Position numbers and translations under genes: made by a program. The notes under the pieces are model-generated. The model did no database searches, was not told where the DNA came from, and worked only from the letters and a program-made list of their open reading frames with translations. From an uncultured virus (IMG/VR IMGVR_UViG_3300005440_000007) (taxonomy: Duplodnaviria > Heunggongvirae > Uroviricota > Caudoviricetes): DNA of 64,000 nt. Shown in pieces: positions 1 through 64,000 of this stretch (within the stretch, counting starts at the first letter, position 1; every line of letters begins with the position of its first letter). The stretch is from the IMG/VR virus record IMGVR_UViG_3300005440_000007, one strand, 5' to 3'.

Positions 1-135
1 TCGCTCTCCCAGAGGGTTTTTGCTCTGGGGAGCATTCTTCGTCGGAGGCGCCACGCGTTCCCCGAGAGGGTTCTTCTTTGGGGCGGGGCGCCCAGGCCCG
101 CGTGGAATTTTTCTGCCGAAGGACGACGGGATCAA
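1..135 (-). CDS. Partial hypothetical protein (5' end) with repeated KNPLGER
   Basis: TTG start at 135 after GGGGGA; frame open to the window edge. Confidence 0.5.
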   Translation of the reverse strand, partial: MIPSSFGRKIPRGPGRPAPKKNPLGERVAPPTKNAPQSKNPLGER

Positions 136-144
136 GAGTTCCCC

Positions 145-507
145 CTACAGATCCAGGCCCTGCTCAAGCTTTTTCGCCACCAGGAACAGCATCCACGACA
201 CTGCACACGCCATGAGGCCGTCGAGCACCATAGCCTGCCACCACACGCCGCAGACAGCGCTCGCCGGAGATGTCACCCTCCACGAAACGGCCATCCCGAT
301 CCAGAAGGACAGGCATGCCGTGCAGTAGAAGAGATCGCCGACTTTCGGGATTCGACCCAGGAATTTCCTTTGGTCGAACGGATGCTTCGGAGAAGAGCAT
401 CCCTCCCTCTCGCAATATCCCTCTCCGAAGATGTACTTCCCGATCTTCAGGACTGATATCGCCGTGGCGAGTCCATGCACCGCCATCAGGAAGATGAACA
501 GCGCCAC
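145..507 (-). CDS. DUF1360-like membrane protein with CxxC
   Basis: TM helices and LFYCTACLSFW motif. Confidence 0.65.
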   Translation of the reverse strand: MALFIFLMAVHGLATAISVLKIGKYIFGEGYCEREGCSSPKHPFDQRKFLGRIPKVGDLFYCTACLSFWIGMAVSWRVTSPASAVCGVWWQAMVLDGLMACAVSWMLFLVAKKLEQGLDL

Positions 508-509
508 GG

Positions 510-581
510 CTAAGTACTCTTTCCTGTGCAGCAGTGGGCGACAGGGCGGAGCATGAAGCGCTTCATCCAGATGTTGATCAT
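510..581 (-). CDS. Possible 23-aa peptide
   Basis: AAGGAGGGG RBS, ATGA overlap, fills the gap. Confidence 0.35.
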   Translation of the reverse strand: MINIWMKRFMLRPVAHCCTGKST

Positions 582-1084
582 GATTGCTTGACCCCTCCTT
601 TGGCCTTGAGCTGCTTGCCGAGTTCCTCGAACCCGGCCTGGGCGGTCACGACGGGCACCGCCGGCGTGATGACCTTCTTTCCCGTGATTTCGGAGAGCTC
701 CTGGCTGCAGAACGGGAGAATGTTCGCCATGGCCACGAAGCAGGTGCATTCTCCGATGTCCTCGGGGCCGGGGCCGGTCTTGTGCCACACCCCGAAGGTA
801 TGGATCTCGGGGAAATGCTTGAAGGCGATGAAGAACGCCGCGATGCTCGCGCTGATCTCGTTGGGCGCGGCCATGACGAGACGCTTCGACCCCGCGCCGG
901 AGAAGAACTCGACCATGAACTTCTGCGCGCTCGGATCCTCGAACGCGTTCTTGGGCTCCCTCGAGGTCCCGGCCTGCTGAACGGCGGGAGCCTGTCCGGG
1001 TTCCGTCGGCTGAGGGGGCATGACGGGGGCCTTCACCGCGCTCTCGGGCGTCGGCTGGAATCTGGCCGAGGGATCGGTCGCCAT
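578..1084 (-). CDS. Hypothetical protein
   Basis: GGAGG RBS; operon tiling. Confidence 0.75.
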   Translation of the reverse strand: MATDPSARFQPTPESAVKAPVMPPQPTEPGQAPAVQQAGTSREPKNAFEDPSAQKFMVEFFSGAGSKRLVMAAPNEISASIAAFFIAFKHFPEIHTFGVWHKTGPGPEDIGECTCFVAMANILPFCSQELSEITGKKVITPAVPVVTAQAGFEELGKQLKAKGGVKQS

Positions 1085-1102
1085 TTTTATCCTCCCGATG
1101 AT

Positions 1103-1627
1103 CTAAAGAACTTTCTGGGCCCGAAGGAACTGGGACAGGATCTGTGCAGGCTGGCCGTTGAGCGTGATGGGCTTCCTTCCCGCCACACGAACGACGAGCG
1201 ACGGGCCGTCCGGCCCGTTGCCGGTGGATTCGACGGAGAGGATGTCCAGGCCCGCGAGATTGACTCCGGCGTACCGCCGATTGGGATCGGCAGCCTGGAC
1301 ACGCTTGATCACTTCGAAGAAGCGCGTGGAATGACCGAAGCAGACCTTCTTGGCATGCTTCTCGTCCCGGACCCAGTCACAGCAGGGATCGAGCACGACC
1401 ACCTGGCCGTAGACCTCGTGATCGTACACGTCGAGGACCAGGAAGTCGTTCGGCCATCCGAACTTGAAAAGCCGGAGCGGCGTGGCCGGCTGCGCGTCGG
1501 GATCGACGATCGCCTCCGGTGTGAGGCGGACGCGGTCTCCGGGGGAGACGTCGAGATGGAACGGCTTCTCGGCCTTTTCCTCCGGCGCGGCGTCAGACTT
1601 CTTTTCAGGCTCCTTCGCCTCGGTCAT
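1103..1627 (-). CDS. Hypothetical protein
   Basis: ATGA coupling to the upstream gene. Confidence 0.75.
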   Translation of the reverse strand: MTEAKEPEKKSDAAPEEKAEKPFHLDVSPGDRVRLTPEAIVDPDAQPATPLRLFKFGWPNDFLVLDVYDHEVYGQVVVLDPCCDWVRDEKHAKKVCFGHSTRFFEVIKRVQAADPNRRYAGVNLAGLDILSVESTGNGPDGPSLVVRVAGRKPITLNGQPAQILSQFLRAQKVL

Positions 1628-1833
1628 TTGCCGTTCGCGCTCTTCTTAGCGCCCTCCGGGATCTTCAGAAGACGGCGAAGCGTTCTGTCGATGGATTCTC
1701 CCCAGTTGGCCTTGGTGATGATGAACTGGTGGACCGTGGGGCTTACGCGAACGGGAACCGTCGCGTGCTCCTCTTCCACGGGGGGAGGAGGCGGTTTGGT
1801 CTTTCGCTGCTCGGCCTTTGGACTTGCCGCCAT
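1624..1833 (-). CDS. Ribbon-helix-helix (SeqA N-terminal-like) DNA-binding protein
   Basis: TVPVRVSPTVHQFI...GESIDRTLRRLL pattern. Confidence 0.65.
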   Translation of the reverse strand: MAASPKAEQRKTKPPPPPVEEEHATVPVRVSPTVHQFIITKANWGESIDRTLRRLLKIPEGAKKSANGK

Positions 1834-1873
1834 GTCTCGCTACCCCTTTCAAAGATTGACTGTTCGCATACGG

Positions 1874-1902
1874 AATATACCGCGTATACGCCTACCAGTC
1901 AA
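1874..1902 (-). promoter_or_regulatory. Sigma70 promoter with CGTATACG operator
   Basis: TTGACT-17-TATATT; palindrome at 1883-1890. Confidence 0.8.
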
Positions 1903-1916
1903 GAGGTAAGCGAGGC

Positions 1917-2372
1917 TCAGGCGGTCGGAGCTCGAACCACCGCGCTTTGCTGCTCGATGGGTGGGATCGTCTTCGGAGGTTCGGCGTTCGTCGCGGCGAC
2001 ACCGATCCCAAAAAGAAGGAGCGCCGTCGCTTCCGCGAAAATGACGGGCATCCAGTTCTTGAAGACGAGATAGAGCGAAAGAGACGTGAGCGTCGAAACC
2101 CCCAGCGAGATCCAGAGCCCTTCCATCGAGCGCTCCTTCGCTTCCGGTTGGGAGGCAAAGGTTTTCATTGTGAAATAGCTCGGGCAAATTGCCGAGTGGA
2201 TTCCTGCGATGGAAATCGCAGAGAGGACCGCCACGCCGAGCATCTGGGTCTCGGCCGCGCTTGGCTGTCCGAGGGTGATTTTCTTGGTCGGATTCCATGC
2301 CCCTTGACCCCGGGGTCCGGGGCTCCACCTGGAGAGGGGAAGCTTGTTCGCCAGAAGAGCTGTTGAGCCCAT
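1917..2372 (-). CDS. Multi-pass membrane protein with LGQ leader
   Basis: ITLGQ followed by 3 hydrophobic helices. Confidence 0.75.
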   Translation of the reverse strand: MGSTALLANKLPLSRWSPGPRGQGAWNPTKKITLGQPSAAETQMLGVAVLSAISIAGIHSAICPSYFTMKTFASQPEAKERSMEGLWISLGVSTLTSLSLYLVFKNWMPVIFAEATALLLFGIGVAATNAEPPKTIPPIEQQSAVVRAPTA

Positions 2373-2389
2373 TTCTCGTCGGACCTCCG

Positions 2390-3157
2390 CTACTCGACCA
2401 CGAACATGACGCCGGCCAGATTCTCCTTCGCGCCGCCGTCGATCCTGCGCTTGGCCACCGTGACGTCCACTTCAACGTAGTCGGTGAGAGCTTCCCACGA
2501 GCTGATGCCGATCGAGACCCCGACGTCCCGGGTCTCTCCCCTGGGAATGAAAACCCGCATGCTCTGGCTGTTCCCGACGTTGTTCCCGAAGGGATGAGGA
2601 TTTTCCTCGGAAGCAATCACGAGATCGAAATTGGCGTCGGCGTGCTGGGACTTGTTGGTCAGCCGAAGCTGTACAGGAACGCTGGGCGTTCCGATCGGCG
2701 ACACGTCGATCGTGTCGCCGTAGCTCGGGGAAAGAATCCGTCCCTCGACGGCTGCGAACGCCGCTTCCACGCTCTGCTCCACCGGCCCGCTCGATTGTCC
2801 AGGAGCGACCGCAGTCGTCGTCGGACGAGGCGGGGGCGCCTGGTCTCCCTTTGGCGCAATGAGATTGAGCGCGCCCAGCGCCGCCAAGCCGATCGACGTG
2901 ATGGTGGTCAGCGTCCGGAGCGAGGGGGTCTGTGAGCCGATGAGAAGCGCCATGCCGCTTCCGGCGAAAAGTCCGAGCGAAAGAGGCAGAGATCCAAGAC
3001 CGATGTTGATCGGTGCCTGGATGTTTGGATTGATCTGGATCTGGCCCATCTCCGGCCTGATAGGCTGATAGGTCTGCTGGTAGGGAATCGGCTGGAAGCC
3101 TCCGCTCATGCGCTTGAGATGGAAGCCTCCTGGATTGACCGCCACGAACGCTTGCAT
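2390..3157 (-). CDS. MGQ-leader protein, 2 TM plus beta-sandwich domain
   Basis: RPEMGQ; paralog of 3168-3962. Confidence 0.8.
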   Translation of the reverse strand: MQAFVAVNPGGFHLKRMSGGFQPIPYQQTYQPIRPEMGQIQINPNIQAPINIGLGSLPLSLGLFAGSGMALLIGSQTPSLRTLTTITSIGLAALGALNLIAPKGDQAPPPRPTTTAVAPGQSSGPVEQSVEAAFAAVEGRILSPSYGDTIDVSPIGTPSVPVQLRLTNKSQHADANFDLVIASEENPHPFGNNVGNSQSMRVFIPRGETRDVGVSIGISSWEALTDYVEVDVTVAKRRIDGGAKENLAGVMFVVE

Positions 3158-3167
3158 GATGTTTCCT

Positions 3168-3962
3168 TTACTTGACGATAAAGGACCGGCGATCCGCGTC
3201 GAAGACCTGTCCCGCGGGAGAGACCTTCTGCACCGTCATGGCGATCCCGACGACCCCGCTGACCATGAAGCCTCCGCTCTTGAGGTCGATCTCAAGCGGC
3301 ACGACCACCGATTGCCCGGGGCCGAGCTTCACGGTGCCGGTATAGACGACTCCCTTGTACGGGATGATCGTGGTGCTCAGGGGGACCCCGACCGCCGTGA
3401 TGGGCTGAGGCTTTTCGTCGACATAGATGCGGTAGGGGATGGTGACCGACTTCGTGGAGCTGTTCGTCCAGATGACCTCGACATCGTAGTCGTAGCTGAA
3501 CGCCCCGCGGTCGATGACCTCGTTGGCAGCGGGCTTGGAGATTTTCGCGGTCACGAGCTGGAATTCTTCGGATGTCGCAGCCTTGAACGGCTCGGATGCG
3601 GCGCCGGGCTCAGTGGGAGTTTCCGCCGAAGCACTTCCGGAGAAGAGGTTGAGCACGCCGAAAGCGATCAGGCCAAGGCCCGCGACGGTCGCAAGCTCCT
3701 TGACTGGAGTCGGAATGACGCTCGCCAGGACCAGGGCCGCAGCGCCGGAAACTCCGAGGGTGAGGGAGAGGGGAATTTCCGAGAGCTTGAAGCCCTGCCC
3801 CATCTCCACCCGAGGAGGGTTCGACATCATCGGCGGCCGGTAGGGTGCCGGCCTGTAGGCCGGACGGACCGGAGGCTTGGGCGTCATGCCCGCGATCGCA
3901 AGGGGACGCGCCGAAAACGGCACGAACCCGGGCCTCGTGTTGCTGATTGCGATCGGCGTCAT
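3168..3962 (-). CDS. MGQ-leader protein, 2 TM plus beta-sandwich domain
   Basis: RVEMGQ; GGAGG RBS. Confidence 0.8.
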   Translation of the reverse strand: MTPIAISNTRPGFVPFSARPLAIAGMTPKPPVRPAYRPAPYRPPMMSNPPRVEMGQGFKLSEIPLSLTLGVSGAAALVLASVIPTPVKELATVAGLGLIAFGVLNLFSGSASAETPTEPGAASEPFKAATSEEFQLVTAKISKPAANEVIDRGAFSYDYDVEVIWTNSSTKSVTIPYRIYVDEKPQPITAVGVPLSTTIIPYKGVVYTGTVKLGPGQSVVVPLEIDLKSGGFMVSGVVGIAMTVQKVSPAGQVFDADRRSFIVK

Positions 3963-4015
3963 CGGTTACCTCCGGTATTCGATTATTCTAGCGCGTCCGC
4001 GCGGCCATTCCAGTA

Positions 4016-4657
4016 TTACGATTCCGTCCAGAACCTGAGCTGCTCCGGAGGATCCACGTATCTGAGCGAAGGAGAAGATTCTTCGCCTTCCTCGGGCTCC
4101 ATGAGCCCCAATCCCTTGAGCGCCGTCTCGATCTGCTCATCCGAAGGGTAGCCGCCCTTATCGTCCCTGTTCTCCAGGGCGCGCGGCTCATGCTCCGAGA
4201 GCCAGTCGTAGACCTTCTGGGCGGTGTCCTCGTCGAGACCGCCTTCGTGCCTGATGTTGTCGAGCGTCGCCTCGAGCTCTCTACGACTGAGATCTTCTTC
4301 GTCTGCGATCGGATAATCGTCCAGGCGATCCTTCCACTCCAGGGCCGCGATTCCGGCCTTGGTGACTTTCCCTTTCTTGTCGAGCATCCGGACCAGGAGA
4401 TGGTCGACCCAGCCGACAGCAAAGTGATTGAAGCGCTCGTCGCTCACGTCATTGGGAAAGCGTTTCTCGAGATCTTCCTTCACCGCGGCGTAGTTGGACT
4501 GTTCTCTGATGCCGCTGTCACGGTTCTGGGAGAACGTCATTGCCCAAGTTTGACCGAGATCCACTTCACCGTGATAGGAAAAATCACGGCTGGCCCTCAG
4601 CTTGGCCGATTCCTTGACGGCCTGCTCGGCCTCGGACTGGTAGTCGGTCGTCTTCAT
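4016..4657 (-). CDS. Phage hypothetical protein
   Basis: RDS..EQSNY and HFAVGWVD motifs; TGATG coupling. Confidence 0.75.
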   Translation of the reverse strand: MKTTDYQSEAEQAVKESAKLRASRDFSYHGEVDLGQTWAMTFSQNRDSGIREQSNYAAVKEDLEKRFPNDVSDERFNHFAVGWVDHLLVRMLDKKGKVTKAGIAALEWKDRLDDYPIADEEDLSRRELEATLDNIRHEGGLDEDTAQKVYDWLSEHEPRALENRDDKGGYPSDEQIETALKGLGLMEPEEGEESSPSLRYVDPPEQLRFWTES

Positions 4658-5097
4658 CAGGCGCCCATGATCGCAATCGTGAAGAGGATCCCCACGACAC
4701 CTGCGGCGGCCGCGGCGCGAACGTCGAAACTCGGATCCGGCTTGGCCGCCTTGTAGATCGCATACATCTCGTCGATGCCGCCCTGCCACGCCGAAAACGC
4801 AGCCTTCTCGGCTTCGTTCAGCTTCATCCATGGACCTTCCGCCGAGAGGCGCGCTTCGATGTCGCGCAGCTGGTCGCTGACCTCGTAGGCTCTCTCCAGG
4901 GCGGTCTCGAACTCGGGCTGTGCTTTCTGGAACGGATCGACCTTCGCCCAGTCCGGGACGGTCTGGGTGAATTGGTTGATCTCGTTCATCTTCTCCCGGT
5001 AGACCTTGATCCGATCAAGGATCTCGTTTCGCTCGTCAAGGGACATGGTGACCTGCCCCATGAACGGACGCCAGCGAGCCACCTGGACGGGCCGCAT
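4657..5097 (-). CDS. MGQ-leader helical protein with C-terminal TM anchor
   Basis: AGGAGG RBS; WRPFMGQ. Confidence 0.8.
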   Translation of the reverse strand: MRPVQVARWRPFMGQVTMSLDERNEILDRIKVYREKMNEINQFTQTVPDWAKVDPFQKAQPEFETALERAYEVSDQLRDIEARLSAEGPWMKLNEAEKAAFSAWQGGIDEMYAIYKAAKPDPSFDVRAAAAAGVVGILFTIAIMGA

Positions 5098-5111
5098 GGT
5101 CGACCTCCTGA

Positions 5112-5558
5112 TCATAGAACGCCCAGGAGGAGAAGAATGCCGACGCCGACGGCGCCGGCAACGAGGATCGTCTCCATCTTCGGGCCCCCGCCGGGGGCGG
5201 CGTCGCCGGCGCCGAACTCTGCTGATCCGGATCCGCCTGCCGTAGGAGCCGAGCAGGCCTGCCCGAGATTCGCTCCGTGTTTGGTGAATTCGCAACGGCA
5301 GATGGGCCTCGTGACATCGACGCCTTCACGATCTCCTTGCCCAAGACCCGAAGGAGCGTGAACGATCCGCTGGTTCGGCAGAACGAGCGCGCGTCCCAAG
5401 GCCGGGGCTCCGCCGGACCTGGTCGGCAGGAACCGCTCTCCTGAGAAATAGGCGCTGGGATCTCCGAGCCGTTCGGGCATGTGCCGGTCGAATGCGGAAG
5501 AGCGGAAGAACGGTCCGTTCGCGGCCTTCCAGGGAGACGCCTGGTACATGGTCCTCAT
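5112..5558 (-). CDS. Multi-LG-motif protein with C-terminal TM anchor
   Basis: YQASPW; RLGD, ALGR, GLGQ, NLGQ. Confidence 0.75.
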   Translation of the reverse strand: MRTMYQASPWKAANGPFFRSSAFDRHMPERLGDPSAYFSGERFLPTRSGGAPALGRALVLPNQRIVHAPSGLGQGDREGVDVTRPICRCEFTKHGANLGQACSAPTAGGSGSAEFGAGDAAPGGGPKMETILVAGAVGVGILLLLGVL

Positions 5559-5560
5559 GG

Positions 5561-5830
5561 CTATCCTCTCAGAAGAAGGGCGAGAAGGGCGATTCCCCCG
5601 AGCCCCGCGACCACCGGAATTACGGGAAAGGAGCTCTCCGCAACGGGAGGCGGAGGCACTACCGTCACGGGCGGAGTTACGGGAGGAGTGGTCGTGGGCG
5701 GTTCCTGTACTGGGGGACGAGTGATCCGGCACACGTCTCCGTCGCACACCACTTCCTGGCCCATGCGAGGCGAGACCGGCCTGAGGGGCTGGCGGCTCCA
5801 CGGGCTCGAAACGAAAAGACTTCCGCGCAT
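5561..5830 (-). CDS. MGQ-leader Pro/Thr-rich small membrane protein
   Basis: PRMGQ; C-terminal TM; AGGAG RBS. Confidence 0.8.
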   Translation of the reverse strand: MRGSLFVSSPWSRQPLRPVSPRMGQEVVCDGDVCRITRPPVQEPPTTTPPVTPPVTVVPPPPVAESSFPVIPVVAGLGGIALLALLLRG

Positions 5831-5840
5831 GTCGATTCTC

Positions 5841-6221
5841 CTATGCCGCCGCTTGATATTCGCTCACGTCCTTCACGAATCGATCGATCCGGGTCGTGAG
5901 ATTTTCCACTGTAACTCCGAACGCTTTCCCAGCCTTCTGGAGTTCGAGCAGCGCCGCCGCGAGCTTTTCGGCCTGGGCAATCGCGTCGTTGGAGTCGATA
6001 TAGCCCATGCTCCAGAGTTCCCGGATCTGTCCGAATCGAACGGCCACCGAATTCACGTCCGGGAAAGACTGCTCCTTGACCTCCAGATACGGCATGACGG
6101 GCTCGACGCGTGGATAAAGGAGACGATAGAGAGTGACGGCGGCCACGGTTCCCCCGACCACCCACCAGAGGGCGTCGGAACCGTTTGGCCCGTCTCCGTC
6201 ATTCCCCATACGATGAATCAT
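5841..6221 (-). CDS. Single-pass membrane protein (RMGN variant)
   Basis: GAAGGAG RBS. Confidence 0.7.
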   Translation of the reverse strand: MIHRMGNDGDGPNGSDALWWVVGGTVAAVTLYRLLYPRVEPVMPYLEVKEQSFPDVNSVAVRFGQIRELWSMGYIDSNDAIAQAEKLAAALLELQKAGKAFGVTVENLTTRIDRFVKDVSEYQAAA

Positions 6222-6228
6222 ATCTCCT

Positions 6229-6885
6229 TCACGCTCCAGACGCCACAGTGAGGCCCCTCCAGAAGCCGGCCAGAAGCGCGGCCGTCGACGCCATGTATCC
6301 GCCGAACTTGAGCTTCTTATTGTCCTCGGGAACGAGGATTGCGGTTGCCAGAAACCCGGCGGCCGACGCGCCGAGAAACGGAAGGGTTGCAAGTCCCGCC
6401 TCGGAGAGTTTTGCTTTTTCTTCGGTGATGATCTGCCGAACTTTCGGCTCCGCCTCGGTAACGACCACCTGGGCCATCTGTCTTGCGGTATCTCCAAAGA
6501 GAGAAAGGATTCCTCCTTCGGAGGATACTGGGGCAGGCGGCTTTTCTTTGCCGGCCACCTCCTGGAGAACCTTCCAGGCCCCGATCGTAAAGATTCCCGC
6601 TGCTGCGACGTAGCCGATCCCCTTCCAGACCCTCTTTTCGGCGGGCACGAGGTACTGGGCCGCGAGGAATGCGGTGAGGGACGCGCCGAGAAATGGAAGG
6701 CTCTGAATCGTCGCATTGGCAAGCCTTGAACGCTCTTCAGCAACGATTGCACGAACCCTCGGCTCCGCCTGGGAGACAACCGCGGACGCCGCCTGATTGA
6801 TGACGGCGTTCGATTGGCCCATACGCGGCCCGCGGAAGGCGGGACGCCTTAGATGCCCAAGACGAAGTGGGGCGGGCTGCCACAT
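6229..6885 (-). CDS. MGQ-leader 4-TM protein with internal duplication
   Basis: PRMGQ; AEPxVR..EE..LPFLGAS occurs twice. Confidence 0.8.
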   Translation of the reverse strand: MWQPAPLRLGHLRRPAFRGPRMGQSNAVINQAASAVVSQAEPRVRAIVAEERSRLANATIQSLPFLGASLTAFLAAQYLVPAEKRVWKGIGYVAAAGIFTIGAWKVLQEVAGKEKPPAPVSSEGGILSLFGDTARQMAQVVVTEAEPKVRQIITEEKAKLSEAGLATLPFLGASAAGFLATAILVPEDNKKLKFGGYMASTAALLAGFWRGLTVASGA

Positions 6886-7611
6886 TCAGATGCCCAGCAG
6901 CTTCCTGACGACGGACATGACTCCGCCGTTCTTCTCGAGAGGCGGGGGAGGGCCCGAAGGCTGCTCGGTCCGTTCCTTCACGAACCTCAGGGCAAGCTTC
7001 GCAGCTTTCATGCCGCCGCTCTTGTCCTTCACCTGGATCGTGAAATCTCCGACTGCGGTCGAAGGGCCTACCTGAATCATGGCCATTCCGCCGTCGAGCT
7101 TCGGAGAGACGTCCGAAATCTGCACCTTGTGCGAAGTCGTCACGGACAGTTCCTCGGAACCGTCCACGACCTTGTTGTCGGGATCCATTTTCTGGATCAG
7201 GATCGTGTGGGAATCGACGCCGTTGGAAAGGGCCTCCACGACGCCGAACGCCCCGGGTTGTCCGGTCGCGGAGATCTTTAGCTCCGGCCGTCCCAGGGCC
7301 CGGCGCTCGGCTTCTTCCTGCTCTCTCTGGGAAGCACGTTCCAGGCGGGCCTGCCGCGCGCGATCCAGGAGGCTGATGATCTCCTTCCGACGCTTCTCCA
7401 CCGCCGCCCGGCTCATAGGCTCGTTCACCTTTCCGATCCAGTTTTCGACGATCGGTTGGGGGTTTTTCTCCTCGTCGTCGGCCATGTAGAGGATCGTCGA
7501 CTGGGCGCTCGACCCAACGGATTCGACGTCAAACCCCTTCTTCAGAAGGTCGTACCAGAGGGATCCGACATCGTCGATTTTCACGCCGGCCAGTTCGATG
7601 GTTTTCATCAC
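6886..7611 (-). CDS. Hypothetical protein, coiled coil plus beta-rich domain
   Basis: AGGAG RBS; tiling. Confidence 0.75.
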   Translation of the reverse strand: MMKTIELAGVKIDDVGSLWYDLLKKGFDVESVGSSAQSTILYMADDEEKNPQPIVENWIGKVNEPMSRAAVEKRRKEIISLLDRARQARLERASQREQEEAERRALGRPELKISATGQPGAFGVVEALSNGVDSHTILIQKMDPDNKVVDGSEELSVTTSHKVQISDVSPKLDGGMAMIQVGPSTAVGDFTIQVKDKSGGMKAAKLALRFVKERTEQPSGPPPPLEKNGGVMSVVRKLLGI

Positions 7612-7617
7612 GCTCTC

Positions 7618-8418
7618 CTACGGACCCTGAACCACGATCACGGCAGGCATGTCCGCAGCCGCGACGAACGTCATCTCCGCGCCGGGGAAGCCGCCGCTGT
7701 AGATCCCGCGAACCGTGTAATTTCCTGGCGCCATGTCCTCGATGAAAAGCTCGGCCATGATGTGAGCATCGAAGACCTGGTCGTCGCCGGCGCCCTGCTG
7801 CTCCTGGAAAAGGGCGAGGGGCTCCTGGCCCTGGCCGTCGATCTGAACGCCCAGCGTGACTTGAGGAAAAACGCTCCCAGGAAAACGATGGAAGTTCGCG
7901 CTGATGCGGATCGCCACGTTCCCTTGTCTTGAGACCGTGAAGTTCGCAAAGAAGTCCGGGATCACCTGGGGCGCGCCCGTGACCGTGAAGCTTCCGCTTC
8001 TCTTCGTCTGACCGCCCAGGATGTTCCCCAGCCCCGCGGCTCCGGCGGGACCTTGGGGACCGGCGGGTCCGGGAGGGCCCGCTGGACCACGGCCTCCGCC
8101 TCCGCCGCCGCCGAATCCCCCTCCGCCGCCGCCTCCGCGCTGACCCTGTCCGCCGAATCCAGGGGCCGGAGCAATCGCTCCAGGCCTCGCTCCGAAGCCG
8201 TTGGCGACGGGAGATCCGAAGCCCGGGGCGCGCCCCGCGATCGGAACTGCGGCGCCCGGAGTCACGCCCTGCTGCCCTGAGGCTGCTGCCGCTCCCTGCA
8301 TCGTTTCAAGGATGAGGGGAACGATCTCGCAGAGATCCTTCAGGCGGATATTCTGATCCGGCTGGATGATCGTTCCGTCGGCGAGCTCGACGGGCGCGTC
8401 CTTCGGGCATCCGTTCAT
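7618..8418 (-). CDS. Gly-rich, collagen-like fibre/spike with beta-rich C-terminal head
   Basis: GPAGPPGPAGPQGPAG. Confidence 0.7.
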   Translation of the reverse strand: MNGCPKDAPVELADGTIIQPDQNIRLKDLCEIVPLILETMQGAAAASGQQGVTPGAAVPIAGRAPGFGSPVANGFGARPGAIAPAPGFGGQGQRGGGGGGGFGGGGGGGRGPAGPPGPAGPQGPAGAAGLGNILGGQTKRSGSFTVTGAPQVIPDFFANFTVSRQGNVAIRISANFHRFPGSVFPQVTLGVQIDGQGQEPLALFQEQQGAGDDQVFDAHIMAELFIEDMAPGNYTVRGIYSGGFPGAEMTFVAAADMPAVIVVQGP

Positions 8419-8430
8419 GTCGTCCTCGTC

Positions 8431-8970
8431 TTAGAACCACTCCGCCGCGATCGTAGCCAGGGAGACGGCGTTTTCGTCCATGCTTTTTGAGCACTTTGCC
8501 GCCGCCAAGGCGTTCCGATCAAACCGGCTCCGGACCGCTTCAATGAAGAGCTCGACGTGCCCCTGAATGAGGTTTCCGAAGCTGACCGACGGGAATCCTG
8601 TGATCGAATGGGCGTATCTTGTGGCCTGGACCTTCGCATTGTCCATCATGCGGTCCGCCGCACGTTCGATCTCCTGGGAATCGTTGTTGAAAACGGCGTA
8701 GATCAGATCCGTCTCGAGCACCGCATGCTCGACCATGAGGCCGACATCGGAGCCGGCGCGACGGCCCTTGGCGACCGCCACCGAGTCTTCCCATTCTTTG
8801 GCGATCTCGATCATCATTTTCTCGAGATCCTGGGCTCCTTCTCGTCCTTCGGCGCAGGCGGAAAGAAGCTCGGCAGAGGCATGGCAATGCTTCGGCCACC
8901 ACTTGGCCATCTTGGAGGCCGCCGCGGTGCCCGACGCAAGCTTCGAAGCAAAGGATTCCTTCGAAGACAT
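8431..8970 (-). CDS. His-containing helical-bundle protein
   Basis: WW..H, M.EH and third His; paralog of 60992-61828. Confidence 0.7.
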   Translation of the reverse strand: MSSKESFASKLASGTAAASKMAKWWPKHCHASAELLSACAEGREGAQDLEKMMIEIAKEWEDSVAVAKGRRAGSDVGLMVEHAVLETDLIYAVFNNDSQEIERAADRMMDNAKVQATRYAHSITGFPSVSFGNLIQGHVELFIEAVRSRFDRNALAAAKCSKSMDENAVSLATIAAEWF

Positions 8971-8971
8971 C

Positions 8972-9709
8972 TCAAGCCGCCTTTTCAAGGACGTTTCCGT
9001 CCTGATCATACACGAAATAAAACCCATCAAGGCCCGGACGCGAGAAGCCGCCGTTTCTGACGGCGTACCTCACCGCGTCTCCGCTACTGTCAAAGGGGCC
9101 CGCCAGCTTGGAAAGGCCCCCGGTCGAAGGTCCAGTATACTCGACCCAGAGCGTATTTTCATTCCCTCTCTTGGATGATCCCATCGAATCGACGCGGAAG
9201 GGTTCCGCGGGGACTTCTTTTGCGCGCGTAATGAGCGGCCTCCCCAGCACGATCGCGAGCGAGATGATATAGGCTGGGAGGCCGAGCCACGAAAGACCGA
9301 ACAGCGTCTCGCCGATCGCCGCTCCAGCCGAGATGAACATCGCCGTCTTTGCCGAGGTGAGACGCGCGTCCCTGGACCCCGAAACGCACTCTTCGATATC
9401 GGTGACCGCAAAAAGGACGTCCGCGCTGACGGAAATGTAATTGGCGTTGGTGGCGAGCTGCTGCTCTATGCTGGCCACGCCTGCGCTGACTTTGTCGACG
9501 ACGGGCTTCCATCGGTCCGGAGGGCAGTAGGCGTAGAACTCCAGCGGGAATCCCTTGGCGAACTCGATGATGGAGCTGACGATGCGAACGATCATCTGCC
9601 CTTCCTGCCGGGAGATGAACATCATCCGAGACGCCGACGACGAAGATGAAGATGTGCCCGGCACGGGCCGGGTTGCGGTCTGCCCAAGAAACATCGGCAT
9701 CGTGCCCAT
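8972..9709 (-). CDS. LGQ-leader membrane protein
   Basis: MFLGQ; TM hairpin. Confidence 0.75.
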   Translation of the reverse strand: MGTMPMFLGQTATRPVPGTSSSSSSASRMMFISRQEGQMIVRIVSSIIEFAKGFPLEFYAYCPPDRWKPVVDKVSAGVASIEQQLATNANYISVSADVLFAVTDIEECVSGSRDARLTSAKTAMFISAGAAIGETLFGLSWLGLPAYIISLAIVLGRPLITRAKEVPAEPFRVDSMGSSKRGNENTLWVEYTGPSTGGLSKLAGPFDSSGDAVRYAVRNGGFSRPGLDGFYFVYDQDGNVLEKAA

Positions 9710-9742
9710 GCGCCGTCGAATGGCTCCGGTCGAAGCCGACTT

Positions 9743-10153
9743 CTACTTCTTGGTCTTCAGGTGGCAGGACGGATCCGCCCGGAGCTTTTTGTAATCGGAA
9801 CGGAGTTTCTTTTCGGTCTGGCGATCGGTCGTGACGTTCGCGATCGCGTTGACGGTCCGGAGAGTTTCCCGGCAGCCTCTCTTTTTTGCCACGCCACGAA
9901 GCTTCGAAAGGCGCTCAGAGGAAGGCTGATCCTTCTTCCATCCGCCGAGGGGCGTGGGGCCGAGATCGGGAAGGAACTTCTTCGATTCCGGCGTCTTTCC
10001 GGGAGCGCCTTTGTCCACCACGCATCCTGCGGGAACGTGAGTGGCCTCCACGCGGGTGCCGTCCTTCCTGGTGTACCCGCTGCGTCGATAGGCGGCGCGC
10101 CGAACCTTGCCTCTGGGGCAGGTGCGCCCCAGCTCGATGAGTTCTTCGGCCAC
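9743..10153 (-). CDS. Basic protein resembling the giant-virus DUF5771 family
   Basis: CPRG..R..YTRKDGTRV..C..DKGAPGK...R.VNAIA; AGGAGG RBS. Confidence 0.6.
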   Translation of the reverse strand: MAEELIELGRTCPRGKVRRAAYRRSGYTRKDGTRVEATHVPAGCVVDKGAPGKTPESKKFLPDLGPTPLGGWKKDQPSSERLSKLRGVAKKRGCRETLRTVNAIANVTTDRQTEKKLRSDYKKLRADPSCHLKTKK

Positions 10154-10162
10154 GGATTCCTC

Positions 10163-10426
10163 CTACTTCAGCTTCTGATCCTGGATGCGCCGGGGCTTGC
10201 CGTTTCCGAGCTCGACGATGAGCTCCGGATGCTTGCGAAGGCCCAGCCCCAGAAAATGGAGGTCGCAGGAAACGGACGAGACGACCGGATCCGTCTTTGG
10301 CGCGACAATCCGGACCTTGCCCTTCGGAGTCACGCTGACGACGCGTCCGTCAGCGAGCTTTTTCTTCATGGTCCTTCCCTGCTTGAAGCAGGTTCCAGGA
10401 GAGAGCTCGCTGATACGTCCCTTCAC
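10163..10426 (-). CDS. Small basic hypothetical protein
   Basis: GTGA overlap; alternative ATG at 10369. Confidence 0.65.
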   Translation of the reverse strand: MKGRISELSPGTCFKQGRTMKKKLADGRVVSVTPKGKVRIVAPKTDPVVSSVSCDLHFLGLGLRKHPELIVELGNGKPRRIQDQKLK

Positions 10427-10824
10427 GGAGACACCTGCGGCGTCTGAGCCGGAGCCGTAGAGCCTTGAGGGACGGGGACCGCCGGGGCGGGTCCGGGCGT
10501 CGTGAAAAGTCGAACCAGATCGTTCACCGCCTTCACGCTCGAGGCGATGAGCGTGGCCCACGCGACGACCTGCCACGTTCGGCTCCGGAACTGCTTCGTT
10601 CCGAGCAGCGCGATCGAGATCGCTCCCGCGTCGATGGCCAGGGCAATGGCCGGATGGTCGAAGAGGCTTCTCGACCCGAAAAGCTGCCCCAGGCGCGGCC
10701 GCGGCTGCGCCATGAAAGGAGATGGACCGGGGCCATACGGCGCCGGCGTCCATGCTGGCGGCCGAATCTGCGCCGGAGCCATCGGCATGCCCGGCATGGG
10801 GATCGTCGTGAGCGGCTGATTCAT
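10423..10824 (-). CDS. LGQ-leader TM-hairpin protein
   Basis: RPRLGQ. Confidence 0.8.
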   Translation of the reverse strand: MNQPLTTIPMPGMPMAPAQIRPPAWTPAPYGPGPSPFMAQPRPRLGQLFGSRSLFDHPAIALAIDAGAISIALLGTKQFRSRTWQVVAWATLIASSVKAVNDLVRLFTTPGPAPAVPVPQGSTAPAQTPQVSP

Positions 10825-10834
10825 GGCGTCTCCG

Positions 10835-11158
10835 TTAGAGTCCGAGCTTGCTGACGTTGTGAAGGACGCGCATCGTTCCGATCGCGCCGATCAGACCTCC
10901 GAGCCATCGCCAGGTGGTGTTGTCCTTCGGGCCCCAGAGAGCCAGGGCGAAGCCCACCGCCATGGTGCCCGCGGAAGCCAGGGAATCCACCGCGACGTCG
11001 GCGACCGAGAGCGGGTGGATCTGTCCCAGGCGAGTGGACGGGGGAGGCGCCGACATCCGCGCGGGCGCCGGACGCCACTGCTGCTGCGGCGTCGCCCCGT
11101 GGGCGATGGGACGCCAGCGGGCGGCCATCGCGGCCCGCGGGATGGAAACGTACTCCAT
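10835..11158 (-). CDS. LGQ-leader TM-hairpin protein
   Basis: CAGGAGG RBS; TRLGQ. Confidence 0.8.
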   Translation of the reverse strand: MEYVSIPRAAMAARWRPIAHGATPQQQWRPAPARMSAPPPSTRLGQIHPLSVADVAVDSLASAGTMAVGFALALWGPKDNTTWRWLGGLIGAIGTMRVLHNVSKLGL

Positions 11159-11196
11159 GGAGACCCTCCTGAGTTTCTCTTTCGGACCGTTTCGCG

Positions 11197-11640
11197 CTAC
11201 TGGTTCGCCGGCACCGAGACGGTCTGCGGAACCATTTCGGATGCCTTGGAGATCTTCGACACGTTGGAGAGGATCATGAGCGCGCCGAGCGCGGCCGTGA
11301 TCCCTCCGATCCACTTCCAGGTTCCGCTCGCGCCCGTGGGCGGCATCGCCTTGGGATTCCCACCGACGCCGACCGTCATGGCCGCGATCCCGACCGTCAT
11401 CGCGCCGACGGCGGTGAGAAGCGAGAAGAGAACGTCCGCGCCCTTGGCGATCGACGCCGCTGGCGTCGGCTGGAGCTGGCCCAGCTGGATCGGGTTCGGG
11501 CGCCAGTGCTGCGCGGCCGGACGCGCCATGGGATACGCCCGCAACACGGAATGGGGAGCCGGACGCCACCCTCCTCCCTGAGGGCCCGCGTAGGCCGGGA
11601 TGGCTGCTGGGAAGGCATTCGGAATCATCACCGTGTCCAT
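11197..11640 (-). CDS. LGQ-leader TM-hairpin protein
   Basis: CAGGAGG RBS; IQLGQ. Confidence 0.8.
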   Translation of the reverse strand: MDTVMIPNAFPAAIPAYAGPQGGGWRPAPHSVLRAYPMARPAAQHWRPNPIQLGQLQPTPAASIAKGADVLFSLLTAVGAMTVGIAAMTVGVGGNPKAMPPTGASGTWKWIGGITAALGALMILSNVSKISKASEMVPQTVSVPANQ

Positions 11641-11690
11641 GCGCCGTATCCTCCTGAACTCTTGTCGATCGTTGAAATCTTACCCCTTTT

Positions 11691-12014
11691 TCATTCCAAA
11701 ATCCCGGTTTTCAGGGCGCTCTCCGAGAGAGCTTCCTCGAGCGCCGCCTGAGCCTGTTCCACGCTTTGGCGACCTTCCTCGAGAGCCTGAAGAGCGGCTT
11801 CGGGCCCCATGGTTTCATCGAGCATGGAGAGGTTGTCTTCCACGCTCTTGAGATGCGCGAGAGCCTGATCTCGTTGCGTCCTGGCGAAGACCACCATTGG
11901 AGATTCCGCCGGCGCGCGCTGGGCCTGGGATAGACGCGGCGGTGCATGGCGGAAAGGAATCGCCATTGGAACGGCGTTCGACGCCTGAAAGATTCCGCCG
12001 CTGATTCGAATCAT
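11691..12014 (-). CDS. Helical protein with leader variant (IFQAS...RLSQ)
   Basis: Tiling; leader similarity. Confidence 0.7.
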   Translation of the reverse strand: MIRISGGIFQASNAVPMAIPFRHAPPRLSQAQRAPAESPMVVFARTQRDQALAHLKSVEDNLSMLDETMGPEAALQALEEGRQSVEQAQAALEEALSESALKTGILE

Positions 12015-12024
12015 CGTCCCACCG

Positions 12025-12615
12025 TTACGAAACCCAGTCGATCAGAAGCCCCAGGCCGATGGCCGCGCCGACGGCGATCAGCCAGTTCGAGTTTCCGTCG
12101 GAAGCCGGAGCAGCTTCGACTTCCTCGAGCGCGAGGATCTCGGCTTCCATCCTCTGAACCTCGTGCTCGGTGATCTCGACGTCGGCAGTCTCGGGGGCCG
12201 TTGCCGCGAAATTGGCCAGGCGCGCCTGGATCTGCGCCACCATTCCCGGAGGAATGCCCTTGGCCCTCATGCGAGAGATGACTTCGGCGAGCGCCTGTGC
12301 GAGCTCGGCGGCGTCCTTCTTCTTGAGGCGGCCCCACGCCAGCCGCATCGCCGGATGCCGCTTCACTTCCTGATCGGAAATGGTCGGGGGAACTCCGGTG
12401 GGAGGCGGCTCGATCTTCGGAGGAGGAACCGCCTGCCCCATCTCCACCGTGGGAATCTGTTGGGCGACGTACTGCGGGCGGTTGAACGCGCCGCCTGCCA
12501 TGTGGAGGCGCACTGGACCCAGTCCGGAATTCGAAGCAGGCTGGAAAGTACGGCCGTCTCGGAACATGGAGTCCTGACGGTCGAGCCTGGGCAGCTGCAC
12601 GTTTTGTCCGATCAT
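12025..12615 (-). CDS. MGQ-leader protein with C-terminal TM (start uncertain, up to 12675)
   Basis: VEMGQ; C-terminal anchor. Confidence 0.7.
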   Translation of the reverse strand: MIGQNVQLPRLDRQDSMFRDGRTFQPASNSGLGPVRLHMAGGAFNRPQYVAQQIPTVEMGQAVPPPKIEPPPTGVPPTISDQEVKRHPAMRLAWGRLKKKDAAELAQALAEVISRMRAKGIPPGMVAQIQARLANFAATAPETADVEITEHEVQRMEAEILALEEVEAAPASDGNSNWLIAVGAAIGLGLLIDWVS

Positions 12616-12626
12616 TTTCTTCGGTC

Positions 12627-12746
12627 CTACCAGGGCGTATCCCGACGGAATGGGGGGCTTCTCTTCCTCCACCACGGGAGGACGTCCACCGCCGCCTCAG
12701 CCCATAGCTCTCGGCTTGGGCCTGACCTCTTCCTCTCGGCGAGCAT
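12627..12746 (-). CDS. 39-aa ORF, or frameshifted 5' part of the downstream gene
   Basis: GGAGGGAG RBS lying within a hairpin. Confidence 0.35.
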   Translation of the reverse strand: MLAERKRSGPSRELWAEAAVDVLPWWRKRSPPFRRDTPW

Positions 12747-12808
12747 CTCCCTCCGAACGGAGGGAAACCTGCTTTCCTCAACCAAGTCGACCAGCCATGT
12801 TCAGATTC

Positions 12809-13210
12809 CTAGAAAATGGTCTTGACGATCCCAAGCATCGTCGCCGCAAGGCTCACGATGCCGCCGAGCTTGTTGATCGGCCTGTCGGATTCTTCCTCCT
12901 CGAGGGAGGATTCCAGGGCCGCCATTCTTGCCGACGAAATCGACGCGATGGTATCCAATCGGAACACCTTTTCCACGTCGTCCCCATGAAGCGCGGGCTT
13001 CGCGGACCGGGACGCCAAGGCGACGCGTTCCATCGCGCCGCTCGAAAGAATCGACTTCGCCTCGAGAGCGAGAACTTCCACGGACGCTTGGCCGGCGAGC
13101 TCCGGTTCCTCCGACCAGAAAGAGACGATCTCTCTCGCAGCCAAGGTCACTTTGCGAGCCTTGGCCGCCAGGTAGGCGGCATCTTCCGTCGAAAATCGAA
13201 GCACGCTCAT
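12809..13210 (-). CDS. Helical protein with C-terminal TM
   Basis: Tiling; hydrophobic tail. Confidence 0.7.
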   Translation of the reverse strand: MSVLRFSTEDAAYLAAKARKVTLAAREIVSFWSEEPELAGQASVEVLALEAKSILSSGAMERVALASRSAKPALHGDDVEKVFRLDTIASISSARMAALESSLEEEESDRPINKLGGIVSLAATMLGIVKTIF

Positions 13211-13220
13211 GCATTTCGTT

Positions 13221-13736
13221 TTAGGTGTTCAGGGGCGCGAAATTCACGCTGAACGAATGCGTTCCCGGCGCAAACTCGGCGTCGTAGGGCGCCTCGTAAG
13301 GCGCGCCGTCGGGGCCGACTCCGCGCAGGACCACTCGAACGATCATCGAGCCGTTCGCCGCCCTCTGGAGATACGGACGCGGCGCAGGTCCGGGACCGGC
13401 CATCTCCGGTCCGGGCGCGGCAGGAGCGCCGGGGCCCGCCGGCTGGAAGGACGCTCCGCGGTCGATGGGGCCTCCGTCGAGCGGAGGAGGGGCGGCGGAC
13501 GCCAGGCGCACCTGCTGCGCGCCGCGCGGCACTTCCTTCGAACCCGAGATCTGTGCGCCGCGCCCCGAAGGCGCGACCATCACGGGCGTCTGACTCTGCT
13601 GGGGCTGGGGCTGCCGCGCCATCGTGGGCGCCGAGGGCCCGACGGACATCATGCGAGTTGGAGATGGTGCCATGGGGCCGCCCATCCCCACCACGCTGAT
13701 CTCCCGACCCACCGGCTTGAAAGCGTCCTTCTGCAT
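13221..13736 (-). CDS. Pro-rich protein with small beta C-terminal domain
   Basis: GGAGGAG RBS. Confidence 0.75.
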   Translation of the reverse strand: MQKDAFKPVGREISVVGMGGPMAPSPTRMMSVGPSAPTMARQPQPQQSQTPVMVAPSGRGAQISGSKEVPRGAQQVRLASAAPPPLDGGPIDRGASFQPAGPGAPAAPGPEMAGPGPAPRPYLQRAANGSMIVRVVLRGVGPDGAPYEAPYDAEFAPGTHSFSVNFAPLNT

Positions 13737-13770
13737 CGCTCCTCCAGATCGTCCTTCAGTTGTTATCCTA

Positions 13771-15963
13771 CTATGAAACGGCTCCAGTCACCAGTAGAAG
13801 CGCGAGGGTCGCGCCGCTGAGTCCCGCTGCCGCCCCCAGAGGGGTCATGCCCGTCGCCCCTTCCATCCCCGGCGTATTTGTCGTCGTCGGGGGAGGCGGC
13901 ATTGGCGGCGGCGCGATTCCCGGGATCGTCCCTCCCCCGGAAGGAGGAGTCTCGGGCGCGGTGCCTCCGGGAAGGGGATTCCCATTCACGTCCGTGGGAG
14001 TTCCGCTCGAATCAGTCGGAACCACGGCCGGCCCTCCGCCACCGTTCTCGGGAACCACGGTAACCCCTCCACCCTGCTCGGTTCCCGTCTGGAGAGCCTG
14101 CTGAAATTGGTCGAGGAAATCGTCGATCGCCTGATCGACCAGGTCGACGAGCCCCATGGCTTCGACGACCCAGATCAAAAACGGCTTGAAAGCCGGAGAG
14201 ACTTCTTCGCCGGCAACGAAGCCGATCACGTCTTGTGCGGCGGCTTGCGCTCCAGCGAGAGCGTCACCGAGCTGCTCGATCTTCTCGACAGCGTACATCT
14301 TCGGAAGCGCGGCGATCGCCTTGACGGCCATGACCGCGATCGCGCTTGCGATGGTCGACATGTCGATGAAGCTCGACGCACCGTTCACGATCGTGTTCGA
14401 TCCCGCCTGAGCGGAATTCCCGGCAATCGAACCTACCGCGCTGATCGCAAGCTTCACCACCTGGGGGTAGATTGTGGTGATGGCTTTTGCAGCCAGAGGA
14501 TCGACGTCCGCCAGAATATCTTTCACAATCGGCTCGAGCGCGCCGACAACAAGGTTGGGGTCCCCTGCCGCAAGGGCAGCAGCGGCGATTGCCGACGAGA
14601 CGCCGAGCCCCAGCGGCTGGTTCCCGGTGGTCATCTTGATGAAGTCCCACGTCTCGGTGGCGAATGCAGCGAATCCTCCCGCGCCTGCGGCGATCAGGAG
14701 CGGCAGGTTGACCATCACCGTGCAGTAGGAGATGATCGCCATGGTCTTCATCGTTCGCTTCGTCTCCTCGATCTTCTTCTCGATCCTGCGCTGCATGCAG
14801 ATCAGAATCGGCTGAAGACCAAGGATGTACGCCGCGGCCATGTCCTTGGAGATCTGTTTGTCGTCTCTGGGGAAGTAGTTGCTGAACTTCTTCACGTAAA
14901 GGCGGGCGCTCACCGCACTGTAGAGTTCGTTGTTCTTCCCCTGGCCGATGGGAATCGCTCTGGCGCAAGTCTGGAAAAGCCTCTCGATCCCGGGCCATTT
15001 TGGAAACGGGATCTTCACGAAGATGTTCCAGACCTGCTCGTAGTTCTTGACGAGCTCGGGCCAGTCTTTCGGCTGAATCTCAAGATCTCCGAGCCACCAC
15101 TGGAACGTCTCGAAATGGGCTGCAATCGCGGGATGGCCGAAGTTGACCCTCGACCCGGCATCCAAGTAATTCCAGGAGACCGGAGTGTAGGTGGCCGCCC
15201 TCAGCTGAAGTTGGGCTTCGGCAACCGCGCAGACCAGGGAGTTGATATTGCTGGCGCAGGCGGCGAAGGGAATTTCACTCTTGGACGTCATGTTGTTTCC
15301 CGCCGCGGCCGCCGCGGGAAGCCTGGCGAACACGTCCACGGTCTTCGCGGATCCTCCGGGGACGGACATCGTCACGCGGTAGCGGTACTCCGTGTTCGGG
15401 CTGGGAGCTTGACCGTTCCAGACGTACTTCCCCTGAGCGTCCGTCTTTCCGCGCGCCACTTCCGTCAGGTTTGGAGCTCCAGTGGTTGGGCTGAAGTTCC
15501 TGATGTTGTACATCTGGATCACGACGTCCGCGCCGCCGATGTAGGGCTTGAGCTCGGTCGGCTCTTTCGCAATGACCGTGATCTCGGTGGGACCGTCCCA
15601 CGCGGACGACGTCTGAAGGGTTCCTCCGCCTTGATTGACGAAGGGGCTGGTATTGGTCGGAGTCGTTCCTCCGCCTGAAGCGGCCGAGCAAAGCGACGGA
15701 TCGACTTCGACGCATCCGCCGCCGGGAACCTGGGCTGCCATGCTCGGAAGCATCTGCCGGATGCCCTGGTTCCCGCAACGGTAGCACTTCAGCCCCGAAG
15801 TCCCAGCCGGCTGGGGGAATCCCCCGGCCCCAGGCAGCTGGCCGAGAGATCGGTTGCGAAGCATCGGAGGCCGTGGGGTAAGAGGCAGAAGAAACCCGTC
15901 ACGGCCCGGACCTTTCAGTCGTGCCGAAAAAGGAATCTCCAGAGACGATGCCTCACCCCACAA
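13771..15963 (-). CDS. Large LGQ-leader membrane-associated virion-type protein (730 aa)
   Basis: AGGAGGAGG RBS; RSLGQ; Ig-like segment, hydrophobic helices, C-terminal TM. Confidence 0.8.
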   Translation of the reverse strand: MWGEASSLEIPFSARLKGPGRDGFLLPLTPRPPMLRNRSLGQLPGAGGFPQPAGTSGLKCYRCGNQGIRQMLPSMAAQVPGGGCVEVDPSLCSAASGGGTTPTNTSPFVNQGGGTLQTSSAWDGPTEITVIAKEPTELKPYIGGADVVIQMYNIRNFSPTTGAPNLTEVARGKTDAQGKYVWNGQAPSPNTEYRYRVTMSVPGGSAKTVDVFARLPAAAAAGNNMTSKSEIPFAACASNINSLVCAVAEAQLQLRAATYTPVSWNYLDAGSRVNFGHPAIAAHFETFQWWLGDLEIQPKDWPELVKNYEQVWNIFVKIPFPKWPGIERLFQTCARAIPIGQGKNNELYSAVSARLYVKKFSNYFPRDDKQISKDMAAAYILGLQPILICMQRRIEKKIEETKRTMKTMAIISYCTVMVNLPLLIAAGAGGFAAFATETWDFIKMTTGNQPLGLGVSSAIAAAALAAGDPNLVVGALEPIVKDILADVDPLAAKAITTIYPQVVKLAISAVGSIAGNSAQAGSNTIVNGASSFIDMSTIASAIAVMAVKAIAALPKMYAVEKIEQLGDALAGAQAAAQDVIGFVAGEEVSPAFKPFLIWVVEAMGLVDLVDQAIDDFLDQFQQALQTGTEQGGGVTVVPENGGGGPAVVPTDSSGTPTDVNGNPLPGGTAPETPPSGGGTIPGIAPPPMPPPPTTTNTPGMEGATGMTPLGAAAGLSGATLALLLVTGAVS

Positions 15964-15978
15964 AGCCGGTGCCTCCTC

Positions 15979-16566
15979 CTATCCGAAGAGCAGGGCGAGC
16001 GTCACCGCCCCCGCGCCGATCAGGATCGGAACCGTGAGGTCGGTGCCGCCGGCGGTGGCGGCCCCGGGGACCTGGATCTCCTTGATGATGACCTGCGGCT
16101 CCTCGAGGAGTCCGTAAGTCCTCTCCGCTTCGCTGACATCGCGCGCGAGCGCCACGTTTGCGCTCTTCACCCGGTCGAGGCGGTTCCGAGGCCGCGTCGT
16201 GTCCTGGATGAACACGTAGTAGTTGGGCGCGCCCGGGACCTTCTCGACCTCGGCGACGTACTCCTGCAGATCGTTGCGCTGGTTGAGCGCCTTGTCGTTG
16301 TTGTTCGGCTCGAGAAGGCCGAAATCCGACACGATCGCATCGCGCTCGGGCTTGTAGGAGATCCGCGAGGCCTTGTAGGCAAGCTGATCGAACGTCGCGA
16401 TCTCCGCCTTCGCCTCCTCGTACATGCGCTTGCCGTCTTCCAGGCTCAGACCCATGAAGGGCCCTCTCGCCTGGGGGCGCACGGCGGGCGGCCGATAGCC
16501 CGCCATCCGGACCGGCGGCAGAAAGCCGGGCCCGGCCATGGGCTGAAACGACTGAGCCTGGAACAT
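15979..16566 (-). CDS. Leader-variant (FMGL) helical protein with C-terminal TM
   Basis: GGAGG RBS; MFQAQSF. Confidence 0.8.
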   Translation of the reverse strand: MFQAQSFQPMAGPGFLPPVRMAGYRPPAVRPQARGPFMGLSLEDGKRMYEEAKAEIATFDQLAYKASRISYKPERDAIVSDFGLLEPNNNDKALNQRNDLQEYVAEVEKVPGAPNYYVFIQDTTRPRNRLDRVKSANVALARDVSEAERTYGLLEEPQVIIKEIQVPGAATAGGTDLTVPILIGAGAVTLALLFG

Positions 16567-16605
16567 AAAACCTCCGTCAGACCGGAAACGGTGTAGAAGG
16601 ACATG

Positions 16606-16635
16606 CCGCCCGGATCCCGGTCAGGGTCCGGGCGG
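16606..16635 (-). terminator. GC-rich hairpin downstream of the basic peptide gene
   Basis: CCGCCCGGATCC / GGGTCCGGGCGG; no clear U tract. Confidence 0.45.
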
Positions 16636-16678
16636 TCTGTCTAACCTGCACGACAGGACCGCCACGTCTTGACGGAAA

Positions 16679-16810
16679 CTACCGCTTCGCCGGAACCGCG
16701 CAGACGGTGCGGCGCGAGCGGCCGCGCTTGATCGCGATCGCGCCCTTGGGCGCCTTCCCGTTGGCCCGGCACGCGACGCGGCGGTACTTCCGGCCCTTCA
16801 CCTTGAACAT
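16679..16810 (-). CDS. 43-aa Arg/Lys-rich peptide, putative DNA-condensing core protein
   Basis: AGGAGGAG RBS; MFKVKGRKYRRVACRANGKAPKGAIAIKRGRSRRTVCAVPAKR. Confidence 0.75.
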   Translation of the reverse strand: MFKVKGRKYRRVACRANGKAPKGAIAIKRGRSRRTVCAVPAKR

Positions 16811-16865
16811 AGAGTTCTCCTCCTATATCTCGTCGTCCCCGGCACCACGCCGGAGCTCTTCGTTC

Positions 16866-17282
16866 CTACTTTCCGAAAGCCACGTAGAGAAGCGCCACCG
16901 CGGCAACCGCGCCGATGGCGATCGGCACGATCGGAAGTTCCGACTTCGGCGGGGGCGGGGGCGGCGGGGGCGGCGGCTTCGCGGGAGTGCCGTCGTCCTT
17001 GTACGCCTTCTTGATGTCCTGGAAGAGGTCGTAGAGGCACTTGTACTGCGAGATGAGCGGCTTCGCGATGCATTCATCGCGCCGCTTGCTGTAGTTGCCG
17101 GCGACGTCTACTGGGAGCTTGAGAATGAGCTGGTCGAGATCCCCGAGGATCGAGCCCACGTCACCGCCGGTCAGGTCGTCCAGAAAGTTCCCCACGAAAG
17201 GCTGCTGGCCCATCACGACGCGCACGGCCCGGACGCCGTAGGACGGCCGGAAAGGAGATGCCTGGAAAAGCGATCGGCTCAT
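16866..17282 (-). CDS. MGQ-leader protein with poly-Pro linker and C-terminal TM
   Basis: LFQASPFRP...VVMGQ. Confidence 0.8.
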   Translation of the reverse strand: MSRSLFQASPFRPSYGVRAVRVVMGQQPFVGNFLDDLTGGDVGSILGDLDQLILKLPVDVAGNYSKRRDECIAKPLISQYKCLYDLFQDIKKAYKDDGTPAKPPPPPPPPPPKSELPIVPIAIGAVAAVALLYVAFGK

Positions 17283-18082
17283 GACCGTCCTCCTTCAGGC
17301 GCCGCCGAGACGGGCGCGCCGTTTGGTTTCTTGGTGAGTGAATTCAGAATTCCGGAGAAATCTCGCGCGCTGGAAGCGGGCTTGACCGGACGACCCAGCT
17401 GCGGAGTTCCAGGAATAGTCGGAGTTGCTGCGGGAATTGGGGGCGCCACATGCTGCATCCCGAACATCTTGACCACCTCTGCCGCCTCCCGAATTTCCCG
17501 GAGGAGGCCGGTGGAAAGCTCTCCCTCGACCTGTTGCTGGACGCGCTTCACGCCTTCGACCGTCGAAGAGATCTTCGCGTCGATCTTCTTCTCGCTCTCC
17601 TGGAGCTGGACGACCATCCTCTCGAACTCGGGAATCGTCTTCTTCTCGAGGCGATCTCCGATACGCGCCCAGGTGTCGACGACGGGAAGGATCTTCTCCT
17701 GAACGATCTTCTCGACCTTCCCCTCGATCTCCTTGACGATCGGATGGTTGGCCGGATCGGACTCGAGGCGGTGGACCGCGCCGGCGAGCTGCTCGAACAG
17801 CGGGACCGAATCCCGATTCGCTTCGATGCCGACCCGGAATGCACCCTGGATGGCAGGGAACATCACCTGAGTGCCGAAGTAGATCACCATCAGCTGGAAG
17901 AAGAACATCACCAGCACGGTGGCGAGCCCCTTGTCCTTGACGTAGATGAGCAGGGCCGTCGACCCTCCGCCATAGACGACGTAGCCCAGAATCATCAGAA
18001 TCGTCGCGCGTCTGCTGACCGCACTCAGGATGGTCTTGACGCGGACATCCCACTCGGGCTTTTGTACTTTCGACGCGTTCAT
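17279..18082 (-). CDS. 2-TM coiled-coil protein
   Basis: N-terminal TM pair, long helical region. Confidence 0.75.
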   Translation of the reverse strand: MNASKVQKPEWDVRVKTILSAVSRRATILMILGYVVYGGGSTALLIYVKDKGLATVLVMFFFQLMVIYFGTQVMFPAIQGAFRVGIEANRDSVPLFEQLAGAVHRLESDPANHPIVKEIEGKVEKIVQEKILPVVDTWARIGDRLEKKTIPEFERMVVQLQESEKKIDAKISSTVEGVKRVQQQVEGELSTGLLREIREAAEVVKMFGMQHVAPPIPAATPTIPGTPQLGRPVKPASSARDFSGILNSLTKKPNGAPVSAAPEGGRS

Positions 18083-18162
18083 ATGTTCCTAGTTTAACGT
18101 CAGAGCGCTCCGAGTACCAGAGTGTAGAGCGCAAAGAAAACGACCCGTCCCATCGGAGTCTC

Positions 18163-18498
18163 CTACAGCAACGCCAGCAGCTTGGGGGCGGCCTTCAGGA
18201 GGAAGGCTCCCAGGGTTTCCAGGATCCGACCGATCGTGTCTTTCGCCTCGTCGGAAATGGCGATCTGCAGACGACGCGCCTCTCCACGGACTTGGGCGGT
18301 GAGGTGCTTGAGGTTCGCCTCGTGCTCCTTGCGCTCGTCCTCGGTGGCGGCATGAGTGCTTCCCCACCATTCCTTGGCGAAGAGCTCGGTCTTCTCCTTG
18401 GCGAAGTCCTGAACTTCCTGACGCTCGACGAATCCCTTGAGACTGTCCTTGACGATCTCGAGGGATGCCGACGCCAGTTCTTTCCACTCTTCGGACAT
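18163..18498 (-). CDS. Helical hypothetical protein
   Basis: GGAGG RBS. Confidence 0.75.
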   Translation of the reverse strand: MSEEWKELASASLEIVKDSLKGFVERQEVQDFAKEKTELFAKEWWGSTHAATEDERKEHEANLKHLTAQVRGEARRLQIAISDEAKDTIGRILETLGAFLLKAAPKLLALL

Positions 18499-18558
18499 GG
18501 TCGTTTTCCTCCCGCCTGCCGGAACAAAAAATCTTTTCGACGAGCAGACCCCTCTCGA

Positions 18559-18810
18559 CTACTTGTCCTTCTTGAGCGACTCCTCTTCCTGGGCGATCAG
18601 CTTCCGAAGGCCCTGGGCGGTGCCGAGCCGGATCTTCTTCGTGTCGTCCTTGAGCTTGGGATCCGCCTTGACGTAGGCCTCGTACTCGCTCGTCATCCCC
18701 GACTCGAGCGTGTACTGCTTGACGCCGTCATGGTAGGCCGATTCCCGGGACAGGCTTCCGCAGCAGCCGACCATGAAGAGCGCCAGGACGCCGGCAATCA
18801 GGCTTCGCAT
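18559..18810 (-). CDS. Putative lipoprotein
   Basis: Signal peptide ending in lipobox-like MVGC. Confidence 0.65.
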   Translation of the reverse strand: MRSLIAGVLALFMVGCCGSLSRESAYHDGVKQYTLESGMTSEYEAYVKADPKLKDDTKKIRLGTAQGLRKLIAQEEESLKKDK

Positions 18811-18965
18811 TTCGGTTCTCCCGCTTTCGGATTCACGATCTCCAGGACCGCCTCGAGTTTCTCGTCGATCTCCACAAGCTTCGCATCCGTCGCCTTTTCG
18901 GACGTCAGGAAGATCTGAACGTCCAGGAGCTTCCTGCGAATGCTTCGTTCAACTTCCTCGTCCAT
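18798..18965 (-). CDS. 55-aa hypothetical protein
   Basis: Fills the gap; MDEEVERSIRRKLLDVQIFL. Confidence 0.6.
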   Translation of the reverse strand: MDEEVERSIRRKLLDVQIFLTSEKATDAKLVEIDEKLEAVLEIVNPKAGEPKCEA

Positions 18966-18967
18966 CT

Positions 18968-19327
18968 CTACACCGGACGCCCAAGAACCTTGAGCTGGAT
19001 CGGCTGCTCTCCGCTGTTGAGGATGATCTTCATGTAGGACCCGGTCGGCTCGAGGCTCACCGAAATGATCTGCTCGCCGTCGGGGCCGGCCGCCGATACG
19101 AGCGTCGTTGTCTTGACGAACGGGCCTGTTCCGGTCGGTCCCTGAAAAACGTCGATCGAGAATGGGGCTCCGGCGAAGGCAAGGAAAAGGATCCGCGCGT
19201 AGCCCTCGACCTTTCGGACCTTGAACTCGATCGTGGCTTCCGCCGGCTCGGTGGCGGAAAGGACGAAGAGCACGTCGTCCTTCTGACGCGTCTGGATCAC
19301 GAAGTTATGGTTTCGTCCGTTCGGCAT
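18968..19327 (-). CDS. Small all-beta protein, candidate jelly-roll penton/vertex protein
   Basis: Alternating hydrophobic strands; lies next to the capsid candidates. Confidence 0.45.
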   Translation of the reverse strand: MPNGRNHNFVIQTRQKDDVLFVLSATEPAEATIEFKVRKVEGYARILFLAFAGAPFSIDVFQGPTGTGPFVKTTTLVSAAGPDGEQIISVSLEPTGSYMKIILNSGEQPIQLKVLGRPV

Positions 19328-19337
19328 CGTCGCCTCG

Positions 19338-20006
19338 TCAATCGCTCGCGATCAAGTAGATCAGGATCGTTCCCACAGACAGGGCGCCGAGCGCTACCAG
19401 GATTCCGGAAGCATCCAGAAGTTCCTTTTCCGAGGGCTCGAGCACCTGCGGAGCCTTCTCCGTCGACACCATCAGGCGCTCCGCCGAATCGCGAAGAGAC
19501 TTGAGATCCTCGACGTAGGAAAGCAGGTGTTCCTCGGCGAGGCCCTCATGACCGCTCGCAATGGGCTCGGAAAGCTGCTTGGCCTGGACTTCCAGGGCTT
19601 CCAGGAGAGATCTCGTTTCGTCCAGAGAAATGTTCACGTCCTCGGACGCGTAGGTAGAAAGCGGTCCGCTCAGGATGCTTCCGGCCACCTCGGCCATGGC
19701 GCGTGCGACAAGAGCCACCTGTTCCGCCAGTTCCCCGGTGGCGAAATCCTGGCCGACGAGAGGAATGCCGACCCGCAGCGCGGGGTCCTGGGACACCTCG
19801 AGCTCCCCGACGAGCCGGTCCGCACGAAGCTTGAGCTCGACGGCCAGCTCGCGCACGATCGAGTCGATCTCGGCGGTCTGATTGGTACGCTCGTATTCGT
19901 TCGAAGGCTGGCCGAGCGCGGGGCCGGTCTGCACCCATCGAGCCGACAGGGGATCTCTCCCCGCCGGCTTGGCCAGGCCCCGGACGACTTCAGGAGGCAT
20001 CCTCAT
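19338..20006 (-). CDS. LGQ-leader helical protein with C-terminal TM
   Basis: PALGQ. Confidence 0.75.
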   Translation of the reverse strand: MRMPPEVVRGLAKPAGRDPLSARWVQTGPALGQPSNEYERTNQTAEIDSIVRELAVELKLRADRLVGELEVSQDPALRVGIPLVGQDFATGELAEQVALVARAMAEVAGSILSGPLSTYASEDVNISLDETRSLLEALEVQAKQLSEPIASGHEGLAEEHLLSYVEDLKSLRDSAERLMVSTEKAPQVLEPSEKELLDASGILVALGALSVGTILIYLIASD

Positions 20007-20010
20007 CGGT

Positions 20011-20649
20011 CTAACAGGTCGACCACACGACCGCTTTCACATGGAAAAGCGCCGGGCTGAAAGGATCGTGGTTTCGAGCGGACAGATCGAAACCGGCCCC
20101 AGGAGCCAGCACGATGCGCCGGACCTGGGAGAAAACGCCCTGATCGCTCGACGATCCGGGACCCGGTTCCCCGGGCGGGCAGAAGGATTCGCTGAAGCCG
20201 GGAAGCTGGAGGGATTTCGAGAAGACTTCCCCGGATTCCCACGCGGTCAGGTTCGCCGCGATTCCCTCGAGAAAGTCGACGACGAGGGAGCGGTGCTGCG
20301 GCGCGCAGAGCTTGATCAGTACTTTCGTGGAGGGAATGATCTCATCGTCCGGATTGTTCGGCTCGGGAGTCGGATTGATCTCAGCTGGAGGGACTTCCAC
20401 CATGTCGTCGAACGACGTCACGATGTCGCAGATGCCCGGGCGGTGGGCGCCGGCGGGCTCGAAAAGCCCCAGCGCGCAGAGGAGGGACACCACGTCACCG
20501 ATGCTGACCGGGTCGGTCTTGAGAGCCCACGGAAGAGTGGGGGACTGCTTGGAGCGTCCGTGGCACCAGGCGCAGTAAACGGCGACGGGGATCTTCGCGC
20601 AGGCAGTGGCCCAGGCGTCGATGCCTTCCTGGACGTTGGGATCTGCCAT
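20011..20649 (-). CDS. Candidate second/minor single-jelly-roll capsid protein
   Basis: C-terminal strands IVLAPGAGFDLSARN...FHVKAVVW parallel those of 20745-21467. Confidence 0.45.
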   Translation of the reverse strand: MADPNVQEGIDAWATACAKIPVAVYCAWCHGRSKQSPTLPWALKTDPVSIGDVVSLLCALGLFEPAGAHRPGICDIVTSFDDMVEVPPAEINPTPEPNNPDDEIIPSTKVLIKLCAPQHRSLVVDFLEGIAANLTAWESGEVFSKSLQLPGFSESFCPPGEPGPGSSSDQGVFSQVRRIVLAPGAGFDLSARNHDPFSPALFHVKAVVWSTC

Positions 20650-20679
20650 CGTGAGGGTCTCCGTCGACTCTGGAGTGAA

Positions 20680-20726
20680 GAGGCTAGGGGAGGGGCGCTA
20701 CACGCGCCCCTCCCCCTTCAAGCCTC
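20680..20726 (-). terminator. Strong hairpin downstream of the major capsid candidate
   Basis: 12-bp perfect stem GGGGAGGGGCGC / GCGCCCCTCCCC. Confidence 0.7.
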
Positions 20727-20744
20727 AGAGTTCACCGCCCTGGA

Positions 20745-21467
20745 CTACCCCAGGTTGGCGGGGCCGTAAGCGGGACCCGCGCCGGGGCCGCTCATCGGCG
20801 CCACCGCGCCCGCCTCGACCGGAGCCGAGAAGGACGGCTGGCAGGGGTAGTTGACCGGGTAGGCGGCCTGCTGCGCGTCGAGCGCGCCGACCGAGAACAG
20901 GCAGCCCTGGCGGACCTTCGTGGTGTAGTTCACGAGGATCACGCCCGCGACGACGTTGAGGTCGCCGCCGCCGGTGGGGATGTTGGACAGCGACGCGTGG
21001 ATCTCGGTGCCGTTGGGCAGGAAGAACATCTGGCACATGCCCAGCAGGCCGAGCTCGCAGTCGCAGCCGATCAGGATCCGCACCTCGTCCGTCGGCTGGC
21101 GCGCGATCAGGCACGCCGGGCAGAGGAGGTGGTTGTTGATCGCCGAGTTCTTGATGACGGGCTCGCCGTCGATGTCGAAGTTGAGCAGCGACGTGACGAA
21201 CTGGCTGGCATAGTCCAGCGTCATGTCGTTGTAGACCTCGACGAACGGCATCACGAACATCTGGGCGTCGCACACCTGGCTCTTGGTGGTGTGGTTCAGG
21301 ATGTCCGTCGCCGCCAGGACGCCGCCGGGGGTGGTGCCGGTCGCGATGACCGTGCGCTGCTTGACGTCGGCGCGGCCCTCGCACCGCATCGCGTAGGCGG
21401 CGCACGCGTTCGGGTTGATCAGCGCCGCGTACTCGGGGCTGATGAAGCGATAGTTGTTGGCCTGCAT
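20745..21467 (-). CDS. Candidate major capsid protein (single jelly roll)
   Basis: Beta-rich, 240 aa, almost all codons G/C-ending, own structured leader and downstream hairpin. Confidence 0.55.
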   Translation of the reverse strand: MQANNYRFISPEYAALINPNACAAYAMRCEGRADVKQRTVIATGTTPGGVLAATDILNHTTKSQVCDAQMFVMPFVEVYNDMTLDYASQFVTSLLNFDIDGEPVIKNSAINNHLLCPACLIARQPTDEVRILIGCDCELGLLGMCQMFFLPNGTEIHASLSNIPTGGGDLNVVAGVILVNYTTKVRQGCLFSVGALDAQQAAYPVNYPCQPSFSAPVEAGAVAPMSGPGAGPAYGPANLG

Positions 21468-21637
21468 AGTGCCCTCAAAGTGAAAAAAGAGAAACCTTGG
21501 GGGTTTTCTTCACGACACGAACTTCACGTCCCGGCGCAGCTAAGGCGGCCACCTCACTTCAGGTGGGCGCTTTCACTGCGCCGACTTCACTTCACTTCGA
21601 CGGCACGTCACTGCGGAGAGGTACTGCGGAGAATGCC
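21468..21637 (-). promoter_or_regulatory. Structured leader with repeated GAAGUG motif
   Basis: CGGCGCAG/CTGCGCCG stem enclosing CCACCU-GAAGUG-AGGUGG. Confidence 0.5.
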
Positions 21638-22336
21638 CTACGCCACGCGCTGCGCGACCACGCGCGGAACGCCGGCGCCGCGGCGCGCTTCGGCGATGCG
21701 GGCCTGGACCTCGGCGAGCTTCCGCCGGGCCGCGAGCACCGCGTCTCCGTTGCCGCCCGCCAGAGCGGGGACCCCGCCCGCCAGCGCGGGCTTCGCGCCG
21801 AGCAGGTTGGTCTTCCCGATCGCCCACTCGGTGAGCGATCCGGCCAGGAAGAAGAGACCCGGCAGAGCCACGCCCACGGTCATGGCGTTCTGCTTCACGA
21901 GGTAGGGGATGAGCCCCACCGCGAAGCCGATCGCCTCCGTGGCGAGCTTCGACTGGGTCTTGACCAGGCCCGGCACGACCCACGTCACGACGCGGTTCGC
22001 GACCGTGCCCACCAGGCCGCCGACCAGGAGATCCTTGCCGGTCTCCCGCAGACTCTGCGGAAGCTTCAGCATATCTCCCAGCTTCCAGTTGCCCGAGCCC
22101 AGGCCGCTCGAGAACCGGTTGGCCCACGACGGCCGATAGCCGCCGTACATGCCGGGGCGGTAGCCGCCCGAGAACCGCGACGACCGCGACCCGCTCGTGA
22201 CGTTGGCGCCCCGAGCCTTGTCGTTCCCGGCCATCCGGATCTGTTCGGCGACTTCCGAGCGGACCTGCGCGGTGCTCTGCGCCACGCGATCCTCGGTGAC
22301 GTTCACGCCACCGTCGCCCTGCAGCTTGTTCTTCAT
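21638..22336 (-). CDS. Candidate major virion membrane/core protein
   Basis: GGAGG RBS; strong codon bias; TM helices and basic tails. Confidence 0.7.
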   Translation of the reverse strand: MKNKLQGDGGVNVTEDRVAQSTAQVRSEVAEQIRMAGNDKARGANVTSGSRSSRFSGGYRPGMYGGYRPSWANRFSSGLGSGNWKLGDMLKLPQSLRETGKDLLVGGLVGTVANRVVTWVVPGLVKTQSKLATEAIGFAVGLIPYLVKQNAMTVGVALPGLFFLAGSLTEWAIGKTNLLGAKPALAGGVPALAGGNGDAVLAARRKLAEVQARIAEARRGAGVPRVVAQRVA

Positions 22337-22388
22337 GCTGCCCTCCAATTACGAGCCGGACGACAGGTCCGACCGTGTTGCGATCAAT

Positions 22389-22417
22389 ATTATGCGGTCC
22401 AACTCCCGGAAAAACAA
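22389..22417 (-). promoter_or_regulatory. Putative promoter of the capsid operon
   Basis: TTGTTT-17-CATAAT. Confidence 0.5.
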
Positions 22418-22429
22418 TCGGAATCGGTT

Positions 22430-23170
22430 TTAGCCGGCAATCATCAGGAGGACCGCCGCAGCGCCCGCGATCGGAAGTCCGACCTTGAGGGCGTCCTCGA
22501 GCCCCGAACTTGCGAGCCCCGCACCGACTTCCTGCGCGCCGGGAGGAAGCTGGTTGTTCGCCGGAGGCGGCGTCGTATTGGTCGGAGGGTTTCCCTGCAG
22601 CGCTTGCTGCACTGCGTTCTTGAGCGGATCTCCGCCCTTCTGCTGCGCCTTGTTGAGAATATTTTCGTTGGCCTTTTTCTCGTCGGCCGATTTCTGCGCG
22701 GGCGTCTTCGTCACGTCCAACGCCTTCTTCACCTCGCCGAAGATGTTTCCGATTCCCTTGAGAAGAAGACCTGGAACGGAGAGGCCGAACTGGATCACGG
22801 CCTTTCCGACGAGAAGCAGCTCCGACGCGAGAACGCCGATGATGGGAATGTTCTTCAGGAATCCGGCCAGTCCGTCGAAGAGGACGCCCACGCCCTTCGA
22901 CGCCAGGTCGAGGGGCACGTTGATGAGCGATGCGAGATTCTTGAAGAGGAACTCGAACGCGCCGGCAAGAAATGACCCCACGCTGGCCAGAAAATCAAGC
23001 TGACCCAGCGTGGGACCGGGTCCATGCGGCCGCGGATATCTCGCCGCCAGAAACGGCCTGTTGCTCGAGGTGAGCGCCCGCCGGGCGCTCCCGAGTTCAA
23101 TCAGCTCGATCGCGCCGAGCCGCACGGGATAGGCTTTTGAAGCCGGCGCCACGGCGTTCTGGAGCATCAC
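22430..23170 (-). CDS. LGQ-leader amphipathic-helix membrane protein
   Basis: PTLGQ; C-terminal TM. Confidence 0.8.
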   Translation of the reverse strand: MMLQNAVAPASKAYPVRLGAIELIELGSARRALTSSNRPFLAARYPRPHGPGPTLGQLDFLASVGSFLAGAFEFLFKNLASLINVPLDLASKGVGVLFDGLAGFLKNIPIIGVLASELLLVGKAVIQFGLSVPGLLLKGIGNIFGEVKKALDVTKTPAQKSADEKKANENILNKAQQKGGDPLKNAVQQALQGNPPTNTTPPPANNQLPPGAQEVGAGLASSGLEDALKVGLPIAGAAAVLLMIAG

Positions 23171-23934
23171 AGCGGCACCTCGTATTCTTCATAGGCGTCG
23201 AAACGCGATTTGTCGCCGAGCCGGAAACTGGGCTCGGTGATGTCGCAGTCGTACCATTCTCCGTCGGCCTGGACCTTGGCCCAGGTGTGGTGGAGAGTTC
23301 CGCCGTCGCCGCCGAAGGCGAAGGCGACGGGCGTGATGTCGATCGCCGCGGCCATCGCGCAGATGATGGTCGCGGCTTCGTCGCAGTCTCCCACGAACAT
23401 CGGCTGCGCCGCGATGGACCGGCGGTCGAAGTTGGGATTCTCCTGCTCGAGAGCGCTGTAGAACGGCTCCATGAAGTGTTCGAGAATTTCCCGCGGCACG
23501 CGCGTGGAACGCACCATGCGCCTGGGCGTCTGGAGCATCTCGATCCCTGCTGGGTCGTTCTGGTAGAAGAAGTTCTGACGGCACCAGATGTCGATCCCCT
23601 CGAGAGCGATCGTCTTGTTGTTGTGGACGTCGATGGGACGACCTTCTTCCTCGGAAAGCTGCTGGACGATTTTGGCCCAGCGGGATGCCGCCTGGCGCGC
23701 GGCGTCGATGACGACCGGATCCCGGCGGGCTTCGGCCACGTACTTCGCCATGCGCCCGATCTCAAACCGGATCCCGTCGAAAGTATCCGGGAGGGCGGTG
23801 CGGATGATTCTTCCCTCGCCGGGAGCTGGGGCGTCGATCGCCTTTCGGCGCTCGCTCGTGTAAAGCGGCGGCGTGGTGATTGCCCGGCCCAGCCGGTAAG
23901 ACATCCCATAACGTCCGGCCAAATGATGAGCCAT
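23167..23934 (-). CDS. Transglutaminase-like Cys-His-Asp enzyme (protease or cross-linker)
   Basis: GDCDE, HHTW and WYDCD motifs. Confidence 0.8.
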   Translation of the reverse strand: MAHHLAGRYGMSYRLGRAITTPPLYTSERRKAIDAPAPGEGRIIRTALPDTFDGIRFEIGRMAKYVAEARRDPVVIDAARQAASRWAKIVQQLSEEEGRPIDVHNNKTIALEGIDIWCRQNFFYQNDPAGIEMLQTPRRMVRSTRVPREILEHFMEPFYSALEQENPNFDRRSIAAQPMFVGDCDEAATIICAMAAAIDITPVAFAFGGDGGTLHHTWAKVQADGEWYDCDITEPSFRLGDKSRFDAYEEYEVPL

Positions 23935-23947
23935 GGCGCTTCCTCTG

Positions 23948-26158
23948 TTAGGCCGCGTTGACGGTCACCTCAGGCTTCGGCTCCTCCGCCGACACTTCGG
24001 CCTGAAGGGCCGGAGCGGGCGGAATCGTCGGACCCTGCGACTCCTGCTGTGGCTGCTGCTCCACCTGCTCGATCTGCGGAGCACTCGGCATCGCGGGCTG
24101 AATGCCCTGCTTCGCCGCTTCCACTTCCGCCTGCTTCTGGGCGAAGTACATCTTCCAGTAGTCGCGCACGCTCTCGACCACCATCATCTTGAACTGATTA
24201 TAGAAGACTTCGGCGTGCGGCGTTTCGAAGATCGGATGGAGATTCTGCGGAATTGCGGGCTTGAGGAAATCGTACATCTCGGCCCAGGTCCTCGTGGACA
24301 TCTCGTCGACGAAGTAGCTGCAGGCCTTCCGGATCTTGAGCGCCTCGACGGTGCCGTCGTCGCGCATCAGCTCCATGAACATGTTGGAGAAGACGCCGGC
24401 GTCGTTCCCCGCCTGAAGCTGCTTGGACCACTTGGAGATCATGTTGACGAAGACCGGCTCGCGCGCGAGCTGGCGGATCACCATCTCGGGGGTCTGCTCC
24501 TGGCCGTCGGGTCCGACGACCGTCTGCTGTGCGGGATGACCGTTGCCGGTCTTGGGCCCCTGCATCGCAGCGGGCGGTTCCGGCGTCTTCTGGGAGATTA
24601 GGCCCGGAGCCTGGGTGACGTTCGCCGGCGCGCCGGGCTGGGCCGACGGAGTGCCGCCCGCCGCCTTGGCGAGATGCTGCTCGGCGCTCACGGCTTCGAT
24701 CTTCTTGAGGTCGACGACCTCCTTGACGGTGCGTTCGATGCCCTCGACCAGCTTCGTGAGCACCTTGGAGATGTCCTCGTTCTGCTGGCCCTTGACGAGC
24801 TCCTCGCGCAGCTTGAGCATGTCTTCCTTGAGCTTCTGCTCGTTGTCGAGGTGCTTCTCCTTGAGCTCGTGCTCGCGCTTGAGGCCTTCGCGCTCCTTTT
24901 CGAGTTCGGCCTTGACGGAAGCCTGAACGGCCTCGATATTTTCCTCGTTCTCCTCCTTGGTCTCCTTGAGTTGCGTCATGAACGTCGCGCGATCCTCCTT
25001 CGCCTCGGCACGGGCCCGATCGAGTTCTGCCTTGAGGGCGTCCTCGCGGATCTTCGCCTCTTCGCGCATGAGGGCGAGACGCTGCTTCTCGAGTTCCATG
25101 ATGCCGTTGCGGGCCTCGCGCTCCTGGGCGATCCGCGCATCGTTCTCGATCTTGATCCGTTCCATGTCCCGCTTGTGCTGGGCCTCGCGCTCCTGCTCGC
25201 GACGGTCGTACTCGGCACGCTCGGCCTTCCGCTCCTCGTCGCGGCGGGCACGCTCCTGGGCTTCACGCTTTTCGGCGGCAGCCTGCTGCTCCTTGAGGAA
25301 GTCGGTGACGACCGACTGCGGCTCGCGCTCGCGGTCGCGCTCCTTCTCCATGCGGTCCATCTGCTTCTCATTGATCTCGGCCAGCTTGTTGACCGCGGTG
25401 ACCGCGATCGACTCCTGGGCGGAGAGGCCGGTGCGGGCGACGTCGGCCACCTGCCGGTTTTCCGGCTGATAGGAGCGCACGTCCATCTGCGGACGATAGA
25501 ACGGACGCGGCGGCAGGCGATCGTCGTCTTCGGGCGTTTCGGCGCGACCCGCGAGGAACCGGCTCGGACGCTGCTGAGAATCGGGACGACGATTCGGATA
25601 GCGCGGCTCGCCGTACTGGAGTGAGATGATGATGTCGCGATACGTAGGGAGCTTCGTCCCTTCGCGCCGCACAATCCTGTAGGTGCCCGAGCCGAATCTC
25701 TTTCCGATCTCGTCTTCGGTGGGCTCGGTCTGCGTGACTTCAAGGACTCCGTCTCGAGGCTCGATGCGTTCGAGCTTGTATTCGATCTGCTGCGTGGGGT
25801 GGGTGAATCCGTCCGCCGCGCCGATCATCGGACGCCAGCCCTGATCATCGAGAGCCGAAGGCGCGACAGGCGCAGGAGCGCCGATCGGAACGGGTGCAGG
25901 AGACGGGTTCATGGAGCCCTCCGGTTGAGAAACCTTGGGAGGAAAAAGAGAGGGACCGGCCGGACGCTGCGGCGGGGGACGCCTGGTTCCTTCGGCGGAA
26001 CCGGGCAGCTGCCCCTGCCGGACGGCATAGCTGATGGATCCGGAAACACGAAGAGGGTCGATGTTGAGTTGCTTGCCGATCTCCTTTGGCGCCATGCCCT
26101 GACCGGCAAGTTCCACGATCTTCTCGCGCTGTTCGGATGTCAGCTTATTCTTCGGCAC
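23948..26158 (-). CDS. HTH plus long coiled-coil protein
   Basis: N-terminal HTH LTSEQREKIVEL..PKEIGKQLNI; E/R/K-rich coil; GTG after GGAGG. Confidence 0.8.
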   Translation of the reverse strand: MPKNKLTSEQREKIVELAGQGMAPKEIGKQLNIDPLRVSGSISYAVRQGQLPGSAEGTRRPPPQRPAGPSLFPPKVSQPEGSMNPSPAPVPIGAPAPVAPSALDDQGWRPMIGAADGFTHPTQQIEYKLERIEPRDGVLEVTQTEPTEDEIGKRFGSGTYRIVRREGTKLPTYRDIIISLQYGEPRYPNRRPDSQQRPSRFLAGRAETPEDDDRLPPRPFYRPQMDVRSYQPENRQVADVARTGLSAQESIAVTAVNKLAEINEKQMDRMEKERDREREPQSVVTDFLKEQQAAAEKREAQERARRDEERKAERAEYDRREQEREAQHKRDMERIKIENDARIAQEREARNGIMELEKQRLALMREEAKIREDALKAELDRARAEAKEDRATFMTQLKETKEENEENIEAVQASVKAELEKEREGLKREHELKEKHLDNEQKLKEDMLKLREELVKGQQNEDISKVLTKLVEGIERTVKEVVDLKKIEAVSAEQHLAKAAGGTPSAQPGAPANVTQAPGLISQKTPEPPAAMQGPKTGNGHPAQQTVVGPDGQEQTPEMVIRQLAREPVFVNMISKWSKQLQAGNDAGVFSNMFMELMRDDGTVEALKIRKACSYFVDEMSTRTWAEMYDFLKPAIPQNLHPIFETPHAEVFYNQFKMMVVESVRDYWKMYFAQKQAEVEAAKQGIQPAMPSAPQIEQVEQQPQQESQGPTIPPAPALQAEVSAEEPKPEVTVNAA

Positions 26159-26233
26159 CTCTACCTCCAATAATGAACGCGAGGTCGATCCTCGGGTTCT
26201 ACCACCACTCCACCTTCAAGGTCAAGCCTCACT

Positions 26234-26518
26234 TCAGTCGACAAGGTCGATGAAGAGGAAGGTGAGGCCCACTCCAACGACGCTGGCGGCTGCCCCGAAC
26301 GTCAGGGCGCCGAAGGGTTTCGAACGATGCGAATAGGTGGTGAGGGCAAGCGCCACGCCCGCGCCGATCACGGCAAGGTTGACCCATCTTGGCCACCAGG
26401 GGGTTGTCTTTTCGGCGACGATCCCCTGGCCGAGATTCGGCCTGAAGCTGTGAGCCATGCGGGGCGGCCTGAACGAGGCGAGATACGGCCCCGGCACATA
26501 GACCGGAACGGTGACCAC
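26234..26518 (-). CDS. LGQ-leader 2-TM protein
   Basis: RPNLGQ. Confidence 0.7.
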   Translation of the reverse strand: MVTVPVYVPGPYLASFRPPRMAHSFRPNLGQGIVAEKTTPWWPRWVNLAVIGAGVALALTTYSHRSKPFGALTFGAAASVVGVGLTFLFIDLVD

Positions 26519-26625
26519 GGTTGGATTCTAGCTCACCAGGTCCGAACAAGCAAGCCGAACCTCAGAGCTATCAGGCCTTTGATCCGGGGTCGGAACCAGG
26601 CTCAGGAGGTTCGAAAGAATGAGGC

Positions 26626-26886
26626 TCAAGCCCCGTCTCTCTCCCTCTGGAAATCCGGCAGTTCAGCCCACATGACCGCCTTGTCGACGGCTTCCTTGAG
26701 CTTCTTGACCTCCCCGGCGCTGAACCTCTCGTTGTAGGTCTTCTTGACCGCGGAAAGGGGAAAGGGCAGCTCCACCTCGAGCTCGACATGGCCGTCCTTG
26801 TACCCGTACTTTGCCTTCACCTTCTCGCTGAAGGCGACCTCATACGGAGGCCCCATCTTGATCTCGGGCTTCGTCGCGCTGCTCAT
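26626..26886 (-). CDS. Hypothetical protein
   Basis: AAGGAG RBS; ATGA overlap. Confidence 0.7.
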   Translation of the reverse strand: MSSATKPEIKMGPPYEVAFSEKVKAKYGYKDGHVELEVELPFPLSAVKKTYNERFSAGEVKKLKEAVDKAVMWAELPDFQRERDGA

Positions 26887-27587
26887 CGCCGGACTCCTTG
26901 CTTGAACGTCGTTTTCCTGCCCTCCCTCCACATCTCGATCGACCGCCCGAGGGGCAGGGAGCCGGGCCAGACGATCTCGCCAGGACATCCTTCGGCGGAA
27001 CAGTCCGCACGAAGGAGGGTAAGCGCCTCTTTACCGGTCGACTCGTGGTCGTACCGGACCTGCTCGATGGCCTCCTCGATCGCGCGCCGCGCGTCCTCGA
27101 CCGAGTCGTAGGTGAACTTTCCAACCTCCTCGATCGCCCCGCCATAATAACCAAGGATGTCGCGCGGCCGGTAGGCGGCGCCATCCTTGATCAGTTCTTC
27201 AGCATCGAAGACAAAGCCGTTCGGGAAGTTGTACCAGTCTCCGATCGACAAAAAGATGCGCTCGAAATCCCCGGCGATCAGATCCAGGCAGTTGAACATC
27301 GTGTGCGTCGTGCCCTTTTCCGGCAACAACGAGATCTTCTCGTTGGCCATGATCGTAAGTGCCTCCCTCGCCTCGGGACCGAAGCGACCGCGAGAGAGCT
27401 CTCGAATGCTGTGGGCACCCTGAGCTTCTTCGGTAAAGCACTCGTTGTACATCTCTCGACGCTGAACACGCTCGATCGCGGGAATGATCTCTCCGAGCCT
27501 GAGGATCTGCGCGAGGAAAGTTTTTCGCTCGGCGGGTGTCTTGTCGTCCCCGCCGACCTGGTGGTAGGCTTTGATGAGCTTCGCCAT
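26883..27587 (-). CDS. Possible ADP-ribosyltransferase-fold protein
   Basis: AYH...IL.LG.I.P...IFLS...EIVW layout. Confidence 0.45.
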   Translation of the reverse strand: MAKLIKAYHQVGGDDKTPAERKTFLAQILRLGEIIPAIERVQRREMYNECFTEEAQGAHSIRELSRGRFGPEAREALTIMANEKISLLPEKGTTHTMFNCLDLIAGDFERIFLSIGDWYNFPNGFVFDAEELIKDGAAYRPRDILGYYGGAIEEVGKFTYDSVEDARRAIEEAIEQVRYDHESTGKEALTLLRADCSAEGCPGEIVWPGSLPLGRSIEMWREGRKTTFKQGVRR

Positions 27588-27630
27588 GAACCCTCGGATT
27601 GTAGCACGGGTTCTTGTAGAATCCATCCTG

Positions 27631-28065
27631 ATGGCGGATCATCCAAAGTGCTCCGGATGCCAGAAACCTCTCGAGGAGCGGGAGGGGATCCAGGTCTGGA
27701 AGTCGATTCTCTGCTCCACTTGCTTCATCGACAACGCGGGGAAGTTCCACAGGCCGCTCACACCCGACCAGGTCGCACTGCTGAAGATGATGGGCCGGCA
27801 GCTGGCCGGACATCTACCACCCGATTTCCTTGAAATTATCCTGGTAGGCTTCTGGCGCCGCAGCACCGGCAAAAACGACGCGCCGCCGGCGGAAGAAATG
27901 GCGCTCGTGGTCGGCGAGATCCAGCGCCTCGCGGCTTTCTCCAACCTCACCAAGACCATGAATCTCCTCAAGACCTGGCACAACCTCTTCAACGAGTTCG
28001 TCGAAGAGCAGGAAGAGGAGATCCGATCCACGATCAAACGTCTCACCGATATCGACCAGGCGTGA
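27631..28065 (+). CDS. Zn-finger protein
   Basis: CxxC..CxxC; TAGAAT shortly upstream. Confidence 0.75.
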   Translation: MADHPKCSGCQKPLEEREGIQVWKSILCSTCFIDNAGKFHRPLTPDQVALLKMMGRQLAGHLPPDFLEIILVGFWRRSTGKNDAPPAEEMALVVGEIQRLAAFSNLTKTMNLLKTWHNLFNEFVEEQEEEIRSTIKRLTDIDQA

Positions 28066-28120
28066 TATACTCCGCTCCGGAGAATGCTCCCCCCGGAGCG
28101 TACTCCCTGTTCCCACAGCC

Positions 28121-28159
28121 ACGGGCGGGGTCCCATCAGCCCCCGCCCGTTTCTTTTTT
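28121..28159 (+). terminator. Intrinsic terminator
   Basis: ACGGGCGGGG / CCCCGCCCGT plus T tract. Confidence 0.85.
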
Positions 28160-28174
28160 GAATCCCAAATTCGC

Positions 28175-28203
28175 TTGACAGATTGCCGTATACGGCGTAG
28201 ATT
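28175..28203 (+). promoter_or_regulatory. Sigma70 promoter with CGTATACG operator
   Basis: TTGACA-17-TAGATT; palindrome at 28187-28194. Confidence 0.85.
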
Positions 28204-28209
28204 TAGCCT

Positions 28210-28395
28210 TGTGAGCACCGGACGACGTGAACTTCGCGCTTCCCAAGGGCTGCACCGCCAGCAACACCATCTTGTGTTGTTCGGTGCTCACATCCCGGAC
28301 GCAGGTGGCGGGGAAATGACGGTGCAGTCCCTGGAAGGCGCGGCGGGTCGAGGCCGGGCGTAGGAGGAACGCCCCGGCCGGGGCCCGAAACCCCC
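28210..28395 (+). ncRNA. Structured 5' leader RNA of the replication operon
   Basis: Two long crossing complementarities plus hairpins. Confidence 0.55.
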
Positions 28396-28409
28396 AAAAC
28401 GGACGTGGT

Positions 28410-30236
28410 GTGAAAATGTCGATGGGTGCTAGGCCGAACGCCGTACCGCAGGGTCCCAAGACCAGCCAGACCAAGGACATCAATTCCAAGCTCCCCGCCC
28501 CGTGGCGGTGGACGGCCCAGGACGTGCTGGGCTTCTTCCCGAAGGCTTTCCAGCCCCGCGAGCAGCAGGTCTCGGCGATCAAGCAGATCGCCGACGCGTT
28601 CTCGTCGGGTAAGAAGTACGCCGTCCTCGAGATGCCCACGGGCGGCGGCAAGAGCTTCATCTGCTACTCGTTCGCCGACTGCGTTCGCGAGCACGGCGGG
28701 ACCCACTTCCTGACCATCCAGAAGACCCTTCAGGATCAGTATCAGCGTGACTTTCCGGCGCCCCAGATCGAGGCGCTCAAGGGCCGCTCGAACTACTCCT
28801 GCACCCATCCGGCCGCGACGAAGGGCATGGACGCGGCCCACGGCGTCTGCACCGCGCGGAAGAAGGGCATCCTTCTCGAGTGCGTCGACGTGGACAAGTC
28901 CGGATGGCTGGACTTCGACGAGGACGGAAATCCCCGCGGCATCCTGCGCGCCGCCGGACAGCTTGAGCTTCCGGCCTGCGCTCACCGCTGCCCGTACTGG
29001 GAGCAGCTTCAGAAGTGCAGCGACGCGGGCGTGACCCTCTTCAACTTCTCGAGCTTCCTCTTCCAGAAGAGGATCGGCCGGTTCGGCAAGCGCACTCTCA
29101 TGATCATCGACGAAGGTCACAACGTCGAGGCAGAGCTCATGAAGTTCGTCACGGTCGAGCTCTCCGAATGGGCGCTCTCGCTCGTCGGCATCAAGATCAC
29201 CAAGACGATCTCCAGCAAGGAGCAGTTCACGGAGTGGCTCCGGGAGACCGACCTGCTTCGCCTCGTCCAGGAGGCCACTAAGGCCGCCGAAGAGACCGAA
29301 GACGATCCCGAGGGCTTCGGCAAGGAAGAGGCGGACGCCCTCCGCGAGCTTCAGATGAAGATCGAGAATTTCATGGCCTACCTGGAGAAGACCCAGTGGG
29401 TCCTCGAAACCGTCGCCTATCAGGATCGCAACGGCGACGACCGGCGCAAGATCGTGGCCCGGCCCCTCTACGCGAAGGACTTTGCCGAAGATCTCCTCTT
29501 CCGGCATGCCGATCATGTCCTCTTCATGTCGGCGACCATCCTTGACGTGAACGTCTGGGGCACGAATCTCGGGATCAAGCCCGAGCATCTCGAGCACGTC
29601 CAGAGCCCCTGCGACTTCCCGGTCGAGAACCGCCCGGTCTTCCTCGAGTACGCCGGGAATCTCGGCTACAAGTACTTCACTCCGGAGCAGAATCCTTCGA
29701 ATCCCACGAAGCCCAAGTTCATCCACAAGATCAAGCAGATCATGGCCCGCCACAAGGGGCAGCGCGGCCTCATTCACTGCCACTCGTTCGAGTTCTCCAA
29801 GATCCTCAAGTACGAGGTGGCGGATCCGCGATTCCTCTTCCAGGACGACTTCAAGGGCGACAAGTCCGCGATGCTGGCCGCTCACTCCAAGCGCGAGGAC
29901 AGCGTCATCGTCGCCCCGGCCATGCACGAGGGCTTCGACTTCAAGGACGACCTCTCGCGCTTCCAGATCCTGGCGAAGGTCCCTTGGCCCAGCATGACGG
30001 ACAAGGTGATCAAGGAGCGCATGAATCTCGACAACCGCTGGTATGCGTGGCTCACCGCGCTCAAGATCGTGCAGAGCATGGGCCGCTCGGTCCGTTCGAA
30101 GACCGACTGGGCCTACACCTACATCATCGACCAGGGATTCGACGGGTTCCTCGGCCGGAACGGCCAGATGATCCCGCGCTACATCAAGGACGCGTTCCAC
30201 AAGTACGCGCCCAAAGAGGAAATCCGGAGAGCCTGA
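28410..30236 (+). CDS. DinG/XPD-family SF2 helicase
   Basis: PREQQ, EMPTGGGKS, LKGRSNY.C, CPY, IIDEGH, MSATI, QSMGR..R. Confidence 0.9.
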   Translation: MKMSMGARPNAVPQGPKTSQTKDINSKLPAPWRWTAQDVLGFFPKAFQPREQQVSAIKQIADAFSSGKKYAVLEMPTGGGKSFICYSFADCVREHGGTHFLTIQKTLQDQYQRDFPAPQIEALKGRSNYSCTHPAATKGMDAAHGVCTARKKGILLECVDVDKSGWLDFDEDGNPRGILRAAGQLELPACAHRCPYWEQLQKCSDAGVTLFNFSSFLFQKRIGRFGKRTLMIIDEGHNVEAELMKFVTVELSEWALSLVGIKITKTISSKEQFTEWLRETDLLRLVQEATKAAEETEDDPEGFGKEEADALRELQMKIENFMAYLEKTQWVLETVAYQDRNGDDRRKIVARPLYAKDFAEDLLFRHADHVLFMSATILDVNVWGTNLGIKPEHLEHVQSPCDFPVENRPVFLEYAGNLGYKYFTPEQNPSNPTKPKFIHKIKQIMARHKGQRGLIHCHSFEFSKILKYEVADPRFLFQDDFKGDKSAMLAAHSKREDSVIVAPAMHEGFDFKDDLSRFQILAKVPWPSMTDKVIKERMNLDNRWYAWLTALKIVQSMGRSVRSKTDWAYTYIIDQGFDGFLGRNGQMIPRYIKDAFHKYAPKEEIRRA

Positions 30237-30586
30237 TGGGCCGTCGCCTCGAAATGCCCCCGTCCTGCGCGCGCTGCGGAAAAAGCAACCCGCAGTACGG
30301 GGGCTACTGCAGGAAGTGCGTGAGCCATGCAACATGGCTCCACGCGATCCAGCACGCCTGGGATCCGGCCCAGGTCCGGATCGAGGGGCATCTCTACGAC
30401 ATCAGACCAGAACTTCCTCCCGACAAGAAGTACCCGGAGCCGACCGGCGGCCGGGGGTTCGGTGGTCGCCTTTTCAAGATCCGGTTCTTCGACGGACGTG
30501 ACGTCGAAACCAGAAATCTCTGGAGCATCGGACCGATTCCTGAGGAGTACCGCAAGGCTCTTCCCGACAACGCCAAATTCATTTGA
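30236..30586 (+). CDS. Phage hypothetical protein with Zn finger
   Basis: GFGGR.F.I.F.DGR...T.NLW motif; TGATG coupling. Confidence 0.75.
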   Translation: MGRRLEMPPSCARCGKSNPQYGGYCRKCVSHATWLHAIQHAWDPAQVRIEGHLYDIRPELPPDKKYPEPTGGRGFGGRLFKIRFFDGRDVETRNLWSIGPIPEEYRKALPDNAKFI

Positions 30587-30688
30587 TAGTTCCCTGTCCG
30601 AAAGGAGGTGTCGCAACGCCAATGGAATGTTCTCAAGGCTGAGGAGAGCTGGGAGTTTTTCTGTCCGGGGGAATGTAGGAGGAAACGC

Positions 30689-31870
30689 GTGACCAAAGCA
30701 GTCCAAGAGCAATTCACCAAGGCCAAGAAGGTCAAACGCTACATCAAGGTCGCCCTCTGGGGCGACAAGAAGAGCGGCAAGACCCGATTCGGCCTGTCCT
30801 TCCCGAAGCCGTGCGTGATCGACACGGAGAGGGGAACTCTCCTCTACGCCGACAAATACGACTTCGCCGTGAAGGACGCCAACCGCTGGGCCGAGCTCCT
30901 GCAGGCGCTCGACGCGCTGGAGAAGGGCGGGCACGAATACGAGACGCTCGTGATCGACTCGCTCACCATCTTCTGGCAGGATCTCATCGACGTCCAGATC
31001 GAGTACGTCAAGAACCGGCGCGGCAACGAGGTTCTCTCGACGGGCGACTGGGGTATGATCAAGCGCCGCTGGAAAGGCTTCATCAATCGCCTGGTCGACC
31101 TCGACATGCATGTCGTCCTCGTGATGCGCGAAAAGGACGAGTACACGACTGAGACGGATCAGCGCACCGGCGAGGAAAAGAGCAAGAAGACCGGGGAACA
31201 TCTCCCCGACGCCGAGAAGTCCACCGGCTACGTCTTCGACTTCATCCTCCACCTCGTCACCGAGGAAAACAAGAAGACCAAGACGTCCAAGCACAAGGTG
31301 ATCGTGGACGGCTCGCGGCGCGATGAGATCCCGAAGTACGCGGAGTATGACATCACCGGGAAGCGCGGCTACGAGGTCATCTTCAAGCCCATCGAGTCGA
31401 ACATGCTCGAGGGCGCGCAGGCCAAGCCGCGGGACATTCCCAAGGAGACCGTCCCCGATGCTCCGGCGCCGTCTCAGCAGCAGACGCCCGAGACGTCCTC
31501 CCAGGCAGGCGGACCTCCGGGCCCCAACTCTACGGCTGAGTCGATCGGCGATCTGCTGCGTACCTTCGCCGGGCCCGCCATCGACCCCAGTCAGCCCACC
31601 GTCGACGGCGGCGACATCAAGGTGCTGATGACCCGTTGCGGCCAGATGGCCTGGCCCGACGGCGAGTCCTTCAACAGCAAGGACGGCAAGGCGATGATCC
31701 AGGCGCTCTTCAAGGTGGAGAGCACCAAGGAACTGCGGAAGCCCCAGGTCGACTGGCTGTACGAGCAGTTCGGGCGCGTTCTTTCCAAGCAGGCGCATCT
31801 CGTCCGGGACGAGAAGGGCATCCCGTTCATCAAGGAGGGCCAGCCGACGGCGGCCGCTCCCAGCGCTTAA
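30689..31870 (+). CDS. AAA_24 / Sak4-like ATPase
   Basis: GDKKSGKT, IDTERG, LVIDSLT; AGGAGG RBS. Confidence 0.85.
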   Translation: MTKAVQEQFTKAKKVKRYIKVALWGDKKSGKTRFGLSFPKPCVIDTERGTLLYADKYDFAVKDANRWAELLQALDALEKGGHEYETLVIDSLTIFWQDLIDVQIEYVKNRRGNEVLSTGDWGMIKRRWKGFINRLVDLDMHVVLVMREKDEYTTETDQRTGEEKSKKTGEHLPDAEKSTGYVFDFILHLVTEENKKTKTSKHKVIVDGSRRDEIPKYAEYDITGKRGYEVIFKPIESNMLEGAQAKPRDIPKETVPDAPAPSQQQTPETSSQAGGPPGPNSTAESIGDLLRTFAGPAIDPSQPTVDGGDIKVLMTRCGQMAWPDGESFNSKDGKAMIQALFKVESTKELRKPQVDWLYEQFGRVLSKQAHLVRDEKGIPFIKEGQPTAAAPSA

Positions 31871-31954
31871 CTGGCCCTGAAGCTGAGGGAAAACAGAGCA
31901 GATCAGTAACAGGGATGTGTAGTCAGACGGTTTTTTGGTGGACAAGGAGAGACC

Positions 31955-32536
31955 ATGACGAACCAGAGCGAATTCGGCGATTTCGAGGAGAGTTTTTCGA
32001 AGACCCAGAAGGCGGAAGCCGGGGGCGGCGGCGGGGACCTGATTCCTGAGAGCGTCTACCGGGGCGTCCTCTCTCGCCAGGACGTGCGCGGCGACGGCGT
32101 CCTCGTCGATCACGAGGTGATCAAGAGCAAGGCCGACAGCAAGGGCGTGAAGGTCTTCCTCGAGATCATCGACCCCGCCGAGGTGAAGGTCGGCACCGAG
32201 ATGGTCAAGACGAAGGGCCAGATCCAGGAGCACGTCTTCTGGGTCACCCAGAAGAACCTGCCCTATCTCAAGCGCGACGTGGCGACCATCATCGGACGCG
32301 ATCTCAAGAGCCTCTCGGAGCTCACCACGCTGCAGTGGGCCGGTCTCACCGTCGAGTTCGGCATCAAGCACGAGACGTACAACGGCTTCAAGAACTCCCG
32401 GGTGTCGTTCTTCAACGCGTGGAACCCCAAGAAGGCCGCGGGCGACGGGAAGAAGCAGGAGAACAAGCAGCAGCAGGCCGCGCCGCCGCAGCAGCCGGCG
32501 CAGCCCGCGCAACCGGCCGCGACGCCGGACTTCTAG
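31955..32536 (+). CDS. Putative phage ssDNA-binding protein (DUF669-like)
   Basis: DLIPE..Y N-terminus, Q/P-rich linker, DF tail; follows the Sak4-like gene. Confidence 0.65.
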   Translation: MTNQSEFGDFEESFSKTQKAEAGGGGGDLIPESVYRGVLSRQDVRGDGVLVDHEVIKSKADSKGVKVFLEIIDPAEVKVGTEMVKTKGQIQEHVFWVTQKNLPYLKRDVATIIGRDLKSLSELTTLQWAGLTVEFGIKHETYNGFKNSRVSFFNAWNPKKAAGDGKKQENKQQQAAPPQQPAQPAQPAATPDF

Positions 32537-32553
32537 AGTCAACAAGGCGATCA

Positions 32554-32584
32554 GGGGCGGTTCGGTCCTAGCCCGGACCGCCCC
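32554..32584 (+). terminator. Hairpin downstream of the SSB gene
   Basis: GGGGCGGT / ACCGCCCC. Confidence 0.55.
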
Positions 32585-32710
32585 GTCTCCCCCTTCCGCG
32601 CTTCGGTCCTCCCGGAGCGCGCAGTTGGGGAGACTCCGAGTTGGGTTGGTCCTTGTTGACTGAGGGGGATTCGTGCGTCGCATCATGATTCGTTCATCGG
32701 GAGGAGCCCG

Positions 32711-35140
32711 GTGAGCGAGTACAACACCAGTCTCGAAAGCCGGATCGAGGAATCCTGGAAGTTCATCAAGGAACTCTGGGGAAAGTCCGATCCCAGCTGG
32801 CTCGTTGAAGTCGATCTTCTTCAGTACCGTCCCACCCAGGACGATCCAAACGACCAGCGGATGCGCGGCGTCTTCTACACCGTCGAGCATGCCATCAACA
32901 ACTGGCCTCAGGTCTTCGAAGAGCTCGAGAAGTACAACCGCACTCAAGTTGAAAATCTGCATCAGGGCGTGAATCCGCGTTTCCGCCGCCCGAAGAAGCT
33001 CGGCAAAAACACCGACATCTCTCACTATGTCGCGGCCTGGATCGACGAAGACTTCCGGGACAACGAAGCTGGGATCCGGAAGAACTTCGCCGCCATGGTA
33101 GAGCTGCTCAAGGTCGATAATCTTGAGCCCTCCGTCGTAATCGAAAGCGGACGCGGACTCCATGCCTACTGGCTCTTCGACCAACCCTACCCCGTTGCCG
33201 ATGCTCGGCCAGTCTGCGCCGGGATCCAGAAGCATTTCCAGCTGTCCGACACGATCAACGATCCGCGCCGAGTGCTACGTCTCCCGGGATTCCTGAACCT
33301 CAAGGAGCCAAAGGATCCCCGTTGGTGCCGCGTCGTCGAAGGGGCCAGCTGGAAGCGCTACTCGATCCTCGACTTCAAGAACTACGTGGCTGAACCCGAG
33401 AAAACCCAGGAGGAAAAGGAGGAAGAGGAGCGCGAGAAGAACAAACCGATCACCTATTCACACGACCCGAAGATCGAGCAGGCCAAGGGCGGCGTCTCGG
33501 AGGGCGGCGGACCTCACGGTGGACGCCACCAGTCGGCAGTCGCCCTTGCGGGCCACTGGTGCGCGAAGATCGGGCCGGTCAGGAAGACGGTCCTCTACGC
33601 GATGAATGAGTGGAACGCGAAGAATTCGCCTCCGCTCCCTGACGACGAGATCCTGAAGGTCGTCGAGGACATCATCGAGAAGGAGAAGATCAAGCGGGCC
33701 GAGGAAAAGGACGCCAAAAAGGGCCAGAAGACGATCGAGGAGCTCGAGAAGGAGAAGCGCCGCGTCCAGCTCCCCTGGATCGACGAGGATGGCTCATTCA
33801 ATCCGTCGATTCTGGCCCAGCACTGGGTAAACGAGTACAAGATGCTCTCGACTCCGATCGGTCGAGACGGCCGCGGCGTGGACCTCTATGTCTACGAGAA
33901 TGGCGTCTACGTCCAGAAGGGGAACGCCTTCATCCGGGACAAAACCGATAAGATCCTGGGCTCGGTTAGCCGGGACAAGAACATGGAAGAAGTGCTCAAG
34001 CTCGTGACCGAGCGGGTCAAAATCTCCTACGACGAGATCAACAAGGACGCCAAGAATCTGATCAATGTCAAGAACGGTCTCCTCAATTGGAAAACTGGGG
34101 AGCTCAAGCCGCACGATCCGTCCCTCAGATCCTTGATCCAAATCCAGACCGAATACGATCCGAAGGCGAAGAGCGAGGTTCTCGACAAGTTCATCAACCA
34201 GGTCATGCCTCCGGACTGCATTCCTCTGATCGAAGAGTTCATGGGCTATCTGCTGATCCCCGACACCAGCTTCGCCAAGTGTCTGGTCGCCGTCGGCGAA
34301 GGCGGCAACGGCAAGTCCACCTTCCTTCATCTCGTGGAGAAGATGATCGGAACCATGAACATCTCCCACTACTCGCTCCACGCGATCTCGGAGGACAAGT
34401 TCACCGCCTCCGGCCTGGTCGGGAAACTGTGCAACTTCTACGACGAGCTTGAATCGAAGGTGCTCGAGAACACCGCCACCTTCAAACAGATCGTGGCCGG
34501 CGACCAGATTAAAGCCGAGGAAAAGGGGAAGGCGCCGTTCTCCTTCAAGCCGTTCGCACGCTTGGTCTTCGCCACTAACCAGATGCCCCGGGCGAACGAT
34601 CGTTCGCAGGCCTATTTCGACCGGATCCTGCTCGTCCGGTTCCCGCATCGCTTCCGTGATACGGATCAGGTCATCCTGGACTACGACGAGGTGCTCGCGA
34701 AGACGCCGGGACTGCTGTCGGCGCTCCTCAATCGGGCAATCTCCGGGCTCCAGCGACTCATGAAGCAGAATCGCTTCTCCAAAGCGCAGAGCAGCGCCGA
34801 CGCGATCGACGATTATCAGCGCGAGTGCAACTCCGCGCTCGATTTCCTGCAGGACAATTGCTCCATGAAGGACCCCAACGGCTGGATCAACGGGTCGGAT
34901 CTCTACGACCGGTACAAAGCGTGGTGTTTCGACTCCGGACGAAAGCCTCTATCGCGCCGGGAGTTCGTCAAAAGCCTGAAAGCGGCCAATGTTAGGGAGG
35001 TCAGGCACGGTGACGGGCGCGGATGGGGAGGCATTTCCTGGCTCAACGGCAGGCCACCGGAGACTTCGGACGTTCAAGTGGCCGATTTTACGAAGACGGT
35101 GGAACGAGGCAGCACTGGGCAGGGGCACCTCGATTTTTGA
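32711..35140 (+). CDS. Primase-helicase (RepB-type AEP primase, PriCT, D5/P4-type SF3 helicase)
   Basis: ESGRGLHAYW, RVLRLPG, GEGGNGKST, LVFATN. Confidence 0.9.
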   Translation: MSEYNTSLESRIEESWKFIKELWGKSDPSWLVEVDLLQYRPTQDDPNDQRMRGVFYTVEHAINNWPQVFEELEKYNRTQVENLHQGVNPRFRRPKKLGKNTDISHYVAAWIDEDFRDNEAGIRKNFAAMVELLKVDNLEPSVVIESGRGLHAYWLFDQPYPVADARPVCAGIQKHFQLSDTINDPRRVLRLPGFLNLKEPKDPRWCRVVEGASWKRYSILDFKNYVAEPEKTQEEKEEEEREKNKPITYSHDPKIEQAKGGVSEGGGPHGGRHQSAVALAGHWCAKIGPVRKTVLYAMNEWNAKNSPPLPDDEILKVVEDIIEKEKIKRAEEKDAKKGQKTIEELEKEKRRVQLPWIDEDGSFNPSILAQHWVNEYKMLSTPIGRDGRGVDLYVYENGVYVQKGNAFIRDKTDKILGSVSRDKNMEEVLKLVTERVKISYDEINKDAKNLINVKNGLLNWKTGELKPHDPSLRSLIQIQTEYDPKAKSEVLDKFINQVMPPDCIPLIEEFMGYLLIPDTSFAKCLVAVGEGGNGKSTFLHLVEKMIGTMNISHYSLHAISEDKFTASGLVGKLCNFYDELESKVLENTATFKQIVAGDQIKAEEKGKAPFSFKPFARLVFATNQMPRANDRSQAYFDRILLVRFPHRFRDTDQVILDYDEVLAKTPGLLSALLNRAISGLQRLMKQNRFSKAQSSADAIDDYQRECNSALDFLQDNCSMKDPNGWINGSDLYDRYKAWCFDSGRKPLSRREFVKSLKAANVREVRHGDGRGWGGISWLNGRPPETSDVQVADFTKTVERGSTGQGHLDF

Positions 35141-35399
35141 GCAAATTTTGATGGTTGAGGGGGTTTTAGTGTCGGAAGTGACGGATCCACCCTATTCTGC
35201 TATTATTTTTTCATATTTTAAAATAAAAGGGAGGGGGAGAGGGGCAAAAAAAGAAAAGGCGGGAAATCGAGGGGAGAGTGTACCGGAACCGTCACTTTCG
35301 TCACTTCCACCACCCCAACTGAGAGGGGGGTGTTTGGTCAAATGTTAGATATGACAAAACGTCACAGTTGAACGGTTTTTTGAACTTTTTGGGGTACCG
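35141..35399. other. Putative replication origin
   Basis: AT-rich tract flanked by inverted GTGAC/GTCAC repeats. Confidence 0.55.
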
Positions 35400-35846
35400 A
35401 TGAATCAAGGTGACCTGGACCGGATCGAGGAGCTCAGGAGGGGTGGAATCAAGGAGCGCCTGGCCAAGGGCGCTGGGATCCTGGCCGACCTCTGGCGCCG
35501 CGGGATCCGGTGCGGGAGCGGCTGGAGGAAAGACTGCATCTGCCCGCTCAAGAACGAGTTCTGCGGAGCCAAGAGCAAGTGGGTGGGTCTCCTTGCCGAG
35601 CACCACGCCGGCATCCCATACGGGCTGACCGGCTCCGAGGACTTCTTCGTCATCGAAGCCATGACCCCCCAGATGATCAAAGCCTCCGGCCTGGTGGTGC
35701 TCGTAGAGGTGCCGGGCGCGCGGAAGCCGATCAAGCTCGGAGGTCGTCCGGAGTCCTGGGACATCTTCCCCGAGCTTGGCGTGATGGATCCAGACAACGT
35801 CCCTGCCTTCCTCGAGACCGTCATCCTGATGCAGGAAAAACTCTGA
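35400..35846 (+). CDS. Hypothetical protein
   Basis: Coupled to the next gene. Confidence 0.7.
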   Translation: MNQGDLDRIEELRRGGIKERLAKGAGILADLWRRGIRCGSGWRKDCICPLKNEFCGAKSKWVGLLAEHHAGIPYGLTGSEDFFVIEAMTPQMIKASGLVVLVEVPGARKPIKLGGRPESWDIFPELGVMDPDNVPAFLETVILMQEKL

Positions 35847-36043
35847 TGGCTACGACGTATCGAGGCTGGATCAACGGCCAGGAGAAAGACGCCGACGTCT
35901 TGACGGCGATTGGGATCAAGCTCGGTCCATGGGATCCAAAGTCCGAAGCCTGGACGTTGTGCGAAGTCCCGGCCGACGCGATGGAAAAGCTCAACGGCTG
36001 GTGGGGCCAGTTCATCTGGGGATTGGAGCCCGCAGAGGTATGA
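35846..36043 (+). CDS. Hypothetical protein
   Basis: TGATG coupling. Confidence 0.7.
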   Translation: MATTYRGWINGQEKDADVLTAIGIKLGPWDPKSEAWTLCEVPADAMEKLNGWWGQFIWGLEPAEV

Positions 36044-36228
36044 CGCTGAAGTTCGACAACGGAGATCAGGTCATCCGCGAGGGCCTTTACGTGACCGTTC
36101 GGGTCGGCGATCTCAAGGTGACCCGGAAATACTTCGATCTCTGGAATGCCGAACGCGCGGTTTCGCGCCTTCAGAAAGGGCCAGAGGCCAGGAGGCAATT
36201 CCTCATGAGTTTCAAGGTGAGCGTATGA
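36040..36228 (+). CDS. Hypothetical protein
   Basis: ATGA overlaps. Confidence 0.65.
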   Translation: MTLKFDNGDQVIREGLYVTVRVGDLKVTRKYFDLWNAERAVSRLQKGPEARRQFLMSFKVSV

Positions 36229-36509
36229 CGGTGACGAAGGAAGAACTAGCGGCGCGCGACCTGGTCGACCACTGGATCGGGCAGCACAACGTCCAGATCG
36301 ACACGGAGGGCCTCGAGTACTGGTCTCTCGTCGAGAAGATCCAGACGATTCTGAAGGAACGGGACCAGTACCAGAAGCACGCCGACGAGGGATGGAAACT
36401 CGCAAACAAGCGAACCGAAGAGCGGCAGGAGCTGCTCAAGGTGCTCAAGGTTGTTCGTGGGACGGTCGATCCGCTCGTCGAAAAGTTCAAGCCGCTCCTG
36501 GAGGTTTAG
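36225..36509 (+). CDS. Hypothetical coiled-coil protein
   Basis: ATGA overlap. Confidence 0.7.
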   Translation: MTVTKEELAARDLVDHWIGQHNVQIDTEGLEYWSLVEKIQTILKERDQYQKHADEGWKLANKRTEERQELLKVLKVVRGTVDPLVEKFKPLLEV

Positions 36510-36893
36510 ATGCTTTGCAAAGTGACGAAGGAGGAGGCGGTCCAGTTGAACGTCCTGTCCGACCAGGCTTTCAACGGAATCGGAGCCGGCATGGCGACGG
36601 CGATCGCCATGGTCCACATGTCGGGGAAATCTCCCTGCATGCAGACGAGCGCGCTCGTTCACGGTGCGACCAACCAGCTGATGGCCGTGCTCCTGGGCCA
36701 TCGTCAGTCGCACGGGGAATTCCTGGACGTGAAGACTCTGGGCGATCTCAAGAAGAAACCCGAGGCTTTCCTTGCGCTCGTGGGAGACCTGAACGAACTC
36801 CTCGCCGCCGTGCTTCGGGGAATCGACCCGAAGAACGACTACATGCTTGAGCTCTTCCAGATGGAAAAGAAGGCGGAACCGGAAAAGAAATGA
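36510..36893 (+). CDS. Hypothetical protein
   Basis: GGAGG RBS. Confidence 0.7.
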   Translation: MLCKVTKEEAVQLNVLSDQAFNGIGAGMATAIAMVHMSGKSPCMQTSALVHGATNQLMAVLLGHRQSHGEFLDVKTLGDLKKKPEAFLALVGDLNELLAAVLRGIDPKNDYMLELFQMEKKAEPEKK

Positions 36894-37645
36894 GCCAGCC
36901 CGCGTTCGTCGTGAGCGAGGAAGTTCTCCAGGAGTTCTGGTCTCGCATCAAGAAGATCGAAGACGAGAGCTCCTGCTGGCTGTGGGTCGTCGGCTGGACC
37001 GACAAGGATGGCCGGGGACGCTTCCGCCTGGACGGGAAGAACATGATCTCCTCCCGCGCAGCGCTCCTAATTTCGAAGGGACCTCCCCCGAACGAGAACT
37101 GGGATCTTCAAGCCTGCCATACCTGCGACAACCCCGGGTGCTGTCGTCCTGATCACCTCTTCTGGGGGACTCGCGAGGAGAACATGAAGGACATGGCCAG
37201 GAAGGGCCGCGCCGGGATCCAGCAGCATCCCGAGCGGTACCAGAGGCCCCGGCGTCCCGACGTGAAGTACCGTCCTGTCAAGCAGCCGGGCGCTCCCAAG
37301 GGAATCGACTCCCGGACGTGGACGCGCCTTGCGACGCCGAAGGAGAGGGCTCTTGCCGGCCGCGCGCTCCAGGAACTCGAGACCCAGTTCAACAAGATCG
37401 GATTCGCCCCCGCGCCGCAGCAGCATTTCGACGGTCACCGGATTCGCGTGATCGAGAGCCGGAACCCGGAGTGGTACATCGAGTACGGCCAGAAGTTCTG
37501 GCGAGGCCCAAGGCAATTCGATCTCAAGCGGGAGCGTGTCGTGAAGGCGCTCAAGCGGGTTGTCGGAGGCCGGGTGCGTGGGAACGGTTATGAGGTCGAG
37601 ATTCTTCCATTCTTGGCCGAGCGCTGGCCTGAGGTGACGGGATGA
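36890..37645 (+). CDS. HNH endonuclease with extra C-terminal domain
   Basis: CWLW, ACHTCDNPGCCRPDHL..GT..EN. Confidence 0.85.
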   Translation: MSQPAFVVSEEVLQEFWSRIKKIEDESSCWLWVVGWTDKDGRGRFRLDGKNMISSRAALLISKGPPPNENWDLQACHTCDNPGCCRPDHLFWGTREENMKDMARKGRAGIQQHPERYQRPRRPDVKYRPVKQPGAPKGIDSRTWTRLATPKERALAGRALQELETQFNKIGFAPAPQQHFDGHRIRVIESRNPEWYIEYGQKFWRGPRQFDLKRERVVKALKRVVGGRVRGNGYEVEILPFLAERWPEVTG

Positions 37646-37929
37646 CGCAGACGAATTGCAGAATCCATCCTGAGGTGATCGACGGAGGAACCAGCTGCGC
37701 GCTCTGCCAGAGGGTCGAGGCGGTGAAAGTCGAAGTCCGGAAACGCGTTCCCAAGGACGAGGATTCTCCCGGATGCTTCATGTGCAAGTGGATCATGCTC
37801 GACCTCGAGGCGAACGGAAAACTAAAAGGCTGGAACCTCGACCAGTTTGGGAAGCCGATCTTCTCCAGGGAAGGAGAGCTCGCCCATCTCAAGATCGAAG
37901 GCATCGAATTTTTGGAGGCGGCGTTGTGA
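37642..37929 (+). CDS. Cys-rich hypothetical protein
   Basis: ATGA overlap. Confidence 0.65.
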   Translation: MTQTNCRIHPEVIDGGTSCALCQRVEAVKVEVRKRVPKDEDSPGCFMCKWIMLDLEANGKLKGWNLDQFGKPIFSREGELAHLKIEGIEFLEAAL

Positions 37930-38222
37930 GGAAGAGAGACGAGCCCAGCATCTACCCGGAGGCTCTGTGTTGTGCCGGGTGCCGGAAGCCCTGGGAGAAA
38001 TGGTGCCGGGGCTGCAACCTGGTTTACTGCTCGGACCATGTCGACCGGAAGAGCCACACCTGCAAGCCCGACGAGCAGAGGCCGTATCCTCCGAAAGAAG
38101 AGGCCAAGGCCGCGGCGCCGGCGGAAGAGGGATCGACTGCTCCCCCGAACCAGACCGAGCAGCTTGATCTTTTTGGGCCCTCACAACCGAAGGACGTTGC
38201 GTCCCCGCAGAACGGACATTAG
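37926..38222 (+). CDS. AN1-like Zn-finger protein
   Basis: C..C...YC..H....H.C. Confidence 0.6.
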   Translation: MRKRDEPSIYPEALCCAGCRKPWEKWCRGCNLVYCSDHVDRKSHTCKPDEQRPYPPKEEAKAAAPAEEGSTAPPNQTEQLDLFGPSQPKDVASPQNGH

Positions 38223-38236
38223 AATTCGAACGACTC

Positions 38237-38470
38237 ATGAGCGCCGAAGACTTGAAGGCGATGCTCGCCGACATCAAGAGAGCGATCGCCGATGACGAGT
38301 TCAGTCCGACCAAATGGGAGAGCGAATTCCTCGAGACTGTCTCAGAGCTGATCAATTTCGAGCTCAAGCTGACGGACAAGCAGGACGAGACATTCGAAGG
38401 GATCTGGAAAAAAGCGACCGGGCAGAACGGTGGGGACGATACCGATCCGGACGAAGACGATTTCATGTGA
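38237..38470 (+). CDS. Acidic hypothetical protein
   Basis: WESEFL...LTDKQ motif. Confidence 0.7.
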   Translation: MSAEDLKAMLADIKRAIADDEFSPTKWESEFLETVSELINFELKLTDKQDETFEGIWKKATGQNGGDDTDPDEDDFM

Positions 38471-38477
38471 GGATTGA

Positions 38478-39017
38478 ATGCCGACTTGGACGCTTCCGCT
38501 GAATTGGGTCTACGTCATGTGGGTCGGGATCGCCTTCGTGGCGGGCCTGGTCTGGTGTTCGTTCGCGGAGTGGATTCTTCACAAGTACATCATGCACAGG
38601 CCTTTCAAGCTGCTGCCCTACGGATATGCTCACGTAACCAGCCACCACGACAAGTTCGGTGGCGATGACACCTACCACCTACAGGAGGAGTGGCAGAAGA
38701 ATCACGTCCTGTTCACTTGGAGGGAGTACCTCCTGGCTCCGACGATCTGCTCGATCCTCTACGTCAGCGTGGAGCTCCTGATCGGGAAGCCGATCTGGGC
38801 CGGCTGCGTGCTGGCGACGCTCACGTACCTCCAGCTGTTCAACTCGCTTCACTGGCGCTGGCACGTTCCAGGGGATACGTGGTTCCAGAGGACGAGGTTT
38901 TTCCTGTGGCTGAAAGAGCGGCACCGGGTCCATCACCTGGACATGGGCACGAACTTCAACCTGATCCTGCCGTTCGGGGATTTGCTCTTCGGGACATTCG
39001 TGACACGGAAGAAGTAG
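38478..39017 (+). CDS. Fatty acid hydroxylase / sterol desaturase superfamily protein
   Basis: His boxes HKYIMH, HVTSHH, HWRWH, HRVHH; TM helices. Confidence 0.85.
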   Translation: MPTWTLPLNWVYVMWVGIAFVAGLVWCSFAEWILHKYIMHRPFKLLPYGYAHVTSHHDKFGGDDTYHLQEEWQKNHVLFTWREYLLAPTICSILYVSVELLIGKPIWAGCVLATLTYLQLFNSLHWRWHVPGDTWFQRTRFFLWLKERHRVHHLDMGTNFNLILPFGDLLFGTFVTRKK

Positions 39018-39208
39018 CGGATGGGAGTGCGGGTGGTCGGGCGCTTGGCTCCCTTTCACGCCGGCTCTCCGGCGCGGAAAGGAGCCAGGCCACCGCTTCG
39101 AGGTTTTACCCTTTCAAAGGCGGCCTGACCCTGGAGAGAGGGGGAAACAGACCTGGAAGTCCGCTTGGGCTTCCAAGCCGGTTTCCCTCTTGTATGACTA
39201 TCTCATGC
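39018..39208. ncRNA. Possible structured RNA
   Basis: Two long hairpins with a closing stem. Confidence 0.3.
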
Positions 39209-39268
39209 GTGTAACAATACGGGAAATCGCTTGACAAAGTCAAGAGGGGGATTCAGGAGGTTCGTGTC

Positions 39269-39844
39269 ATGAGCAGTACCGCGATCTATGTCGACCTCGA
39301 GACGACCGGCACCGAACCCGACAAGCACAAGATCATCGAGGTGGGGGCGGTTGTGTTTCGAGGCGGCCGGGAGATCGCCCAGTTCGCGGAGCTCGTGAAC
39401 CCCGGGGAGGCCGCGATCGCCGCAGCGTCTCGTCGGGCGATGGACGTGAACCAGATTGACCTGGACGAGGTTCGCCATGCTCGTCCGACGGCTGTAGTCG
39501 CGGCGGCGTTTCGGGAATTCGTAGCCGCTTACGAAGGCGCGTCGCTCTACGCCTTCCCGAGGTCGTTCGAAGAATCGTTCCTCGTCCAAGAGCCCTGGGG
39601 TCTGACCGCCTGGGGAGACTGCGTGATGCAGGCGGTCCGGGAGGCGATGATCGCGGACAACGCGCTTTCGAATGGTCCGGACGGAAAGCCGAAGCGTCCG
39701 CGCCTTGGCGAGGCAGCTGCGTTCTATGGGGTGACCGGCTGTGGGCCGGCGCACCGAAGCCTGAGCGATGCGAGGAAGACCGCGCGGGTCCACCAGGAAT
39801 ACCTGGCGCGCCTGGCGATCAAGATGGGTGGGAAAGCTTCATGA
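39269..39844 (+). CDS. DEDDh (DnaQ-like) 3'-5' exonuclease
   Basis: DLETTG; HRSLSDA. Confidence 0.85.
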   Translation: MSSTAIYVDLETTGTEPDKHKIIEVGAVVFRGGREIAQFAELVNPGEAAIAAASRRAMDVNQIDLDEVRHARPTAVVAAAFREFVAAYEGASLYAFPRSFEESFLVQEPWGLTAWGDCVMQAVREAMIADNALSNGPDGKPKRPRLGEAAAFYGVTGCGPAHRSLSDARKTARVHQEYLARLAIKMGGKAS

Positions 39845-40395
39845 GCGAAACGCCGAAATCAGAGGTCCGGATTCCCGATAGGCCCAAGATCCCGGAGGTC
39901 CGGGAGGAGACCACGCTCGTCTTGGGAAAGGCCGTCCCCATCCAGGTTGAGAATCCCGGGATGATCTCACGCCGGATCCCCATCGCCGTTTCCTGCGCTC
40001 AGTGCGGCGACAAGATGACGCGCGATCCGGCGACGGTTCCGTTTCAGACGGGCCCGTTCAAGGGAGGATTCCTCTGCAAGGAATGCTGGGTCCTCTACTG
40101 GGACGAGCATCCCGAAATCCTCGCCGATGCCGCCAGCCGCCAATGGGTCAAGCTCGAGGCCCGCGCGATCCGCGTGAAGCGTGCCGGCGCCGGATCCGAG
40201 CTCCTTTTCGAGGAGGACGGGAACCGCGCTTATCTCACGGATCGGGGAACCGTGCTCATCGACCTCAAGCGCCTTCCGTTCGGAGGCCCCGACGAATACG
40301 ATGCCGCACGCTTCCAGATTCTGCTCAAGATGGCCAAAGCATTCGAGGCGAAAGGCGTGGACATGGGCCCCGAGAGGGAAGTCCAGAAGCCCTGA
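39841..40395 (+). CDS. Zn-finger hypothetical protein
   Basis: CxxC twice. Confidence 0.7.
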   Translation: MSETPKSEVRIPDRPKIPEVREETTLVLGKAVPIQVENPGMISRRIPIAVSCAQCGDKMTRDPATVPFQTGPFKGGFLCKECWVLYWDEHPEILADAASRQWVKLEARAIRVKRAGAGSELLFEEDGNRAYLTDRGTVLIDLKRLPFGGPDEYDAARFQILLKMAKAFEAKGVDMGPEREVQKP

Positions 40396-40406
40396 CGTTT
40401 TTTCGC

Positions 40407-40435
40407 TTGACACGCTCGTATACGGCGTATACACT
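40407..40435 (+). promoter_or_regulatory. Sigma70 promoter with CGTATACG operator
   Basis: TTGACA-17-TACACT. Confidence 0.9.
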
Positions 40436-40461
40436 CCTGAAGGTTGAAGTCAGGAGGGGTT

Positions 40462-40884
40462 ATGACGCTCGAACGGGCAGCCAAGGTCTTCAACGGCATC
40501 TACACCATCAAGTCCGCCGCGACCGGCGACCACCGCACCTTCAAGATCCATACCCAGGGCGAAAAGGCTGAGTTCGCCGCCGGCAAGCGCGTCGTCTCGC
40601 TCTTCACCGGGACGGACAACTCCGCCGACGACCACTACACGGGCTTCGCCTTCATCGACGACCGGGGGATCCACGTCTGGGAGAAGAAGCAGGGCGAAGG
40701 TCTCTGGGAGACCTACGCCGACATGATCTGGACGCTCTACCTCGACGGCGCGTTTTCTCGCTGGGCCGAGAAGGGCTACACCATCCTGGGCGAAGGCCGC
40801 TGCGTCCGCTGCAACCGTCTGCTGACGACGCCCGAGTCGATCAAGAGCGGGATCGGACCGATCTGCGCGGAGATGGGGAGGTAG
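40462..40884 (+). CDS. DUF6011-like protein
   Basis: CVRCNRLLTTPESIKSGIGPIC. Confidence 0.8.
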   Translation: MTLERAAKVFNGIYTIKSAATGDHRTFKIHTQGEKAEFAAGKRVVSLFTGTDNSADDHYTGFAFIDDRGIHVWEKKQGEGLWETYADMIWTLYLDGAFSRWAEKGYTILGEGRCVRCNRLLTTPESIKSGIGPICAEMGR

Positions 40885-40886
40885 CG

Positions 40887-41804
40887 ATGCCTGTCAAAGC
40901 TCACAAGGAAGAAAACCCCGCGGTCCAGGAGATTGCCAACCTTCTGGCCGCACGATTCAACGCTGTCGAACCCAAGATCCACGGCGAGCTTCAGGCGGCC
41001 TATCGCGACTACGCGAAGAGGAACCACAAGGCGATCCTCGAGGCCTCCAAGAACCGCGAGAACAAGGGCTACATCAGCGGGTCGCGCGGAGATCGCTGGA
41101 TGGGGTGGTACCAGAACACGAAGTTCCAGCGCGAGAAGGCCATGAAGGAATGGCGCGCCAAATGGCCTGGCGATTCGATCCCGGACCGCGCCTACAAGGA
41201 GATGCCTCCGAACGACGTCAGCACCTGGGAGGAACTCCGGGCTTGGTCGAGCTTCATGAAGCTCGACTACGAACACGCCGACGAACAAGCGAGGTCCGCT
41301 TTTGAAGACGCCCGAGACGCCTTCATCCGCAAGAACGTCGACAAGGTCAGGAACGTCCTGGAGGCCAGGAAAGAGATCGTGAAGGCGGTGGTCCAGTTCG
41401 GATTCCGGAGCAGGGTCTTCACCGGCAGTATCGAGATCCAGCTCCCCGACGGAAGCTTTGAGGCGGAGCTTGGCCTCAAGTACGTGATCCGGACGATCCC
41501 GCATGTCACGCCCTACTTCCAATACCCGCTCAACTTCACGACGGCGACGGTGGGCGGGAAGACCAAAGCGCGGCCGAGCGAGGAGGAGCTGCGGATCCTG
41601 CTGGGCGGGAAGCCGCCGCTTTCCCGCGAGCAGGAGCTCCTCGCCAAGGGATTCTGCCTTCAGAGCGGGAAAGAAATCCCCTACTCTCCGGAGACGGCCT
41701 GGATCACGAACCGGATGAGCCCGTACATGGAGTGCCCCCTCTGCAGGCAGACGGTGAGTGTTCGGAACCACAAGTGGCGCGCCCACATGGGCAGGGGGAA
41801 ATAA
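40887..41804 (+). CDS. Hypothetical protein
   Basis: GGAGG RBS. Confidence 0.75.
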   Translation: MPVKAHKEENPAVQEIANLLAARFNAVEPKIHGELQAAYRDYAKRNHKAILEASKNRENKGYISGSRGDRWMGWYQNTKFQREKAMKEWRAKWPGDSIPDRAYKEMPPNDVSTWEELRAWSSFMKLDYEHADEQARSAFEDARDAFIRKNVDKVRNVLEARKEIVKAVVQFGFRSRVFTGSIEIQLPDGSFEAELGLKYVIRTIPHVTPYFQYPLNFTTATVGGKTKARPSEEELRILLGGKPPLSREQELLAKGFCLQSGKEIPYSPETAWITNRMSPYMECPLCRQTVSVRNHKWRAHMGRGK

Positions 41805-41806
41805 AG

Positions 41807-42025
41807 ATGCCCTACAAGCGCGCTAACGGCAGGGTCCAGGGGCGAGCTTCGAACGGACGCTTCCGGAAGTTCACCGGCGAAGAGTTCGGAGTGGGCGTCT
41901 GCCCGAAGTGCCAGAATCTGACGACCAGGCCCGAGCTGCCCGGCACTGGCTTCATCGACCCTCGGGATTTCAACGCCCGCGTCTGCCCCAATCCAGGCTG
42001 TGGATGGGACTCGAGAAAATCATGA
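41807..42025 (+). CDS. Small Zn-ribbon protein
   Basis: CPKC..CPNPGC. Confidence 0.65.
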   Translation: MPYKRANGRVQGRASNGRFRKFTGEEFGVGVCPKCQNLTTRPELPGTGFIDPRDFNARVCPNPGCGWDSRKS

Positions 42026-42180
42026 AACGGACTGTGAAGAAACGAAGGTGGAAGAAGACCAGGTGCTCGACGTGCCGCTGCGTCGTAGGACCGTCGAAGT
42101 CGTGCCTCTTCTGCCATCTTCGTGTTTGCACCAAACCGGCCTGTCGAGACCAGCACCGAAATTGCGGGAACCGCTCATGA
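42022..42180 (+). CDS. Small basic Cys-rich protein
   Basis: ATGA overlaps at both ends. Confidence 0.6.
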   Translation: MKRTVKKRRWKKTRCSTCRCVVGPSKSCLFCHLRVCTKPACRDQHRNCGNRS

Positions 42181-42488
42181 AAAGTCGAGCCGTCGTAGGC
42201 CAGATGGTCCAGCGGATTCCAGACCTCGGGAACGAGCTCTGCTTTTCCTGAGTAGAAGGCTCGTTCGGGCAGGTTGCCCGAAGGGACGAGGCGCGCCTTG
42301 AAGAGCGGGGAGATCTCAAGCCCTGGTACTACATCGCGCTCTGGTGCAAGTGCATGATCACGTCGCCCGACGAAACGAATCTCTTCGGAGAGGTCAATTG
42401 GCGCGAGGACGAGATGATATTCCTGACCGACGAGCAGGCGCTTGCGCTCATGGAATCCCACGTCTGCAGAAAGCCGGGGCAGCCATGA
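42177..42488 (+). CDS. Candidate selenoprotein (CxxU, in-frame TGA at 42249-42251)
   Basis: Frame open on both sides of TGA; ATGA-coupled to both neighbours; SECIS-like hairpin. Confidence 0.6.
42260..42290 (+). promoter_or_regulatory. Bacterial SECIS-like hairpin
   Basis: TTCGGGCA-GGT-TGCCCGAA, loop at +21 from UGA. Confidence 0.6.
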
Positions 42489-42952
42489 AGACGATCGTCC
42501 TGGTCGGGTGCGGGAAGGAGAAGCTCTCCCGTGCCGCCAAAGCAAAGGACATGTACCTGGGTCCGCTCTTCAAGAAGGCGCGGGCTTACGCGGAGAAGAT
42601 CGGCGACAGCTGGTGGATCCTATCTGCGAAGTACGGTCTCCTCGATCCCGAGGAGAAGATCGAGCCCTACGATGAGATGCTCACGAAGAAGCCGAAGAAC
42701 GAACGCCACTGGTGGAATCTCAACGTGCGGAACTCGATCTCCTGCAATCTGCTCAAATGGATCGAAGTTAGCGGTCCCAACGTGCGATGCGAACCGGCGA
42801 AGTTCGTCTGCCTTGCCGGCGAGCCGTATCTCGAGTTTTTCGAGATCGCCCCGGAGATCCGGAAGTGCTGCATCATTGAAAAACCGATGGCCGGAATGGG
42901 AATCGGCCAGCGGCTCCAGTTCCTGTCCCGGCCCGTAAATCGTCGAGCCTGA
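42485..42952 (+). CDS. DUF6884 (YaaA-like) protein
   Basis: LVGCGKEK..A.DMY.G.LF..ILSAKYGL. Confidence 0.8.
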   Translation: MKTIVLVGCGKEKLSRAAKAKDMYLGPLFKKARAYAEKIGDSWWILSAKYGLLDPEEKIEPYDEMLTKKPKNERHWWNLNVRNSISCNLLKWIEVSGPNVRCEPAKFVCLAGEPYLEFFEIAPEIRKCCIIEKPMAGMGIGQRLQFLSRPVNRRA

Positions 42953-42966
42953 TCTCTTTTTTTGGC

Positions 42967-42995
42967 TTGACACGTCCGTATACGGCGTATACACT
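42967..42995 (+). promoter_or_regulatory. Sigma70 promoter with CGTATACG operator
   Basis: TTGACA-17-TACACT. Confidence 0.9.
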
Positions 42996-43020
42996 GTGGG
43001 TAGGTAAGACAGGAGGGGTT

Positions 43021-43410
43021 ATGACGAACACGCCTACGGGGATCTGGGAACTGATCCTCGCGTCCGATCTGGTCAAGGTCGGCACGCATCCCGAGGACGG
43101 GGAAGACATCATCCGCGAGCTGTGGTACATCCAGGCGATCAACACCGCCGGGCGCCGGTTCCGGCACCAGGCCCTCACCACGCAGGCGGAGGCCGACGAG
43201 CGCCTCGCACTGCTCGTCCTGGACGGCGGCGTCGACCCGGTCCGGAGCGACGGCTGGGACGAGACGTATCCGGTCTACGGCTCGGTCGAGTACCAGCTGC
43301 AGGAGCCCGAGCTCGTCGCGGCCGAGCGTCGCGAGATCGAAGCGGAACCCATCCCCCTTTGGGTGAAGCAGGCCGAAGCCGCGCGCCGGAAGGGCGAGGT
43401 GCGTCGATGA
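43021..43410 (+). CDS. Hypothetical protein
   Basis: AGGAGGGGTTATG start. Confidence 0.8.
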   Translation: MTNTPTGIWELILASDLVKVGTHPEDGEDIIRELWYIQAINTAGRRFRHQALTTQAEADERLALLVLDGGVDPVRSDGWDETYPVYGSVEYQLQEPELVAAERREIEAEPIPLWVKQAEAARRKGEVRR

Positions 43411-43625
43411 AGACGACCGTCAACCCGTTCCCGATGTCGGTGGCTCTGGTTGCCGGGATCCTGACCGAGATGAGCGTCGGCGCGCTGGCTCGGGTCTTCG
43501 GCACCTACCACCTGGAGGTCATGGAGGCGATGCTCAAGTCGGACGAGGGGTATCGGTCCAAGCATCTCCTCCGCAAGATCAACATGGCGATCAACAAGAT
43601 CCTGGATCGGAAGGTGTCCCGATGA
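43407..43625 (+). CDS. Hypothetical protein
   Basis: ATGA overlaps. Confidence 0.65.
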   Translation: MKTTVNPFPMSVALVAGILTEMSVGALARVFGTYHLEVMEAMLKSDEGYRSKHLLRKINMAINKILDRKVSR

Positions 43626-43984
43626 TGACGGCAGATCAGGCCCGACGGCAGGCGGGATCCCCCGCGCGCGCGGCCGCGCTCTCCAAGCGCTACGCGAAGC
43701 TGGGCTCAAAGGCGATCGACGAGCAGGAGTTCGGGAAGGCCTACATCTTCCTTCAGAAGGCCAGTGCGTTCGCGGCGGCGCTCGGTATCGTCCAGGGCGA
43801 GTTCAACCGGATGGCCAAGCGGATCGGCGCTCCGACGCGTCCCTTCGCGAAGTGCTCCAACTGCAAGGCCCGGAAACCCGACGTCAAGAAGCGGGTTGAC
43901 CCCTACAGGGAGGACGTCGAGAACAAGAAGGTCTACTGCAACCTGTGCGACGACTGCGAGAAGTCGGCCAAGGAAGCGATCTAA
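43622..43984 (+). CDS. Zn-finger hypothetical protein
   Basis: CSNC..DPY..LCDDC. Confidence 0.7.
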   Translation: MMTADQARRQAGSPARAAALSKRYAKLGSKAIDEQEFGKAYIFLQKASAFAAALGIVQGEFNRMAKRIGAPTRPFAKCSNCKARKPDVKKRVDPYREDVENKKVYCNLCDDCEKSAKEAI

Positions 43985-43993
43985 GGAGGGGTT

Positions 43994-44236
43994 ATGTCGA
44001 AGGAAGCTCAGCTTCACGAGTTCCCCGCGGTCGGGAAGTACCGCGTTCGTATCGTGCGAGATCTGGAGAGCAAGGCGCCGGCCTCGCTCGATATTCGGGA
44101 GTTCGTCAACCCGGCTCGCGGCCAGACGTTCTCCGGATTCACGCGTCGCGGGATCCGGCTGGCCACCACCAAGGAAATCATGGAGCTCCGGGACAGCTTG
44201 AACGCCGCTCTCTCCATGCTCGAGGTGAAGTCATGA
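43994..44236 (+). CDS. PC4-like ssDNA-binding protein
   Basis: LDIREF...FTRRGIRL. Confidence 0.75.
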   Translation: MSKEAQLHEFPAVGKYRVRIVRDLESKAPASLDIREFVNPARGQTFSGFTRRGIRLATTKEIMELRDSLNAALSMLEVKS

Positions 44237-44979
44237 GAACGACGCTCAAATGGCGCGCCGAGTTCTACAGGCCCGGTCCCGGTACGTCCGAGACCGTGAT
44301 CGGCTTCGTCGATGGCGATGAGAAGACGGTGGCGCTGGCCGAGCCGCCCCAGGGCGCGCTCTCCCGGCTCAAGCTCCTCACGCCGCCCGACATCCGCCTG
44401 GGAGACCATGTCCGTCACGACAACGGCGAGGACGAGCCCGTCGTCGGGATCGTGACGCGGGTCGGGAAGCCCTATCCGTCCGGCGGCTTCAACGTGGATC
44501 TCTTCAACGGCGTCACGGGGACGGTCTTCTGCGAGAACTGCACCGTCGTCTTCCGGCCGCGCCACAAGGTCTGGAAGGAGGAGGAGTTCCTCGCGCTCTT
44601 CCCGCCGAAGTCGGATGAGACGCCCGAGGTCACGCTCGTGGGTCGAGAGCCTGCGAGGACCGTCCGGGTCCTGCGCGGGAAGGACGGCGCCTGGGGCGTC
44701 ACCTTCTGGAACGGCGAGGTCCAGATCGACTCCAAGGCCTATAGCGAGAAGGAGTACGCATGGCTCCGCGGCCTTCTCCGTGCTGCGAACGCCTGGATCT
44801 TCGCCGCCCCCGTGCAGATCGGAGACTGCTGGAGTGAGACGATCAACCAGGGGCTGCGCGACGTCGAGGTCGTGGCGGTCAAGAAACTGCGCTACCGGAT
44901 CGAATACGAGATGCCCAACGCCGGGATGATGGGATCCTGGCAGACCGGCATCCTGATCGGCGGAAAACTTTACGCTTGA
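44233..44979 (+). CDS. Hypothetical protein
   Basis: ATGA overlap; GAGG RBS. Confidence 0.75.
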   Translation: MRTTLKWRAEFYRPGPGTSETVIGFVDGDEKTVALAEPPQGALSRLKLLTPPDIRLGDHVRHDNGEDEPVVGIVTRVGKPYPSGGFNVDLFNGVTGTVFCENCTVVFRPRHKVWKEEEFLALFPPKSDETPEVTLVGREPARTVRVLRGKDGAWGVTFWNGEVQIDSKAYSEKEYAWLRGLLRAANAWIFAAPVQIGDCWSETINQGLRDVEVVAVKKLRYRIEYEMPNAGMMGSWQTGILIGGKLYA

Positions 44980-45055
44980 TAACCCCTCCTCGGCCTCCCG
45001 GTCTCTGCTCTGTTCCGGGAGGCCCTTTATGGGCGGCCGCGCGTCGGCCGTCCAT
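44979..45055 (+). ncRNA. Anti-RBS plus double-hairpin element, copy 1
   Basis: ATAACCCCTCCT followed by two hairpins. Confidence 0.5.
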
Positions 45056-45073
45056 GAGGTCTCTGGAGGAAAG

Positions 45074-45319
45074 ATGAAGCTTCTGCGCTGGCTCAAGTGG
45101 CAGTTCTTCAGGCTCCTGGGCTACGGCAACTGCTGGGAGTGCAAAGAGTTCGCTCCCCTGTCCTGGCTCCACGTCAAGTTCACGGACAAGACGAACCAGA
45201 CTCAGGTCGAGATGTCCGGTCACTTCTGCTCGCCGTGCTGGCACAAGCGTATGGAGCCGTGGAAGAAAAAGATGGACGAGTTCACCGAAGAGTTCAACAA
45301 GACCTTCAAGGGATTCTGA
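45074..45319 (+). CDS. Zn-finger hypothetical protein
   Basis: GGAGG RBS. Confidence 0.7.
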   Translation: MKLLRWLKWQFFRLLGYGNCWECKEFAPLSWLHVKFTDKTNQTQVEMSGHFCSPCWHKRMEPWKKKMDEFTEEFNKTFKGF

Positions 45320-45320
45320 G

Positions 45321-45476
45321 ATGCCGGGAAAGACGGGGAAGCGCTCCAAGCCGCCTACACCGTGCGTCGACTGTGGAGCCGACCTCCGTGGGAAAGCGTT
45401 TTATCGAGATGGCAAGAAGGACCGCTGCGAGGCCTGTGGCGAGAAGTGGATCAAGGCAAAGTGTGCAAAGAGCTAA
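45321..45476 (+). CDS. Small Zn-finger protein
   Basis: CVDC..CEAC; 51 aa. Confidence 0.6.
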   Translation: MPGKTGKRSKPPTPCVDCGADLRGKAFYRDGKKDRCEACGEKWIKAKCAKS

Positions 45477-45495
45477 CCGGTAATTAGGAGGGGTT

Positions 45496-45879
45496 ATGAA
45501 CGAGGAAGTGACCAAGCTGGCGAAGGCGGCGATGACCGCCGCGGTGAACCATCTCGAGGCGTGTCAGGCAGGCAAGATCGTGAACCACCCGTTCGTGAGC
45601 CGGTCTCTCCCGATGCTCCAGGCGGCGCTCAAGGAGATCGACAAGCCCGACGACCGGCCGGCGCTCGGACGAGACATGGCCAAGAAGCTCGTCCAGTTCA
45701 TCACCGCGCGCCTCGAGCGGGAGAGTTCTTTCCTGACGCCGAATCCCCAGACGTTCATGAACGACGCCTACGGCCTCCTGGACCTGATCCGGAACGAGGC
45801 GAAGCTCAAGCCCGAGGACATCGACGGCTGGATGGTCGAGGCACAACCGGACAAGAAGATCAAGGGCAAGAAGTCGTGA
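45496..45879 (+). CDS. Hypothetical protein
   Basis: AGGAGGGGTTATG start. Confidence 0.8.
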   Translation: MNEEVTKLAKAAMTAAVNHLEACQAGKIVNHPFVSRSLPMLQAALKEIDKPDDRPALGRDMAKKLVQFITARLERESSFLTPNPQTFMNDAYGLLDLIRNEAKLKPEDIDGWMVEAQPDKKIKGKKS

Positions 45880-46220
45880 GCCACGCAACCGGAGCCGTCC
45901 GATTCCCCGACGGGAAGGTGATGTTCTACCTGTACAACGGGTCATCCGAGGTCGCGATCTCCCATCTCTACGACACCATGCAGGGCGTCGTGGACAGCTG
46001 GGGGAAAAGCGCCTGGTTGGTCTGCAGCTGCCCGAAGATGGAGCCGGTCGAGATCTACTCGAGCTACGGCGGCGGTTTCACCTACCCGGGCGAAGCGTGC
46101 CGGACCTGCAGGGCTCTGCACGGCCCCAGGTACACGCCTGAAGCTGTGGACGCGACGGTCAACGCCGAGCCTGAGTGGCACAAGGACATTCCTCCTGAGC
46201 TCATGAAGACAAATTTCTGA
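45876..46220 (+). CDS. Phage hypothetical protein
   Basis: GTGA overlap; MSHATG.VRF.DG..YNG. Confidence 0.7.
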   Translation: MSHATGAVRFPDGKVMFYLYNGSSEVAISHLYDTMQGVVDSWGKSAWLVCSCPKMEPVEIYSSYGGGFTYPGEACRTCRALHGPRYTPEAVDATVNAEPEWHKDIPPELMKTNF

Positions 46221-46227
46221 GGGGCCT

Positions 46228-46743
46228 ATGATCACCAAAGAGCTTGCGAAGGACATCCTGGCGCGTCGCGGGATCTGCACGATCAGCGGCGGTTATGGGA
46301 TGGGGATCTGTGCATTCGCGGGGATGTTCACGACGCGTCCGCTGATGGGGATCTGGCACGAGTCCGAGGTGCCCACGGATCAGGAACTCGAACAGATCCA
46401 GTCCTACCAGGAGTTCCAGATCCGGTCCTTCTACAACCCCACCTGGACGGAGAAGCTGCTGGCGATGAAGCCGCCCCAGGACGAGGCCGTGAACACGCTC
46501 ATCTTCTGGAAGGGATTCCGCGAGCAGCCCGGCGTCTGGGCCTATCGCCGGATCACCTGGAAGTACGGTCCGACGTTCGTCGACCGGAAGAAGAATGGGA
46601 ACCGACTCCGTACCGCCGAGGCGATGTTCGACACGATCGAGGATCTCCTTCACGACAGGTTCGTGAAGTGGAAGCGAGAACACGGTGGGATCTTCGCGCC
46701 CAAGGTCCCGACCCAGCCTGACAGCTGCGAGAAGGCGTCGTAG
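46228..46743 (+). CDS. Hypothetical protein
   Basis: GAGGGG RBS. Confidence 0.75.
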   Translation: MITKELAKDILARRGICTISGGYGMGICAFAGMFTTRPLMGIWHESEVPTDQELEQIQSYQEFQIRSFYNPTWTEKLLAMKPPQDEAVNTLIFWKGFREQPGVWAYRRITWKYGPTFVDRKKNGNRLRTAEAMFDTIEDLLHDRFVKWKREHGGIFAPKVPTQPDSCEKAS

Positions 46744-46751
46744 GAGGAGCT

Positions 46752-46970
46752 ATGGAAGCGACCAAAAGCGAACTGCACGAGGTCACGAAGATCGGCATCT
46801 TCGAAGTCCAGGTCTGTTCGCTTGCCAGCGAGGACGATGCTCTCGCCTGGGTCCAGAGCGCGTGTCCTTCCGGTACGACCGGAAACTGGAAGAAATCGGA
46901 GAAGCCCGAATACAGGCCGGTCGACTGCGCCAACGGCGGCGGACGCACGCACTACGTGTTCGAGGCCTGA
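46752..46970 (+). CDS. Hypothetical protein
   Basis: AGGAGG RBS. Confidence 0.75.
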   Translation: MEATKSELHEVTKIGIFEVQVCSLASEDDALAWVQSACPSGTTGNWKKSEKPEYRPVDCANGGGRTHYVFEA

Positions 46971-46977
46971 GGTCGTC

Positions 46978-47322
46978 ATGGTGAAATGCGGCCTTTGCGG
47001 TCACAACAAGAACCACGACTTCCCGGACGGATGCCCGGCCTCGGTCTGGCCCAAGAAAGGGAGCTCGACTCGGTGCGGCTGCAAGACGTACACCATGCCG
47101 CCCCTCCGGAAGGTTCTTGGGTTGATCGGCGTCCCGGTCGAGGACCGTCCCGGCGCGGCGGTGATCTCCAAGGAGCTCTACGAGTGCGGTCACGCCTTCT
47201 CGGAGAAGAGCGACATCTACGGGACGACCAACGCTTTCCGGCGGCGATGCTTGGCCTGTGCCAAAGGGAGGCCGCCGGATCCGAAGCTACTTGAGCGGGC
47301 CAAGAACTGGCCCAAGAAGTGA
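46978..47322 (+). CDS. Cys-rich hypothetical protein
   Basis: GAGG RBS. Confidence 0.7.
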   Translation: MVKCGLCGHNKNHDFPDGCPASVWPKKGSSTRCGCKTYTMPPLRKVLGLIGVPVEDRPGAAVISKELYECGHAFSEKSDIYGTTNAFRRRCLACAKGRPPDPKLLERAKNWPKK

Positions 47323-47332
47323 GGAGCGAAAG

Positions 47333-47548
47333 ATGTTCTACTGCGATGCCTGTGCCAAGAAGAACCGGTGGCCCATCGGCCTGGTCCGGTCCTCCGGCGC
47401 CTGTGAGGTCTGCGGCAAGAAGAGGGAATGCAGCGACGTCTCCTCCTCCAAGCTTCCGGATCCGGCGCCGAAGCTCCACAACGATCTCGAAAGCCAGGCT
47501 CCGCCCTGGCAGGACAATCCGGATTTCGAGAGGTTCCATCGGGACTGA
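47333..47548 (+). CDS. Zn-finger hypothetical protein
   Basis: MFYCDAC..W..S.G.CEVC. Confidence 0.75.
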   Translation: MFYCDACAKKNRWPIGLVRSSGACEVCGKKRECSDVSSSKLPDPAPKLHNDLESQAPPWQDNPDFERFHRD

Positions 47549-47551
47549 GCC

Positions 47552-47761
47552 GTGGTCTGTTTCAGGTGCAAGAGACGCGTCGATCCGATCCTGACTTACG
47601 CCCGGCCGCACGGGAAGTATTCGAAGTGCGAGGATTGCCGGCGGATCGCCGCGAAGAAGAGACACGATAAGAGGAAAACCGCTTTGGAGGCGCTTGGATT
47701 ATGGATCGTCTCACGAAACTGCTCTTCGCGGCAATTGGCTTTGCAGTCGTCCAAACCGTGA
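47552..47761 (+). CDS. Zn-finger hypothetical protein
   Basis: CFRC..CEDC. Confidence 0.55.
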   Translation: MVCFRCKRRVDPILTYARPHGKYSKCEDCRRIAAKKRHDKRKTALEALGLWIVSRNCSSRQLALQSSKP

Positions 47762-47862
47762 CCACCGTCGCGTTCTTTCAGAATGCGATCGGCGCGGCTT
47801 CGATGATCTTCTGCTGGGCAGTGGTCGTCGTCGTGGCCAGACGCAGAAAGGCGATCCGCTAA
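47758..47862 (+). CDS. 34-aa membrane peptide
   Basis: GTGA overlap; TM plus basic tail. Confidence 0.5.
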   Translation: MTTVAFFQNAIGAASMIFCWAVVVVVARRRKAIR

Positions 47863-47865
47863 CGC

Positions 47866-47893
47866 TTGACAGCCCGCGTATACGCGGTATACT
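47866..47893 (+). promoter_or_regulatory. Sigma70 promoter with extended operator CCGCGTATACGCGG
   Basis: TTGACA-16-TATACT. Confidence 0.85.
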
Positions 47894-47900
47894 CACAGCC

Positions 47901-48182
47901 ATGGAATACAGAATCTGCCGTCTCTGCGAGGAGTCCGATGACACCAAGCGCCTCATCCAATACGCGGTTCGCTCCTACGCCCACTGGGGTTGCTTCCTGA
48001 AGCGCAAGTCCCTCGAGGACGGCCTGGCCTGGATCCGGGGACTTCACCCCCATGAGATTCGGCGCGCGCCGGTCCTGATCGTCCAGGAATGGCTGGACGC
48101 CCGCGGCTGGGAAGGGGATCGGTCCATGGAGCTCCTGCTCCAGGCCGTGAAGGATGCCGAGAAGCGGGAGGCGAGGCTGTGA
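47901..48182 (+). CDS. Hypothetical protein, probably leaderless
   Basis: ATG 7 nt after the -10 box. Confidence 0.75.
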   Translation: MEYRICRLCEESDDTKRLIQYAVRSYAHWGCFLKRKSLEDGLAWIRGLHPHEIRRAPVLIVQEWLDARGWEGDRSMELLLQAVKDAEKREARL

Positions 48183-48610
48183 GGCTTCTCGCCTACCACG
48201 CCACCACCACGGACCGAGCGGCCAGGATCCTGACCGAGGGGTTCCGTTTCGACGTAGAACACAAGAGCGACGCGGGGGACTTCGGGGAGGCGATCTATTT
48301 CACGACCTGCATGGCCCGAGCTCGGGCGATCGGGAGGGCGATCCTGGAGGTCCATCTCGAGCTGTCGAATCCCATCGAGCTCTCCCAGTCGGAAGCCTAC
48401 GCCCTGGTGATCGACAAGCTTGGGTTCGATACGATCCACGGCCACGGGGTCGCTGGCGCCAGCATCCTCGAGGCGAAGAAGGCGCGGACACACTTCCTGG
48501 CGCTCGGTCACGACGCTCTTGTTTCAAATCGAGGCCGCCGTGATCTCGAGATTGCCGTCTACGATCTCAAGGCGATCCTGCAGGTGGTGGTCCGGAAGGC
48601 GGCGGTATGA
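48179..48610 (+). CDS. ADP-ribosyltransferase (H-Y-E type)
   Basis: YHAT, FGEAIYFT, GHDAL, EIAVYD. Confidence 0.75.
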   Translation: MRLLAYHATTTDRAARILTEGFRFDVEHKSDAGDFGEAIYFTTCMARARAIGRAILEVHLELSNPIELSQSEAYALVIDKLGFDTIHGHGVAGASILEAKKARTHFLALGHDALVSNRGRRDLEIAVYDLKAILQVVVRKAAV

Positions 48611-48870
48611 GCTACGTCTACGACCTCCAGCGTCGGGTATGGACAGAACAGATTCGCCCTCTCGTTGTTGCGAAGCACGGTGAAATGTTCGCTTTCCACT
48701 TCGAAGCTTTGATGGAAGAAATGCACTCGGCGAACCACAACGTTCCTTCGAAGGATGGCGTCTTCAAGGGCGACGGAATCAACAAGGATCCTGGAGTCTG
48801 CCGGGCAGCGCGCGAGCTCGAGGAGTATGTCGAGGAGATGAGGAAAAAGAGTCCCGGAGGTTCGTCGTAG
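48607..48870 (+). CDS. Hypothetical protein
   Basis: ATGA overlap. Confidence 0.7.
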   Translation: MSYVYDLQRRVWTEQIRPLVVAKHGEMFAFHFEALMEEMHSANHNVPSKDGVFKGDGINKDPGVCRAARELEEYVEEMRKKSPGGSS

Positions 48871-49139
48871 TGCATGGGATCCGGTTCCCCTGGGAAGAGA
48901 TCACCCGCTGCTCGAGATGCCTAAGGCCGCTCTGAGTGATCAACAGTCTGCTCTTCGGCGGCGCCGGAGGATATGACGCGCTCAGACGGAGGGTGGAGTC
49001 GTTGGAGATGGACCTGGGAGAAACCTGTTCCGGTGGATGCGAGCACTGGGAAAAGACCAGAGATGGTCGCCAGCGGTTCGCAGAGCTCAAGCGCATCAAC
49101 CAGGAGCGAAAGAAGGCGGGACTCAGTCACGTTGCCTAG
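48870..49139 (+). CDS. Candidate selenoprotein (CxxCxRPL-U, in-frame TGA at 48933-48935)
   Basis: GGAGG RBS before GTG 48870; frame continues past TGA; SECIS-like hairpin. Confidence 0.5.
48946..48977 (+). promoter_or_regulatory. Bacterial SECIS-like hairpin
   Basis: TCTTCGGC-GGC-GCCGGAGG, loop at +25 from UGA. Confidence 0.5.
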
Positions 49140-49145
49140 AATACT

Positions 49146-50801
49146 ATGAAGCTTTTCTTTCCTCTCGAGACGCTCAAGGCGCTCGCCAAGGCCGGATGCA
49201 AATCGGAAGACCTCCGTGACGAGGAAGAGGTCTACCGCAGCATGGAGCTCGAGATCCGAGAGATCGTCCCTTCGGACTTTGCGATCATCCGGAAGGTTCT
49301 GAACAGGGAAGAGCACTATTCCCATATCGAGAACCGGCGGGTTCTGAAGAAGCTCCAGGCACTCGACGACCTGAGAGGATCTCCTGCCGACAAGAAAAGC
49401 ATCACGCTCAAGACCCTCGAACTCATCCCGGAAGCGATCCGGGAGATCATCGGAAACCTGCCCCATAAATGGGTCTTCAGGACCGATGAGATCTACGGCG
49501 CTATGATGCCCTACTTCGTGGAGGACGCGGAGTATCATCCGGCCGAGCGGACCTCCAACGGTTACACGCCGGCCAGGGTGTCGATCGAGGTCAAGGCAAT
49601 GTGCCGCGGAGAAGAGGTCGGTCGGACGATCACGCTTCATAAGAGCGATCTCAAGGGGACGCTGCTTGAGATTCTGGGTCGGCAGGAAACTGTTCCGGAG
49701 ACGCCTGAGCTGATCGCCGACTATGAGGCGGATCTCAAGTACTACAAGGAACACCATGCGAAGACTGGAGACCAGTACATTGCGGTAGGCCGTGGGAAGC
49801 CAAGCGACTCGAGCGTGTGGAGCAAGAAGTTCGTCAACCTGGAGCGCGACGGCCGCCCCACGAAAGTCGTGATGGATGATCTGGAAGATCTTGGGGAGGA
49901 ATCCGGCTACACCGAGACGGACTTCTGGTCTAAGGCCCGTGTCAGGAAGCGCGGCGGAGACGAAAACGAGCAGGCATTCCCTCTCCCGATCCATCCGGTT
50001 GTTTCGGTCTTCAGCCTGGAGTCGCACGAATACGTCGACGCCCACATCACGACGCTCAAGCCCTACGAATACGACACGTCGATCGTGGAGAAGATCGTGC
50101 TTCCCGAGGATCACAAGCGGCTGATCGGGACGCTGACGAAGAGCTCGGCCGACCGATTCGAGGATATCGTTCGGGGCAAGGCGGCGGGCGTCATCATCCT
50201 CTGCAGCGGGGTCCCTGGGACTGGGAAGACCTTGACAGCCGAAGTCTACAGCGAGGTCGTGAAGCGCCCGCTCTATGCCGTCCAGTGCGCCCAACTGGGG
50301 ACCGACGAGGAGGAACTCGAGAAGGAGCTTTCTGACGTTCTCTCCCGCGCGGCCAGGTGGAAGGCTCCGCTCCTGATCGACGAGGCCGACGTCTACATTC
50401 ACGAGCGCGGCGAGAACATCCGACAGAACGCGATCGTCGGCGTCTTCCTACGGCTCCTCGAGTACTTCCGGGGGATCATGTTCCTGAACACCAACAGGCC
50501 GACCGTCGTTGACGACGCAATTCTTTCGCGCGTCACGGCTCATGTCCGATACTCTCCTCCTGAGAAGAAGGAGGATGTCCGGAAGCTGTGGAAGCTGATG
50601 GCCACCCAGTTCGGCGCCGTCAACCTGGACATCGAAAGGGCGACCGAGGAGTTTCCGGGCATCAGCGGGCGCAGCGTTCGCCAGCTCGTCCGGCTCTCGG
50701 CAATGACGCATCCCCAGAAGGAAATTTCTGTTGAGACGCTCAAGTGGGCGGCTAAATTCTACGACTTTCCGGAACTTCCGGATCGAAAGGAGAAATCGTG
50801 A
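49146..50801 (+). CDS. AAA+ ATPase
   Basis: GVPGTGKT, LLIDEAD, LRLLEYF.G. Confidence 0.9.
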   Translation: MKLFFPLETLKALAKAGCKSEDLRDEEEVYRSMELEIREIVPSDFAIIRKVLNREEHYSHIENRRVLKKLQALDDLRGSPADKKSITLKTLELIPEAIREIIGNLPHKWVFRTDEIYGAMMPYFVEDAEYHPAERTSNGYTPARVSIEVKAMCRGEEVGRTITLHKSDLKGTLLEILGRQETVPETPELIADYEADLKYYKEHHAKTGDQYIAVGRGKPSDSSVWSKKFVNLERDGRPTKVVMDDLEDLGEESGYTETDFWSKARVRKRGGDENEQAFPLPIHPVVSVFSLESHEYVDAHITTLKPYEYDTSIVEKIVLPEDHKRLIGTLTKSSADRFEDIVRGKAAGVIILCSGVPGTGKTLTAEVYSEVVKRPLYAVQCAQLGTDEEELEKELSDVLSRAARWKAPLLIDEADVYIHERGENIRQNAIVGVFLRLLEYFRGIMFLNTNRPTVVDDAILSRVTAHVRYSPPEKKEDVRKLWKLMATQFGAVNLDIERATEEFPGISGRSVRQLVRLSAMTHPQKEISVETLKWAAKFYDFPELPDRKEKS

Positions 50802-51346
50802 GCGATCCCGTGACGATGGAGAAGTCCGAGCTCGAGGCGATGAAGAACGACATGAAGAAGGCCGTCGAGGTCAATGACGGTCTCAAGAAGGAATTGGAGG
50901 TCACGCGCCGGGAGCGCAACCAGGCCCGGGATGAGACCTTCCGCGCCCGAAGAGAGGCCGAGCGTCTCCAGAAGATCGGCCCGGAAAAGAAGACCCTGGA
51001 CGAGAACAAGGGCCTTCGTACTTCCGTCTCGGAGGCTCACAAGAAGATCGCCATGCTCGAGAAGGAGCTTGAGGCTTCCAAGATCGAATCCGAAGGACGT
51101 CGAAAGGAAGTTTCCCAGCTCCAGCAGAAGCTCAGCAACGTCCAGAACACCATGGACATGATGCAGAGCGCCAGGAACAAGGCCCAGGTCGACCGCGACA
51201 AGGCGCTCGTCGATCTCCAGTCTTCTGCTGACGCCTACGGAAAGCTTCGCGAAGAGTTCGAGGCCTTCAAGAAGGCTGTCGCCGATAAGGCGACCGAGGC
51301 GAAGGGCCCCAAGGCTCAGCAGAAGCCGGAGCCGGCGAAGGCCTAA
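50798..51346 (+). CDS. Coiled-coil protein
   Basis: AGGAG RBS. Confidence 0.75.
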   Translation: MSDPVTMEKSELEAMKNDMKKAVEVNDGLKKELEVTRRERNQARDETFRARREAERLQKIGPEKKTLDENKGLRTSVSEAHKKIAMLEKELEASKIESEGRRKEVSQLQQKLSNVQNTMDMMQSARNKAQVDRDKALVDLQSSADAYGKLREEFEAFKKAVADKATEAKGPKAQQKPEPAKA

Positions 51347-51705
51347 TGGGATGCAGGATCGGAAAGTGGACCCGTGACCGCTGCGGGTCCTGCCAGCGTT
51401 TCCGATCCCTATATCGGGGAGAGTGCGTTCCGTGCCGGCAGCCCGAGGACCGTCGAGAACTTGTGGATCACGGGGTTCCCCCTGGATCGGCAGACGCCCT
51501 GGCTCAGCTCCTGAAGCGTTGCGGCGACAGGAAAATGGATGCCGCTCAGGCTAGGACGGTTCTCGAGGCTGTCCATCCGATTCTGATGGAGAACGTCATC
51601 GTCTCCGAAGACGGAAAGCTTTCCCTGAAAAACAAGAAGCTGATCTGGATCCGGAGGGGGTGCTGGGAGCCCGGAGAGATTCGCGATCCCCCGCATACGA
51701 TTTAG
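51346..51705 (+). CDS. Zn-finger hypothetical protein
   Basis: TAATG coupling. Confidence 0.65.
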   Translation: MGCRIGKWTRDRCGSCQRFRSLYRGECVPCRQPEDRRELVDHGVPPGSADALAQLLKRCGDRKMDAAQARTVLEAVHPILMENVIVSEDGKLSLKNKKLIWIRRGCWEPGEIRDPPHTI

Positions 51706-51707
51706 GC

Positions 51708-51736
51708 TTGACGTCACAGCGTATACGGCGTATACT
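51708..51736 (+). promoter_or_regulatory. Sigma70 promoter with CGTATACG operator
   Basis: TTGACG-17-TATACT. Confidence 0.85.
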
Positions 51737-51779
51737 TCTGAGGTACGGAAGGATGGGCCTTCCGATAGGAGGGGTTACG

Positions 51780-52091
51780 ATGAGCGAGCAGATCTTCACC
51801 ATGCGCCTCAGGTCTGTGGGGAACCCGGACTGGGACCAGTACGCACCGATCTCGGAGCCCAAGAACGTCACCGGCTCCAGCCTCGCGGAGATGAGGAAAG
51901 CCTGCGAGGACTACATCGAGCAGTGGAACCTCGGCGGCGGCAACTGGGTGGACCCCGTCGTCAAGCAGGGCTCCAAGGTCATCGGTCACTTCTCGTACAA
52001 CGGCCGTCTCTGGGAAGGCCGTCCGGGCCGCTGGGACCTCAAGAAGAAGGAAATTCTGATCGACGCCGCCCCGGCGGGAGGCGTGCTGTGA
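51780..52091 (+). CDS. Phage hypothetical protein
   Basis: GNPD..Q, LGGGNW, SYNGR.W. Confidence 0.8.
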   Translation: MSEQIFTMRLRSVGNPDWDQYAPISEPKNVTGSSLAEMRKACEDYIEQWNLGGGNWVDPVVKQGSKVIGHFSYNGRLWEGRPGRWDLKKKEILIDAAPAGGVL

Positions 52092-53611
52092 CGACGACCG
52101 CCGACTGGTTCACCGTCGACAAGGAGGGGCTGGCCAAGCTCCTCGAGCGCAAGGGCAAGGAGTTTGTCCTCTACGAGCTCATCCAGAATTCCTGGGACAC
52201 AAACGCGAAGAGGGTCTTTGTCACCCTGGACGAGAGCACCGTTCGTGGCTACGCCCTTCTGGCCATCTCGGACGACAATCCGGATGGGTGGAAGAACTTG
52301 ACCCACGCCTGGACCCTCTTTGCCGAGAGCGACAAGAAAGCGGACGCTGAGAAGCGCGGCCGTTTCAACCTGGGCGAGAAGCTCGTCCTGTCACTTTGCA
52401 AGATGGCCGAGATCGAGACCACCACTGGCGGCGTGCGGTTCGATGAGACCGGCCGCCATGTGACCAGAAAGAAGCGGGCTGCTGGCTCCACGTTCAGCGC
52501 CGTCATCCGGATGACGCAGGGGGAGCGGATCTCCATGAAGGCGGCGATCATGAAGTTGATCCCGCCCTCTGGCGTGGCGACCTGCTTCAACGGCACCGAG
52601 ATCCCGTCCCGGACGCCTCTTCGCAAGATCGAGGCGACCCTCCCCACCGAGATCGCCGACGCGGAAGGGATCCTGAAGCGTTCTTCCCGGAAGACCCTCG
52701 TCGAGGTCTACGAGGCTCTTGAGGGAGAGACCCCGTCGGTCTACGAGATGGGAATCCCCGTTGTTGAAACCGGCGACAAGTGGCACTACAACGTCCTGCA
52801 GAAGGTCCCACTCAACGCTGACCGCGACAACGTGACGCCGGCCTATCTCCGCGAGCTCCGAACGCTGGTCCTGAACGAAATGTACAACGAGGTCACCAAG
52901 GAGGACGCTACCCGCTTCTGGGTCCGTGACGCATCCGAGGATGAGGACGTCTCCAGGGAAGCTGTCGAGCACGTCGTCACCCAGCGCTTCGGAGAAAAGC
53001 GCGTGATCTTCGATCCGAGCGACCAGGAAGGCACTAAGCTCGCGGTTTCGAAAGGCTACACGGTGATCGCCCCCGGATCGCTCTCGGGTGCCGAGTGGGC
53101 GAACGTGAAGCGTCACGCCGCGGCGCTCCCGGCCGGGCAGGTCACTCCGTCTCCCAGGCCCTACTCCCCCGACGGGCAGCAGATGGACGTCATTCCTCTC
53201 GAGCGGTACACGGAGGGGATGAAGCGCATCGCGCAGTACGCCAAGGAGATCGCCTTCCGCCTGATCGGCTGCGAGATCCAGGTGGACATGGTCAGCAAGG
53301 CGACATGGCCCTATTCGGCGACCTACGGCGGTCTGCCGCCCCATCTGACGTTCAACGTCGGGCGCCTGGGACGGCTCTGGTTCGAGTCGGGACCGAACGC
53401 CGCGGTCGACCGTCTTCTCATTCACGAACTCGGTCACCACTATTCGAGCGATCACCTGTCGGAGGAGTATCACGACGCGCTCTGCAAGTTGGGGGCGCGT
53501 CTGGCGCTCCTGGCGATTGCCGAGCCCGAGTTCTTCAAGCGGCACAAGCGCGTCCATGAGGATCTCGAGGCTATCGTGGGCTGGTCCAAGAAGCAGGGAG
53601 GTGGGCGATGA
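52088..53611 (+). CDS. GHKL ATPase fused to a HExxH zincin-like domain
   Basis: ELIQNSWD, DDNPDG, GRFNLGEK; HELGH. Confidence 0.75.
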   Translation: MTTTADWFTVDKEGLAKLLERKGKEFVLYELIQNSWDTNAKRVFVTLDESTVRGYALLAISDDNPDGWKNLTHAWTLFAESDKKADAEKRGRFNLGEKLVLSLCKMAEIETTTGGVRFDETGRHVTRKKRAAGSTFSAVIRMTQGERISMKAAIMKLIPPSGVATCFNGTEIPSRTPLRKIEATLPTEIADAEGILKRSSRKTLVEVYEALEGETPSVYEMGIPVVETGDKWHYNVLQKVPLNADRDNVTPAYLRELRTLVLNEMYNEVTKEDATRFWVRDASEDEDVSREAVEHVVTQRFGEKRVIFDPSDQEGTKLAVSKGYTVIAPGSLSGAEWANVKRHAAALPAGQVTPSPRPYSPDGQQMDVIPLERYTEGMKRIAQYAKEIAFRLIGCEIQVDMVSKATWPYSATYGGLPPHLTFNVGRLGRLWFESGPNAAVDRLLIHELGHHYSSDHLSEEYHDALCKLGARLALLAIAEPEFFKRHKRVHEDLEAIVGWSKKQGGGR

Positions 53612-54486
53612 ATACGACGGCGGAGAAGCGGTATGCGATCTACGGGATCAAGAAAAACCAGAAGGTCTATCTTTCCGACGAGGAGAACCTCGTGAAGGCC
53701 AAGGCCTGGGCCCGGGAAGTGGTCGGGGGTCTTGGCCGTCGCGTCAAAGGCGTGAGGTACATCCAGACCGAGGTCTGGGATCGCCAGGCCAACGGCGGCG
53801 ACGGCGGGCCCGTCTTCGGCGTCTGGATCGGGCCGCTCGGGAGCATCAAAACCACGGACGGCAGCACGTCGAAGGCGGCCGCTGAGGAGCCTGAGACGGT
53901 CGAGATCAAGGCGACCGGCACCTATGCCGATCGCGCGGCGGCGCTGGCAAAGGCTTTCGAGAAGACGCTCAACAAGGTTCTTGGGGCGAACTATCTCTAC
54001 GAGAAGCGTGGAGAAAACCCCAAGGATCCGGGCTTCAACTGGGACCTGAAGGACAAGGTCTCGATCCATATCAGCAGGTCCGGAGGCGCGGATCCCAAGA
54101 TCTGGGTCTACCGGGACGATCCGATCCACGAGCCGCCGAACAACAGCGACTGGAAGCACGAGTACTTCGAACGCGACTACGAGGACAAGCTCTATCACGT
54201 CGGGAGGATCGCCGTCTACGTGAAGGAGCAGATGGAGTACAACCGGAAGAAGCTCGCCGAGCACAACGCCAACGTGCAGAAGTTCAACGAGGACATGCAG
54301 GGGACGCTGATCCCGACCGGCGTCTCGGTCGAGCGCAATCCCAAGACGGGCTTCTACGAGCTCCACATGACCGCGACGATCCAGGAACTGAGTGGTGAGG
54401 AAGTGAAGTTCGTCGTCGCCAAGTGTCAGGATTTCAAGCAGGCCGTCGAGCCGTTCGAGAAAAAGAAGGGGAACGCCGATGCCTAA
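53608..54486 (+). CDS. Hypothetical protein
   Basis: GGAGG RBS; ATGA overlap. Confidence 0.75.
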   Translation: MNTTAEKRYAIYGIKKNQKVYLSDEENLVKAKAWAREVVGGLGRRVKGVRYIQTEVWDRQANGGDGGPVFGVWIGPLGSIKTTDGSTSKAAAEEPETVEIKATGTYADRAAALAKAFEKTLNKVLGANYLYEKRGENPKDPGFNWDLKDKVSIHISRSGGADPKIWVYRDDPIHEPPNNSDWKHEYFERDYEDKLYHVGRIAVYVKEQMEYNRKKLAEHNANVQKFNEDMQGTLIPTGVSVERNPKTGFYELHMTATIQELSGEEVKFVVAKCQDFKQAVEPFEKKKGNADA

Positions 54487-54640
54487 GGAGCCGAAGGAGT
54501 GCTCGGCCATCAAGCCTCCATGCAGATGTCCGGAGGGGAAAGGCGTCGAGCATATCCACACGCCCGCGGGGCTCATGAACTACCGGGCATCATCGTCACT
54601 GCCTTCCCGAGTCGGCGATACGGGGCGAAGAGTTCGATGA
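54479..54640 (+). CDS. 53-aa hypothetical protein
   Basis: Overlaps both neighbours. Confidence 0.45.
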   Translation: MPKEPKECSAIKPPCRCPEGKGVEHIHTPAGLMNYRASSSLPSRVGDTGRRVR

Positions 54641-55431
54641 TGCAGAATCAGCGTTGGGAAGAAGGCCGAGTCCGCTGGCGTCCGGCCGGAGAAGTGATCC
54701 GGACCTCCGATTACGAGGTCGGCGAGATCTCTCGCGCCGCGGCCGAGGGATTCGTGGCCCGGCATCACTACGCCAAGACCTCGCCGGCGGGACGCTTCTG
54801 GTACGGCCTTCACCGGCACGGACAGCTCGTCGGCGTCTCGATCTTCTCGCAGCCCTGCAACAACCGGACGATCACGAAGGTCTTCCCGTTCGACTTCCGG
54901 GAAGGGGTCGACTTGGGACGGCTCGTTCTCCTGGACGAGGTTCCGGGGAACGGGGAAAGCTGGTTCGTCAGCCAGTGCTTCTCCGGACTCCGCAAGAAAG
55001 ACATCCTGGGTGCGGTCGCGTTCTCGGATCCGGTGCGCCGCGTCGCCGCCGACGGACGCGTGATCCTGCCGGGTCACAAGGGGACCGTCTACCAGGCCCT
55101 CTCGGCGGTATACCTGGGCCGCGCGGACGGTCGCACGCTCCGGATCTTTCATGACGATGGAACGAGCTTCAACCATCGGACGGAGCAGAAGATCTCGGGC
55201 CTCGAGCAGGGGTACGACGGCGCGGTCGCGCAGCTGGTCGTTCATGGCGCCGAGAGGCCTGCCCGTGGCGAGGATCTTGATGCTTGGAGGCGGATCTGGA
55301 TCGGGCGTCTCACCTACCCGCTGAAGCATCGCGGGAATCACAAGTATGCCTTCTCGCTCAATCGCAAGATCCGGAAGCATCTTCCGGACTCGCTTCCCTA
55401 TCCGAAGACGATCGACGGAGAAGCTGCGTGA
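54637..55431 (+). CDS. mom: Mom-like adenine-modifying GNAT enzyme
   Basis: RHHY, LGRLVL.D.VPGNGESWF, FSDP, GH.GTVYQA. Confidence 0.8.
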   Translation: MMQNQRWEEGRVRWRPAGEVIRTSDYEVGEISRAAAEGFVARHHYAKTSPAGRFWYGLHRHGQLVGVSIFSQPCNNRTITKVFPFDFREGVDLGRLVLLDEVPGNGESWFVSQCFSGLRKKDILGAVAFSDPVRRVAADGRVILPGHKGTVYQALSAVYLGRADGRTLRIFHDDGTSFNHRTEQKISGLEQGYDGAVAQLVVHGAERPARGEDLDAWRRIWIGRLTYPLKHRGNHKYAFSLNRKIRKHLPDSLPYPKTIDGEAA

Positions 55432-55904
55432 TCAGGCCCGACAAGATCATCTCCGGGGGCCAGACCGGCGCTGACCAGGCTGGGCTTGATGCCGCCATCG
55501 CGCTTGGTATTCCGCACGGGGGATGGTGTCCGGTGGGGCGTCGTTCCGAAGATGGTCCGATCCCATCCAAGTATTCTCTCAAAGAGACCTTGAGCGAATA
55601 CTATAGGGACCGAACCACCAGGAACGTACAGGACTCGGACGGGACGATCGTCTTCATCGGTGGCTCAATTGACGCGGAACCGGGAAGCGCGCTGACTCTC
55701 AATCTCTGTAAGGCGAACGAAAGACCAAATCTTCTGATCAATCTGTCGATCGACTCGGTTGTGGATGCAGCGAAGCTCGTTCAGGCGTTCGTGCGGGACC
55801 ATAAAATCAAGATCCTGAACATTGCAGGGTCACGGGCTTCGATTTCGCCGGCGCTGGGGGTTAAGGTATTCGAGGTACTCAAGCTGGCGTTCTCGGAGGA
55901 ATGA
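55428..55904 (+). CDS. SLOG-family 'molybdenum carrier'-type protein
   Basis: KIISGGQTGAD, GGWCP.GR.SEDG, LNIAG.R.S. Confidence 0.85.
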   Translation: MIRPDKIISGGQTGADQAGLDAAIALGIPHGGWCPVGRRSEDGPIPSKYSLKETLSEYYRDRTTRNVQDSDGTIVFIGGSIDAEPGSALTLNLCKANERPNLLINLSIDSVVDAAKLVQAFVRDHKIKILNIAGSRASISPALGVKVFEVLKLAFSEE

Positions 55905-57679
55905 TGGAAGTCCGTCCCTACCAGACGAAGTGCCTGGACGCCATGGACGCCGCGGCGAAGAACGGCGTCACGCGACAACTGATCGTGATGGCGACGGGCC
56001 TCGGCAAGACCGTCGTGGTCGGGAAGTTCCTTGAGCGCATGGGATTCCCGAACACCTACGGGATCATGCATCGAGAGGAGCTGATAAGCCAGTCGCGGGA
56101 CAAGATCCGTTCCATCAATCCTGGCCTCTCCATCGGCCTAGACAAGGCTGAGTTCCGCCCCGACATCTCGACAGACCGGGTCATCCTGGCGACCGTCCAG
56201 AGCGTGGGTCGCGTCGACGGGAAACGCCTGCAGGCGGTTCCCAAGGAATGGCCGAAGATCGTCTGGACGGACGAGGTCCATCACGCTCCGTCAGAGAGCT
56301 ACCTCACGGTCCTCGACCATTTCGGCCTTCGTGGGGCGCAGCCGCGGCGGGACATAATCTCCATTGGGACCACGGCGACCCCGGATCGCCTGGACAACCT
56401 GGGATACGACCAACTTTTCGACGACGTCGTCTTCCGTTACGGTCTGCGAGATGGGATCCGTGACGGCTGGCTCTCGGACATCAAAGCCTGGCGGATCCAG
56501 AGCGGCGCCGATCTTTCCGGGATCAAGTCCCGGAAGGGCGACTTCGTCGAGAAGGAACTCGACGAGATCATGAACACGGACGAGCACAACAAGCTCGCCG
56601 TCGACGTCTGGGTCCAGCACTGTCGGACCCGGCGCAGCCTATTCTTCTGCGTCACCAAGGAGCACGCGCGGAAGGTCTGCGAGGCGCTGGAGAAGGCTGG
56701 CGGGAAGAGCGCAATGGTGGTCGATGACACCGATCCCGACAAGCGCAAAGGCGCAATTGAAGCTCTGCGTGTTGGACAGCTCGAGGCGATCGTGAACGTC
56801 GGAGTCTTTACCGAAGGCTTCGATCTTCCGGAGATCGACTGCATCCACATCCTTCGTCCGACCCAGTCGAGGGCCCTCTACGTCCAGATGATCGGACGTG
56901 GAACCAGGAAGGCTCCAAGTAAGCCCTACATGGAACTCTTCGATCACACCGGCCAGGGCCACGACGTCTGCACCGTAGGGCAGATTTTCGGACTCCCCGA
57001 CTCGTGGCAGCTGGAAGGGAAGATGTGCGAGCAGGAGACTTCGGAGCTCGAGGCGGCGGTCGAGGATCTGGGCCTGTCCACGGACGGCCTCAAGAGCATC
57101 AACGATCTGCAGGAGAAACTTCGTTCCCGCGAGAAGCGGATGGAGCTCATCAAGGGATCCCTCACCGCTGCAGACCTTCCGTCGAAGCTCGTCTGGGTGA
57201 AGCCGTCCCCGTCCAAGGAGCGGTACGTCATCTCCTGGCGGAACGAGACCCGAGAGGAGGTCGATCGGATGAAGCTCGAGTACCAGTTCGCGGCGCTCCA
57301 GGCCATGGAGCCCAAGAACCTCTTCGGGATCGCCGAGCGGATCGAGGTCTGGAAGAACGAACTTGGAAAGTATGAAGGACGCTGCTTCCGACGCCTGGGA
57401 GACGAGATTCACGAACATGCCATGGGGACCGACGCGTCGATCGCGAAGCTGGTCGGCCGGCTTGAGTCGTGGATCGTCGAGAAGCGGGCTCACAAGGCCC
57501 CGCTCATGAAGAAATCGGTGAAGTGGGGAAAGGAGCCGGCGAGCTCTGCCCAGATCGGGATCCTGAAGCGGAAGGGAATCCCGTCCGAGTTCGTCGAAGG
57601 ATGCGGCCTCACGAAACGGGAAGCTTCGATCTTGATGACGATTCCGCAGAAGCGGATCAGGGTTCTCTTTGGAGTTTGA
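55901..57679 (+). CDS. SF2 DExH helicase (RadD/Irc3-like)
   Basis: ATGLGKT, DEVHH, TATP, EGFD.P, QMIGRGTR. Confidence 0.9.
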   Translation: MMEVRPYQTKCLDAMDAAAKNGVTRQLIVMATGLGKTVVVGKFLERMGFPNTYGIMHREELISQSRDKIRSINPGLSIGLDKAEFRPDISTDRVILATVQSVGRVDGKRLQAVPKEWPKIVWTDEVHHAPSESYLTVLDHFGLRGAQPRRDIISIGTTATPDRLDNLGYDQLFDDVVFRYGLRDGIRDGWLSDIKAWRIQSGADLSGIKSRKGDFVEKELDEIMNTDEHNKLAVDVWVQHCRTRRSLFFCVTKEHARKVCEALEKAGGKSAMVVDDTDPDKRKGAIEALRVGQLEAIVNVGVFTEGFDLPEIDCIHILRPTQSRALYVQMIGRGTRKAPSKPYMELFDHTGQGHDVCTVGQIFGLPDSWQLEGKMCEQETSELEAAVEDLGLSTDGLKSINDLQEKLRSREKRMELIKGSLTAADLPSKLVWVKPSPSKERYVISWRNETREEVDRMKLEYQFAALQAMEPKNLFGIAERIEVWKNELGKYEGRCFRRLGDEIHEHAMGTDASIAKLVGRLESWIVEKRAHKAPLMKKSVKWGKEPASSAQIGILKRKGIPSEFVEGCGLTKREASILMTIPQKRIRVLFGV

Positions 57680-57691
57680 TTGGAGGGGGCG

Positions 57692-57907
57692 ATGGCGGAT
57701 GCCGATTATCTGAAGTTGCGGGAGGAGATCTGGAAGGCTCTGGGCGTCCCAGTGACAAAGCAGAGTGGAAGCCCAGTGGAAGATGTGAGGAAACTGGCGG
57801 ATGCTGCCCGAAAGGTCGTCGACGTTTTCTCGAGCAAGGACAAGGTCGGATGGTCTCCAAGCAAGTTGCGGGATGCCGTCGCAGAACTGATGCGCGCCGT
57901 GAAATAA
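57692..57907 (+). CDS. Hypothetical protein
   Basis: GGAGG RBS. Confidence 0.7.
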   Translation: MADADYLKLREEIWKALGVPVTKQSGSPVEDVRKLADAARKVVDVFSSKDKVGWSPSKLRDAVAELMRAVK

Positions 57908-57913
57908 AAAAAC

Positions 57914-57989
57914 TAACCCCTCCTGGGCTCCGGCCAATCTGCTTGGCCGGGGCTTCCGTAGCGTCGCCCCCTCTGGACGGCGGCACGGA
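57914..57989 (+). ncRNA. Anti-RBS plus double-hairpin element, copy 2
   Basis: TAACCCCTCCT, a hairpin with TCTGC loop, then a second hairpin. Confidence 0.5.
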
Positions 57990-58031
57990 GGCCCGAATGG
58001 ACATGAACTGGCCTTGGATGGGAGATCTTCC

Positions 58032-58382
58032 ATGATGCAGATCGTTTCCGAAGAAGATTCCCGGCGCTGGAGGGAAGAGGTGAAGCATCTTCGCCAGTCT
58101 GCATCCCTCGAGGATCGAATCGTCGCGATCATGATGGACCTCGAGATCGGAGGAAGCGGGAATGGCGGAGACCCGGCGCGCGCCAAGGCCAAGGCGATCT
58201 TGAAGATGTTCGAGTTCCGGGAGTCCGCGAATCAGGTCAAGGTCTCGCTGGAGCTCGCCGAAGAGGTCCGTAGGATGGTGATGGCCGATCTCACGGACGG
58301 TTGCGGGACGTGCCACTGGGCAAGCGAATACATCGTGGAGCGGGCCAAAGAGCTGGACAAGATGAGGGCGAAGGGGACATGA
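58032..58382 (+). CDS. Hypothetical protein
   Basis: GGGAG RBS. Confidence 0.7.
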   Translation: MMQIVSEEDSRRWREEVKHLRQSASLEDRIVAIMMDLEIGGSGNGGDPARAKAKAILKMFEFRESANQVKVSLELAEEVRRMVMADLTDGCGTCHWASEYIVERAKELDKMRAKGT

Positions 58383-58621
58383 CCGATCCGATGGCCGGCA
58401 AGACGGGGTTCGCCGCCGTCGTCCACAAGGTCGACGGCCGGGACATGTTCCTGGTCGCCCGCGTCACCTACGGGGTCCGCGGCTACAAGCCGATCCTGAA
58501 GCGTCGATACGTGAGATATTCCGAAGCCGAGAAGGCGGCGGAAAAGCTCAATCGTCGCCACGGCCTCTCCGATGAAGATGCGTGGCTGCTGATCGAAAAT
58601 ACCGTCATGTGCGACAGGTGA
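58379..58621 (+). CDS. Hypothetical protein
   Basis: ATGA overlap. Confidence 0.7.
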   Translation: MTDPMAGKTGFAAVVHKVDGRDMFLVARVTYGVRGYKPILKRRYVRYSEAEKAAEKLNRRHGLSDEDAWLLIENTVMCDR

Positions 58622-58625
58622 GACG

Positions 58626-58868
58626 ATGTCCTACCGTTATTGGCAGAAATCGCATCCGACCTGGCCGAAGAAAATCGCGGACGTTAAGGGAAGGCAAGTC
58701 CGGCTTCTTCACCAGCTTCAGACCAAAGGCGGAGAGATCTTTTCTGAAGGCCTCGTCATGAGGGTTGATGGCGTCTACCGGGGAAGGCTTTTCCTCAGGC
58801 ATCTGACGGACGAGCGCGGGGCGATCCGGAAGGTAGACGTGTTCGATGTAGAGCTTCTTCCGGCCTGA
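58626..58868 (+). CDS. Hypothetical protein
   Basis: AGGTG RBS. Confidence 0.7.
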   Translation: MSYRYWQKSHPTWPKKIADVKGRQVRLLHQLQTKGGEIFSEGLVMRVDGVYRGRLFLRHLTDERGAIRKVDVFDVELLPA

Positions 58869-58871
58869 ACT

Positions 58872-59240
58872 TCAGCGGGCCGCGTTCTCAAGAATCCGGC
58901 GAGATTCGGACGGGTGAGCCCTCACCCATTCCACCACCATCTGCCAGCTTGGGATCGGATCTCCAGTCTCGCGCACCGTTGCGAGTGTGATCGCGCCCAG
59001 GAAGTCCGGCTTCACTTGACGCTCCCAGCGTTCCTCGCCGACCTTGGCGTAGACGGTGTGGTGGAGCTTGGCGAGGTCGGCGCTTGCGAGGAGTTCTTTC
59101 TTGGCTGTGGAGATCTCGGCGGCGCCGCGTTCCATCCCGTCGATCCAGAGGCTGGTGGAGTGCGCCATCAGAGCCCCGAGCAGGATCGAGGCGACGACCA
59201 TCGCCGCCTCGATCCTGCGAATCTTCGGGTTTCGGCTCAT
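58872..59240 (-). CDS. Single-pass membrane protein
   Basis: TGATG coupling; N-terminal TM. Confidence 0.7.
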   Translation of the reverse strand: MSRNPKIRRIEAAMVVASILLGALMAHSTSLWIDGMERGAAEISTAKKELLASADLAKLHHTVYAKVGEERWERQVKPDFLGAITLATVRETGDPIPSWQMVVEWVRAHPSESRRILENAAR

Positions 59241-60655
59241 CAGATTCCGCACCAGATGATTTCCTCGCCTCCGGCGACGTACCGGATGCCCATGGTTCCG
59301 CCGTCCGAAGCCCCGGCCATGACGGCAGGATCCGTGGCATTAAAGAGATTGGTGGAGGGGTCTTCCAAGAGCGGATCGACCGTGAGGTCGTTTGCGCCCA
59401 GGGCCTTTCCCAGCGCCGCGAAGTTGAAGACGTCGTTGAAGTCCTCCACTGCGACGGCGGCGGTGAAAGCCGTGCCATCGCCGGCCCCTTCCATGACGTT
59501 GTCCTGGAAATCGAGAGATCCGGCGCTCTGCTGGACGAGCACCTGGGCGGCGGAAATCCCGACAACATCGTTGTTCCCGACCGATTCGAACACCGTCATG
59601 GTGGCTCCAGCCAGCGTGATCCGGTACCACCGCTTGCAGTTGTAGGCGACGCAGTTTCTCCAGGAGCTCGAGCCCACGGCCGTCCCGAAGGCCGCCTCGT
59701 TGTTATGCTTGAATGCCTCGTTCGATCCGGCGGTTCCGAGATCTTCGCAGAGCACGTCTTCGACGATCGCGCTCAGATCCTTCAGGACCACGCCGCGCAT
59801 ATGGGAAGCCGCCCGGGCGATGGCCGAACGACGGATCCAGCAGTTCTGGACGTAGACGTTGTCGAAGCCACCGATCGTGACGGCGCCATAGCCAACGCCG
59901 GTAGCGAAGGCTGGAGTCGCCATGTCGGTGAAGGTGCAGCGATGAATCCAGACGTTGTCGTGGACGCTGCCATCGGTTCCGATGAGTTGAATTCCAGGCA
60001 CGCCGGCGGCGGGATTGAGGTCGGTGAACGTGCAGTCCTCGACGATCAGACGGTCGAAGGTCGCGAAGCCCGTCACGGTCACAGTCCCCAGGATGATGCC
60101 GTTGTCTGCGAAGGAGAGGGCGTTTTGGTTTCCATTTCCGACCAAGCTGATGCCGCGGATGGCGATTCCGGAGTTCCCGGCGCCCAGGGTCACGACATGG
60201 TTGGTCGATCCGGCCGTGGCGGTGACCGAAGGAGTCTGTCCGGCAGCCGCTTCGATCGTGAGGTTCGTCTTTCCGGTGATCGAGATCTGGCTGTAGTTCA
60301 GAGAGTCGGTGATGACGATCCGCGTCCCAGGTCCGGCAGCGGTGATTGCCGTCTGGAGCGCTGCGCCGCCGCCCGACACGTTTACGGTCGAGGTGAACGG
60401 AACGCTGAAGGGAACGGTCGTCAGGACGTCATGGCACTTCGGATCGGGAGGAGGAGGCGGTGGACCTCCGCCGCCCTGAGGAGCACGGGCAGGGATCGGC
60501 TCTTGGACCGATGCGGAGTTGGAGAAGGGGAACAGTCCGCCTGCAGGAACCCCACCCGCCGCGCGTCGTGGGAATACGCCGAAGGCTGCGACGGGTCTGT
60601 TCGGAACGCAGCGGCGTCCGTCTCGGGAAGGCCGATATCCTGGGGGGCAGGCCAT
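59240..60655 (-). CDS. Right-handed beta-helix (pectin-lyase-like) spike candidate
   Basis: LQTAI.AA.PG cap; repeated V..C.F / NV.I..C strands; GGAGAGGAG RBS. Confidence 0.75.
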   Translation of the reverse strand: MACPPGYRPSRDGRRCVPNRPVAAFGVFPRRAAGGVPAGGLFPFSNSASVQEPIPARAPQGGGGPPPPPPDPKCHDVLTTVPFSVPFTSTVNVSGGGAALQTAITAAGPGTRIVITDSLNYSQISITGKTNLTIEAAAGQTPSVTATAGSTNHVVTLGAGNSGIAIRGISLVGNGNQNALSFADNGIILGTVTVTGFATFDRLIVEDCTFTDLNPAAGVPGIQLIGTDGSVHDNVWIHRCTFTDMATPAFATGVGYGAVTIGGFDNVYVQNCWIRRSAIARAASHMRGVVLKDLSAIVEDVLCEDLGTAGSNEAFKHNNEAAFGTAVGSSSWRNCVAYNCKRWYRITLAGATMTVFESVGNNDVVGISAAQVLVQQSAGSLDFQDNVMEGAGDGTAFTAAVAVEDFNDVFNFAALGKALGANDLTVDPLLEDPSTNLFNATDPAVMAGASDGGTMGIRYVAGGEEIIWCGI

Positions 60656-60749
60656 ACTTTTCTCCTCTCCTTTGATCTTTGAAAATTCTACCATTTTCAG
60701 ATGTACGAAGGTCGTGAAACTGTGCGGCCTCCCGGGTACAATCCTTTGC

Positions 60750-60989
60750 ATGGAATACGTCATTGGAAAGATCCGGCGCCTGAACGGCCCAGCACTCACC
60801 TTGGCAGTTCTGTCGATCCTCATCGCTCTCTGGATCCTCTTGGCGATTATGTTCGCGTTTGGGGGATCTATGATCCGGTCGATGGGCGTCGGAAGCAGCA
60901 ACGAGGTCAAGGTCGTTCCCTGCGCCAAGTGCAGCAATTGCGCCTGCCCGCGGATCGCGGGAACGGCGCAGTGCCTTTGCCCGAGGTGA
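60750..60989 (+). CDS. Small membrane protein with Cys-rich tail
   Basis: TACAAT 7 nt upstream; TM. Confidence 0.7.
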   Translation: MEYVIGKIRRLNGPALTLAVLSILIALWILLAIMFAFGGSMIRSMGVGSSNEVKVVPCAKCSNCACPRIAGTAQCLCPR

Positions 60990-60991
60990 AG

Positions 60992-61828
60992 ATGAGAACC
61001 GTGCCGGTCGTCAATCTCGGACAGGACGCGATCGTGAAGATCCCCTCCGTGGGCGAGCAGTGGTGGTCTCACCACATCGCCAATACCAGGGCCTATGCCG
61101 AGGCCGCGCTCTCAGGAGACGAAGCCGGCGCGGTCTCGGCGCTCAAGGAGCTCTGGCAAGCGGTCCTCGATTGGCAGGAGATCACCGCTTGCCCGGTCGC
61201 CGGGGCTCTGATGGGAGAGCACACGGTCTTCGCCAAGCTCCTGGCGGATTGCTTCGTCACCAAGGCCGGAGAGGCCTGCACGGGGACCGCCGCCGAAGCA
61301 ATCGGCAGAAACGTCGAAGCGCATCGGAAATATTTCCGCTTCAACCCTCAGGAGTTCGCTGATCTTTTCAGCAGGCATTCCGAGCTGGCCGGGCTGTATA
61401 TCACGGACCTGGCCGCGGGAGACATGGATAGCTTCAACGAGAACTTCAGCGAAGCGATTCGGAACGGCGAGGAGCTCGCGGCGTTCACGGACCAGTTCAT
61501 CGTTCCGGGGGCCGCCAATGGCCTGAAGCATGGCCTGAGCGGCGTTCGTCGATCGAGGCTCGGTCAGGCGTCTCCAGCAAACTTCATCTCCTCCGCAGAA
61601 TTCAAGGCCTACGTCGATCAGGCCAACGCTTCCATCAAGGCCGTCGCCGACATCGCGCGGGCATACGAGCTTTCGAACGAGGAAATCCAGAGAATCAATT
61701 CCGAGATCGGGAAAGTCTCCGGATTCACCGTGCCGCTGGCGAACATCCCCGCGTGCGAAGGGCCGTCTCCCTGGCTTCTCGCCAGCGGGGCACTTCTCGT
61801 GGGTGTTCTGGTGGGGACCGCGGTGTAG
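60992..61828 (+). CDS. Two-LGQ protein: His helical bundle plus TM-anchored domain
   Basis: NLGQ and RLGQ; paralog of 8431-8970. Confidence 0.8.
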   Translation: MRTVPVVNLGQDAIVKIPSVGEQWWSHHIANTRAYAEAALSGDEAGAVSALKELWQAVLDWQEITACPVAGALMGEHTVFAKLLADCFVTKAGEACTGTAAEAIGRNVEAHRKYFRFNPQEFADLFSRHSELAGLYITDLAAGDMDSFNENFSEAIRNGEELAAFTDQFIVPGAANGLKHGLSGVRRSRLGQASPANFISSAEFKAYVDQANASIKAVADIARAYELSNEEIQRINSEIGKVSGFTVPLANIPACEGPSPWLLASGALLVGVLVGTAV

Positions 61829-61839
61829 CGCGGGACCTC

Positions 61840-62151
61840 GTGACGCTCCAATTCTTTTCCCGCTGCGTCGAATGGCCGATCCCCGTTGAAGATCTGAACG
61901 ATCTGGTCTCCCGCGCCAAGGACATCAGCCGGAAGACGTTCCTCAAGCATGTGGATCCGAGGGAGATGCTCCAGATCGAGCGAGACCTGGGATATGTGAG
62001 GGACCCCCGTCAAGGTCTCACGATGGCCAACGATTTCCATGTCAGCTACCACCGTTCAACGCTCCGGGGTTGCCCGGCGGTCTACTTCGTGTGGTCGGCG
62101 ATCGAGCATGTGTTCACCGACCTTAATTGCCTGGAGAGGAGTGGATCATGA
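61840..62151 (+). CDS. Phage hypothetical protein
   Basis: D.HVSYHRS...YFVWSAIE.VF. Confidence 0.75.
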   Translation: MTLQFFSRCVEWPIPVEDLNDLVSRAKDISRKTFLKHVDPREMLQIERDLGYVRDPRQGLTMANDFHVSYHRSTLRGCPAVYFVWSAIEHVFTDLNCLERSGS

Positions 62152-62600
62152 AGGGCGAAGAGCAGGGGTTGTCGATCGCATTCTATCTGGCCGAGGCGCT
62201 CTATCGCCTTGGTTTTCCGTGGGACAAGGTCGGCGACGAAGGTCTCAAGATCGTCGAACGGTTCACCTCGGAAGAGGTGGAGGTAGAAACCGACAAAGGA
62301 ATCCTGAAGGGAATGCGCGACTACTTCGAAAAGATCAAGAGCGACCCTCCCGACATTCCTCCGATGACCTTTGACAGTCACCTCTCGCCTTCCGAGTATG
62401 TCGTTCTTGACGACCTCATCAGGTCGCTCGAGGACTTGGCTGGACACCTGCCGTGGGTCGCCGCGCCGATCTACGACATCCTGGACGACTACAACGAGTA
62501 TCTCGAGTCCGTCAACGCCTCAGAAAAACTTCAAGAGCGTTCCGGCCGGCTGCGTCATTCCATCAGCGACCTGGAGGACCGTGCGGCCGGGAGAGGCTGA
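62148..62600 (+). CDS. Acidic hypothetical protein
   Basis: GAGGAG RBS. Confidence 0.75.
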   Translation: MKGEEQGLSIAFYLAEALYRLGFPWDKVGDEGLKIVERFTSEEVEVETDKGILKGMRDYFEKIKSDPPDIPPMTFDSHLSPSEYVVLDDLIRSLEDLAGHLPWVAAPIYDILDDYNEYLESVNASEKLQERSGRLRHSISDLEDRAAGRG

Positions 62601-62785
62601 TGCCCTACGACTGGATGAAAGGCCATTGCAAGGATTGTGGCGCTTTTGTCCGGGACGGCAACGGAATCCAGGAACAACTTCCAGGGGGAGACATCCTCAG
62701 GTTCTGCGTGAAGTGTCACACCAAGAGATGTGAGTCACCCGCACCGGCATCGGCAGATCGCGCAAAGGTTGCAGTAGACGCATAG
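62600..62785 (+). CDS. Small Zn-finger protein
   Basis: TGATG coupling; CxxC twice. Confidence 0.5.
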   Translation: MPYDWMKGHCKDCGAFVRDGNGIQEQLPGGDILRFCVKCHTKRCESPAPASADRAKVAVDA

Positions 62786-63814
62786 CGCCTCTGCGCCGCA
62801 GACGCAAACCGCTGAAGAAACTCCAGGCCCTTTCATCGAAGGGCCTCCTGGCTTCCAGAATCCCCGGAAGAGTCCCGCGACCCTGGCTTCCACGTCCATG
62901 CCGGTGAAGGAGTTCAGCATCTGCGGCTCGTCATCACGCTTCCCGAACATGAGGTGGCCCGTCGAGAAGCAGAAGGTACAGCTCTGGCAGGTGATCTTGC
63001 CGTCGATCTTTTTGTATTGGGGGCTGCGTTCGACCGGGCAGACGGGCGCGCCGCCCATCTGGGAGACGGTCGCCTTCATGCCGCTATGGTCCCGGAAGAT
63101 GAGCTCGACGGGCTCCCCGGGGAGATCCTTATCATCGGCGGCAAGCCACGCGCGGATCGCAGTGGGGATGAGGCTGGCGGCGGGGACCTTGGTTTCTCGA
63201 TCACAGGAGAGCACCAGGCGCATGTTGTCGATGTCCGACAAATTCTTCAACGGCTTGATGAACTCCCTCCTGATCTCGCCTTTTCCGTTCTGCCAGGATC
63301 TCGTATAGGCGTAGAAACGGACGTACTTCCGGCTTCTGACGATCTCCGACCAGAGGGCCACGTATTCAGGATCGAAGAAATCTCCCCCGACGTGGATCCG
63401 GACGACTCCGGTCAGGTTTGCGGTTTTCCAGATGTCGGCGAAGTGATCCGGGAAGAGGGTGACGTAGGCCCAGTTCACGTAATAGGCCCACTCGTTCATC
63501 ATGAAGAGGGCGTTCTTGGCGTAGCAGAGGCTCTCGCAGAACTCCGTCGCGCCCGGGCAGCTGGCCCCGCGGAAGTTCTGGCCGGCGGGGAGCGAGAACT
63601 GGGAGATGGCGCCGATCTTGGCATTGCCCAGGACGATGTTGACGCCTACCTGCTCGGCATCCTTGAGATGTGTGAGGATCCTGCCCCTTCGGTTCTTGAA
63701 CGTTTCCCGCTCTTTCTTGTCGGGGAAGATGGAGGGGTCCGGCAGCAGTTCGCTGACCCGGTCCACGATTTTTCGACGTTCGGGGCTTCTCTTCGGGAAG
63801 CTGCCGTAGATCAT
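62735..63814 (-). CDS. GP88-like (radical-SAM-related) protein
   Basis: FSLPA..SCPGA..C...CYA, RIHVGGDF, FYAYTR, C..C..C. Confidence 0.75.
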   Translation of the reverse strand: MIYGSFPKRSPERRKIVDRVSELLPDPSIFPDKKERETFKNRRGRILTHLKDAEQVGVNIVLGNAKIGAISQFSLPAGQNFRGASCPGATEFCESLCYAKNALFMMNEWAYYVNWAYVTLFPDHFADIWKTANLTGVVRIHVGGDFFDPEYVALWSEIVRSRKYVRFYAYTRSWQNGKGEIRREFIKPLKNLSDIDNMRLVLSCDRETKVPAASLIPTAIRAWLAADDKDLPGEPVELIFRDHSGMKATVSQMGGAPVCPVERSPQYKKIDGKITCQSCTFCFSTGHLMFGKRDDEPQMLNSFTGMDVEARVAGLFRGFWKPGGPSMKGPGVSSAVCVCGAEALCVYCNLCAICRCRCG

Positions 63815-64000
63815 ATTGGCTCTTCGGAAGGCTCGAGATGGACGTCGATTTGAAGCTCAGCGAACAGGTGGTCGACCCAGTCCTCTGGAGCGACCGGATC
63901 CGGTTGGACCGTGGATGCTGCAGTGTCGAAGGATTCCGCCTCGAGCTTTGGAAAGTCCTTCAGGAACCGGACCCTGACGTCCTGGACGAAATCTGGGGAA
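63811..64000 (-). CDS. Partial hypothetical protein (3' end)
   Basis: Open frame ending in an ATGA overlap with the GP88-like gene. Confidence 0.6.
   Translation of the reverse strand, partial: SPDFVQDVRVRFLKDFPKLEAESFDTAASTVQPDPVAPEDWVDHLFAELQIDVHLEPSEEPI

Follow-up and report, generated by a model that had tools for sequence, protein, structure and literature searches.

To our knowledge, all bacterial viruses whose genomes exceed a few tens of kilobases are tailed phages, with heads of the HK97 fold. Bacterial viruses of the jelly-roll type with a membrane carry about 10-20 kb of DNA. In the sphaerolipovirus-like viruses an FtsK/HerA-type packaging ATPase is encoded beside the capsid genes, while the vertex of PRD1-type viruses combines a small jelly-roll penton with a spike that has a penton-like N-terminal domain and a collagen-like stretch. 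The subunits of the Ena endospore appendages measure about 110-120 aa and carry an N-terminal Cys connector. For the Borgs, giant extrachromosomal elements of Methanoperedens archaea, a highly expressed single-jelly-roll (SJR) capsid-like locus is described in passages of PMC12660748.

Here, a stretch of 64,000 nucleotides from an uncultured virus (the window) was analysed. The features listed below are tentatively read as the central part of a virion ('late') module, belonging to a giant tailless jelly-roll virus-like element of soil bacteria, a reading to which a little less than an even chance is given.

145..27626, minus strand: whole minus-strand module, about 35 ORFs without known families
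18968..19327, minus strand: 119-aa domain protein, candidate fibre/spike anchor
19338..20006, minus strand: 222-aa tail-anchored membrane protein, hydrophobic segment at residues 202-220 of 222
20011..20649, minus strand: 212-aa Cys-rich protein, N-terminal part helical, C-terminal domain jelly-roll-like
20686..20716 (about), minus strand: G+C-rich hairpin 3' of the 240-aa gene, probable terminator or mRNA stabiliser
20745..21467, minus strand: 240-aa Cys-rich jelly-roll protein, candidate major shell protein
21584..21598, minus strand: three tandem GAAGT repeats 5' of the 240-aa gene, candidate element-specific regulatory site
21638..22336, minus strand: 232-aa membrane protein, the module's second most codon-biased gene
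22430..23170, minus strand: 246-aa membrane protein with C-terminal anchor, in a conserved block
23167..23934, minus strand: 255-aa protein, weak transglutaminase-core (Cys-His-Asp) signature
23948..26170, minus strand: 740-aa protein, N-terminal helix-turn-helix (HTH), then a long charged coiled-coil-like middle

The 240-aa protein and its partners

The strongly codon-biased gene pair that was noted in a preliminary description of this DNA is clearly present. The GC3 of 20745-21467 (minus strand) is 0.98, the highest in the window, where most other ORFs have values of 0.69-0.90, and that of the membrane-protein ORF 21638-22348 (minus strand) is 0.92. To judge from the sequence, the true start of the latter gene is probably the ATG at 22336, which is preceded by GGAGG. 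The 240-aa gene is also the best-conserved gene of the family, with 52% or more compared to about 30-40% for most neighbours, and tandem duplicates of it are found in five related loci. The 232-aa protein contains two hydrophobic segments, and its homologues in the relatives (30 ORFs) lie directly upstream of the 240-aa homologue.

Structure prediction and fold searches were carried out for the 240-aa and 212-aa proteins, and both models turned out to be jelly-roll-like, with jelly rolls as their best structural matches. The model of the 240-aa protein consists of a single sandwich (residues 13-204). Among the matches listed for it, 35 of the 50 chains are viral capsid or cement proteins, including those of HHIV-2, SPV1, P23-77 (VP16/VP17), HCIV-1 and SH1. 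The only Foldseek match at E <= 0.001 is an SPV1 capsid entry, and the comparison with SPV1 VP4 gave TM-scores of 0.31/0.39, an rmsd of 4.5-8 A and 8% identity. Nine BFVD matches at E <= 0.001 were set aside as uninformative: all have a query TM-score <= 0.34 and most are unnamed. At the sequence level, the profile of the 240-aa family (A1) found no match among all PDB sequences at E values up to 10. A lead towards the PM2 coat protein was likewise rejected. The nearest named Atlas clusters carry the PM2 coat families P2_N and P2_C with a score of 0.78, which is below the accepted lead level, and Pfam was blank at E up to 1.

In the 212-aa protein the predicted sandwich covers residues 77-211. 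The parallel C-terminal strand peptides that had been pointed out in the two proteins do exist, and both fall on predicted strand-turn-strand elements (E148-150/E155-161 in the 240-aa model and E175-181/E186-193 in the 212-aa model). No sequence similarity between the two proteins was detectable (BLASTP E 0.25; hhalign probability 0.3%).

The 119-aa domain occurs in relatives in three arrangements: as a stand-alone protein, as paralogues in tandem, or as the N-terminal part of larger proteins (245-1008 aa). Two of these fusion proteins match a collagen-like tail-fibre family (phrog_6320, 3.8e-38) and a tailspike family (phrog_2234, 5.2e-12). A hydrophobic leader is absent from the 240-aa, 212-aa and 119-aa proteins, which fits assembly inside the cell.

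Regulatory signals and the wider module

The hairpin that had been claimed downstream of the codon-biased pair was confirmed. It has a 13-bp G+C stem, a folding energy of -57.2 kcal/mol over 111 nt and a z-score of -3.24. In the same gap, a comparable hairpin of 11-14 bp was seen at every one of the 17 related loci examined, including one identical pair of loci, and the stems differ in sequence with compensating, covarying changes. The hairpin is probably a terminator or mRNA stabiliser. The pair had also been credited with its own promoter, and here only part of the claim stands. Nowhere else in the window do three or more GAAGT cluster (expectation in shuffles, 0.025), and 12 of 17 relatives carry at least two GAAGT in the 190 nt that precede their 240-aa homologue. 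The cluster and its recurrence thus indicate a regulatory element, whereas a promoter is only inferred: no sigma-70-like site was found in 18500-23500, where 0.4 were expected. Shine-Dalgarno-like motifs precede 37 of 66 genes. Contigs from RNA libraries of three studies cover mainly 19955-22662; outside the genes of the 240-aa and 232-aa proteins, they extend over little of the 18 kb compared. Because the stretch itself served to select the runs and the libraries may contain DNA, these contigs are only a hint of transcription and cannot rank expression.

About 20 transmembrane proteins had been counted previously. This agrees with the 19 of 35 minus-strand ORFs that contain at least one hydrophobic 19-mer, nine of them with a C-terminal anchor. 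In the 246-aa protein (22 homologous ORFs) the hydrophobic segments lie at residues 103-121 and 227-245 of 246, and the 222-aa protein has five homologous ORFs in relatives. The 255-aa protein matches Transglut_core over residues 180-231 with an E value of 0.029, below the cut-off; its 32 homologous ORFs frequently occur as tandem pairs. The 740-aa protein (15 homologous ORFs) shows weak HTH matches, and its homologue in a relative matches phrog_3855, an HTH DNA-binding protein (4.3e-9).

None of the 32 scanned ORFs of the minus-strand module reached the Pfam cut-off, and weak PHROG matches were obtained for a single ORF (4016-4831). No ATPase family was found in the module with Pfam or PHROGs. 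The module is partly collinear with the first 95 kb of the relative G002, and the block 6229-13210 is both collinear and conserved with G002 36969-44706. This block leaves some room for a different tailless virus, in which the 240-aa protein forms an outer turret, a lattice or a layer associated with the membrane and the capsid itself is built from another ORFan, with a double jelly roll or a new fold. Of the roughly 35 module ORFs without a known family two were folded, the core of the 240-aa protein is small if the shell has to enclose 350 kb of DNA, and the STIV turret and A223 jelly rolls are among the structural matches. However, only the 730-aa and 740-aa ORFs have the size of a double jelly-roll capsid protein, and these contain membrane segments or an HTH and coiled coil. 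In addition, the expression proxies and the conservation point to the 240-aa gene, and such an alternative capsid is considered quite improbable.

Gene content and distribution of the relatives

The relatives G001 and G002 have a stretch of 153,090 bases in common (99.999% identical) and a second overlap of 82 bases at their other ends, which together yield a circle of about 349 kb. Another family member is located on a contig of 352,816 bp. The genome-wide search for marker genes was made in the 349-kb relative, and not on the window's own contig. In its 271 ORFs of at least 140 aa, Pfam revealed no terminase, portal, HK97 capsid, sheath, tube or tape-measure family. The same tailed-phage hallmark families were absent from the PHROGs search of 201 of these ORFs and from a relaxed Pfam search of 24 large ORFans. 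Terminase and the other hallmarks were not found either in six-frame searches through stops (including Terminase_6N and TerL_ATPase), from which Pox_A32 was also absent. No baseplate family appeared, and no double jelly-roll capsid family of Pfam was found among the ORFs scanned. Within the window itself, the lack of head and tail genes that had been reported earlier was borne out: no head, tail or packaging family was detected by Pfam (70 ORFs) or PHROGs (54 ORFs).

HMM searches can miss very divergent members of hallmark genes, and the family may accordingly be that of a huge tailed phage in which the genes for the HK97 capsid protein, portal and terminase are too divergent for the profiles or split in the gene calls, with the jelly rolls serving as decoration, cement or fibre proteins. 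Large terminases, however, are normally found by such libraries. The only portal signal was a weak match of 13.1 bits in a 212-aa frame, which was rejected, and a decoration protein is not expected to be the best-conserved and most codon-biased gene. It was also considered that genes were missed through TAG recoding, an idea suggested by a tRNA with anticodon CUA and by RF2 in the relative. When TAG is read through, coding density changes from 0.846 to 0.868 in the window, but stays flat in the relative (0.803 to 0.803 in G002 and 0.832 to 0.833 in G001), so hidden recoded genes are unlikely and the idea was rejected. TAG is the stop codon of 24 of the 82 called genes in the window. Taken with these points, a tailed phage is regarded as unlikely, although less so than the alternative capsid discussed above.

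A candidate for the packaging enzyme is encoded in the relative at G001 189,056-190,867, about 47 kb off the module. This 603-aa HerA/DUF87-type ATPase was recognised by Pfam (1.3e-11) and by weak HerA matches in PDB sequences. Over its ATPase part it also matches phrog_2666, which is labelled terminase large subunit (4e-11). The relative further encodes a virus-like accessory set of 46 tRNAs, RF2, peptide deformylase, RNA-repair genes and many glycosyltransferases. One ORF of a related locus (L011:5361-5903) matches phrog_1383, 'virion structural protein' (3.1e-36). This ORF was not counted as structural evidence; homologues of it were found in 310 diverse phage records, and an ORF with a weak nicotinamide phosphoribosyltransferase match is situated 3.3 kb away.

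The glycosylation genes and collagen-like fusions could also belong to a giant plasmid-like element that makes no virion and carries a disulfide-linked, Ena-like surface fibre or coat with collagen-like tips. Several observations speak against this. The 240-aa, 212-aa and 119-aa proteins lack an export leader, and no Ena, pilus, secretion or conjugation family was matched by Pfam in the window or the relative. By sequence no member of the Ena family was recognised, and the structural matches to Ena do not surpass those to unrelated jelly rolls. Virus-like features are the tRNA array, RF2, the RNA-repair set and a D5-type primase-helicase. Moreover, a search of 185,579 species genomes turned up no relative, as expected for a non-chromosomal element. 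An element without a virion thus seems as improbable as a capsid hidden among the ORFans.

The family has a G+C content of 58-62%, and Borgs are low in G+C. Its bacterial-type features comprise RF2, peptide deformylase, a Tat signal and the Shine-Dalgarno-like motifs. The closest named cellular homologues of RF2 are 45-49% identical and come from WOR-3, Pseudomonadota and Planctomycetes, and one family member, on an 8.7-kb contig, is named as from a Planctomycetota MAG. At least 92% of the sampled words of the stretch are held by 14 soil and rhizosphere DNA runs from 2011-2025, and profile matches extend to 100 clusters at 50% identity. The literature listings and abstracts, together with the passages on Borgs, contained no description of a bacterial element of such a kind. 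To that extent the family is undescribed, while it is not rare and is widespread in soils. It escapes marker-based phage surveys because none of the usual markers is detectable in it.

The proposed particle and its comparison with known systems

The preliminary description had proposed a tailless jelly-roll virus with a membrane, a proposal that finds partial support. The jelly-roll-like models, the many hydrophobic ORFs and the lack of detectable hallmarks agree with this, whereas the particle and its membrane are themselves what we infer from them. In the preferred reading, the particle would be tailless, with jelly-roll proteins around or under a lipid membrane in place of an HK97-type head with tail. 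The shell would consist mainly of the 240-aa protein, with its SJR core (13-204) stiffened by conserved cysteines and followed by a flexible Ala/Gly/Pro-rich C-terminal tail. This protein would be made abundantly from its own regulatory region with the GAAGT repeats, on a message ending in the conserved hairpin. The 232-aa protein, encoded just upstream, may be the main membrane protein, and the many tail-anchored proteins of the module would populate the membrane. The 212-aa protein could act as second shell or vertex subunit. The 119-aa domain may dock fibres and spikes, either alone or as N-terminus of the collagen-like and tailspike-like proteins. Finally, an ATPase of the FtsK/HerA type, with its gene outside the window, would package the DNA.

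It is possible, but doubtful, that the family represents a new high-rank lineage of giant bacterial viruses of about 350 kb, with tailless membrane particles, Cys-cross-linked SJR proteins and adaptor-docked fibres. If so, a bacterial jelly-roll particle of 350 kb would break the rule that links genome size and capsid type. It would be the first bacterial virus of such size outside the tailed phages, and genome gigantism would have arisen on a second capsid architecture in bacteria. This would be the bacterial counterpart of the gigantism of eukaryotic giant viruses, which is also suspected in the archaeal Borgs.

With the huge or jumbo tailed phages the family shares the genome size, the tRNA array, the release factor and the genes for RNA repair and nucleotide metabolism, and it has one AAA protein in common with AR9 and PBS1. 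Unlike these phages, it has no detectable terminase, portal, HK97 capsid or tail genes. As regards the double jelly-roll viruses (PRD1, PM2 and the giant eukaryotic viruses), the 240-aa model has one sandwich only. The arrangement of the ~120-aa domain, found alone or N-terminal in collagen-like or spike-like proteins just downstream of the shell gene, resembles that of the PRD1-type vertex, but neither a double jelly-roll capsid protein nor an A32-type ATPase was found here.

The two adjacent SJR capsid genes of sphaerolipovirus-like viruses appear to be matched by the modelled sandwiches of the 240-aa and 212-aa proteins. The SJRs of those viruses stand vertical in the shell, and the profile of the 240-aa family showed no homology to their capsid proteins. 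Their ATPase gene adjoins the capsid genes, whereas none was found in the window's module and that of the relative lies at a distance. Their genomes measure about 16-31 kb, compared to 64 kb for the window alone. SPV1 is a small archaeal virus, and the similarity of its VP4 capsid protein to the 240-aa model is low.

In the passages of PMC12660748, the Borgs resemble the present family in being very large, with mostly hypothetical genes, several SJR paralogues and a heavy investment in glycosylation genes. Their SJR protein is small, structurally nearest to sphaerolipovirus capsids and encoded in a conserved hypothetical cluster that is an expression hot spot. The codon bias and synteny of the 240-aa locus fit a locus of this type, as compared by description. 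Borgs, however, are archaeal and linear with terminal repeats, whereas the present family has bacterial-type genes and its relative closes into a circle. If the preferred reading is true, the family would offer a bacterial parallel to the Borg capsid question, and one that may be easier to test.

Arms and gene content of the window

The window (62% G+C) is divided into two arms: a minus-strand arm of approximately 35 ORFs (145-27626) and a plus-strand arm that starts at ~27.6 kb. By its Pfam families (a DEAD_2-type helicase, AAA_24, a D5-type primase-helicase, an HNH nuclease, an RNase T exonuclease, an AAA protein, a Mom-like protein and a ResIII helicase), the plus arm carries a replication and DNA-handling set. 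Of the minus-arm ORFs, 32 were scanned; not one reached the Pfam cut-off, and weak PHROG matches were limited to a single ORF (4016-4831). It is within this family-less arm that the jelly-roll finding sits.

Our favoured, though tentative, reading is that the minus arm is a virion module, belonging to a virus-like element of soil bacteria that is giant, tailless and membrane-containing. In this module, the 240-aa protein would form the shell and the 232-aa protein would be the principal protein of the membrane; the 212-aa protein would act as a second subunit of the shell or of its vertices, and the 119-aa domain as a fibre anchor.

Features of the window (coordinates, strand, description)
1917-2372, minus: 151-aa protein with three hydrophobic segments
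4657-5295, minus: tail-anchored protein
6229-13210, minus: block of ~eight ORFans
12025-12675, minus: tail-anchored protein
12809-13210, minus: tail-anchored protein
13771-15963, minus: tail-anchored protein
15979-16566, minus: tail-anchored protein
16866-17282, minus: tail-anchored protein
18968-19327, minus: 119-aa protein
19338-20006, minus: tail-anchored protein
20011-20649, minus: 212-aa protein
20745-21467, minus: 240-aa protein
21638-22336, minus: 232-aa membrane protein
22430-23170, minus: tail-anchored protein
23167-23934, minus: 255-aa protein
23948-26170, minus: 740-aa protein
26234-26518, minus: tail-anchored protein
48089-48610, plus: weak PARP-catalytic-domain match (1.2e-4, below cut-off)
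49146-50801, plus: 551-aa AAA protein
54499-55431, plus: Mom-family protein (3.1e-20)
62735-63814, minus: GP88-family protein (1.4e-25)

The 551-aa AAA protein matches phrog_29662 over its full length (2.1e-76) and shares 35% identity with a protein found in AR9 and PBS1, which are jumbo phages of Bacillus. Mom is a DNA-modifying protein of phage Mu.

The 240-aa protein and its gene

The 240-aa protein has 91 homologues, all of them metagenomic, and the full-length ones are 52-99% identical. No match was found among 50,697 phage records or 185,579 species genomes, and a profile search of PDB sequences with the family returned nothing. The AlphaFold model, built on an alignment of 59 sequences (pLDDT 74.8, core >90), places a beta sandwich at residues 13-204, followed by a disordered, Ala/Gly/Pro-rich C-terminal tail. 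The predicted fold is a viral-type jelly roll, as the preliminary description had proposed, and the structure scores of the model indicate kinship with no particular family. These scores, at background level, and the moderate model confidence weaken the virion-module reading. A tailless virus whose true shell protein is another ORFan is a rival reading, considered quite unlikely. The virion module is supported by several lines that converge: proxies of expression, sequence conservation, the class of fold and the missing export signals.

Six cysteines are invariant in the family and two more are nearly so. A further rival reading, of low probability, is that the element is giant, plasmid-like and not viral, and bears a surface fibre linked by disulfide bonds. 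In the relative G002 (an IMG/VR record), two thioredoxin-domain proteins lie side by side (L021:11009-12100). Together with the Cys-rich 240-aa and 212-aa proteins, this pair is a hint that the element may itself encode the control of its disulfide bonding.

The window holds a single copy of the gene. Paralogues comprise tandem copies in five loci of relatives (L050, L051, L053, L054 and L056), a subfamily of 303-359 aa and a distant one of 190-290 aa. In the second IMG/VR record, G001, a member of the distant subfamily is found at 22 kb from the main copy. Many related contigs, as well as G001 and G002, end within or next to the 240-aa gene. The gene is an assembly breakpoint, probably due to near-identity between co-occurring strains or copies.

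The strong codon bias reported for the 240-aa gene and its upstream membrane-protein gene was borne out (GC3 of 0.98 and 0.92, the two highest in the minus arm), and so was the downstream hairpin. The latter is a 13-bp G+C stem in the window, and a hairpin of 11-14 bp occupies the same gap in 17/17 related loci (two of them identical), with varying stem sequence and preserved pairing. The promoter ascribed to the pair stands as a putative one: no sigma-70-like promoter was found in 18500-23500, and upstream of the 240-aa gene lie three tandem GAAGT copies (21584-21598, minus strand), the one cluster of its kind in the 64 kb, where 0.025 would be expected. At least two GAAGT copies precede the homologue in 12 of the 17 relatives. 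In most relatives, as in the window, tandem (T)GAAGT repeats precede the gene at a distance of 60-120 nt (L030-L059). The repeats may bind an element-encoded late regulator. Contigs from four RNA libraries (three studies) cover mainly 19955-22662, which is only a hint of transcription. Apart from this presumed promoter and the putative all-beta fold of the 119-aa protein, the preliminary description of the observed features was accurate.

Membrane proteins, fibres and other module genes

A hydropathy scan detected hydrophobic segments in 19 of the 35 minus-arm ORFs, in agreement with the earlier impression of abundant TM proteins. Nine of these are extreme C-terminal anchors, each consisting of one hydrophobic segment a few residues from the C-terminus, and their concentration in one module is unusual. 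Such tail-anchored proteins and the fibre fusions of the 119-aa domain support the virion-module reading. By profile, this domain occurs alone, as tandem paralogues or at the N-terminus of proteins of 245-1008 aa. One fusion in relatives is a collagen-like protein that matches tail-fibre families over most of its length, and a second contains a tailspike-like stretch. From this distribution, the domain is read as a candidate adaptor by which the particle would hold its fibres and spikes.

The two capsid candidates had been described as a pair. Adjacency and fold class agree with this, and no relationship between the 212-aa and 240-aa proteins was detectable, so they are paired in position and fold class only.

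The 151-aa protein shares 76% identity with its G002 homologue, far above its neighbours, and ranks second in conservation among the module proteins seen. The 255-aa protein shows a weak signature of the transglutaminase core (E 0.029) and, by eye, a Cys-His-Asp pattern; relatives often have two tandem paralogues of it, and it could be a maturation protease or cross-linking enzyme. The 740-aa protein, conserved at the module's head in 15 related ORFs, begins with a helix-turn-helix and also has a stretch rich in Pro/Ala and a long coiled-coil-like middle part rich in Glu/Lys/Arg; it might be a DNA-particle linker or scaffold. The ORFan block at 6229-13210 is collinear with G002 36969-44706 (31-43% identity to the 349-kb relative) and likely represents a core morphogenesis set.

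The 349-kb relative and known systems

G001 and G002 carry the 240-aa family and each breaks inside that gene. G001 1-153,090 equals G002 113,401-266,490 (99.999% identity), G002 begins with the 82 bases that end G001, and the two close into a circle of ~349 kb. As tandem copies occur, the join within the 240-aa gene may conceal another copy. A 352,816-bp contig holds a further member of the family. Gene order in G001 225-236 kb matches that of window ORFs 20745-30236, and many of the ORFs at 145-20649 have homologues in G002 0-95 kb.

Directly after its 212-aa homologue, the relative encodes three collagen-repeat proteins. It further contains a fourfold GT2 glycosyltransferase and many more sugar and methyl transferases, two thioredoxin-domain proteins, RNR, peptide deformylase, RF2, RNA ligases, Thg1, Ro60 and an integrase. 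The 46 tRNA genes, most in one array, include one with anticodon CUA, which would read TAG (tRNAs/RF2: L011:13483-13556 in G001; L017-L019, G002 51.6-84 kb; L021:8454-9407). The family as a whole conserves RF2, with 59% identity for the copy of the 352,816-bp contig. TAG recoding that hides genes, suggested by the suppressor tRNA and RF2, was rejected: coding density did not rise on read-through, and recoding, if there is any, would therefore be partial or confined to a stage.

The preliminary description had set terminase and portal against an FtsK/A32 ATPase, and this was followed up on the relative. Among its 538 called ORFs, Pfam was run on all 271 of at least 140 aa, and PHROGs on 201 of these, picked by eye and for the most part without a clear Pfam assignment. 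The scans yielded no family of terminase, portal, HK97 capsid, sheath, tube, baseplate or tape-measure proteins, and a HerA/DUF87-type ATPase (603 aa) is present. Six-frame searches through stops gave no Terminase_6N, TerL_ATPase, Phage_capsid or Pox_A32, with a portal signal of 13 bits and nothing more, and relaxed Pfam on 47 ORFans added nothing further. That no Caudoviricetes hallmark was detected in this genome favours the virion module. The search was profile-based and done on the relative, which weakens that reading. A huge tailed phage whose head genes escape recognition is a rival reading, in our view unlikely.

Shine-Dalgarno-like motifs precede 37 of the 66 called genes, compared with 24% at random positions, and bacterial types are likewise seen in the relative for RF2, deformylase and a Tat signal. 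One family member, on a short MAG contig, is labelled Planctomycetota, which is weak evidence for this phylum as host. At least 92% of the stretch's sampled words recur in 14 soil or rhizosphere DNA runs (2011-2025), six of which are possibly the window's source and are to be excluded from counts.

The suggested analogy with sphaerolipovirus-like viruses extends to fold class, gene adjacency and richness in membrane proteins, but the module differs from them in sequence, ATPase-capsid gene order and genome size. It is conceivable, though rather doubtful, that the module represents giant bacterial viruses of a new lineage of high rank. A full-text literature search found no bacterial counterpart of the capsid-like SJR locus of Borgs, the giant extrachromosomal elements of Methanoperedens archaea. 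That locus is highly expressed, structurally nearest to HCIV-1 and located among hypothetical genes, in giant elements rich in glycosylation genes whose packaging is unresolved (PMC12660748). It is the nearest published analogue found.

What the first reader, a model, noticed from the sequence alone, without database searches (positions are those of the whole stretch)
42177..42488. Candidate viral selenoprotein 1 (CxxU with SECIS-like hairpin)
Seen: MKSRAVVGQMVQRIPDLGNELCFS-TGA-VEGSFGQ... stays open for 78 more codons. Read through, the 103-aa ORF is ATGA-coupled to both neighbours and fills an otherwise empty gap. The TGA sits in C-F-S-U. A perfect 8-bp stem TTCGGGCA-GGT-TGCCCGAA starts 13 nt downstream. 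Known: CxxU is a classic Sec motif, and a bacterial SECIS is a hairpin just 3' of UGA with G in the apical loop (E. coli fdhF has GCAGGUCUGC). Inference: the virus uses host SelABC machinery; no sel genes are in the window.
Basis: partly seen in the sequence, partly recalled or inferred. Interest (0 to 1): 0.82.

Follow-up and report, generated by a model that had tools for sequence, protein, structure and literature searches.

The report
Conserved read-through stop in phage gene
A small phage gene carries a real, conserved internal TGA stop that ribosomes must somehow cross, but relatives have tryptophan at that spot, so it looks like a leaky stop and not a selenocysteine codon.

Summary
ATG 42177, in-frame TGA 42249-42251 after C-F-S, 78 more open codons, ATGA overlaps at both ends and a perfect 8-bp hairpin (42264-42282) are all there. 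The TGA is not an error. It is kept in 4 diverged metagenome relatives and in contigs of 4 other sequencing runs.

Both halves are under strong purifying selection in this frame (dN/dS 0.03-0.16 upstream, about 0.05 downstream). This includes codons 26-59 in lineages where codon 26 is GTA and no start codon exists, so translation must cross the UGA.

The selenocysteine reading is not supported:
- The only 2 homologs that span the site have Trp there (GFSW, AFSW) and lack the Cys of "CxxU".
- No Cys homolog was found.
- No selenoprotein family, Rfam SECIS family, tRNA or sel gene was found.
- The fold model is a small beta-barrel with C-F-S-W in a strand, with no solved thioredoxin-fold match.
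- The hairpin shows no compensatory changes.

My best reading (about 0.5) is a TGG-to-TGA change kept as a leaky stop and decoded at low level, most simply as Trp. Rivals are two coupled cistrons (about 0.22) and Sec (about 0.1). One point stays unexplained: the hairpin needs unlikely codon choices (P about 0.001-0.014).

The parts
42177..42488 (+). Whole 103-codon reading frame with one internal TGA, plus its terminal TGA
   Evidence: It is conserved in L001-L004.
42177..42248 (+). N-terminal 24 codons (MKSRAVVGQMVQRIPDLGNELCFS). They hold the motif V.RI[PV]D, shared with the Trp-type homologs P0006 and P0020.
   Evidence: dN/dS is 0.03-0.16 in 6 pairs, with Fisher p from 3e-5 to 0.058. Selection in this frame starts at the ATG. 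Alignment.
42249..42251 (+). In-frame TGA, at the column where homologs have Trp
   Evidence: Invariant in 5 of 5 DNA sequences and in contigs of 4 runs. W in P0006 and P0020.
42252..42254 (+). Codon 26: GTA here and in L001 and L002 (not a start codon), GTG in L003 and L004. The distant homologs P0005 and P0007 begin with M at this column.
   Evidence: GTA makes up 3.7% of Val codons in this window's genes.
42252..42485 (+). Core domain of 78 codons: [MV][ED]GSFGQVAR..WY.V.L.C.CM..GEVNW..EM..L[ST]DEEAL.LM.H.C. Predicted to be a small beta-barrel.
   Evidence: dN/dS is about 0.05. Homologs. Model and Foldseek.
42264..42282 (+). Hairpin: 8-bp stem TTCGGGCA/TGCCCGAA with loop GGT, inside the codons for F-G-Q-V-A-R-R
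   Evidence: 39 of 40 cells paired, 6 of 8 pairs invariant, 0 compensatory changes. The codon choices are unlikely: P(stem >=7 bp)=0.014 and P(>=8 bp)=0.001.
42022..42180 (+). Upstream 52-codon Cys-rich ORF, ATGA-coupled to the candidate
   Evidence: 13 synonymous / 2 non-synonymous changes against L004 in its own frame. No Pfam or PHROG hit.
42485..42952 (+). Downstream DUF6884 gene, ATGA-coupled to the candidate
   Evidence: Pfam PF21818 E 3.2e-36 and phrog_5935 E 4e-22.
40407..40435 (+). Promoter/operator-like repeat (TTGACA ... GTATACGGCGTATAC ... ACT) that opens the six-gene operon 40444-42952
   Evidence: 0 matches expected in shuffles. Exact copies of the 15-mer at 40418, 42978 and 51721.
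42967..42995 (+). Next copy of the same promoter/operator-like repeat, which closes the operon

Best explanation
The gene is one functional reading frame of a phage-like element. An ancestral Trp codon (TGG) became TGA, and the stop has since been kept.

Shown:
- The TGA is real and shared by all known members of this clade.
- The 24 codons before it and the 78 after it are both under strong purifying selection in the same frame.
- In the window, L001 and L002 there is no canonical start codon between the TGA and codon 60, yet codons 26-59 are conserved as protein.

Inferred:
- Ribosomes that started at ATG 42177 read through the UGA at some frequency.
- The simplest decoder is near-cognate tRNA-Trp, the classical leak of UGA. 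That would restore the ancestral residue and give the 103-aa protein.
- Most ribosomes terminate, so the stop would act as a built-in attenuator of this protein and of the ATGA-coupled DUF6884 gene behind it.
- In lineages with GTG at codon 26, terminating ribosomes may also restart there and make the 78-aa core alone, a form that exists as a stand-alone protein in distant relatives.
- The downstream hairpin may modulate the event, but its role is not shown.
For: (1) TGA is kept in 5 of 5 DNA sequences, with synonymous changes in the codons on both sides (TTT/TTC, TCC/TCG before; GTA/GTG, GAA/GAG after). Contigs of 4 further runs show no other letter there.

(2) Selection. Upstream 24 codons: dN/dS 0.03-0.16. 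Codons 26-98: about 0.05, p<=9e-8. Third positions vary at 57 of 98 codons, against 9 and 8 of 98 for first and second positions.

(3) Codons 26-59, window against L002 (both GTA, first in-frame ATG/GTG/TTG at codon 60): 13 of 23.5 synonymous sites changed against 5 of 78.5 non-synonymous, p=6e-7.

(4) Selection in this frame begins exactly at ATG 42177.

(5) The 2 of 2 homologs that span the column carry Trp, in gap-free alignment with the flanking RI[PV]D and FS motifs. TGG to TGA is a single transition.

(6) TGA is otherwise a normal stop here. It ends 47 of 77 ORFs in a rough gene map. Long genes with full-length PHROG matches contain none, so this is not a global code change.

(7) The AlphaFold model built with W places residues 22-26 (CFSWV) in a strand paired with residues 29-36. 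Mean pLDDT for residues 21-30 is 85, so the junction lies inside the fold.

(8) Literature, passages read:
- Conserved in-frame stops with dN/dS<1 are widespread in bacteria and most frequent in the mobilome category. TGA is leaky and decoded as Trp at low frequency (PMC7918605).
- UGA has the highest read-through propensity, and tRNA-Trp is among the natural near-cognate readers (PMC7026636).
Against: - No product was observed, and the inserted residue is inferred only from homologs.
- Only 2 homologs span the column, and their DNA could not be fetched, so TGG there is assumed from W.
- The base after the stop is G (UGA-G), not the C that the review cites as the leakiest context.
- A protein under dN/dS of about 0.05 that depends on a low-level leak is unusual.
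- The hairpin is not explained by this model. Its codon choices are unlikely given the peptide (P 0.014 / 0.001), and its 12-nt spacing resembles a SelB-type element (recalled) more than a structure abutting the ribosome.
- Two distant homologs and at least 4 close ones start exactly at codon 26, which fits a two-cistron arrangement equally well for the GTG lineages.
Confidence: 0.5

Rival explanations
1. Two coupled cistrons. The TGA ends a functional 24-aa micropeptide. The 78-aa core is made separately by termination-reinitiation at the adjacent codon 26 (TGA-GTG), as in the ATGA junctions of the same operon.
For: - Codon 26 is GTG in L003 and L004.
- Gene callers start P0013, P0015, P0016, P0019, P0003 and P0014 there.
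- The distant homologs P0005 and P0007 begin with M at exactly this column, so the core can stand alone.
- The operon uses overlapping stop/start junctions throughout.
- Residues 1-17 are of low confidence in the model.
Against: - In the window, L001 and L002 codon 26 is GTA, and no ATG/GTG/TTG follows before codon 60. Yet codons 26-59 are strongly conserved between the window and L002 (p=6e-7).
- GUA mismatches the initiator anticodon at two positions (established knowledge), so restarting there should be very poor.
- There is no Shine-Dalgarno sequence before codon 26 (read).
- In P0006 and P0020 the two parts are a single polypeptide.
Confidence: 0.22
2. Selenoprotein. UGA is decoded as Sec by host SelB and tRNA-Sec bound to the hairpin acting as a SECIS, giving a C-F-S-U motif.
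For: - The in-frame UGA is conserved.
- A stable hairpin lies after a 12-nt spacer, with G-G-U in the loop. L002 reads GCAGGUC. Both resemble the apical part of the E. coli fdhF element, a comparison recalled from memory and not tested.
- The hairpin needs unlikely codons (GGG 0.24, GTT 0.12, CGA 0.086, AGG 0.13 of their families; P(stem>=8)=0.001). They persist in 4 distinct lineages at dS of about 0.5-1.5.
- Only 3 of 903 + strand TGAs have such a hairpin downstream.
- The Cys at -3 is present only in the TGA clade.
Against: - Homologs have Trp, not Cys, at the column (2 of 2), and Gly/Ala at -3.
- No Cys form was found. [quoted passage not shown]
- No NCBIfam, Pfam or PHROG family matched.
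- No Rfam family matched at gathering score, and only 2 irrelevant hits locally at E<=10.
- No tRNA was found in the window, and no SelA/SelB/SelD domain among the 81 ORFs scanned.
- The hairpin has 0 compensatory pairs, and its apical pair is broken in L002. The RNAalifold covariation term is +0.31. Folding z-scores are only -1.2 to -2.1.
- SECIS-like structures rise with GC content, and this window is about 61% GC.
- The model puts the motif in a beta-strand of a small barrel, and no solved fold matched at E<=0.001.
- The host and its sel genes are unknown.
Confidence: 0.1
3. The stop is suppressed by a factor of the element itself, for example a UGA-suppressor tRNA encoded outside this window. 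Read-through would then be efficient and timed.
For: - The 44-aa tail of the protein occurs on 41 contigs, the longest 209,131 bp. Most of the element therefore lies outside the 64-kb window.
- Phages with recoded stops are mentioned in PMC7918605.
Against: - No tRNA in the window.
- TGA is the commonest stop (47 of 77) and closes the overlapping ATGA junctions. A general suppressor would extend most proteins.
- A crude scan listed 27 same-frame TGA junctions, of which 18 have a start codon within 15 codons, as neighbouring genes do. The other rows were not tested.
Confidence: 0.06
4. Nothing functional: a sequencing error, a decaying pseudogene, or a real gene on the opposite strand (ORF 41970-42545, 191 aa).
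For: - The antisense ORF is open in the window, L001 and L002.
- The ORF has no family annotation.
Against: - The TGA is the same in independent assemblies.
- dN/dS is far below 1 on both sides in the + frame.
- The antisense frame carries 1-2 stops in L003 and L004.
- The antisense ORF has no Pfam or PHROG hit.
Confidence: 0.03

Closest known systems
Conserved in-frame stop codons in prokaryotic genes read through at low level (Belinky et al. 2021, PMC7918605; abstract and passages read)
   Same: The internal stop is shared by orthologs, dN/dS stays below 1 after the stop, and TGA is the leaky codon decoded as Trp. The mobilome category is the one with most cases. The paper proposes a role as an expression reducer.
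   Different: - Here selection is also shown on a stretch that has no alternative start codon.
- The stop sits at a column that is Trp in distant homologs.
- An unusually codon-costly hairpin follows the stop.
- The gene lies inside a tightly coupled phage operon.
UGA read-through of the coliphage Q-beta coat cistron giving the A1 protein (recalled; Weiner & Weber 1973 seen only in the reference list of PMC7026636)
   Same: It is a phage gene, and a single UGA is read by near-cognate tRNA-Trp at a few per cent, giving a short and a long product.
   Different: - Q-beta is an RNA phage.
- Its short product is the main functional protein and the extension is C-terminal.
- Here the short product would be only 24 aa, and the conserved domain lies after the stop.
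Bacterial selenoprotein genes with a SECIS hairpin (E. coli fdhF type)
   Same: There is an in-frame UGA, then a hairpin about 11-12 nt downstream with G-G-U in the apical loop. A Cys lies three residues upstream of the TGA.
   Different: - Homologs have Trp and none has Cys.
- No known selenoprotein family or fold matched.
- The hairpin shows no covariation.
- There is no bulged U as in fdhF (recalled).
- No sel genes or tRNA-Sec were seen, and the host is unknown.
Termination-reinitiation at adjacent stop/start codons (ATGA, TGA-GTG junctions of phage operons)
   Same: The stop is directly followed by GTG in L003 and L004. Neighbouring genes of the same operon are joined by ATGA.
   Different: Codon 26 is GTA in the window, L001 and L002, so there is no start codon there. 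The two parts are one polypeptide in P0006 and P0020.
Translational bypassing (phage T4 gene 60)
   Same: A stop follows the last sense codon and a hairpin is nearby. Ser codons lie before the stop and 12 nt after it.
   Different: - The codons in between (V-E-G) are conserved as protein, with synonymous changes.
- Those residues are present in homologs.
- The take-off and landing codons do not match in the window (TCC against TCG).

Membership tests
Bacterial selenoprotein gene (SelB/SECIS-dependent UGA recoding) | In-frame UGA conserved among orthologs, with coding sequence on both sides | tested here: met
   5 of 5 DNA sequences keep TGA. dN/dS is well below 1 on both sides.
Bacterial selenoprotein gene (SelB/SECIS-dependent UGA recoding) | Homologs with Cys (or Sec) at the aligned position | tested here: not met
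   The 2 of 2 homologs spanning the column have Trp. No Cys form appeared. The criterion is cited from PMC12013277.
Bacterial selenoprotein gene (SelB/SECIS-dependent UGA recoding) | SECIS hairpin just 3' of the UGA, supported by conservation or covariation | tested here: inconclusive
   - The hairpin is present, and 39 of 40 cells pair.
- 0 compensatory changes; 1 pair changed to a wobble; the apical pair is broken in L002.
- Folding z-scores are -1.2 to -2.1.
- No Rfam hit.
- The codon choices are unlikely.
- bSECISearch was not available.
Bacterial selenoprotein gene (SelB/SECIS-dependent UGA recoding) | selA, selB, selC and selD present in the host (or the element) | not testable with these tools
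   - No whole genome is held for this window.
- No tRNA was found.
- No Sel domains among the 81 ORFs scanned.
- The host is unknown; the best phage relative shares 34% identity in the primase.
Bacterial selenoprotein gene (SelB/SECIS-dependent UGA recoding) | Membership of a catalogued selenoprotein family, or a redox fold with the motif at the active site | tested here: not met
   - No NCBIfam, Pfam or PHROG hit.
- The model is a small beta-barrel with C-F-S-W in a strand.
- The best Foldseek rows are CAP-Gly, chromo-barrel and OapB, all with E>=0.19.
Leaky-stop / near-cognate UGA read-through gene | The same frame is under purifying selection before and after the stop, and no start codon can explain the downstream part | tested here: met
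   (codons 26-59, window against L002, p=6e-7; codon 26 is GTA). The start of the frame is fixed.
Leaky-stop / near-cognate UGA read-through gene | The residue at the aligned position in homologs is the one a near-cognate tRNA would insert (Trp for UGA) | tested here: met
   W in P0006 and P0020. n=2 only.
Leaky-stop / near-cognate UGA read-through gene | A full-length product is made in vivo | not testable with these tools
   No proteomic or ribosome-profiling data.
Termination-reinitiation coupled cistrons | A canonical start codon overlapping or adjacent to the stop | tested here: not met
   GTA in the window, L001 and L002. GTG only in L003 and L004.
Global TGA reassignment (code 4 or 25 type, or recoded phage) | TGA frequent inside genes and not used as a terminator | tested here: not met
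   TGA ends 47 of 77 ORFs of a rough map. Long genes matching PHROG profiles end to end contain none.

The most novel reading that the evidence does not exclude
A bacteriophage-encoded selenoprotein that arose from a Trp codon. After TGG became TGA, synonymous codon choices in the F-G-Q-V-A-R-R stretch built a SelB-binding hairpin, and a Cys appeared at -3. The host SelABC system would then insert Sec, giving a new C-x-x-U site on a small beta-barrel protein. The unlikely codon usage of the hairpin and the clade-specific Cys are the only observations that point this way.
Probability: 0.1. Interest if true: 0.85.

Novelty: new member of a known kind. Interest (0 to 1): 0.42.

Why it matters
If the leaky-stop reading holds, this is a clean natural case in a DNA phage-like element. 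An internal UGA has been maintained while the protein on both sides stayed under strong selection, and part of that protein has no start codon of its own. That makes programmed or tolerated UGA read-through directly testable with a small reporter, with the hairpin as an obvious variable.

It also gives a useful caution for selenoprotein hunting in GC-rich viral sequence. A CxxU pattern plus a perfect hairpin was not enough here, and the residue in homologs decided the matter.

If the Sec reading were right after all, it would be a selenoprotein in a bacteriophage. My literature searches did not turn one up.

Tried and rejected
- **Relatives in viral contigs:** none.
- **Metagenome scan:** 6 loci. 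I dropped L005 and L006 as chance matches. They match only 23 residues at 53-57% identity, and their flanks are unrelated.
- **DNA of P0005, P0006, P0007, P0020:** these come from ENA or Logan and could not be fetched. The TGG codon, what lies upstream of the M-start forms, and the presence of the hairpin in outgroups therefore remain unchecked.
- **Own genome:** no whole genome is held for the window, so host and sel genes could not be examined.
- **Cultured phage relatives:** nothing closer than 34% identity in the primase, so no host could be inferred.
- **Function of the protein:** nothing from Foldseek against PDB, the PDB sequence profile, NCBIfam or the protein Atlas.
- **Earlier scan notes:**
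  - Nothing for this genome or sequence.
  - The word search returned only unrelated Cys-type selenoproteins from other genomes.
- **Bypassing (T4 gene 60 type):** rejected, because V-E-G after the stop is conserved as protein.
- **Antisense 191-aa ORF:** rejected.
- **Upstream extension of the frame to GTG 42000, as in P0004:** rejected.
- **Other same-frame TGA junctions:** 27 rows listed. I did not test them for conservation.

Full report
**What is there**

- ATG 42177-42179 overlaps the TGA of an upstream 52-codon Cys-rich ORF.
- After 24 codons (…NELCFS) there is a TGA at 42249-42251.
- The frame then runs 78 more codons to TGA 42486-42488, which overlaps the ATG of a DUF6884 gene.
- A perfect 8-bp stem with a GGT loop lies at 42264-42282, 12 nt after the TGA.

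The gene is the fifth of six tightly packed genes (40444-42952). These lie between two copies of a promoter/operator-like repeat, TTGACA…GTATACGGCGTATAC.

The surrounding 30 kb encodes a phage-type replication module:
- a D5-like primase-helicase;
- two DNA helicases;
- a Sak4-like annealing protein;
- an RNase T-type exonuclease;
- an HNH endonuclease;
- a Mom-like protein.

No capsid or terminase gene was recognised, and ORFs in the first 28 kb match almost nothing. The window has no tRNA and no Rfam match. No whole genome is held for it.

**Is the TGA real and conserved?**

The metagenome scan returned six loci. Four are true relatives: L001 is almost identical, and L002-L004 are 87-94% identical in protein. 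I discarded two as 23-residue chance matches after reading them.

All five DNA sequences have TGA at the same codon. The codons around it differ synonymously: TTT/TTC and TCC/TCG before, GTA/GTG and GAA/GAG after. The stretch is held by 22 public soil and rhizosphere runs. Contigs of four of them cover the TGA without any other letter. A sequencing error is therefore excluded.

**Is it coding on both sides?**

- The 24 upstream codons have dN/dS 0.03-0.16. Fisher p runs from 3e-5 to 6e-4 in five pairs and is 0.058 in the closest pair.
- Codons 26-98 have dN/dS of about 0.05, with p<=9e-8.
- Among the four distinct sequences, third positions vary at 57 of 98 codons, against 9 and 8 for first and second positions.
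- Upstream of ATG 42177 the pattern switches to the frame of the Cys-rich ORF: 13 synonymous / 2 non-synonymous there, against 2 / 13 in the candidate's frame. Translation of the candidate therefore starts at that ATG.
- The antisense 191-codon ORF has stops in L003 and L004.

**The key point**

In the window, L001 and L002, codon 26 is GTA and the first in-frame ATG/GTG/TTG is at codon 60. Yet between the window and L002, codons 26-59 show 13 changes at 23.5 synonymous sites against 5 at 78.5 non-synonymous sites (p=6e-7). This stretch is translated without a start codon of its own, so ribosomes must come across the UGA.

**What do homologs have at the column?**

An exhaustive phmmer search of 1.84 billion representatives found 8 proteins. 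A profile search found 12. A search seeded with the two long forms added one fragment. The family is tiny, purely metagenomic and unannotated.

- **Trp forms.** Only two members span the column. P0006 reads …RRIVDPKVFRGFS-W-IEGSFGQV… and P0020 reads …KRIPDPENLRAFS-W-YPETFGLVAR…. Both have Trp, in gap-free register with the conserved RI[PV]D and FS motifs. Both have Gly or Ala where the window has the Cys of "CxxU".
- **Start-at-codon-26 forms.** Two other distant members (P0005, P0007) begin with M exactly at codon 26. So do several close members called from GTG.
- **Cys forms.** None was found.

It also conflicts with the rule that known selenoproteins have Cys homologs (PMC12013277, passage read).

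**The hairpin**

Evidence against a selected RNA structure:
- 39 of 40 cells pair. Six of eight pairs never vary, one changes U-A to U-G, the apical pair is broken in L002, and there is no compensatory change.
- RNAalifold draws a longer structure with the UGA in a lower stem. It has one compensatory pair but a covariation term of +0.31.
- Folding z-scores are -1.2 to -2.1.
- No Rfam family matches, even locally at E<=10.
- Perfect hairpins are about twice as common in this window as in shuffles (24 against 9.7). SECIS-like structures are known to rise with GC content.

Evidence that it is more than a by-product:
- Given the peptide F-G-Q-V-A-R-R and this element's own codon usage, the chance of a stem of 7 or more base pairs is 0.014. 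For 8 or more it is 0.001.
- The rare codons are kept in lineages with dS of about 0.5-1.5.
- Only 3 of 903 + strand TGAs have such a hairpin 5-25 nt downstream.

I cannot explain this, and it is the main reason Sec is not excluded. The test is post hoc, and the four lineages are not independent.

**The protein**

With W at residue 25 and a 16-sequence alignment, AlphaFold gives mean pLDDT 74.
- Residues 1-17 have low confidence.
- Residues 22-26 (CFSWV) form a strand paired with residues 29-36.
- The whole is a small beta-barrel.

Foldseek finds nothing at E<=0.001. The best rows are CAP-Gly, chromo-barrel and OapB-type small barrels, and no thioredoxin fold is among the listed rows. Invariant or near-invariant residues include C-x-C and H-x-C. 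This may be a metal site, which is my inference. The function remains unknown.

**Not a code change**

TGA ends 47 of 77 ORFs in a rough map and closes the ATGA junctions. Long genes that match PHROG profiles end to end contain none.

**Verdict**

The most likely mechanism (about 0.5) is a TGG-to-TGA change maintained as a leaky stop. It would be crossed at low frequency, most simply by near-cognate tRNA-Trp, which restores the ancestral residue. This mechanism is documented for UGA (PMC7918605; PMC7026636).

The effect would be to throttle this protein and the coupled DUF6884 gene. In GTG lineages, reinitiation could add a core-only product.

The alternatives are:
- two coupled cistrons (about 0.22);
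- selenocysteine (about 0.10);
- an element-encoded suppressor outside the window (about 0.06);
- no function (about 0.03).

**Literature**

My searches for phage selenoproteins returned 25 papers with 15 listed and 1 paper. None of those listed describes one. I saw only listings and abstract starts for these papers.

Noticed in passing
window 40407-40435, 42967-42995, 51708-51738, about 47865-47895; L002 about 9378-9410: A repeated promoter/operator-like element: GCTTGACA, a short spacer, then CGTATACGGCGTATAC(ACT). The 15-mer has 3 exact copies and further near copies, against 0 expected in shuffles. In two window copies and in L002 it is followed by AGGAGGGG and an ATG. It seems to mark operon starts and contains two GTATAC palindromes, as a repressor site would.
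   Followed up: partly
L003 1913-2125; proteins P0003, P0013-P0015, P0017: In some relatives the gene runs on without a stop into about 70 extra codons (…EEGFVMNRKYQELIQR…GREGK) before the DUF6884 gene, joined to it by GTGA. P0017 is the same stretch called as a separate 68-aa protein. The window and L002 lack this insert. In L002 the gene is followed directly by the promoter repeat and not by DUF6884.
   Followed up: partly
window 42022-42180 (+): A conserved 52-codon ORF with 9 Cys and a very basic N-terminus (MKRTVKKRRWKKTRCSTCRC…). It shows 13 synonymous / 2 non-synonymous changes against L004 and has no family match. It may be a small zinc-binding protein.
   Followed up: partly
window 1-28000: Of the 33 long ORFs scanned in this half (mostly on the - strand), none has a Pfam hit. 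Of the 15 of them scanned against PHROGs, one has a weak match. If these are structural genes, they belong to an undescribed phage lineage. The best cultured relative of the primase shares 34% identity.
   Followed up: no
protein P0021 (= window 42354-42485): The 44-aa tail of the protein is recorded on 41 contigs, the longest 209,131 bp. The stretch is held by 22 soil and rhizosphere runs. The element is therefore large and widespread in soils.
   Followed up: no
window 48089-48610 (+) and 54499-55431 (+): There is a weak PARP-catalytic-domain match (E 1.2e-4, below the Pfam cut-off), which could be an ADP-ribosyltransferase. There is also a clear Mom-like DNA-modification protein (Pfam E 3.1e-20).
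   Followed up: no
whole window: Perfect 8-bp hairpins with 3-8 nt loops are about twice as frequent as in shuffled sequence (24 against 9.7 +/- 4.2). Many lie inside coding regions, and they share no common motif.
   Followed up: partly

Follow-up and report, generated by a model that had tools for sequence, protein, structure and literature searches.

In Gram-positive bacteria, small RNAs (sRNAs) with C-rich seeds, such as RoxS and RsaE, act without a chaperone; the C-rich stretches of these sRNAs lie in hairpin loops, and the RNAs are independently transcribed and end at terminators of their own. During the shut-off of early mRNAs in phage T4, RegB cleaves the GGAG of SD sequences and RegA represses translation. 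The 6C sRNA of Actinobacteria is described as targeting the G-rich SD regions of several mRNAs with C-rich single-stranded stretches (PMC6486639). In Staphylococcus aureus, a UCCCCUG motif in the icaR 3′UTR pairs with the SD of its own mRNA, blocks ribosome loading and creates a substrate for RNase III; its authors leave room for a cis as well as a trans mode of action (PMC3868564). In B. subtilis, anti-SD-like 8-12-mers located hundreds of nucleotides away pair with the ribosome-binding site (RBS), lower translation and speed decay; the same 2025 preprint by Gill et al. reports that 12-mers more than 500 nt from the RBS cut protein by 44%, that DMS probing showed the pairing, and that B. subtilis genes are depleted of such words (PMC12697547). 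Pairing between the 5′- and 3′-UTRs of B. subtilis hbs links stability to initiation at a strong SD, and, as described there, it protects from RNase Y cleavage rather than masking the SD (PMC5737220).

Here we analyzed a 64,000-nucleotide stretch of DNA from an uncultured virus (IMG/VR IMGVR_UViG_3300005440_000007; the whole stretch is called the window below), in which an anti-SD sequence occurs twice on the sense strand. Our preferred reading, held tentatively and at slightly less than an even chance on grounds of sequence, folding models and analogy, is that a conserved anti-RBS seed, presented by hairpins, pairs with a signature RBS in a polycistronic mRNA or in trans. This suggests that the phage switches the five genes bearing that RBS off by RNA pairing, a reading supported, among other grounds, by the analogy with the icaR 3′UTR and the B. 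subtilis anti-SD effects. Like the icaR motif, the phage seed is C-rich, sits past a stop codon on the sense strand and is complementary to an SD region. It differs in that the complement is 11-12 nt long rather than 7 and covers the SD plus the spacer, in that it lies 0-6 nt past the stop as against 260 nt in icaR, and in that it occurs twice, matches five RBSs of a polycistronic region and sits 5′ of two hairpins; the phage case is known from sequence only. Unlike 6C, RoxS and RsaE, the phage seed is linear and 5′ of its hairpins, with neither promoter nor terminator found and no Rfam match. As far as the hbs pairing is described, it has no sequence in common with the phage element. As in B. 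subtilis genes, the anti-SD-like word is depleted on the sense strand of the phage gene block concerned; the B. subtilis words, however, were engineered into reporters and are described as something that selection avoids, whereas the phage has kept its word, in two copies and within a conserved structure, which implies that the word is put to use. As in T4, a phage gene set would, in our proposal, be turned down via a signal common to its RBSs, but the T4 effectors are proteins (an endonuclease and an RNA-binding repressor) and the effector proposed here is an RNA segment of the phage's own transcripts. A search of the open-access literature found no description of such a phage element. By analogy, it would work as an icaR-type 3′UTR anti-SD and C-rich-seed sRNA do, and it belongs to no curated RNA family.

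The window has a G+C content of 62%, and GC3-based ORF calling placed minus-strand genes at ~500 to 27,600 and plus-strand genes at ~27,570 to 58,600. The plus block, which bears the repeated motif described below, carries genes of replication type: two helicases, a Sak4-like annealing protein, a primase, an HNH endonuclease and an RNase T-type exonuclease, along with a DUF6011 protein, an AAA protein, a Mom-like protein and many small ORFs of unknown kind. When 30 proteins outside the plus block were scanned against Pfam, 28 minus-block proteins had no match, and PHROG gave none for 29 minus-block proteins. A minus-strand protein to the right of the plus block (62735-63814) matched the phage family GP88, and the nearest Atlas clusters of a probable capsid-region protein (20745-21467) were 100% viral. 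Because of these two results and the predominance of minus-block proteins without a family, the window was treated as a putative novel tailed-phage genome. Its DNA is present in many soil and rhizosphere metagenomes, and 18 DNA runs contain half or more of the words sampled from 42900-46000.

Searches of phage records, IMG/VR and species genomes found no close relative of the window. A blastn search with 43900-46000 gave no match among 50,697 phage records, and tblastn with the helicase returned only distant matches (<36% identity) from phage records. Among IMG/VR viral contigs, no relative was found by the 248-aa protein encoded upstream of the first antisense copy of the motif, by the helicase or by the promoter and RBS pattern, and an alignment of that flanking protein (A3) recovered just four distant matches to a C-terminal domain. 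Neither A3 nor the promoter and RBS pattern retrieved anything from 185,579 species genomes, and therefore neither host nor prophage was found. Six viral-contig loci reached via ORF 51779-53611 (39-53% identity) were dropped as non-syntenic and without the motif, as were eighteen viral-contig matches to CGTATACGGCGTATAC that had no TTGACA or RBS-motif context. The proteins of 44233-44979, 45074-45319, 45321-45476, 57692-57907 and 58032-58382, which lie around the two antisense copies, had no match in PHROG, Pfam or NCBIfam; a PDB profile search with A3 gave a chance match (E 0.21), and tRNA and tmRNA scans were negative.

Over both strands of the whole window, the 11-mer AGGAGGGGTTA occurs in seven exact copies, compared with 0.01 expected (none of 100 dinucleotide shuffles reached seven), and in nine copies, compared with 0.38 expected, if one mismatch is allowed. 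Chance is excluded for the seven exact copies. All seven lie at gene boundaries within an 18-kb region; five are plus-strand RBSs, and the other two (44980-44990 and 57914-57924) read as reverse complements along that same sense strand. A sequence-only reading of this DNA had assigned AGGAGGGGTTATG to four gene starts and AGGAGGGGTTA(cgATG) to a fifth, and all five assignments held. The motif AGGAGGGGTTATG lies at 40452-40464 before ORF 40462-40884 (DUF6011), the first cistron after promoter 40407-40435; at 43011-43023 before ORF 43021-43410, the first cistron after promoter 42967-42995; at 43984-43996 before ORF 43994-44236; and at 45486-45498 before ORF 45496-45879, 496 nt downstream of the first antisense seed. 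The form AGGAGGGGTTA(cgATG), at 51767-51777, precedes ORF 51779-53611, the first cistron after promoter 51708-51736. All five are on the plus strand at a fixed distance of 0-2 nt from the start codon. Three of them sit in a repeated promoter-leader cassette consisting of TTGACA, a spacer with GTATAC-N3-GTATAC, a -10 of TACACT or TATACT, and the RBS 15-30 nt further on; the leader of ORF 51779 has in addition a hairpin 2 nt before the RBS. Upstream of the copies at 43984 and 45486 the sequence is unrelated, and the 11-13-mer is therefore conserved in its own right. The phage also has a separate operator-like repeat system.

Seven copies at gene boundaries within 18 kb might instead be an asymmetric 11-bp double-stranded DNA site for a phage protein, usable either way round and overlapping the RBSs, and the operator-like repeats show that this phage does use repeated DNA sites. 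We consider this highly improbable, given that the five plus copies keep the fixed distance to the start codon expected of an RBS, that the antisense copies are tied to features of an RNA type (stop codon, G-U hairpin pairs, compensatory changes), and that no candidate binding protein was identified.

Both antisense copies stand 0-6 nt past a stop codon and are followed by two GC-rich hairpins and then by the SD of the next gene. The first, in the element we call E1, was already recognized in the sequence-only reading as an exact 12-nt reverse complement lying on a stop codon, ahead of a 10-bp hairpin with TCTGCT in its loop and a second hairpin, and this description was borne out. The E1 seed ATAACCCCTCCT (44979-44990, plus strand) matches the reverse complement of AGGAGGGGTTAT exactly. 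The A that opens the seed also closes the TGA stop of ORF 44233-44979, an ORF that is overlapped (ATGA) by ORF 43994-44236, and a TAA follows in frame. One base separates the seed TAACCCCTCCT from hairpin 1 (44992-45024, plus strand), in which 44992-45001 pairs with 45015-45024 to form 10 bp (GGCCTCCCGG / CCGGGAGGCC) around the 13-nt loop TCTCTGCTCTGTT. Hairpin 2 (45025-45059, plus strand) joins 45025-45039 to 45045-45059 in 15 pairs, three of them G-U, around a 5-nt loop. Six nucleotides further on begins the SD GGAGG of the next ORF (45074-45319), which with its ATG at 45074 spans 45066-45076 on the plus strand and gives CCUCC a 5-bp local partner when short stretches are folded. For the 87-nt E1 core the folding energy is -49.1 kcal/mol (z -6.4), and the fold, in the window and in one diverged relative (L029), leaves the seed unpaired 5′ of the two hairpins. 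On the minus strand, no ATG, GTG or TTG occurs within 18 nt after the motif, in keeping with the earlier view that it is not itself an RBS in that orientation.

A second antisense copy had been overlooked in the sequence-only reading. The E2 seed TAACCCCTCCT (57914-57924, plus strand) lies 6 nt past the TAA stop of ORF 57692-57907, with its own TAA in frame with that ORF. E2 hairpin 1 (57925-57955, plus strand) has up to 13 bp and the loop TCTGC, and one of its pairs, U-G, is possible only in plus-strand RNA; hairpin 2 (57950-57994, plus strand) is a branched stem with the apical C-rich loop CCCCCUCU, and its foot competes with the 3′ arm of hairpin 1. Downstream follow an SD, GGGAG, and the ATG at 58032 of ORF 58032-58382. 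The 91-nt E2 core folds at -46.5 kcal/mol (z -3.1), and in its MFE structure three seed bases enter a weak 3-bp hairpin. Locally, the two seeds have an unpaired probability that is no more than moderately high (86th and 96th percentile), and the preference of the folds for the plus strand is slight (-49.1 versus -45.2 kcal/mol on the minus strand for E1, -46.5 versus -45.7 kcal/mol for E2).

Despite their hairpins, E1 and E2 fail the definition of a rho-independent terminator: a U-tract is absent after the hairpins, the tails being CUUUAU behind E1 hairpin 1 and UUCCGU in E2, and a terminator scan called neither element on the plus strand. No sigma-70-like promoter was called upstream of either. 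With neither a U-tract nor a promoter, the ends of an sRNA are not predictable. An Rfam search of 38000-60000 returned a single match, to hvt-mir-H, whose 23.5 bits (E 0.31) fall far short of the gathering score of 96. Of 24 sequencing runs considered, two soil metatranscriptomes (X19 and X22) are on record as RNA, with small shares, and two DNA runs (X12 and X18) were examined alongside them. Over 40300-58200 the RNA runs gave 12 and 5 scattered contigs of ~200 nt; among the contigs listed none lies over E1 or E2, and such contigs cannot show transcript ends. Among the variants listed for the four runs, none falls inside E1 or E2.

Several other functions were considered for these sites and rejected. 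The ATG at 45029, a conceivable alternative start whose SD would fall within hairpin 1, reads ACG in L029. A frameshift or read-through signal was set aside, since the stops have no slippery site ahead of them and are followed by TAA codons in frame. As a minus-strand terminator, E2 would have its T-run 12 nt from the main hairpin, or an alternative stem of only 5 pairs. Mimicry of the canonical 16S rRNA 3′ tail was discarded as well, the shared part being CCUCCU alone.

Sequence and structure comparisons indicate that E1 (44979-45059) and E2 (57914-57994) are, at the level of predicted structure, two members of one RNA element type of ~85 nt. A covariance model built from four E1 sequences (the window, L027, L028 and L029) was searched, with a rough E calibration, against both strands of the window and 14 loci, 202,446 bases in all. 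Besides recovering three E1 copies among the sources searched, it matched E2 over its full length (57911-57992) at 21.7 bits and E 0.005; E2 was the only non-E1 match with E < 0.01, five weaker ones having E values of 0.079 to 3.4. Aligned under the model, the two elements agree at 11 of 11 seed positions and at 26 of 75 positions elsewhere. Once E2 is included, both bases have changed in 13 of 25 stem pairs and 96% of cells pair, stem-pair values matched by 0 of 500 shuffles, with slid controls pairing at 35-55%; because the E1/E2 alignment was fitted to the model and holds four distinct sequences, these values lean towards structure. Five of the ten pairs of hairpin 1 changed on both sides between the two elements. 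An identical seed alongside two-sided stem changes is nevertheless the pattern of an RNA whose single-stranded part is constrained in sequence and whose stems are constrained in structure. The sequence-level expectations of the anti-RBS reading thus found agreement in a complementarity that is beyond chance and recurs at the otherwise non-homologous E2.

For the E1 site, conservation could be followed into metagenomic relatives. The 248-aa protein encoded upstream of E1 has 16 homologues with 54-100% identity (E ≤ 0.001, 5.8 billion clusters), and their alignment led to 16 metagenomic loci, among them six syntenic relatives (L025-L030). All four relatives that run past the stop codon (L025, L027, L028 and L029) carry E1 with the exact seed ATAACCCCTCCT, as the anti-RBS reading anticipated; relatives with E1 come from one lineage, and the conservation evidence covers the E1 site. 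L025 is practically the same genome as the window and adds no independent evidence. In L029, the informative comparison, the flanking protein is 59% identical and the DNA 68% identical over 2.1 kb, E1 is 90% identical, the TAA of the motif serves as the actual stop codon, and the gene after E1 differs. Differences between the window and L029 fall at 9 of 18 loop positions, as against 2 of the 62 positions in seed and stems (Fisher p 9e-6); the stems of hairpin 1 are invariant and its loop differs at 8 of 13 positions. L028 shows a compensatory change from C-G to U-A in hairpin 2. The flanking hairpins, which the sequence-only reading had included, are therefore conserved in the manner of a structure. 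These sequence features fit the proposal made in that reading of an sRNA derived from a 3′UTR, or of a cis element acting over a distance, directed at the repeated RBS. The unchanged 11-mer in L029 is on its own not significant (P 0.17).

The conserved block includes the last ~100 nt of the upstream gene at 92-98% identity, and a recent recombination tract is therefore possible. This bears on a further explanation, in which the 11-mer has no function and is a relic of inverted or duplicated leader modules that hitch-hikes in such a tract. The continuation of high similarity into the neighboring coding sequence in L029 agrees with it, and so does the minus strand, which reads as a hairpin followed by AGGAGGGGTTA, like the leader of ORF 51779, but has no start codon or ORF after the motif. 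Two independent relics would also have had to keep 11 of 11 bases while their hairpins diverged to 35% identity, and anti-SD-like words are otherwise depleted on the sense strand. On balance, we judge a functionless relic very unlikely.

The RBS motif is itself conserved: 10 of the 13 homologous sites in relatives have it unchanged, even those with another upstream context or another downstream gene. The three exceptions are the variants AGGAGGGGCTA or AGGAGGGGTCA at the 43984 site, before the ORF 43994 homologue, in L026, L029 and L030, each a T to C change at position 9 or 10. They come without a compensating change in the seed, so that the covariation between seed and RBS to which the sequence-only reading had pointed was not seen in relatives; it is missing because both partners are almost invariant.

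We then compared the seed with 46 start regions of the plus block. The predicted duplex energies were bimodal, and the five motif RBSs stood apart at -21 to -23 kcal/mol, in favor of the anti-RBS reading; the next-best duplex, at -16.4 kcal/mol, involved the SD of ORF 57692, just upstream of E2. The RBSs immediately downstream of the elements would pair weakly with the seed (-9.7 kcal/mol at 45074; -11.7 and -9.3 kcal/mol at 58032). In the MFE structure of transcript 43002-45060, the E1 seed bypasses the local SD and forms a 12-bp helix with the RBS at 43011; in that of 43002-45540 it does so with the RBS at 45486. Seed and RBS lie on the same strand, and no plus-strand terminator-like site occurs between 42967 and 44979. 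Strings of ORFs that open with a motif RBS close at the elements: those from 43011 or 43984 at E1, and that from 51767 at E2, where promoter 51708 and the RBS at 51767 lead through ORFs to 57907. From E2, the nearest motif RBS lies 6.1 kb upstream. CCTCC occurs 36 times on the plus-block sense strand compared with 55 ± 7 in shuffles, whereas the minus block shows no depletion (52 versus 55); the two retained antisense copies therefore run against the trend.

Short folds give a different picture. In those of 120-146 nt, CCUCC is paired with the next SD instead, which raises the alternative of local masking or coupling only: CCUCC would pair with the downstream SD GGAGG (45074; 58032) across the two hairpins, the downstream gene would be translated only when the upstream ribosome melts the closing helix, and the distant match would be incidental. 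The short folds of the window, L028 and L029 indeed close a three-way structure in which CCUCC:GGAGG includes part of the start codon (z -5.1, -4.1 and -3.6, respectively), E2 is analogous (z -3.1), and a seed abutting the stop codon is ideally placed for melting by a terminating ribosome. Against this, the local helix has only 5 bp, at about -9 to -12 kcal/mol compared with -22 for the motif RBSs, and is trivially predicted in a genome region where almost every gene has a GGAGG-type SD. Nor would local masking explain why UAACCCC is identical between E1 and E2 when all else differs, or agree with the different downstream gene in L029 and with the whole-transcript MFE structures, which favor the 12-bp long-range helix. 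We therefore regard local masking on its own as quite unlikely.

More distant relatives bear on the origin of the hairpins. Eight of 14 more distant loci with the upstream gene, mostly of low GC, have a GC-rich hairpin close behind the stop, preceded in four of the eight (L031, L033-L035) by a TAACTAAC form (CTAACTAAC). The CCUCC word is absent at the boundary hairpin of these distant loci, and the boundary hairpin therefore seems older than the seed. Such hairpins could act as partial terminators, RNase III sites or barriers to 3′-exonucleases, with the 11-mer serving a protein or the transcription complex, for example in nut-like "linear box plus hairpin" antitermination or processing, and the complementarity to the RBS being secondary. 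In phage lambda, the nut site consists of a boxA-like linear element and a boxB-like hairpin bound by an N-type protein together with Nus factors. The placement of the phage element past a stop and before strong hairpins presumably resembles lambda nutR, and we counted it for this explanation together with the hairpins of the distant loci and the UCUGC common to the loops of both elements. No protein of the N type was identified in the phage, and the likeness to nut is one of layout only. The UCUGC is not kept in L029, no Rfam family matches, and the missing U-tract and the negative plus-strand terminator scan speak against a terminator. An exact 11-12-nt complement of the RBS occurring twice without a pairing role, where 0.01 copies of the 11-mer are expected, would moreover be a very improbable outcome. 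We consider this boundary-hairpin explanation unlikely.

Returning to the preferred reading, RNA pairing between seed and signature RBS, the proposed mechanism would start from a single-stranded, pyrimidine-rich seed, UAACCCCUCCU, directly behind the stop codon and ahead of two stable hairpins. This seed is the exact complement of the signature RBS AGGAGGGGUUA(UG) used by five genes, and three of these genes are the first cistrons behind promoters that bear operators. Seed and RBS could pair within one polycistronic mRNA, or in trans if the element persists as a 3′ fragment protected by its hairpins. Pairing would keep the 30S subunit from binding and turn the gene set down, and might also form an RNase III duplex or leave the mRNA open to decay. 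The role of the hairpins would be to hold the seed accessible and to shield the fragment. The seed would be covered by a ribosome that terminates at the neighboring stop, and repression would thus rise when upstream translation falls. Our analysis shows the sequences, their departure from chance, the common architecture, the pattern of conservation and the thermodynamic preference; we infer that pairing occurs in vivo, together with its direction (cis or trans) and its effect. Counting against this reading are the missing covariation of seed and RBS, the uncompensated RBS variants, the possible recombination tract, the short folds, the 6.1 kb between E2 and its nearest partner, the want of a U-tract or promoter, the only moderate exposure of the seeds and the slight strand preference. 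A more speculative extension, which we rate as rather improbable, is that the elements are stable 3′ remnants of operons that accumulate and titrate the signature RBS of the operator-controlled first cistrons, making up a self-timed RNA switch. Such a switch would shut off a gene set without a dedicated protein or sRNA gene, with translation termination beside the seed acting as the sensor.

According to the B. subtilis work, the potency of distant anti-SD masking of the RBS in bacteria has only recently been shown, and such words are described as avoided by genes (PMC12697547). The phage analyzed here, by comparison, appears to keep, duplicate and structurally present an anti-SD sequence matched to the private RBS of a subset of its genes. 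If the pairing is real, the element would provide compact, RNA-only co-regulation of a viral gene set and a natural phage example of 5′-3′ or trans targeting of RBSs, and synthetic circuits could draw on it as an orthogonal RBS/anti-RBS pair that is ready to use. The case suggests that regulatory logic may be readable from uncultured soil phages whose proteins are almost all unknown.

A promoter family carrying an operator-like repeat recurs across the window. Sequence pattern places plus-strand promoters of the form TTGACA-N17-TAcACT/TATACT at 40407–40435, 42967–42995, 47866–47893 and 51708–51736, and a further copy, TTGACT-N17-TATATT, reads on the minus strand at about 1856–1905 (near 1875), upstream of the minus-strand gene starting at about 1833. 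Within the spacer and −10 element of these promoters lies the near-palindrome GTATAC-N3-GTATAC; the window holds four exact copies and one single-mismatch copy, against 0.00 expected. The family is also kept in four syntenic metagenomic relatives (L026, L027, L029 and L030). The repeat, which overlaps the −10 element, looks like an operator for a dimeric phage regulator. Between the promoter at 51708 and the repeated ribosome-binding motif at 51767, a small 5′ leader hairpin (CGGAAGG-atggg-CCTTCCG, 51744–51764) ends 2 nt short of that motif.

The 610-aa protein encoded at 51779–53611 weakly matches HATPase_c_3/sacsin-type ATPases and has homologues, 39–53% identical, in six large viral contigs (28–459 kb). 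Because these contigs differ widely in G+C (35–60%) and lack synteny, the gene appears to be mobile. The operon closed by E2, a seed-plus-two-hairpin RNA element, includes a gene for a Mom-like DNA modification protein (54499–55431; Pfam Mom, 3e-20; PHROG 1384, 2.5e-29). Runs of small Cys-rich (CxxC-type) ORFs (41807–42190, 45074–45476 and 46978–47760) are tightly set among larger genes, and the cassette between E1, the other such element, and the ribosome-binding motif at 45486 varies in content, holding two ORFs in the window versus one in L029.

In distant low-GC relatives, the homologue of the gene ending at E1 (44233–44979) is followed by TAACTAAC (L031 and L033) or, in its place, CTAACTAAC (L034 and L035), both of which supply stop codons in two reading frames. 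A hairpin of the GGGGGC-TTT-GCCCCC type and then the next SD follow in all four loci. The position of this boundary hairpin is conserved, and the anti-SD word is absent from it in each of the four.

The minus-block gene with the highest GC3 is directly followed, at 20686–20716, by a hairpin (GGGGAGGGGCGC-gtgta-GCGCCCCTCCCC) that is very strong (−34.9 kcal/mol, computed over 46 nt) and is probably a terminator behind a highly expressed structural gene. The Atlas neighbours of the minus-block protein at 20745–21467 (GC3 0.95) are all unnamed and 100% viral. Among the predicted minus-block proteins (500–27600, minus strand) that were scanned, none of 29 matched a PHROG family and none of 28 matched Pfam; this block may constitute a so far unrecognised virion module.
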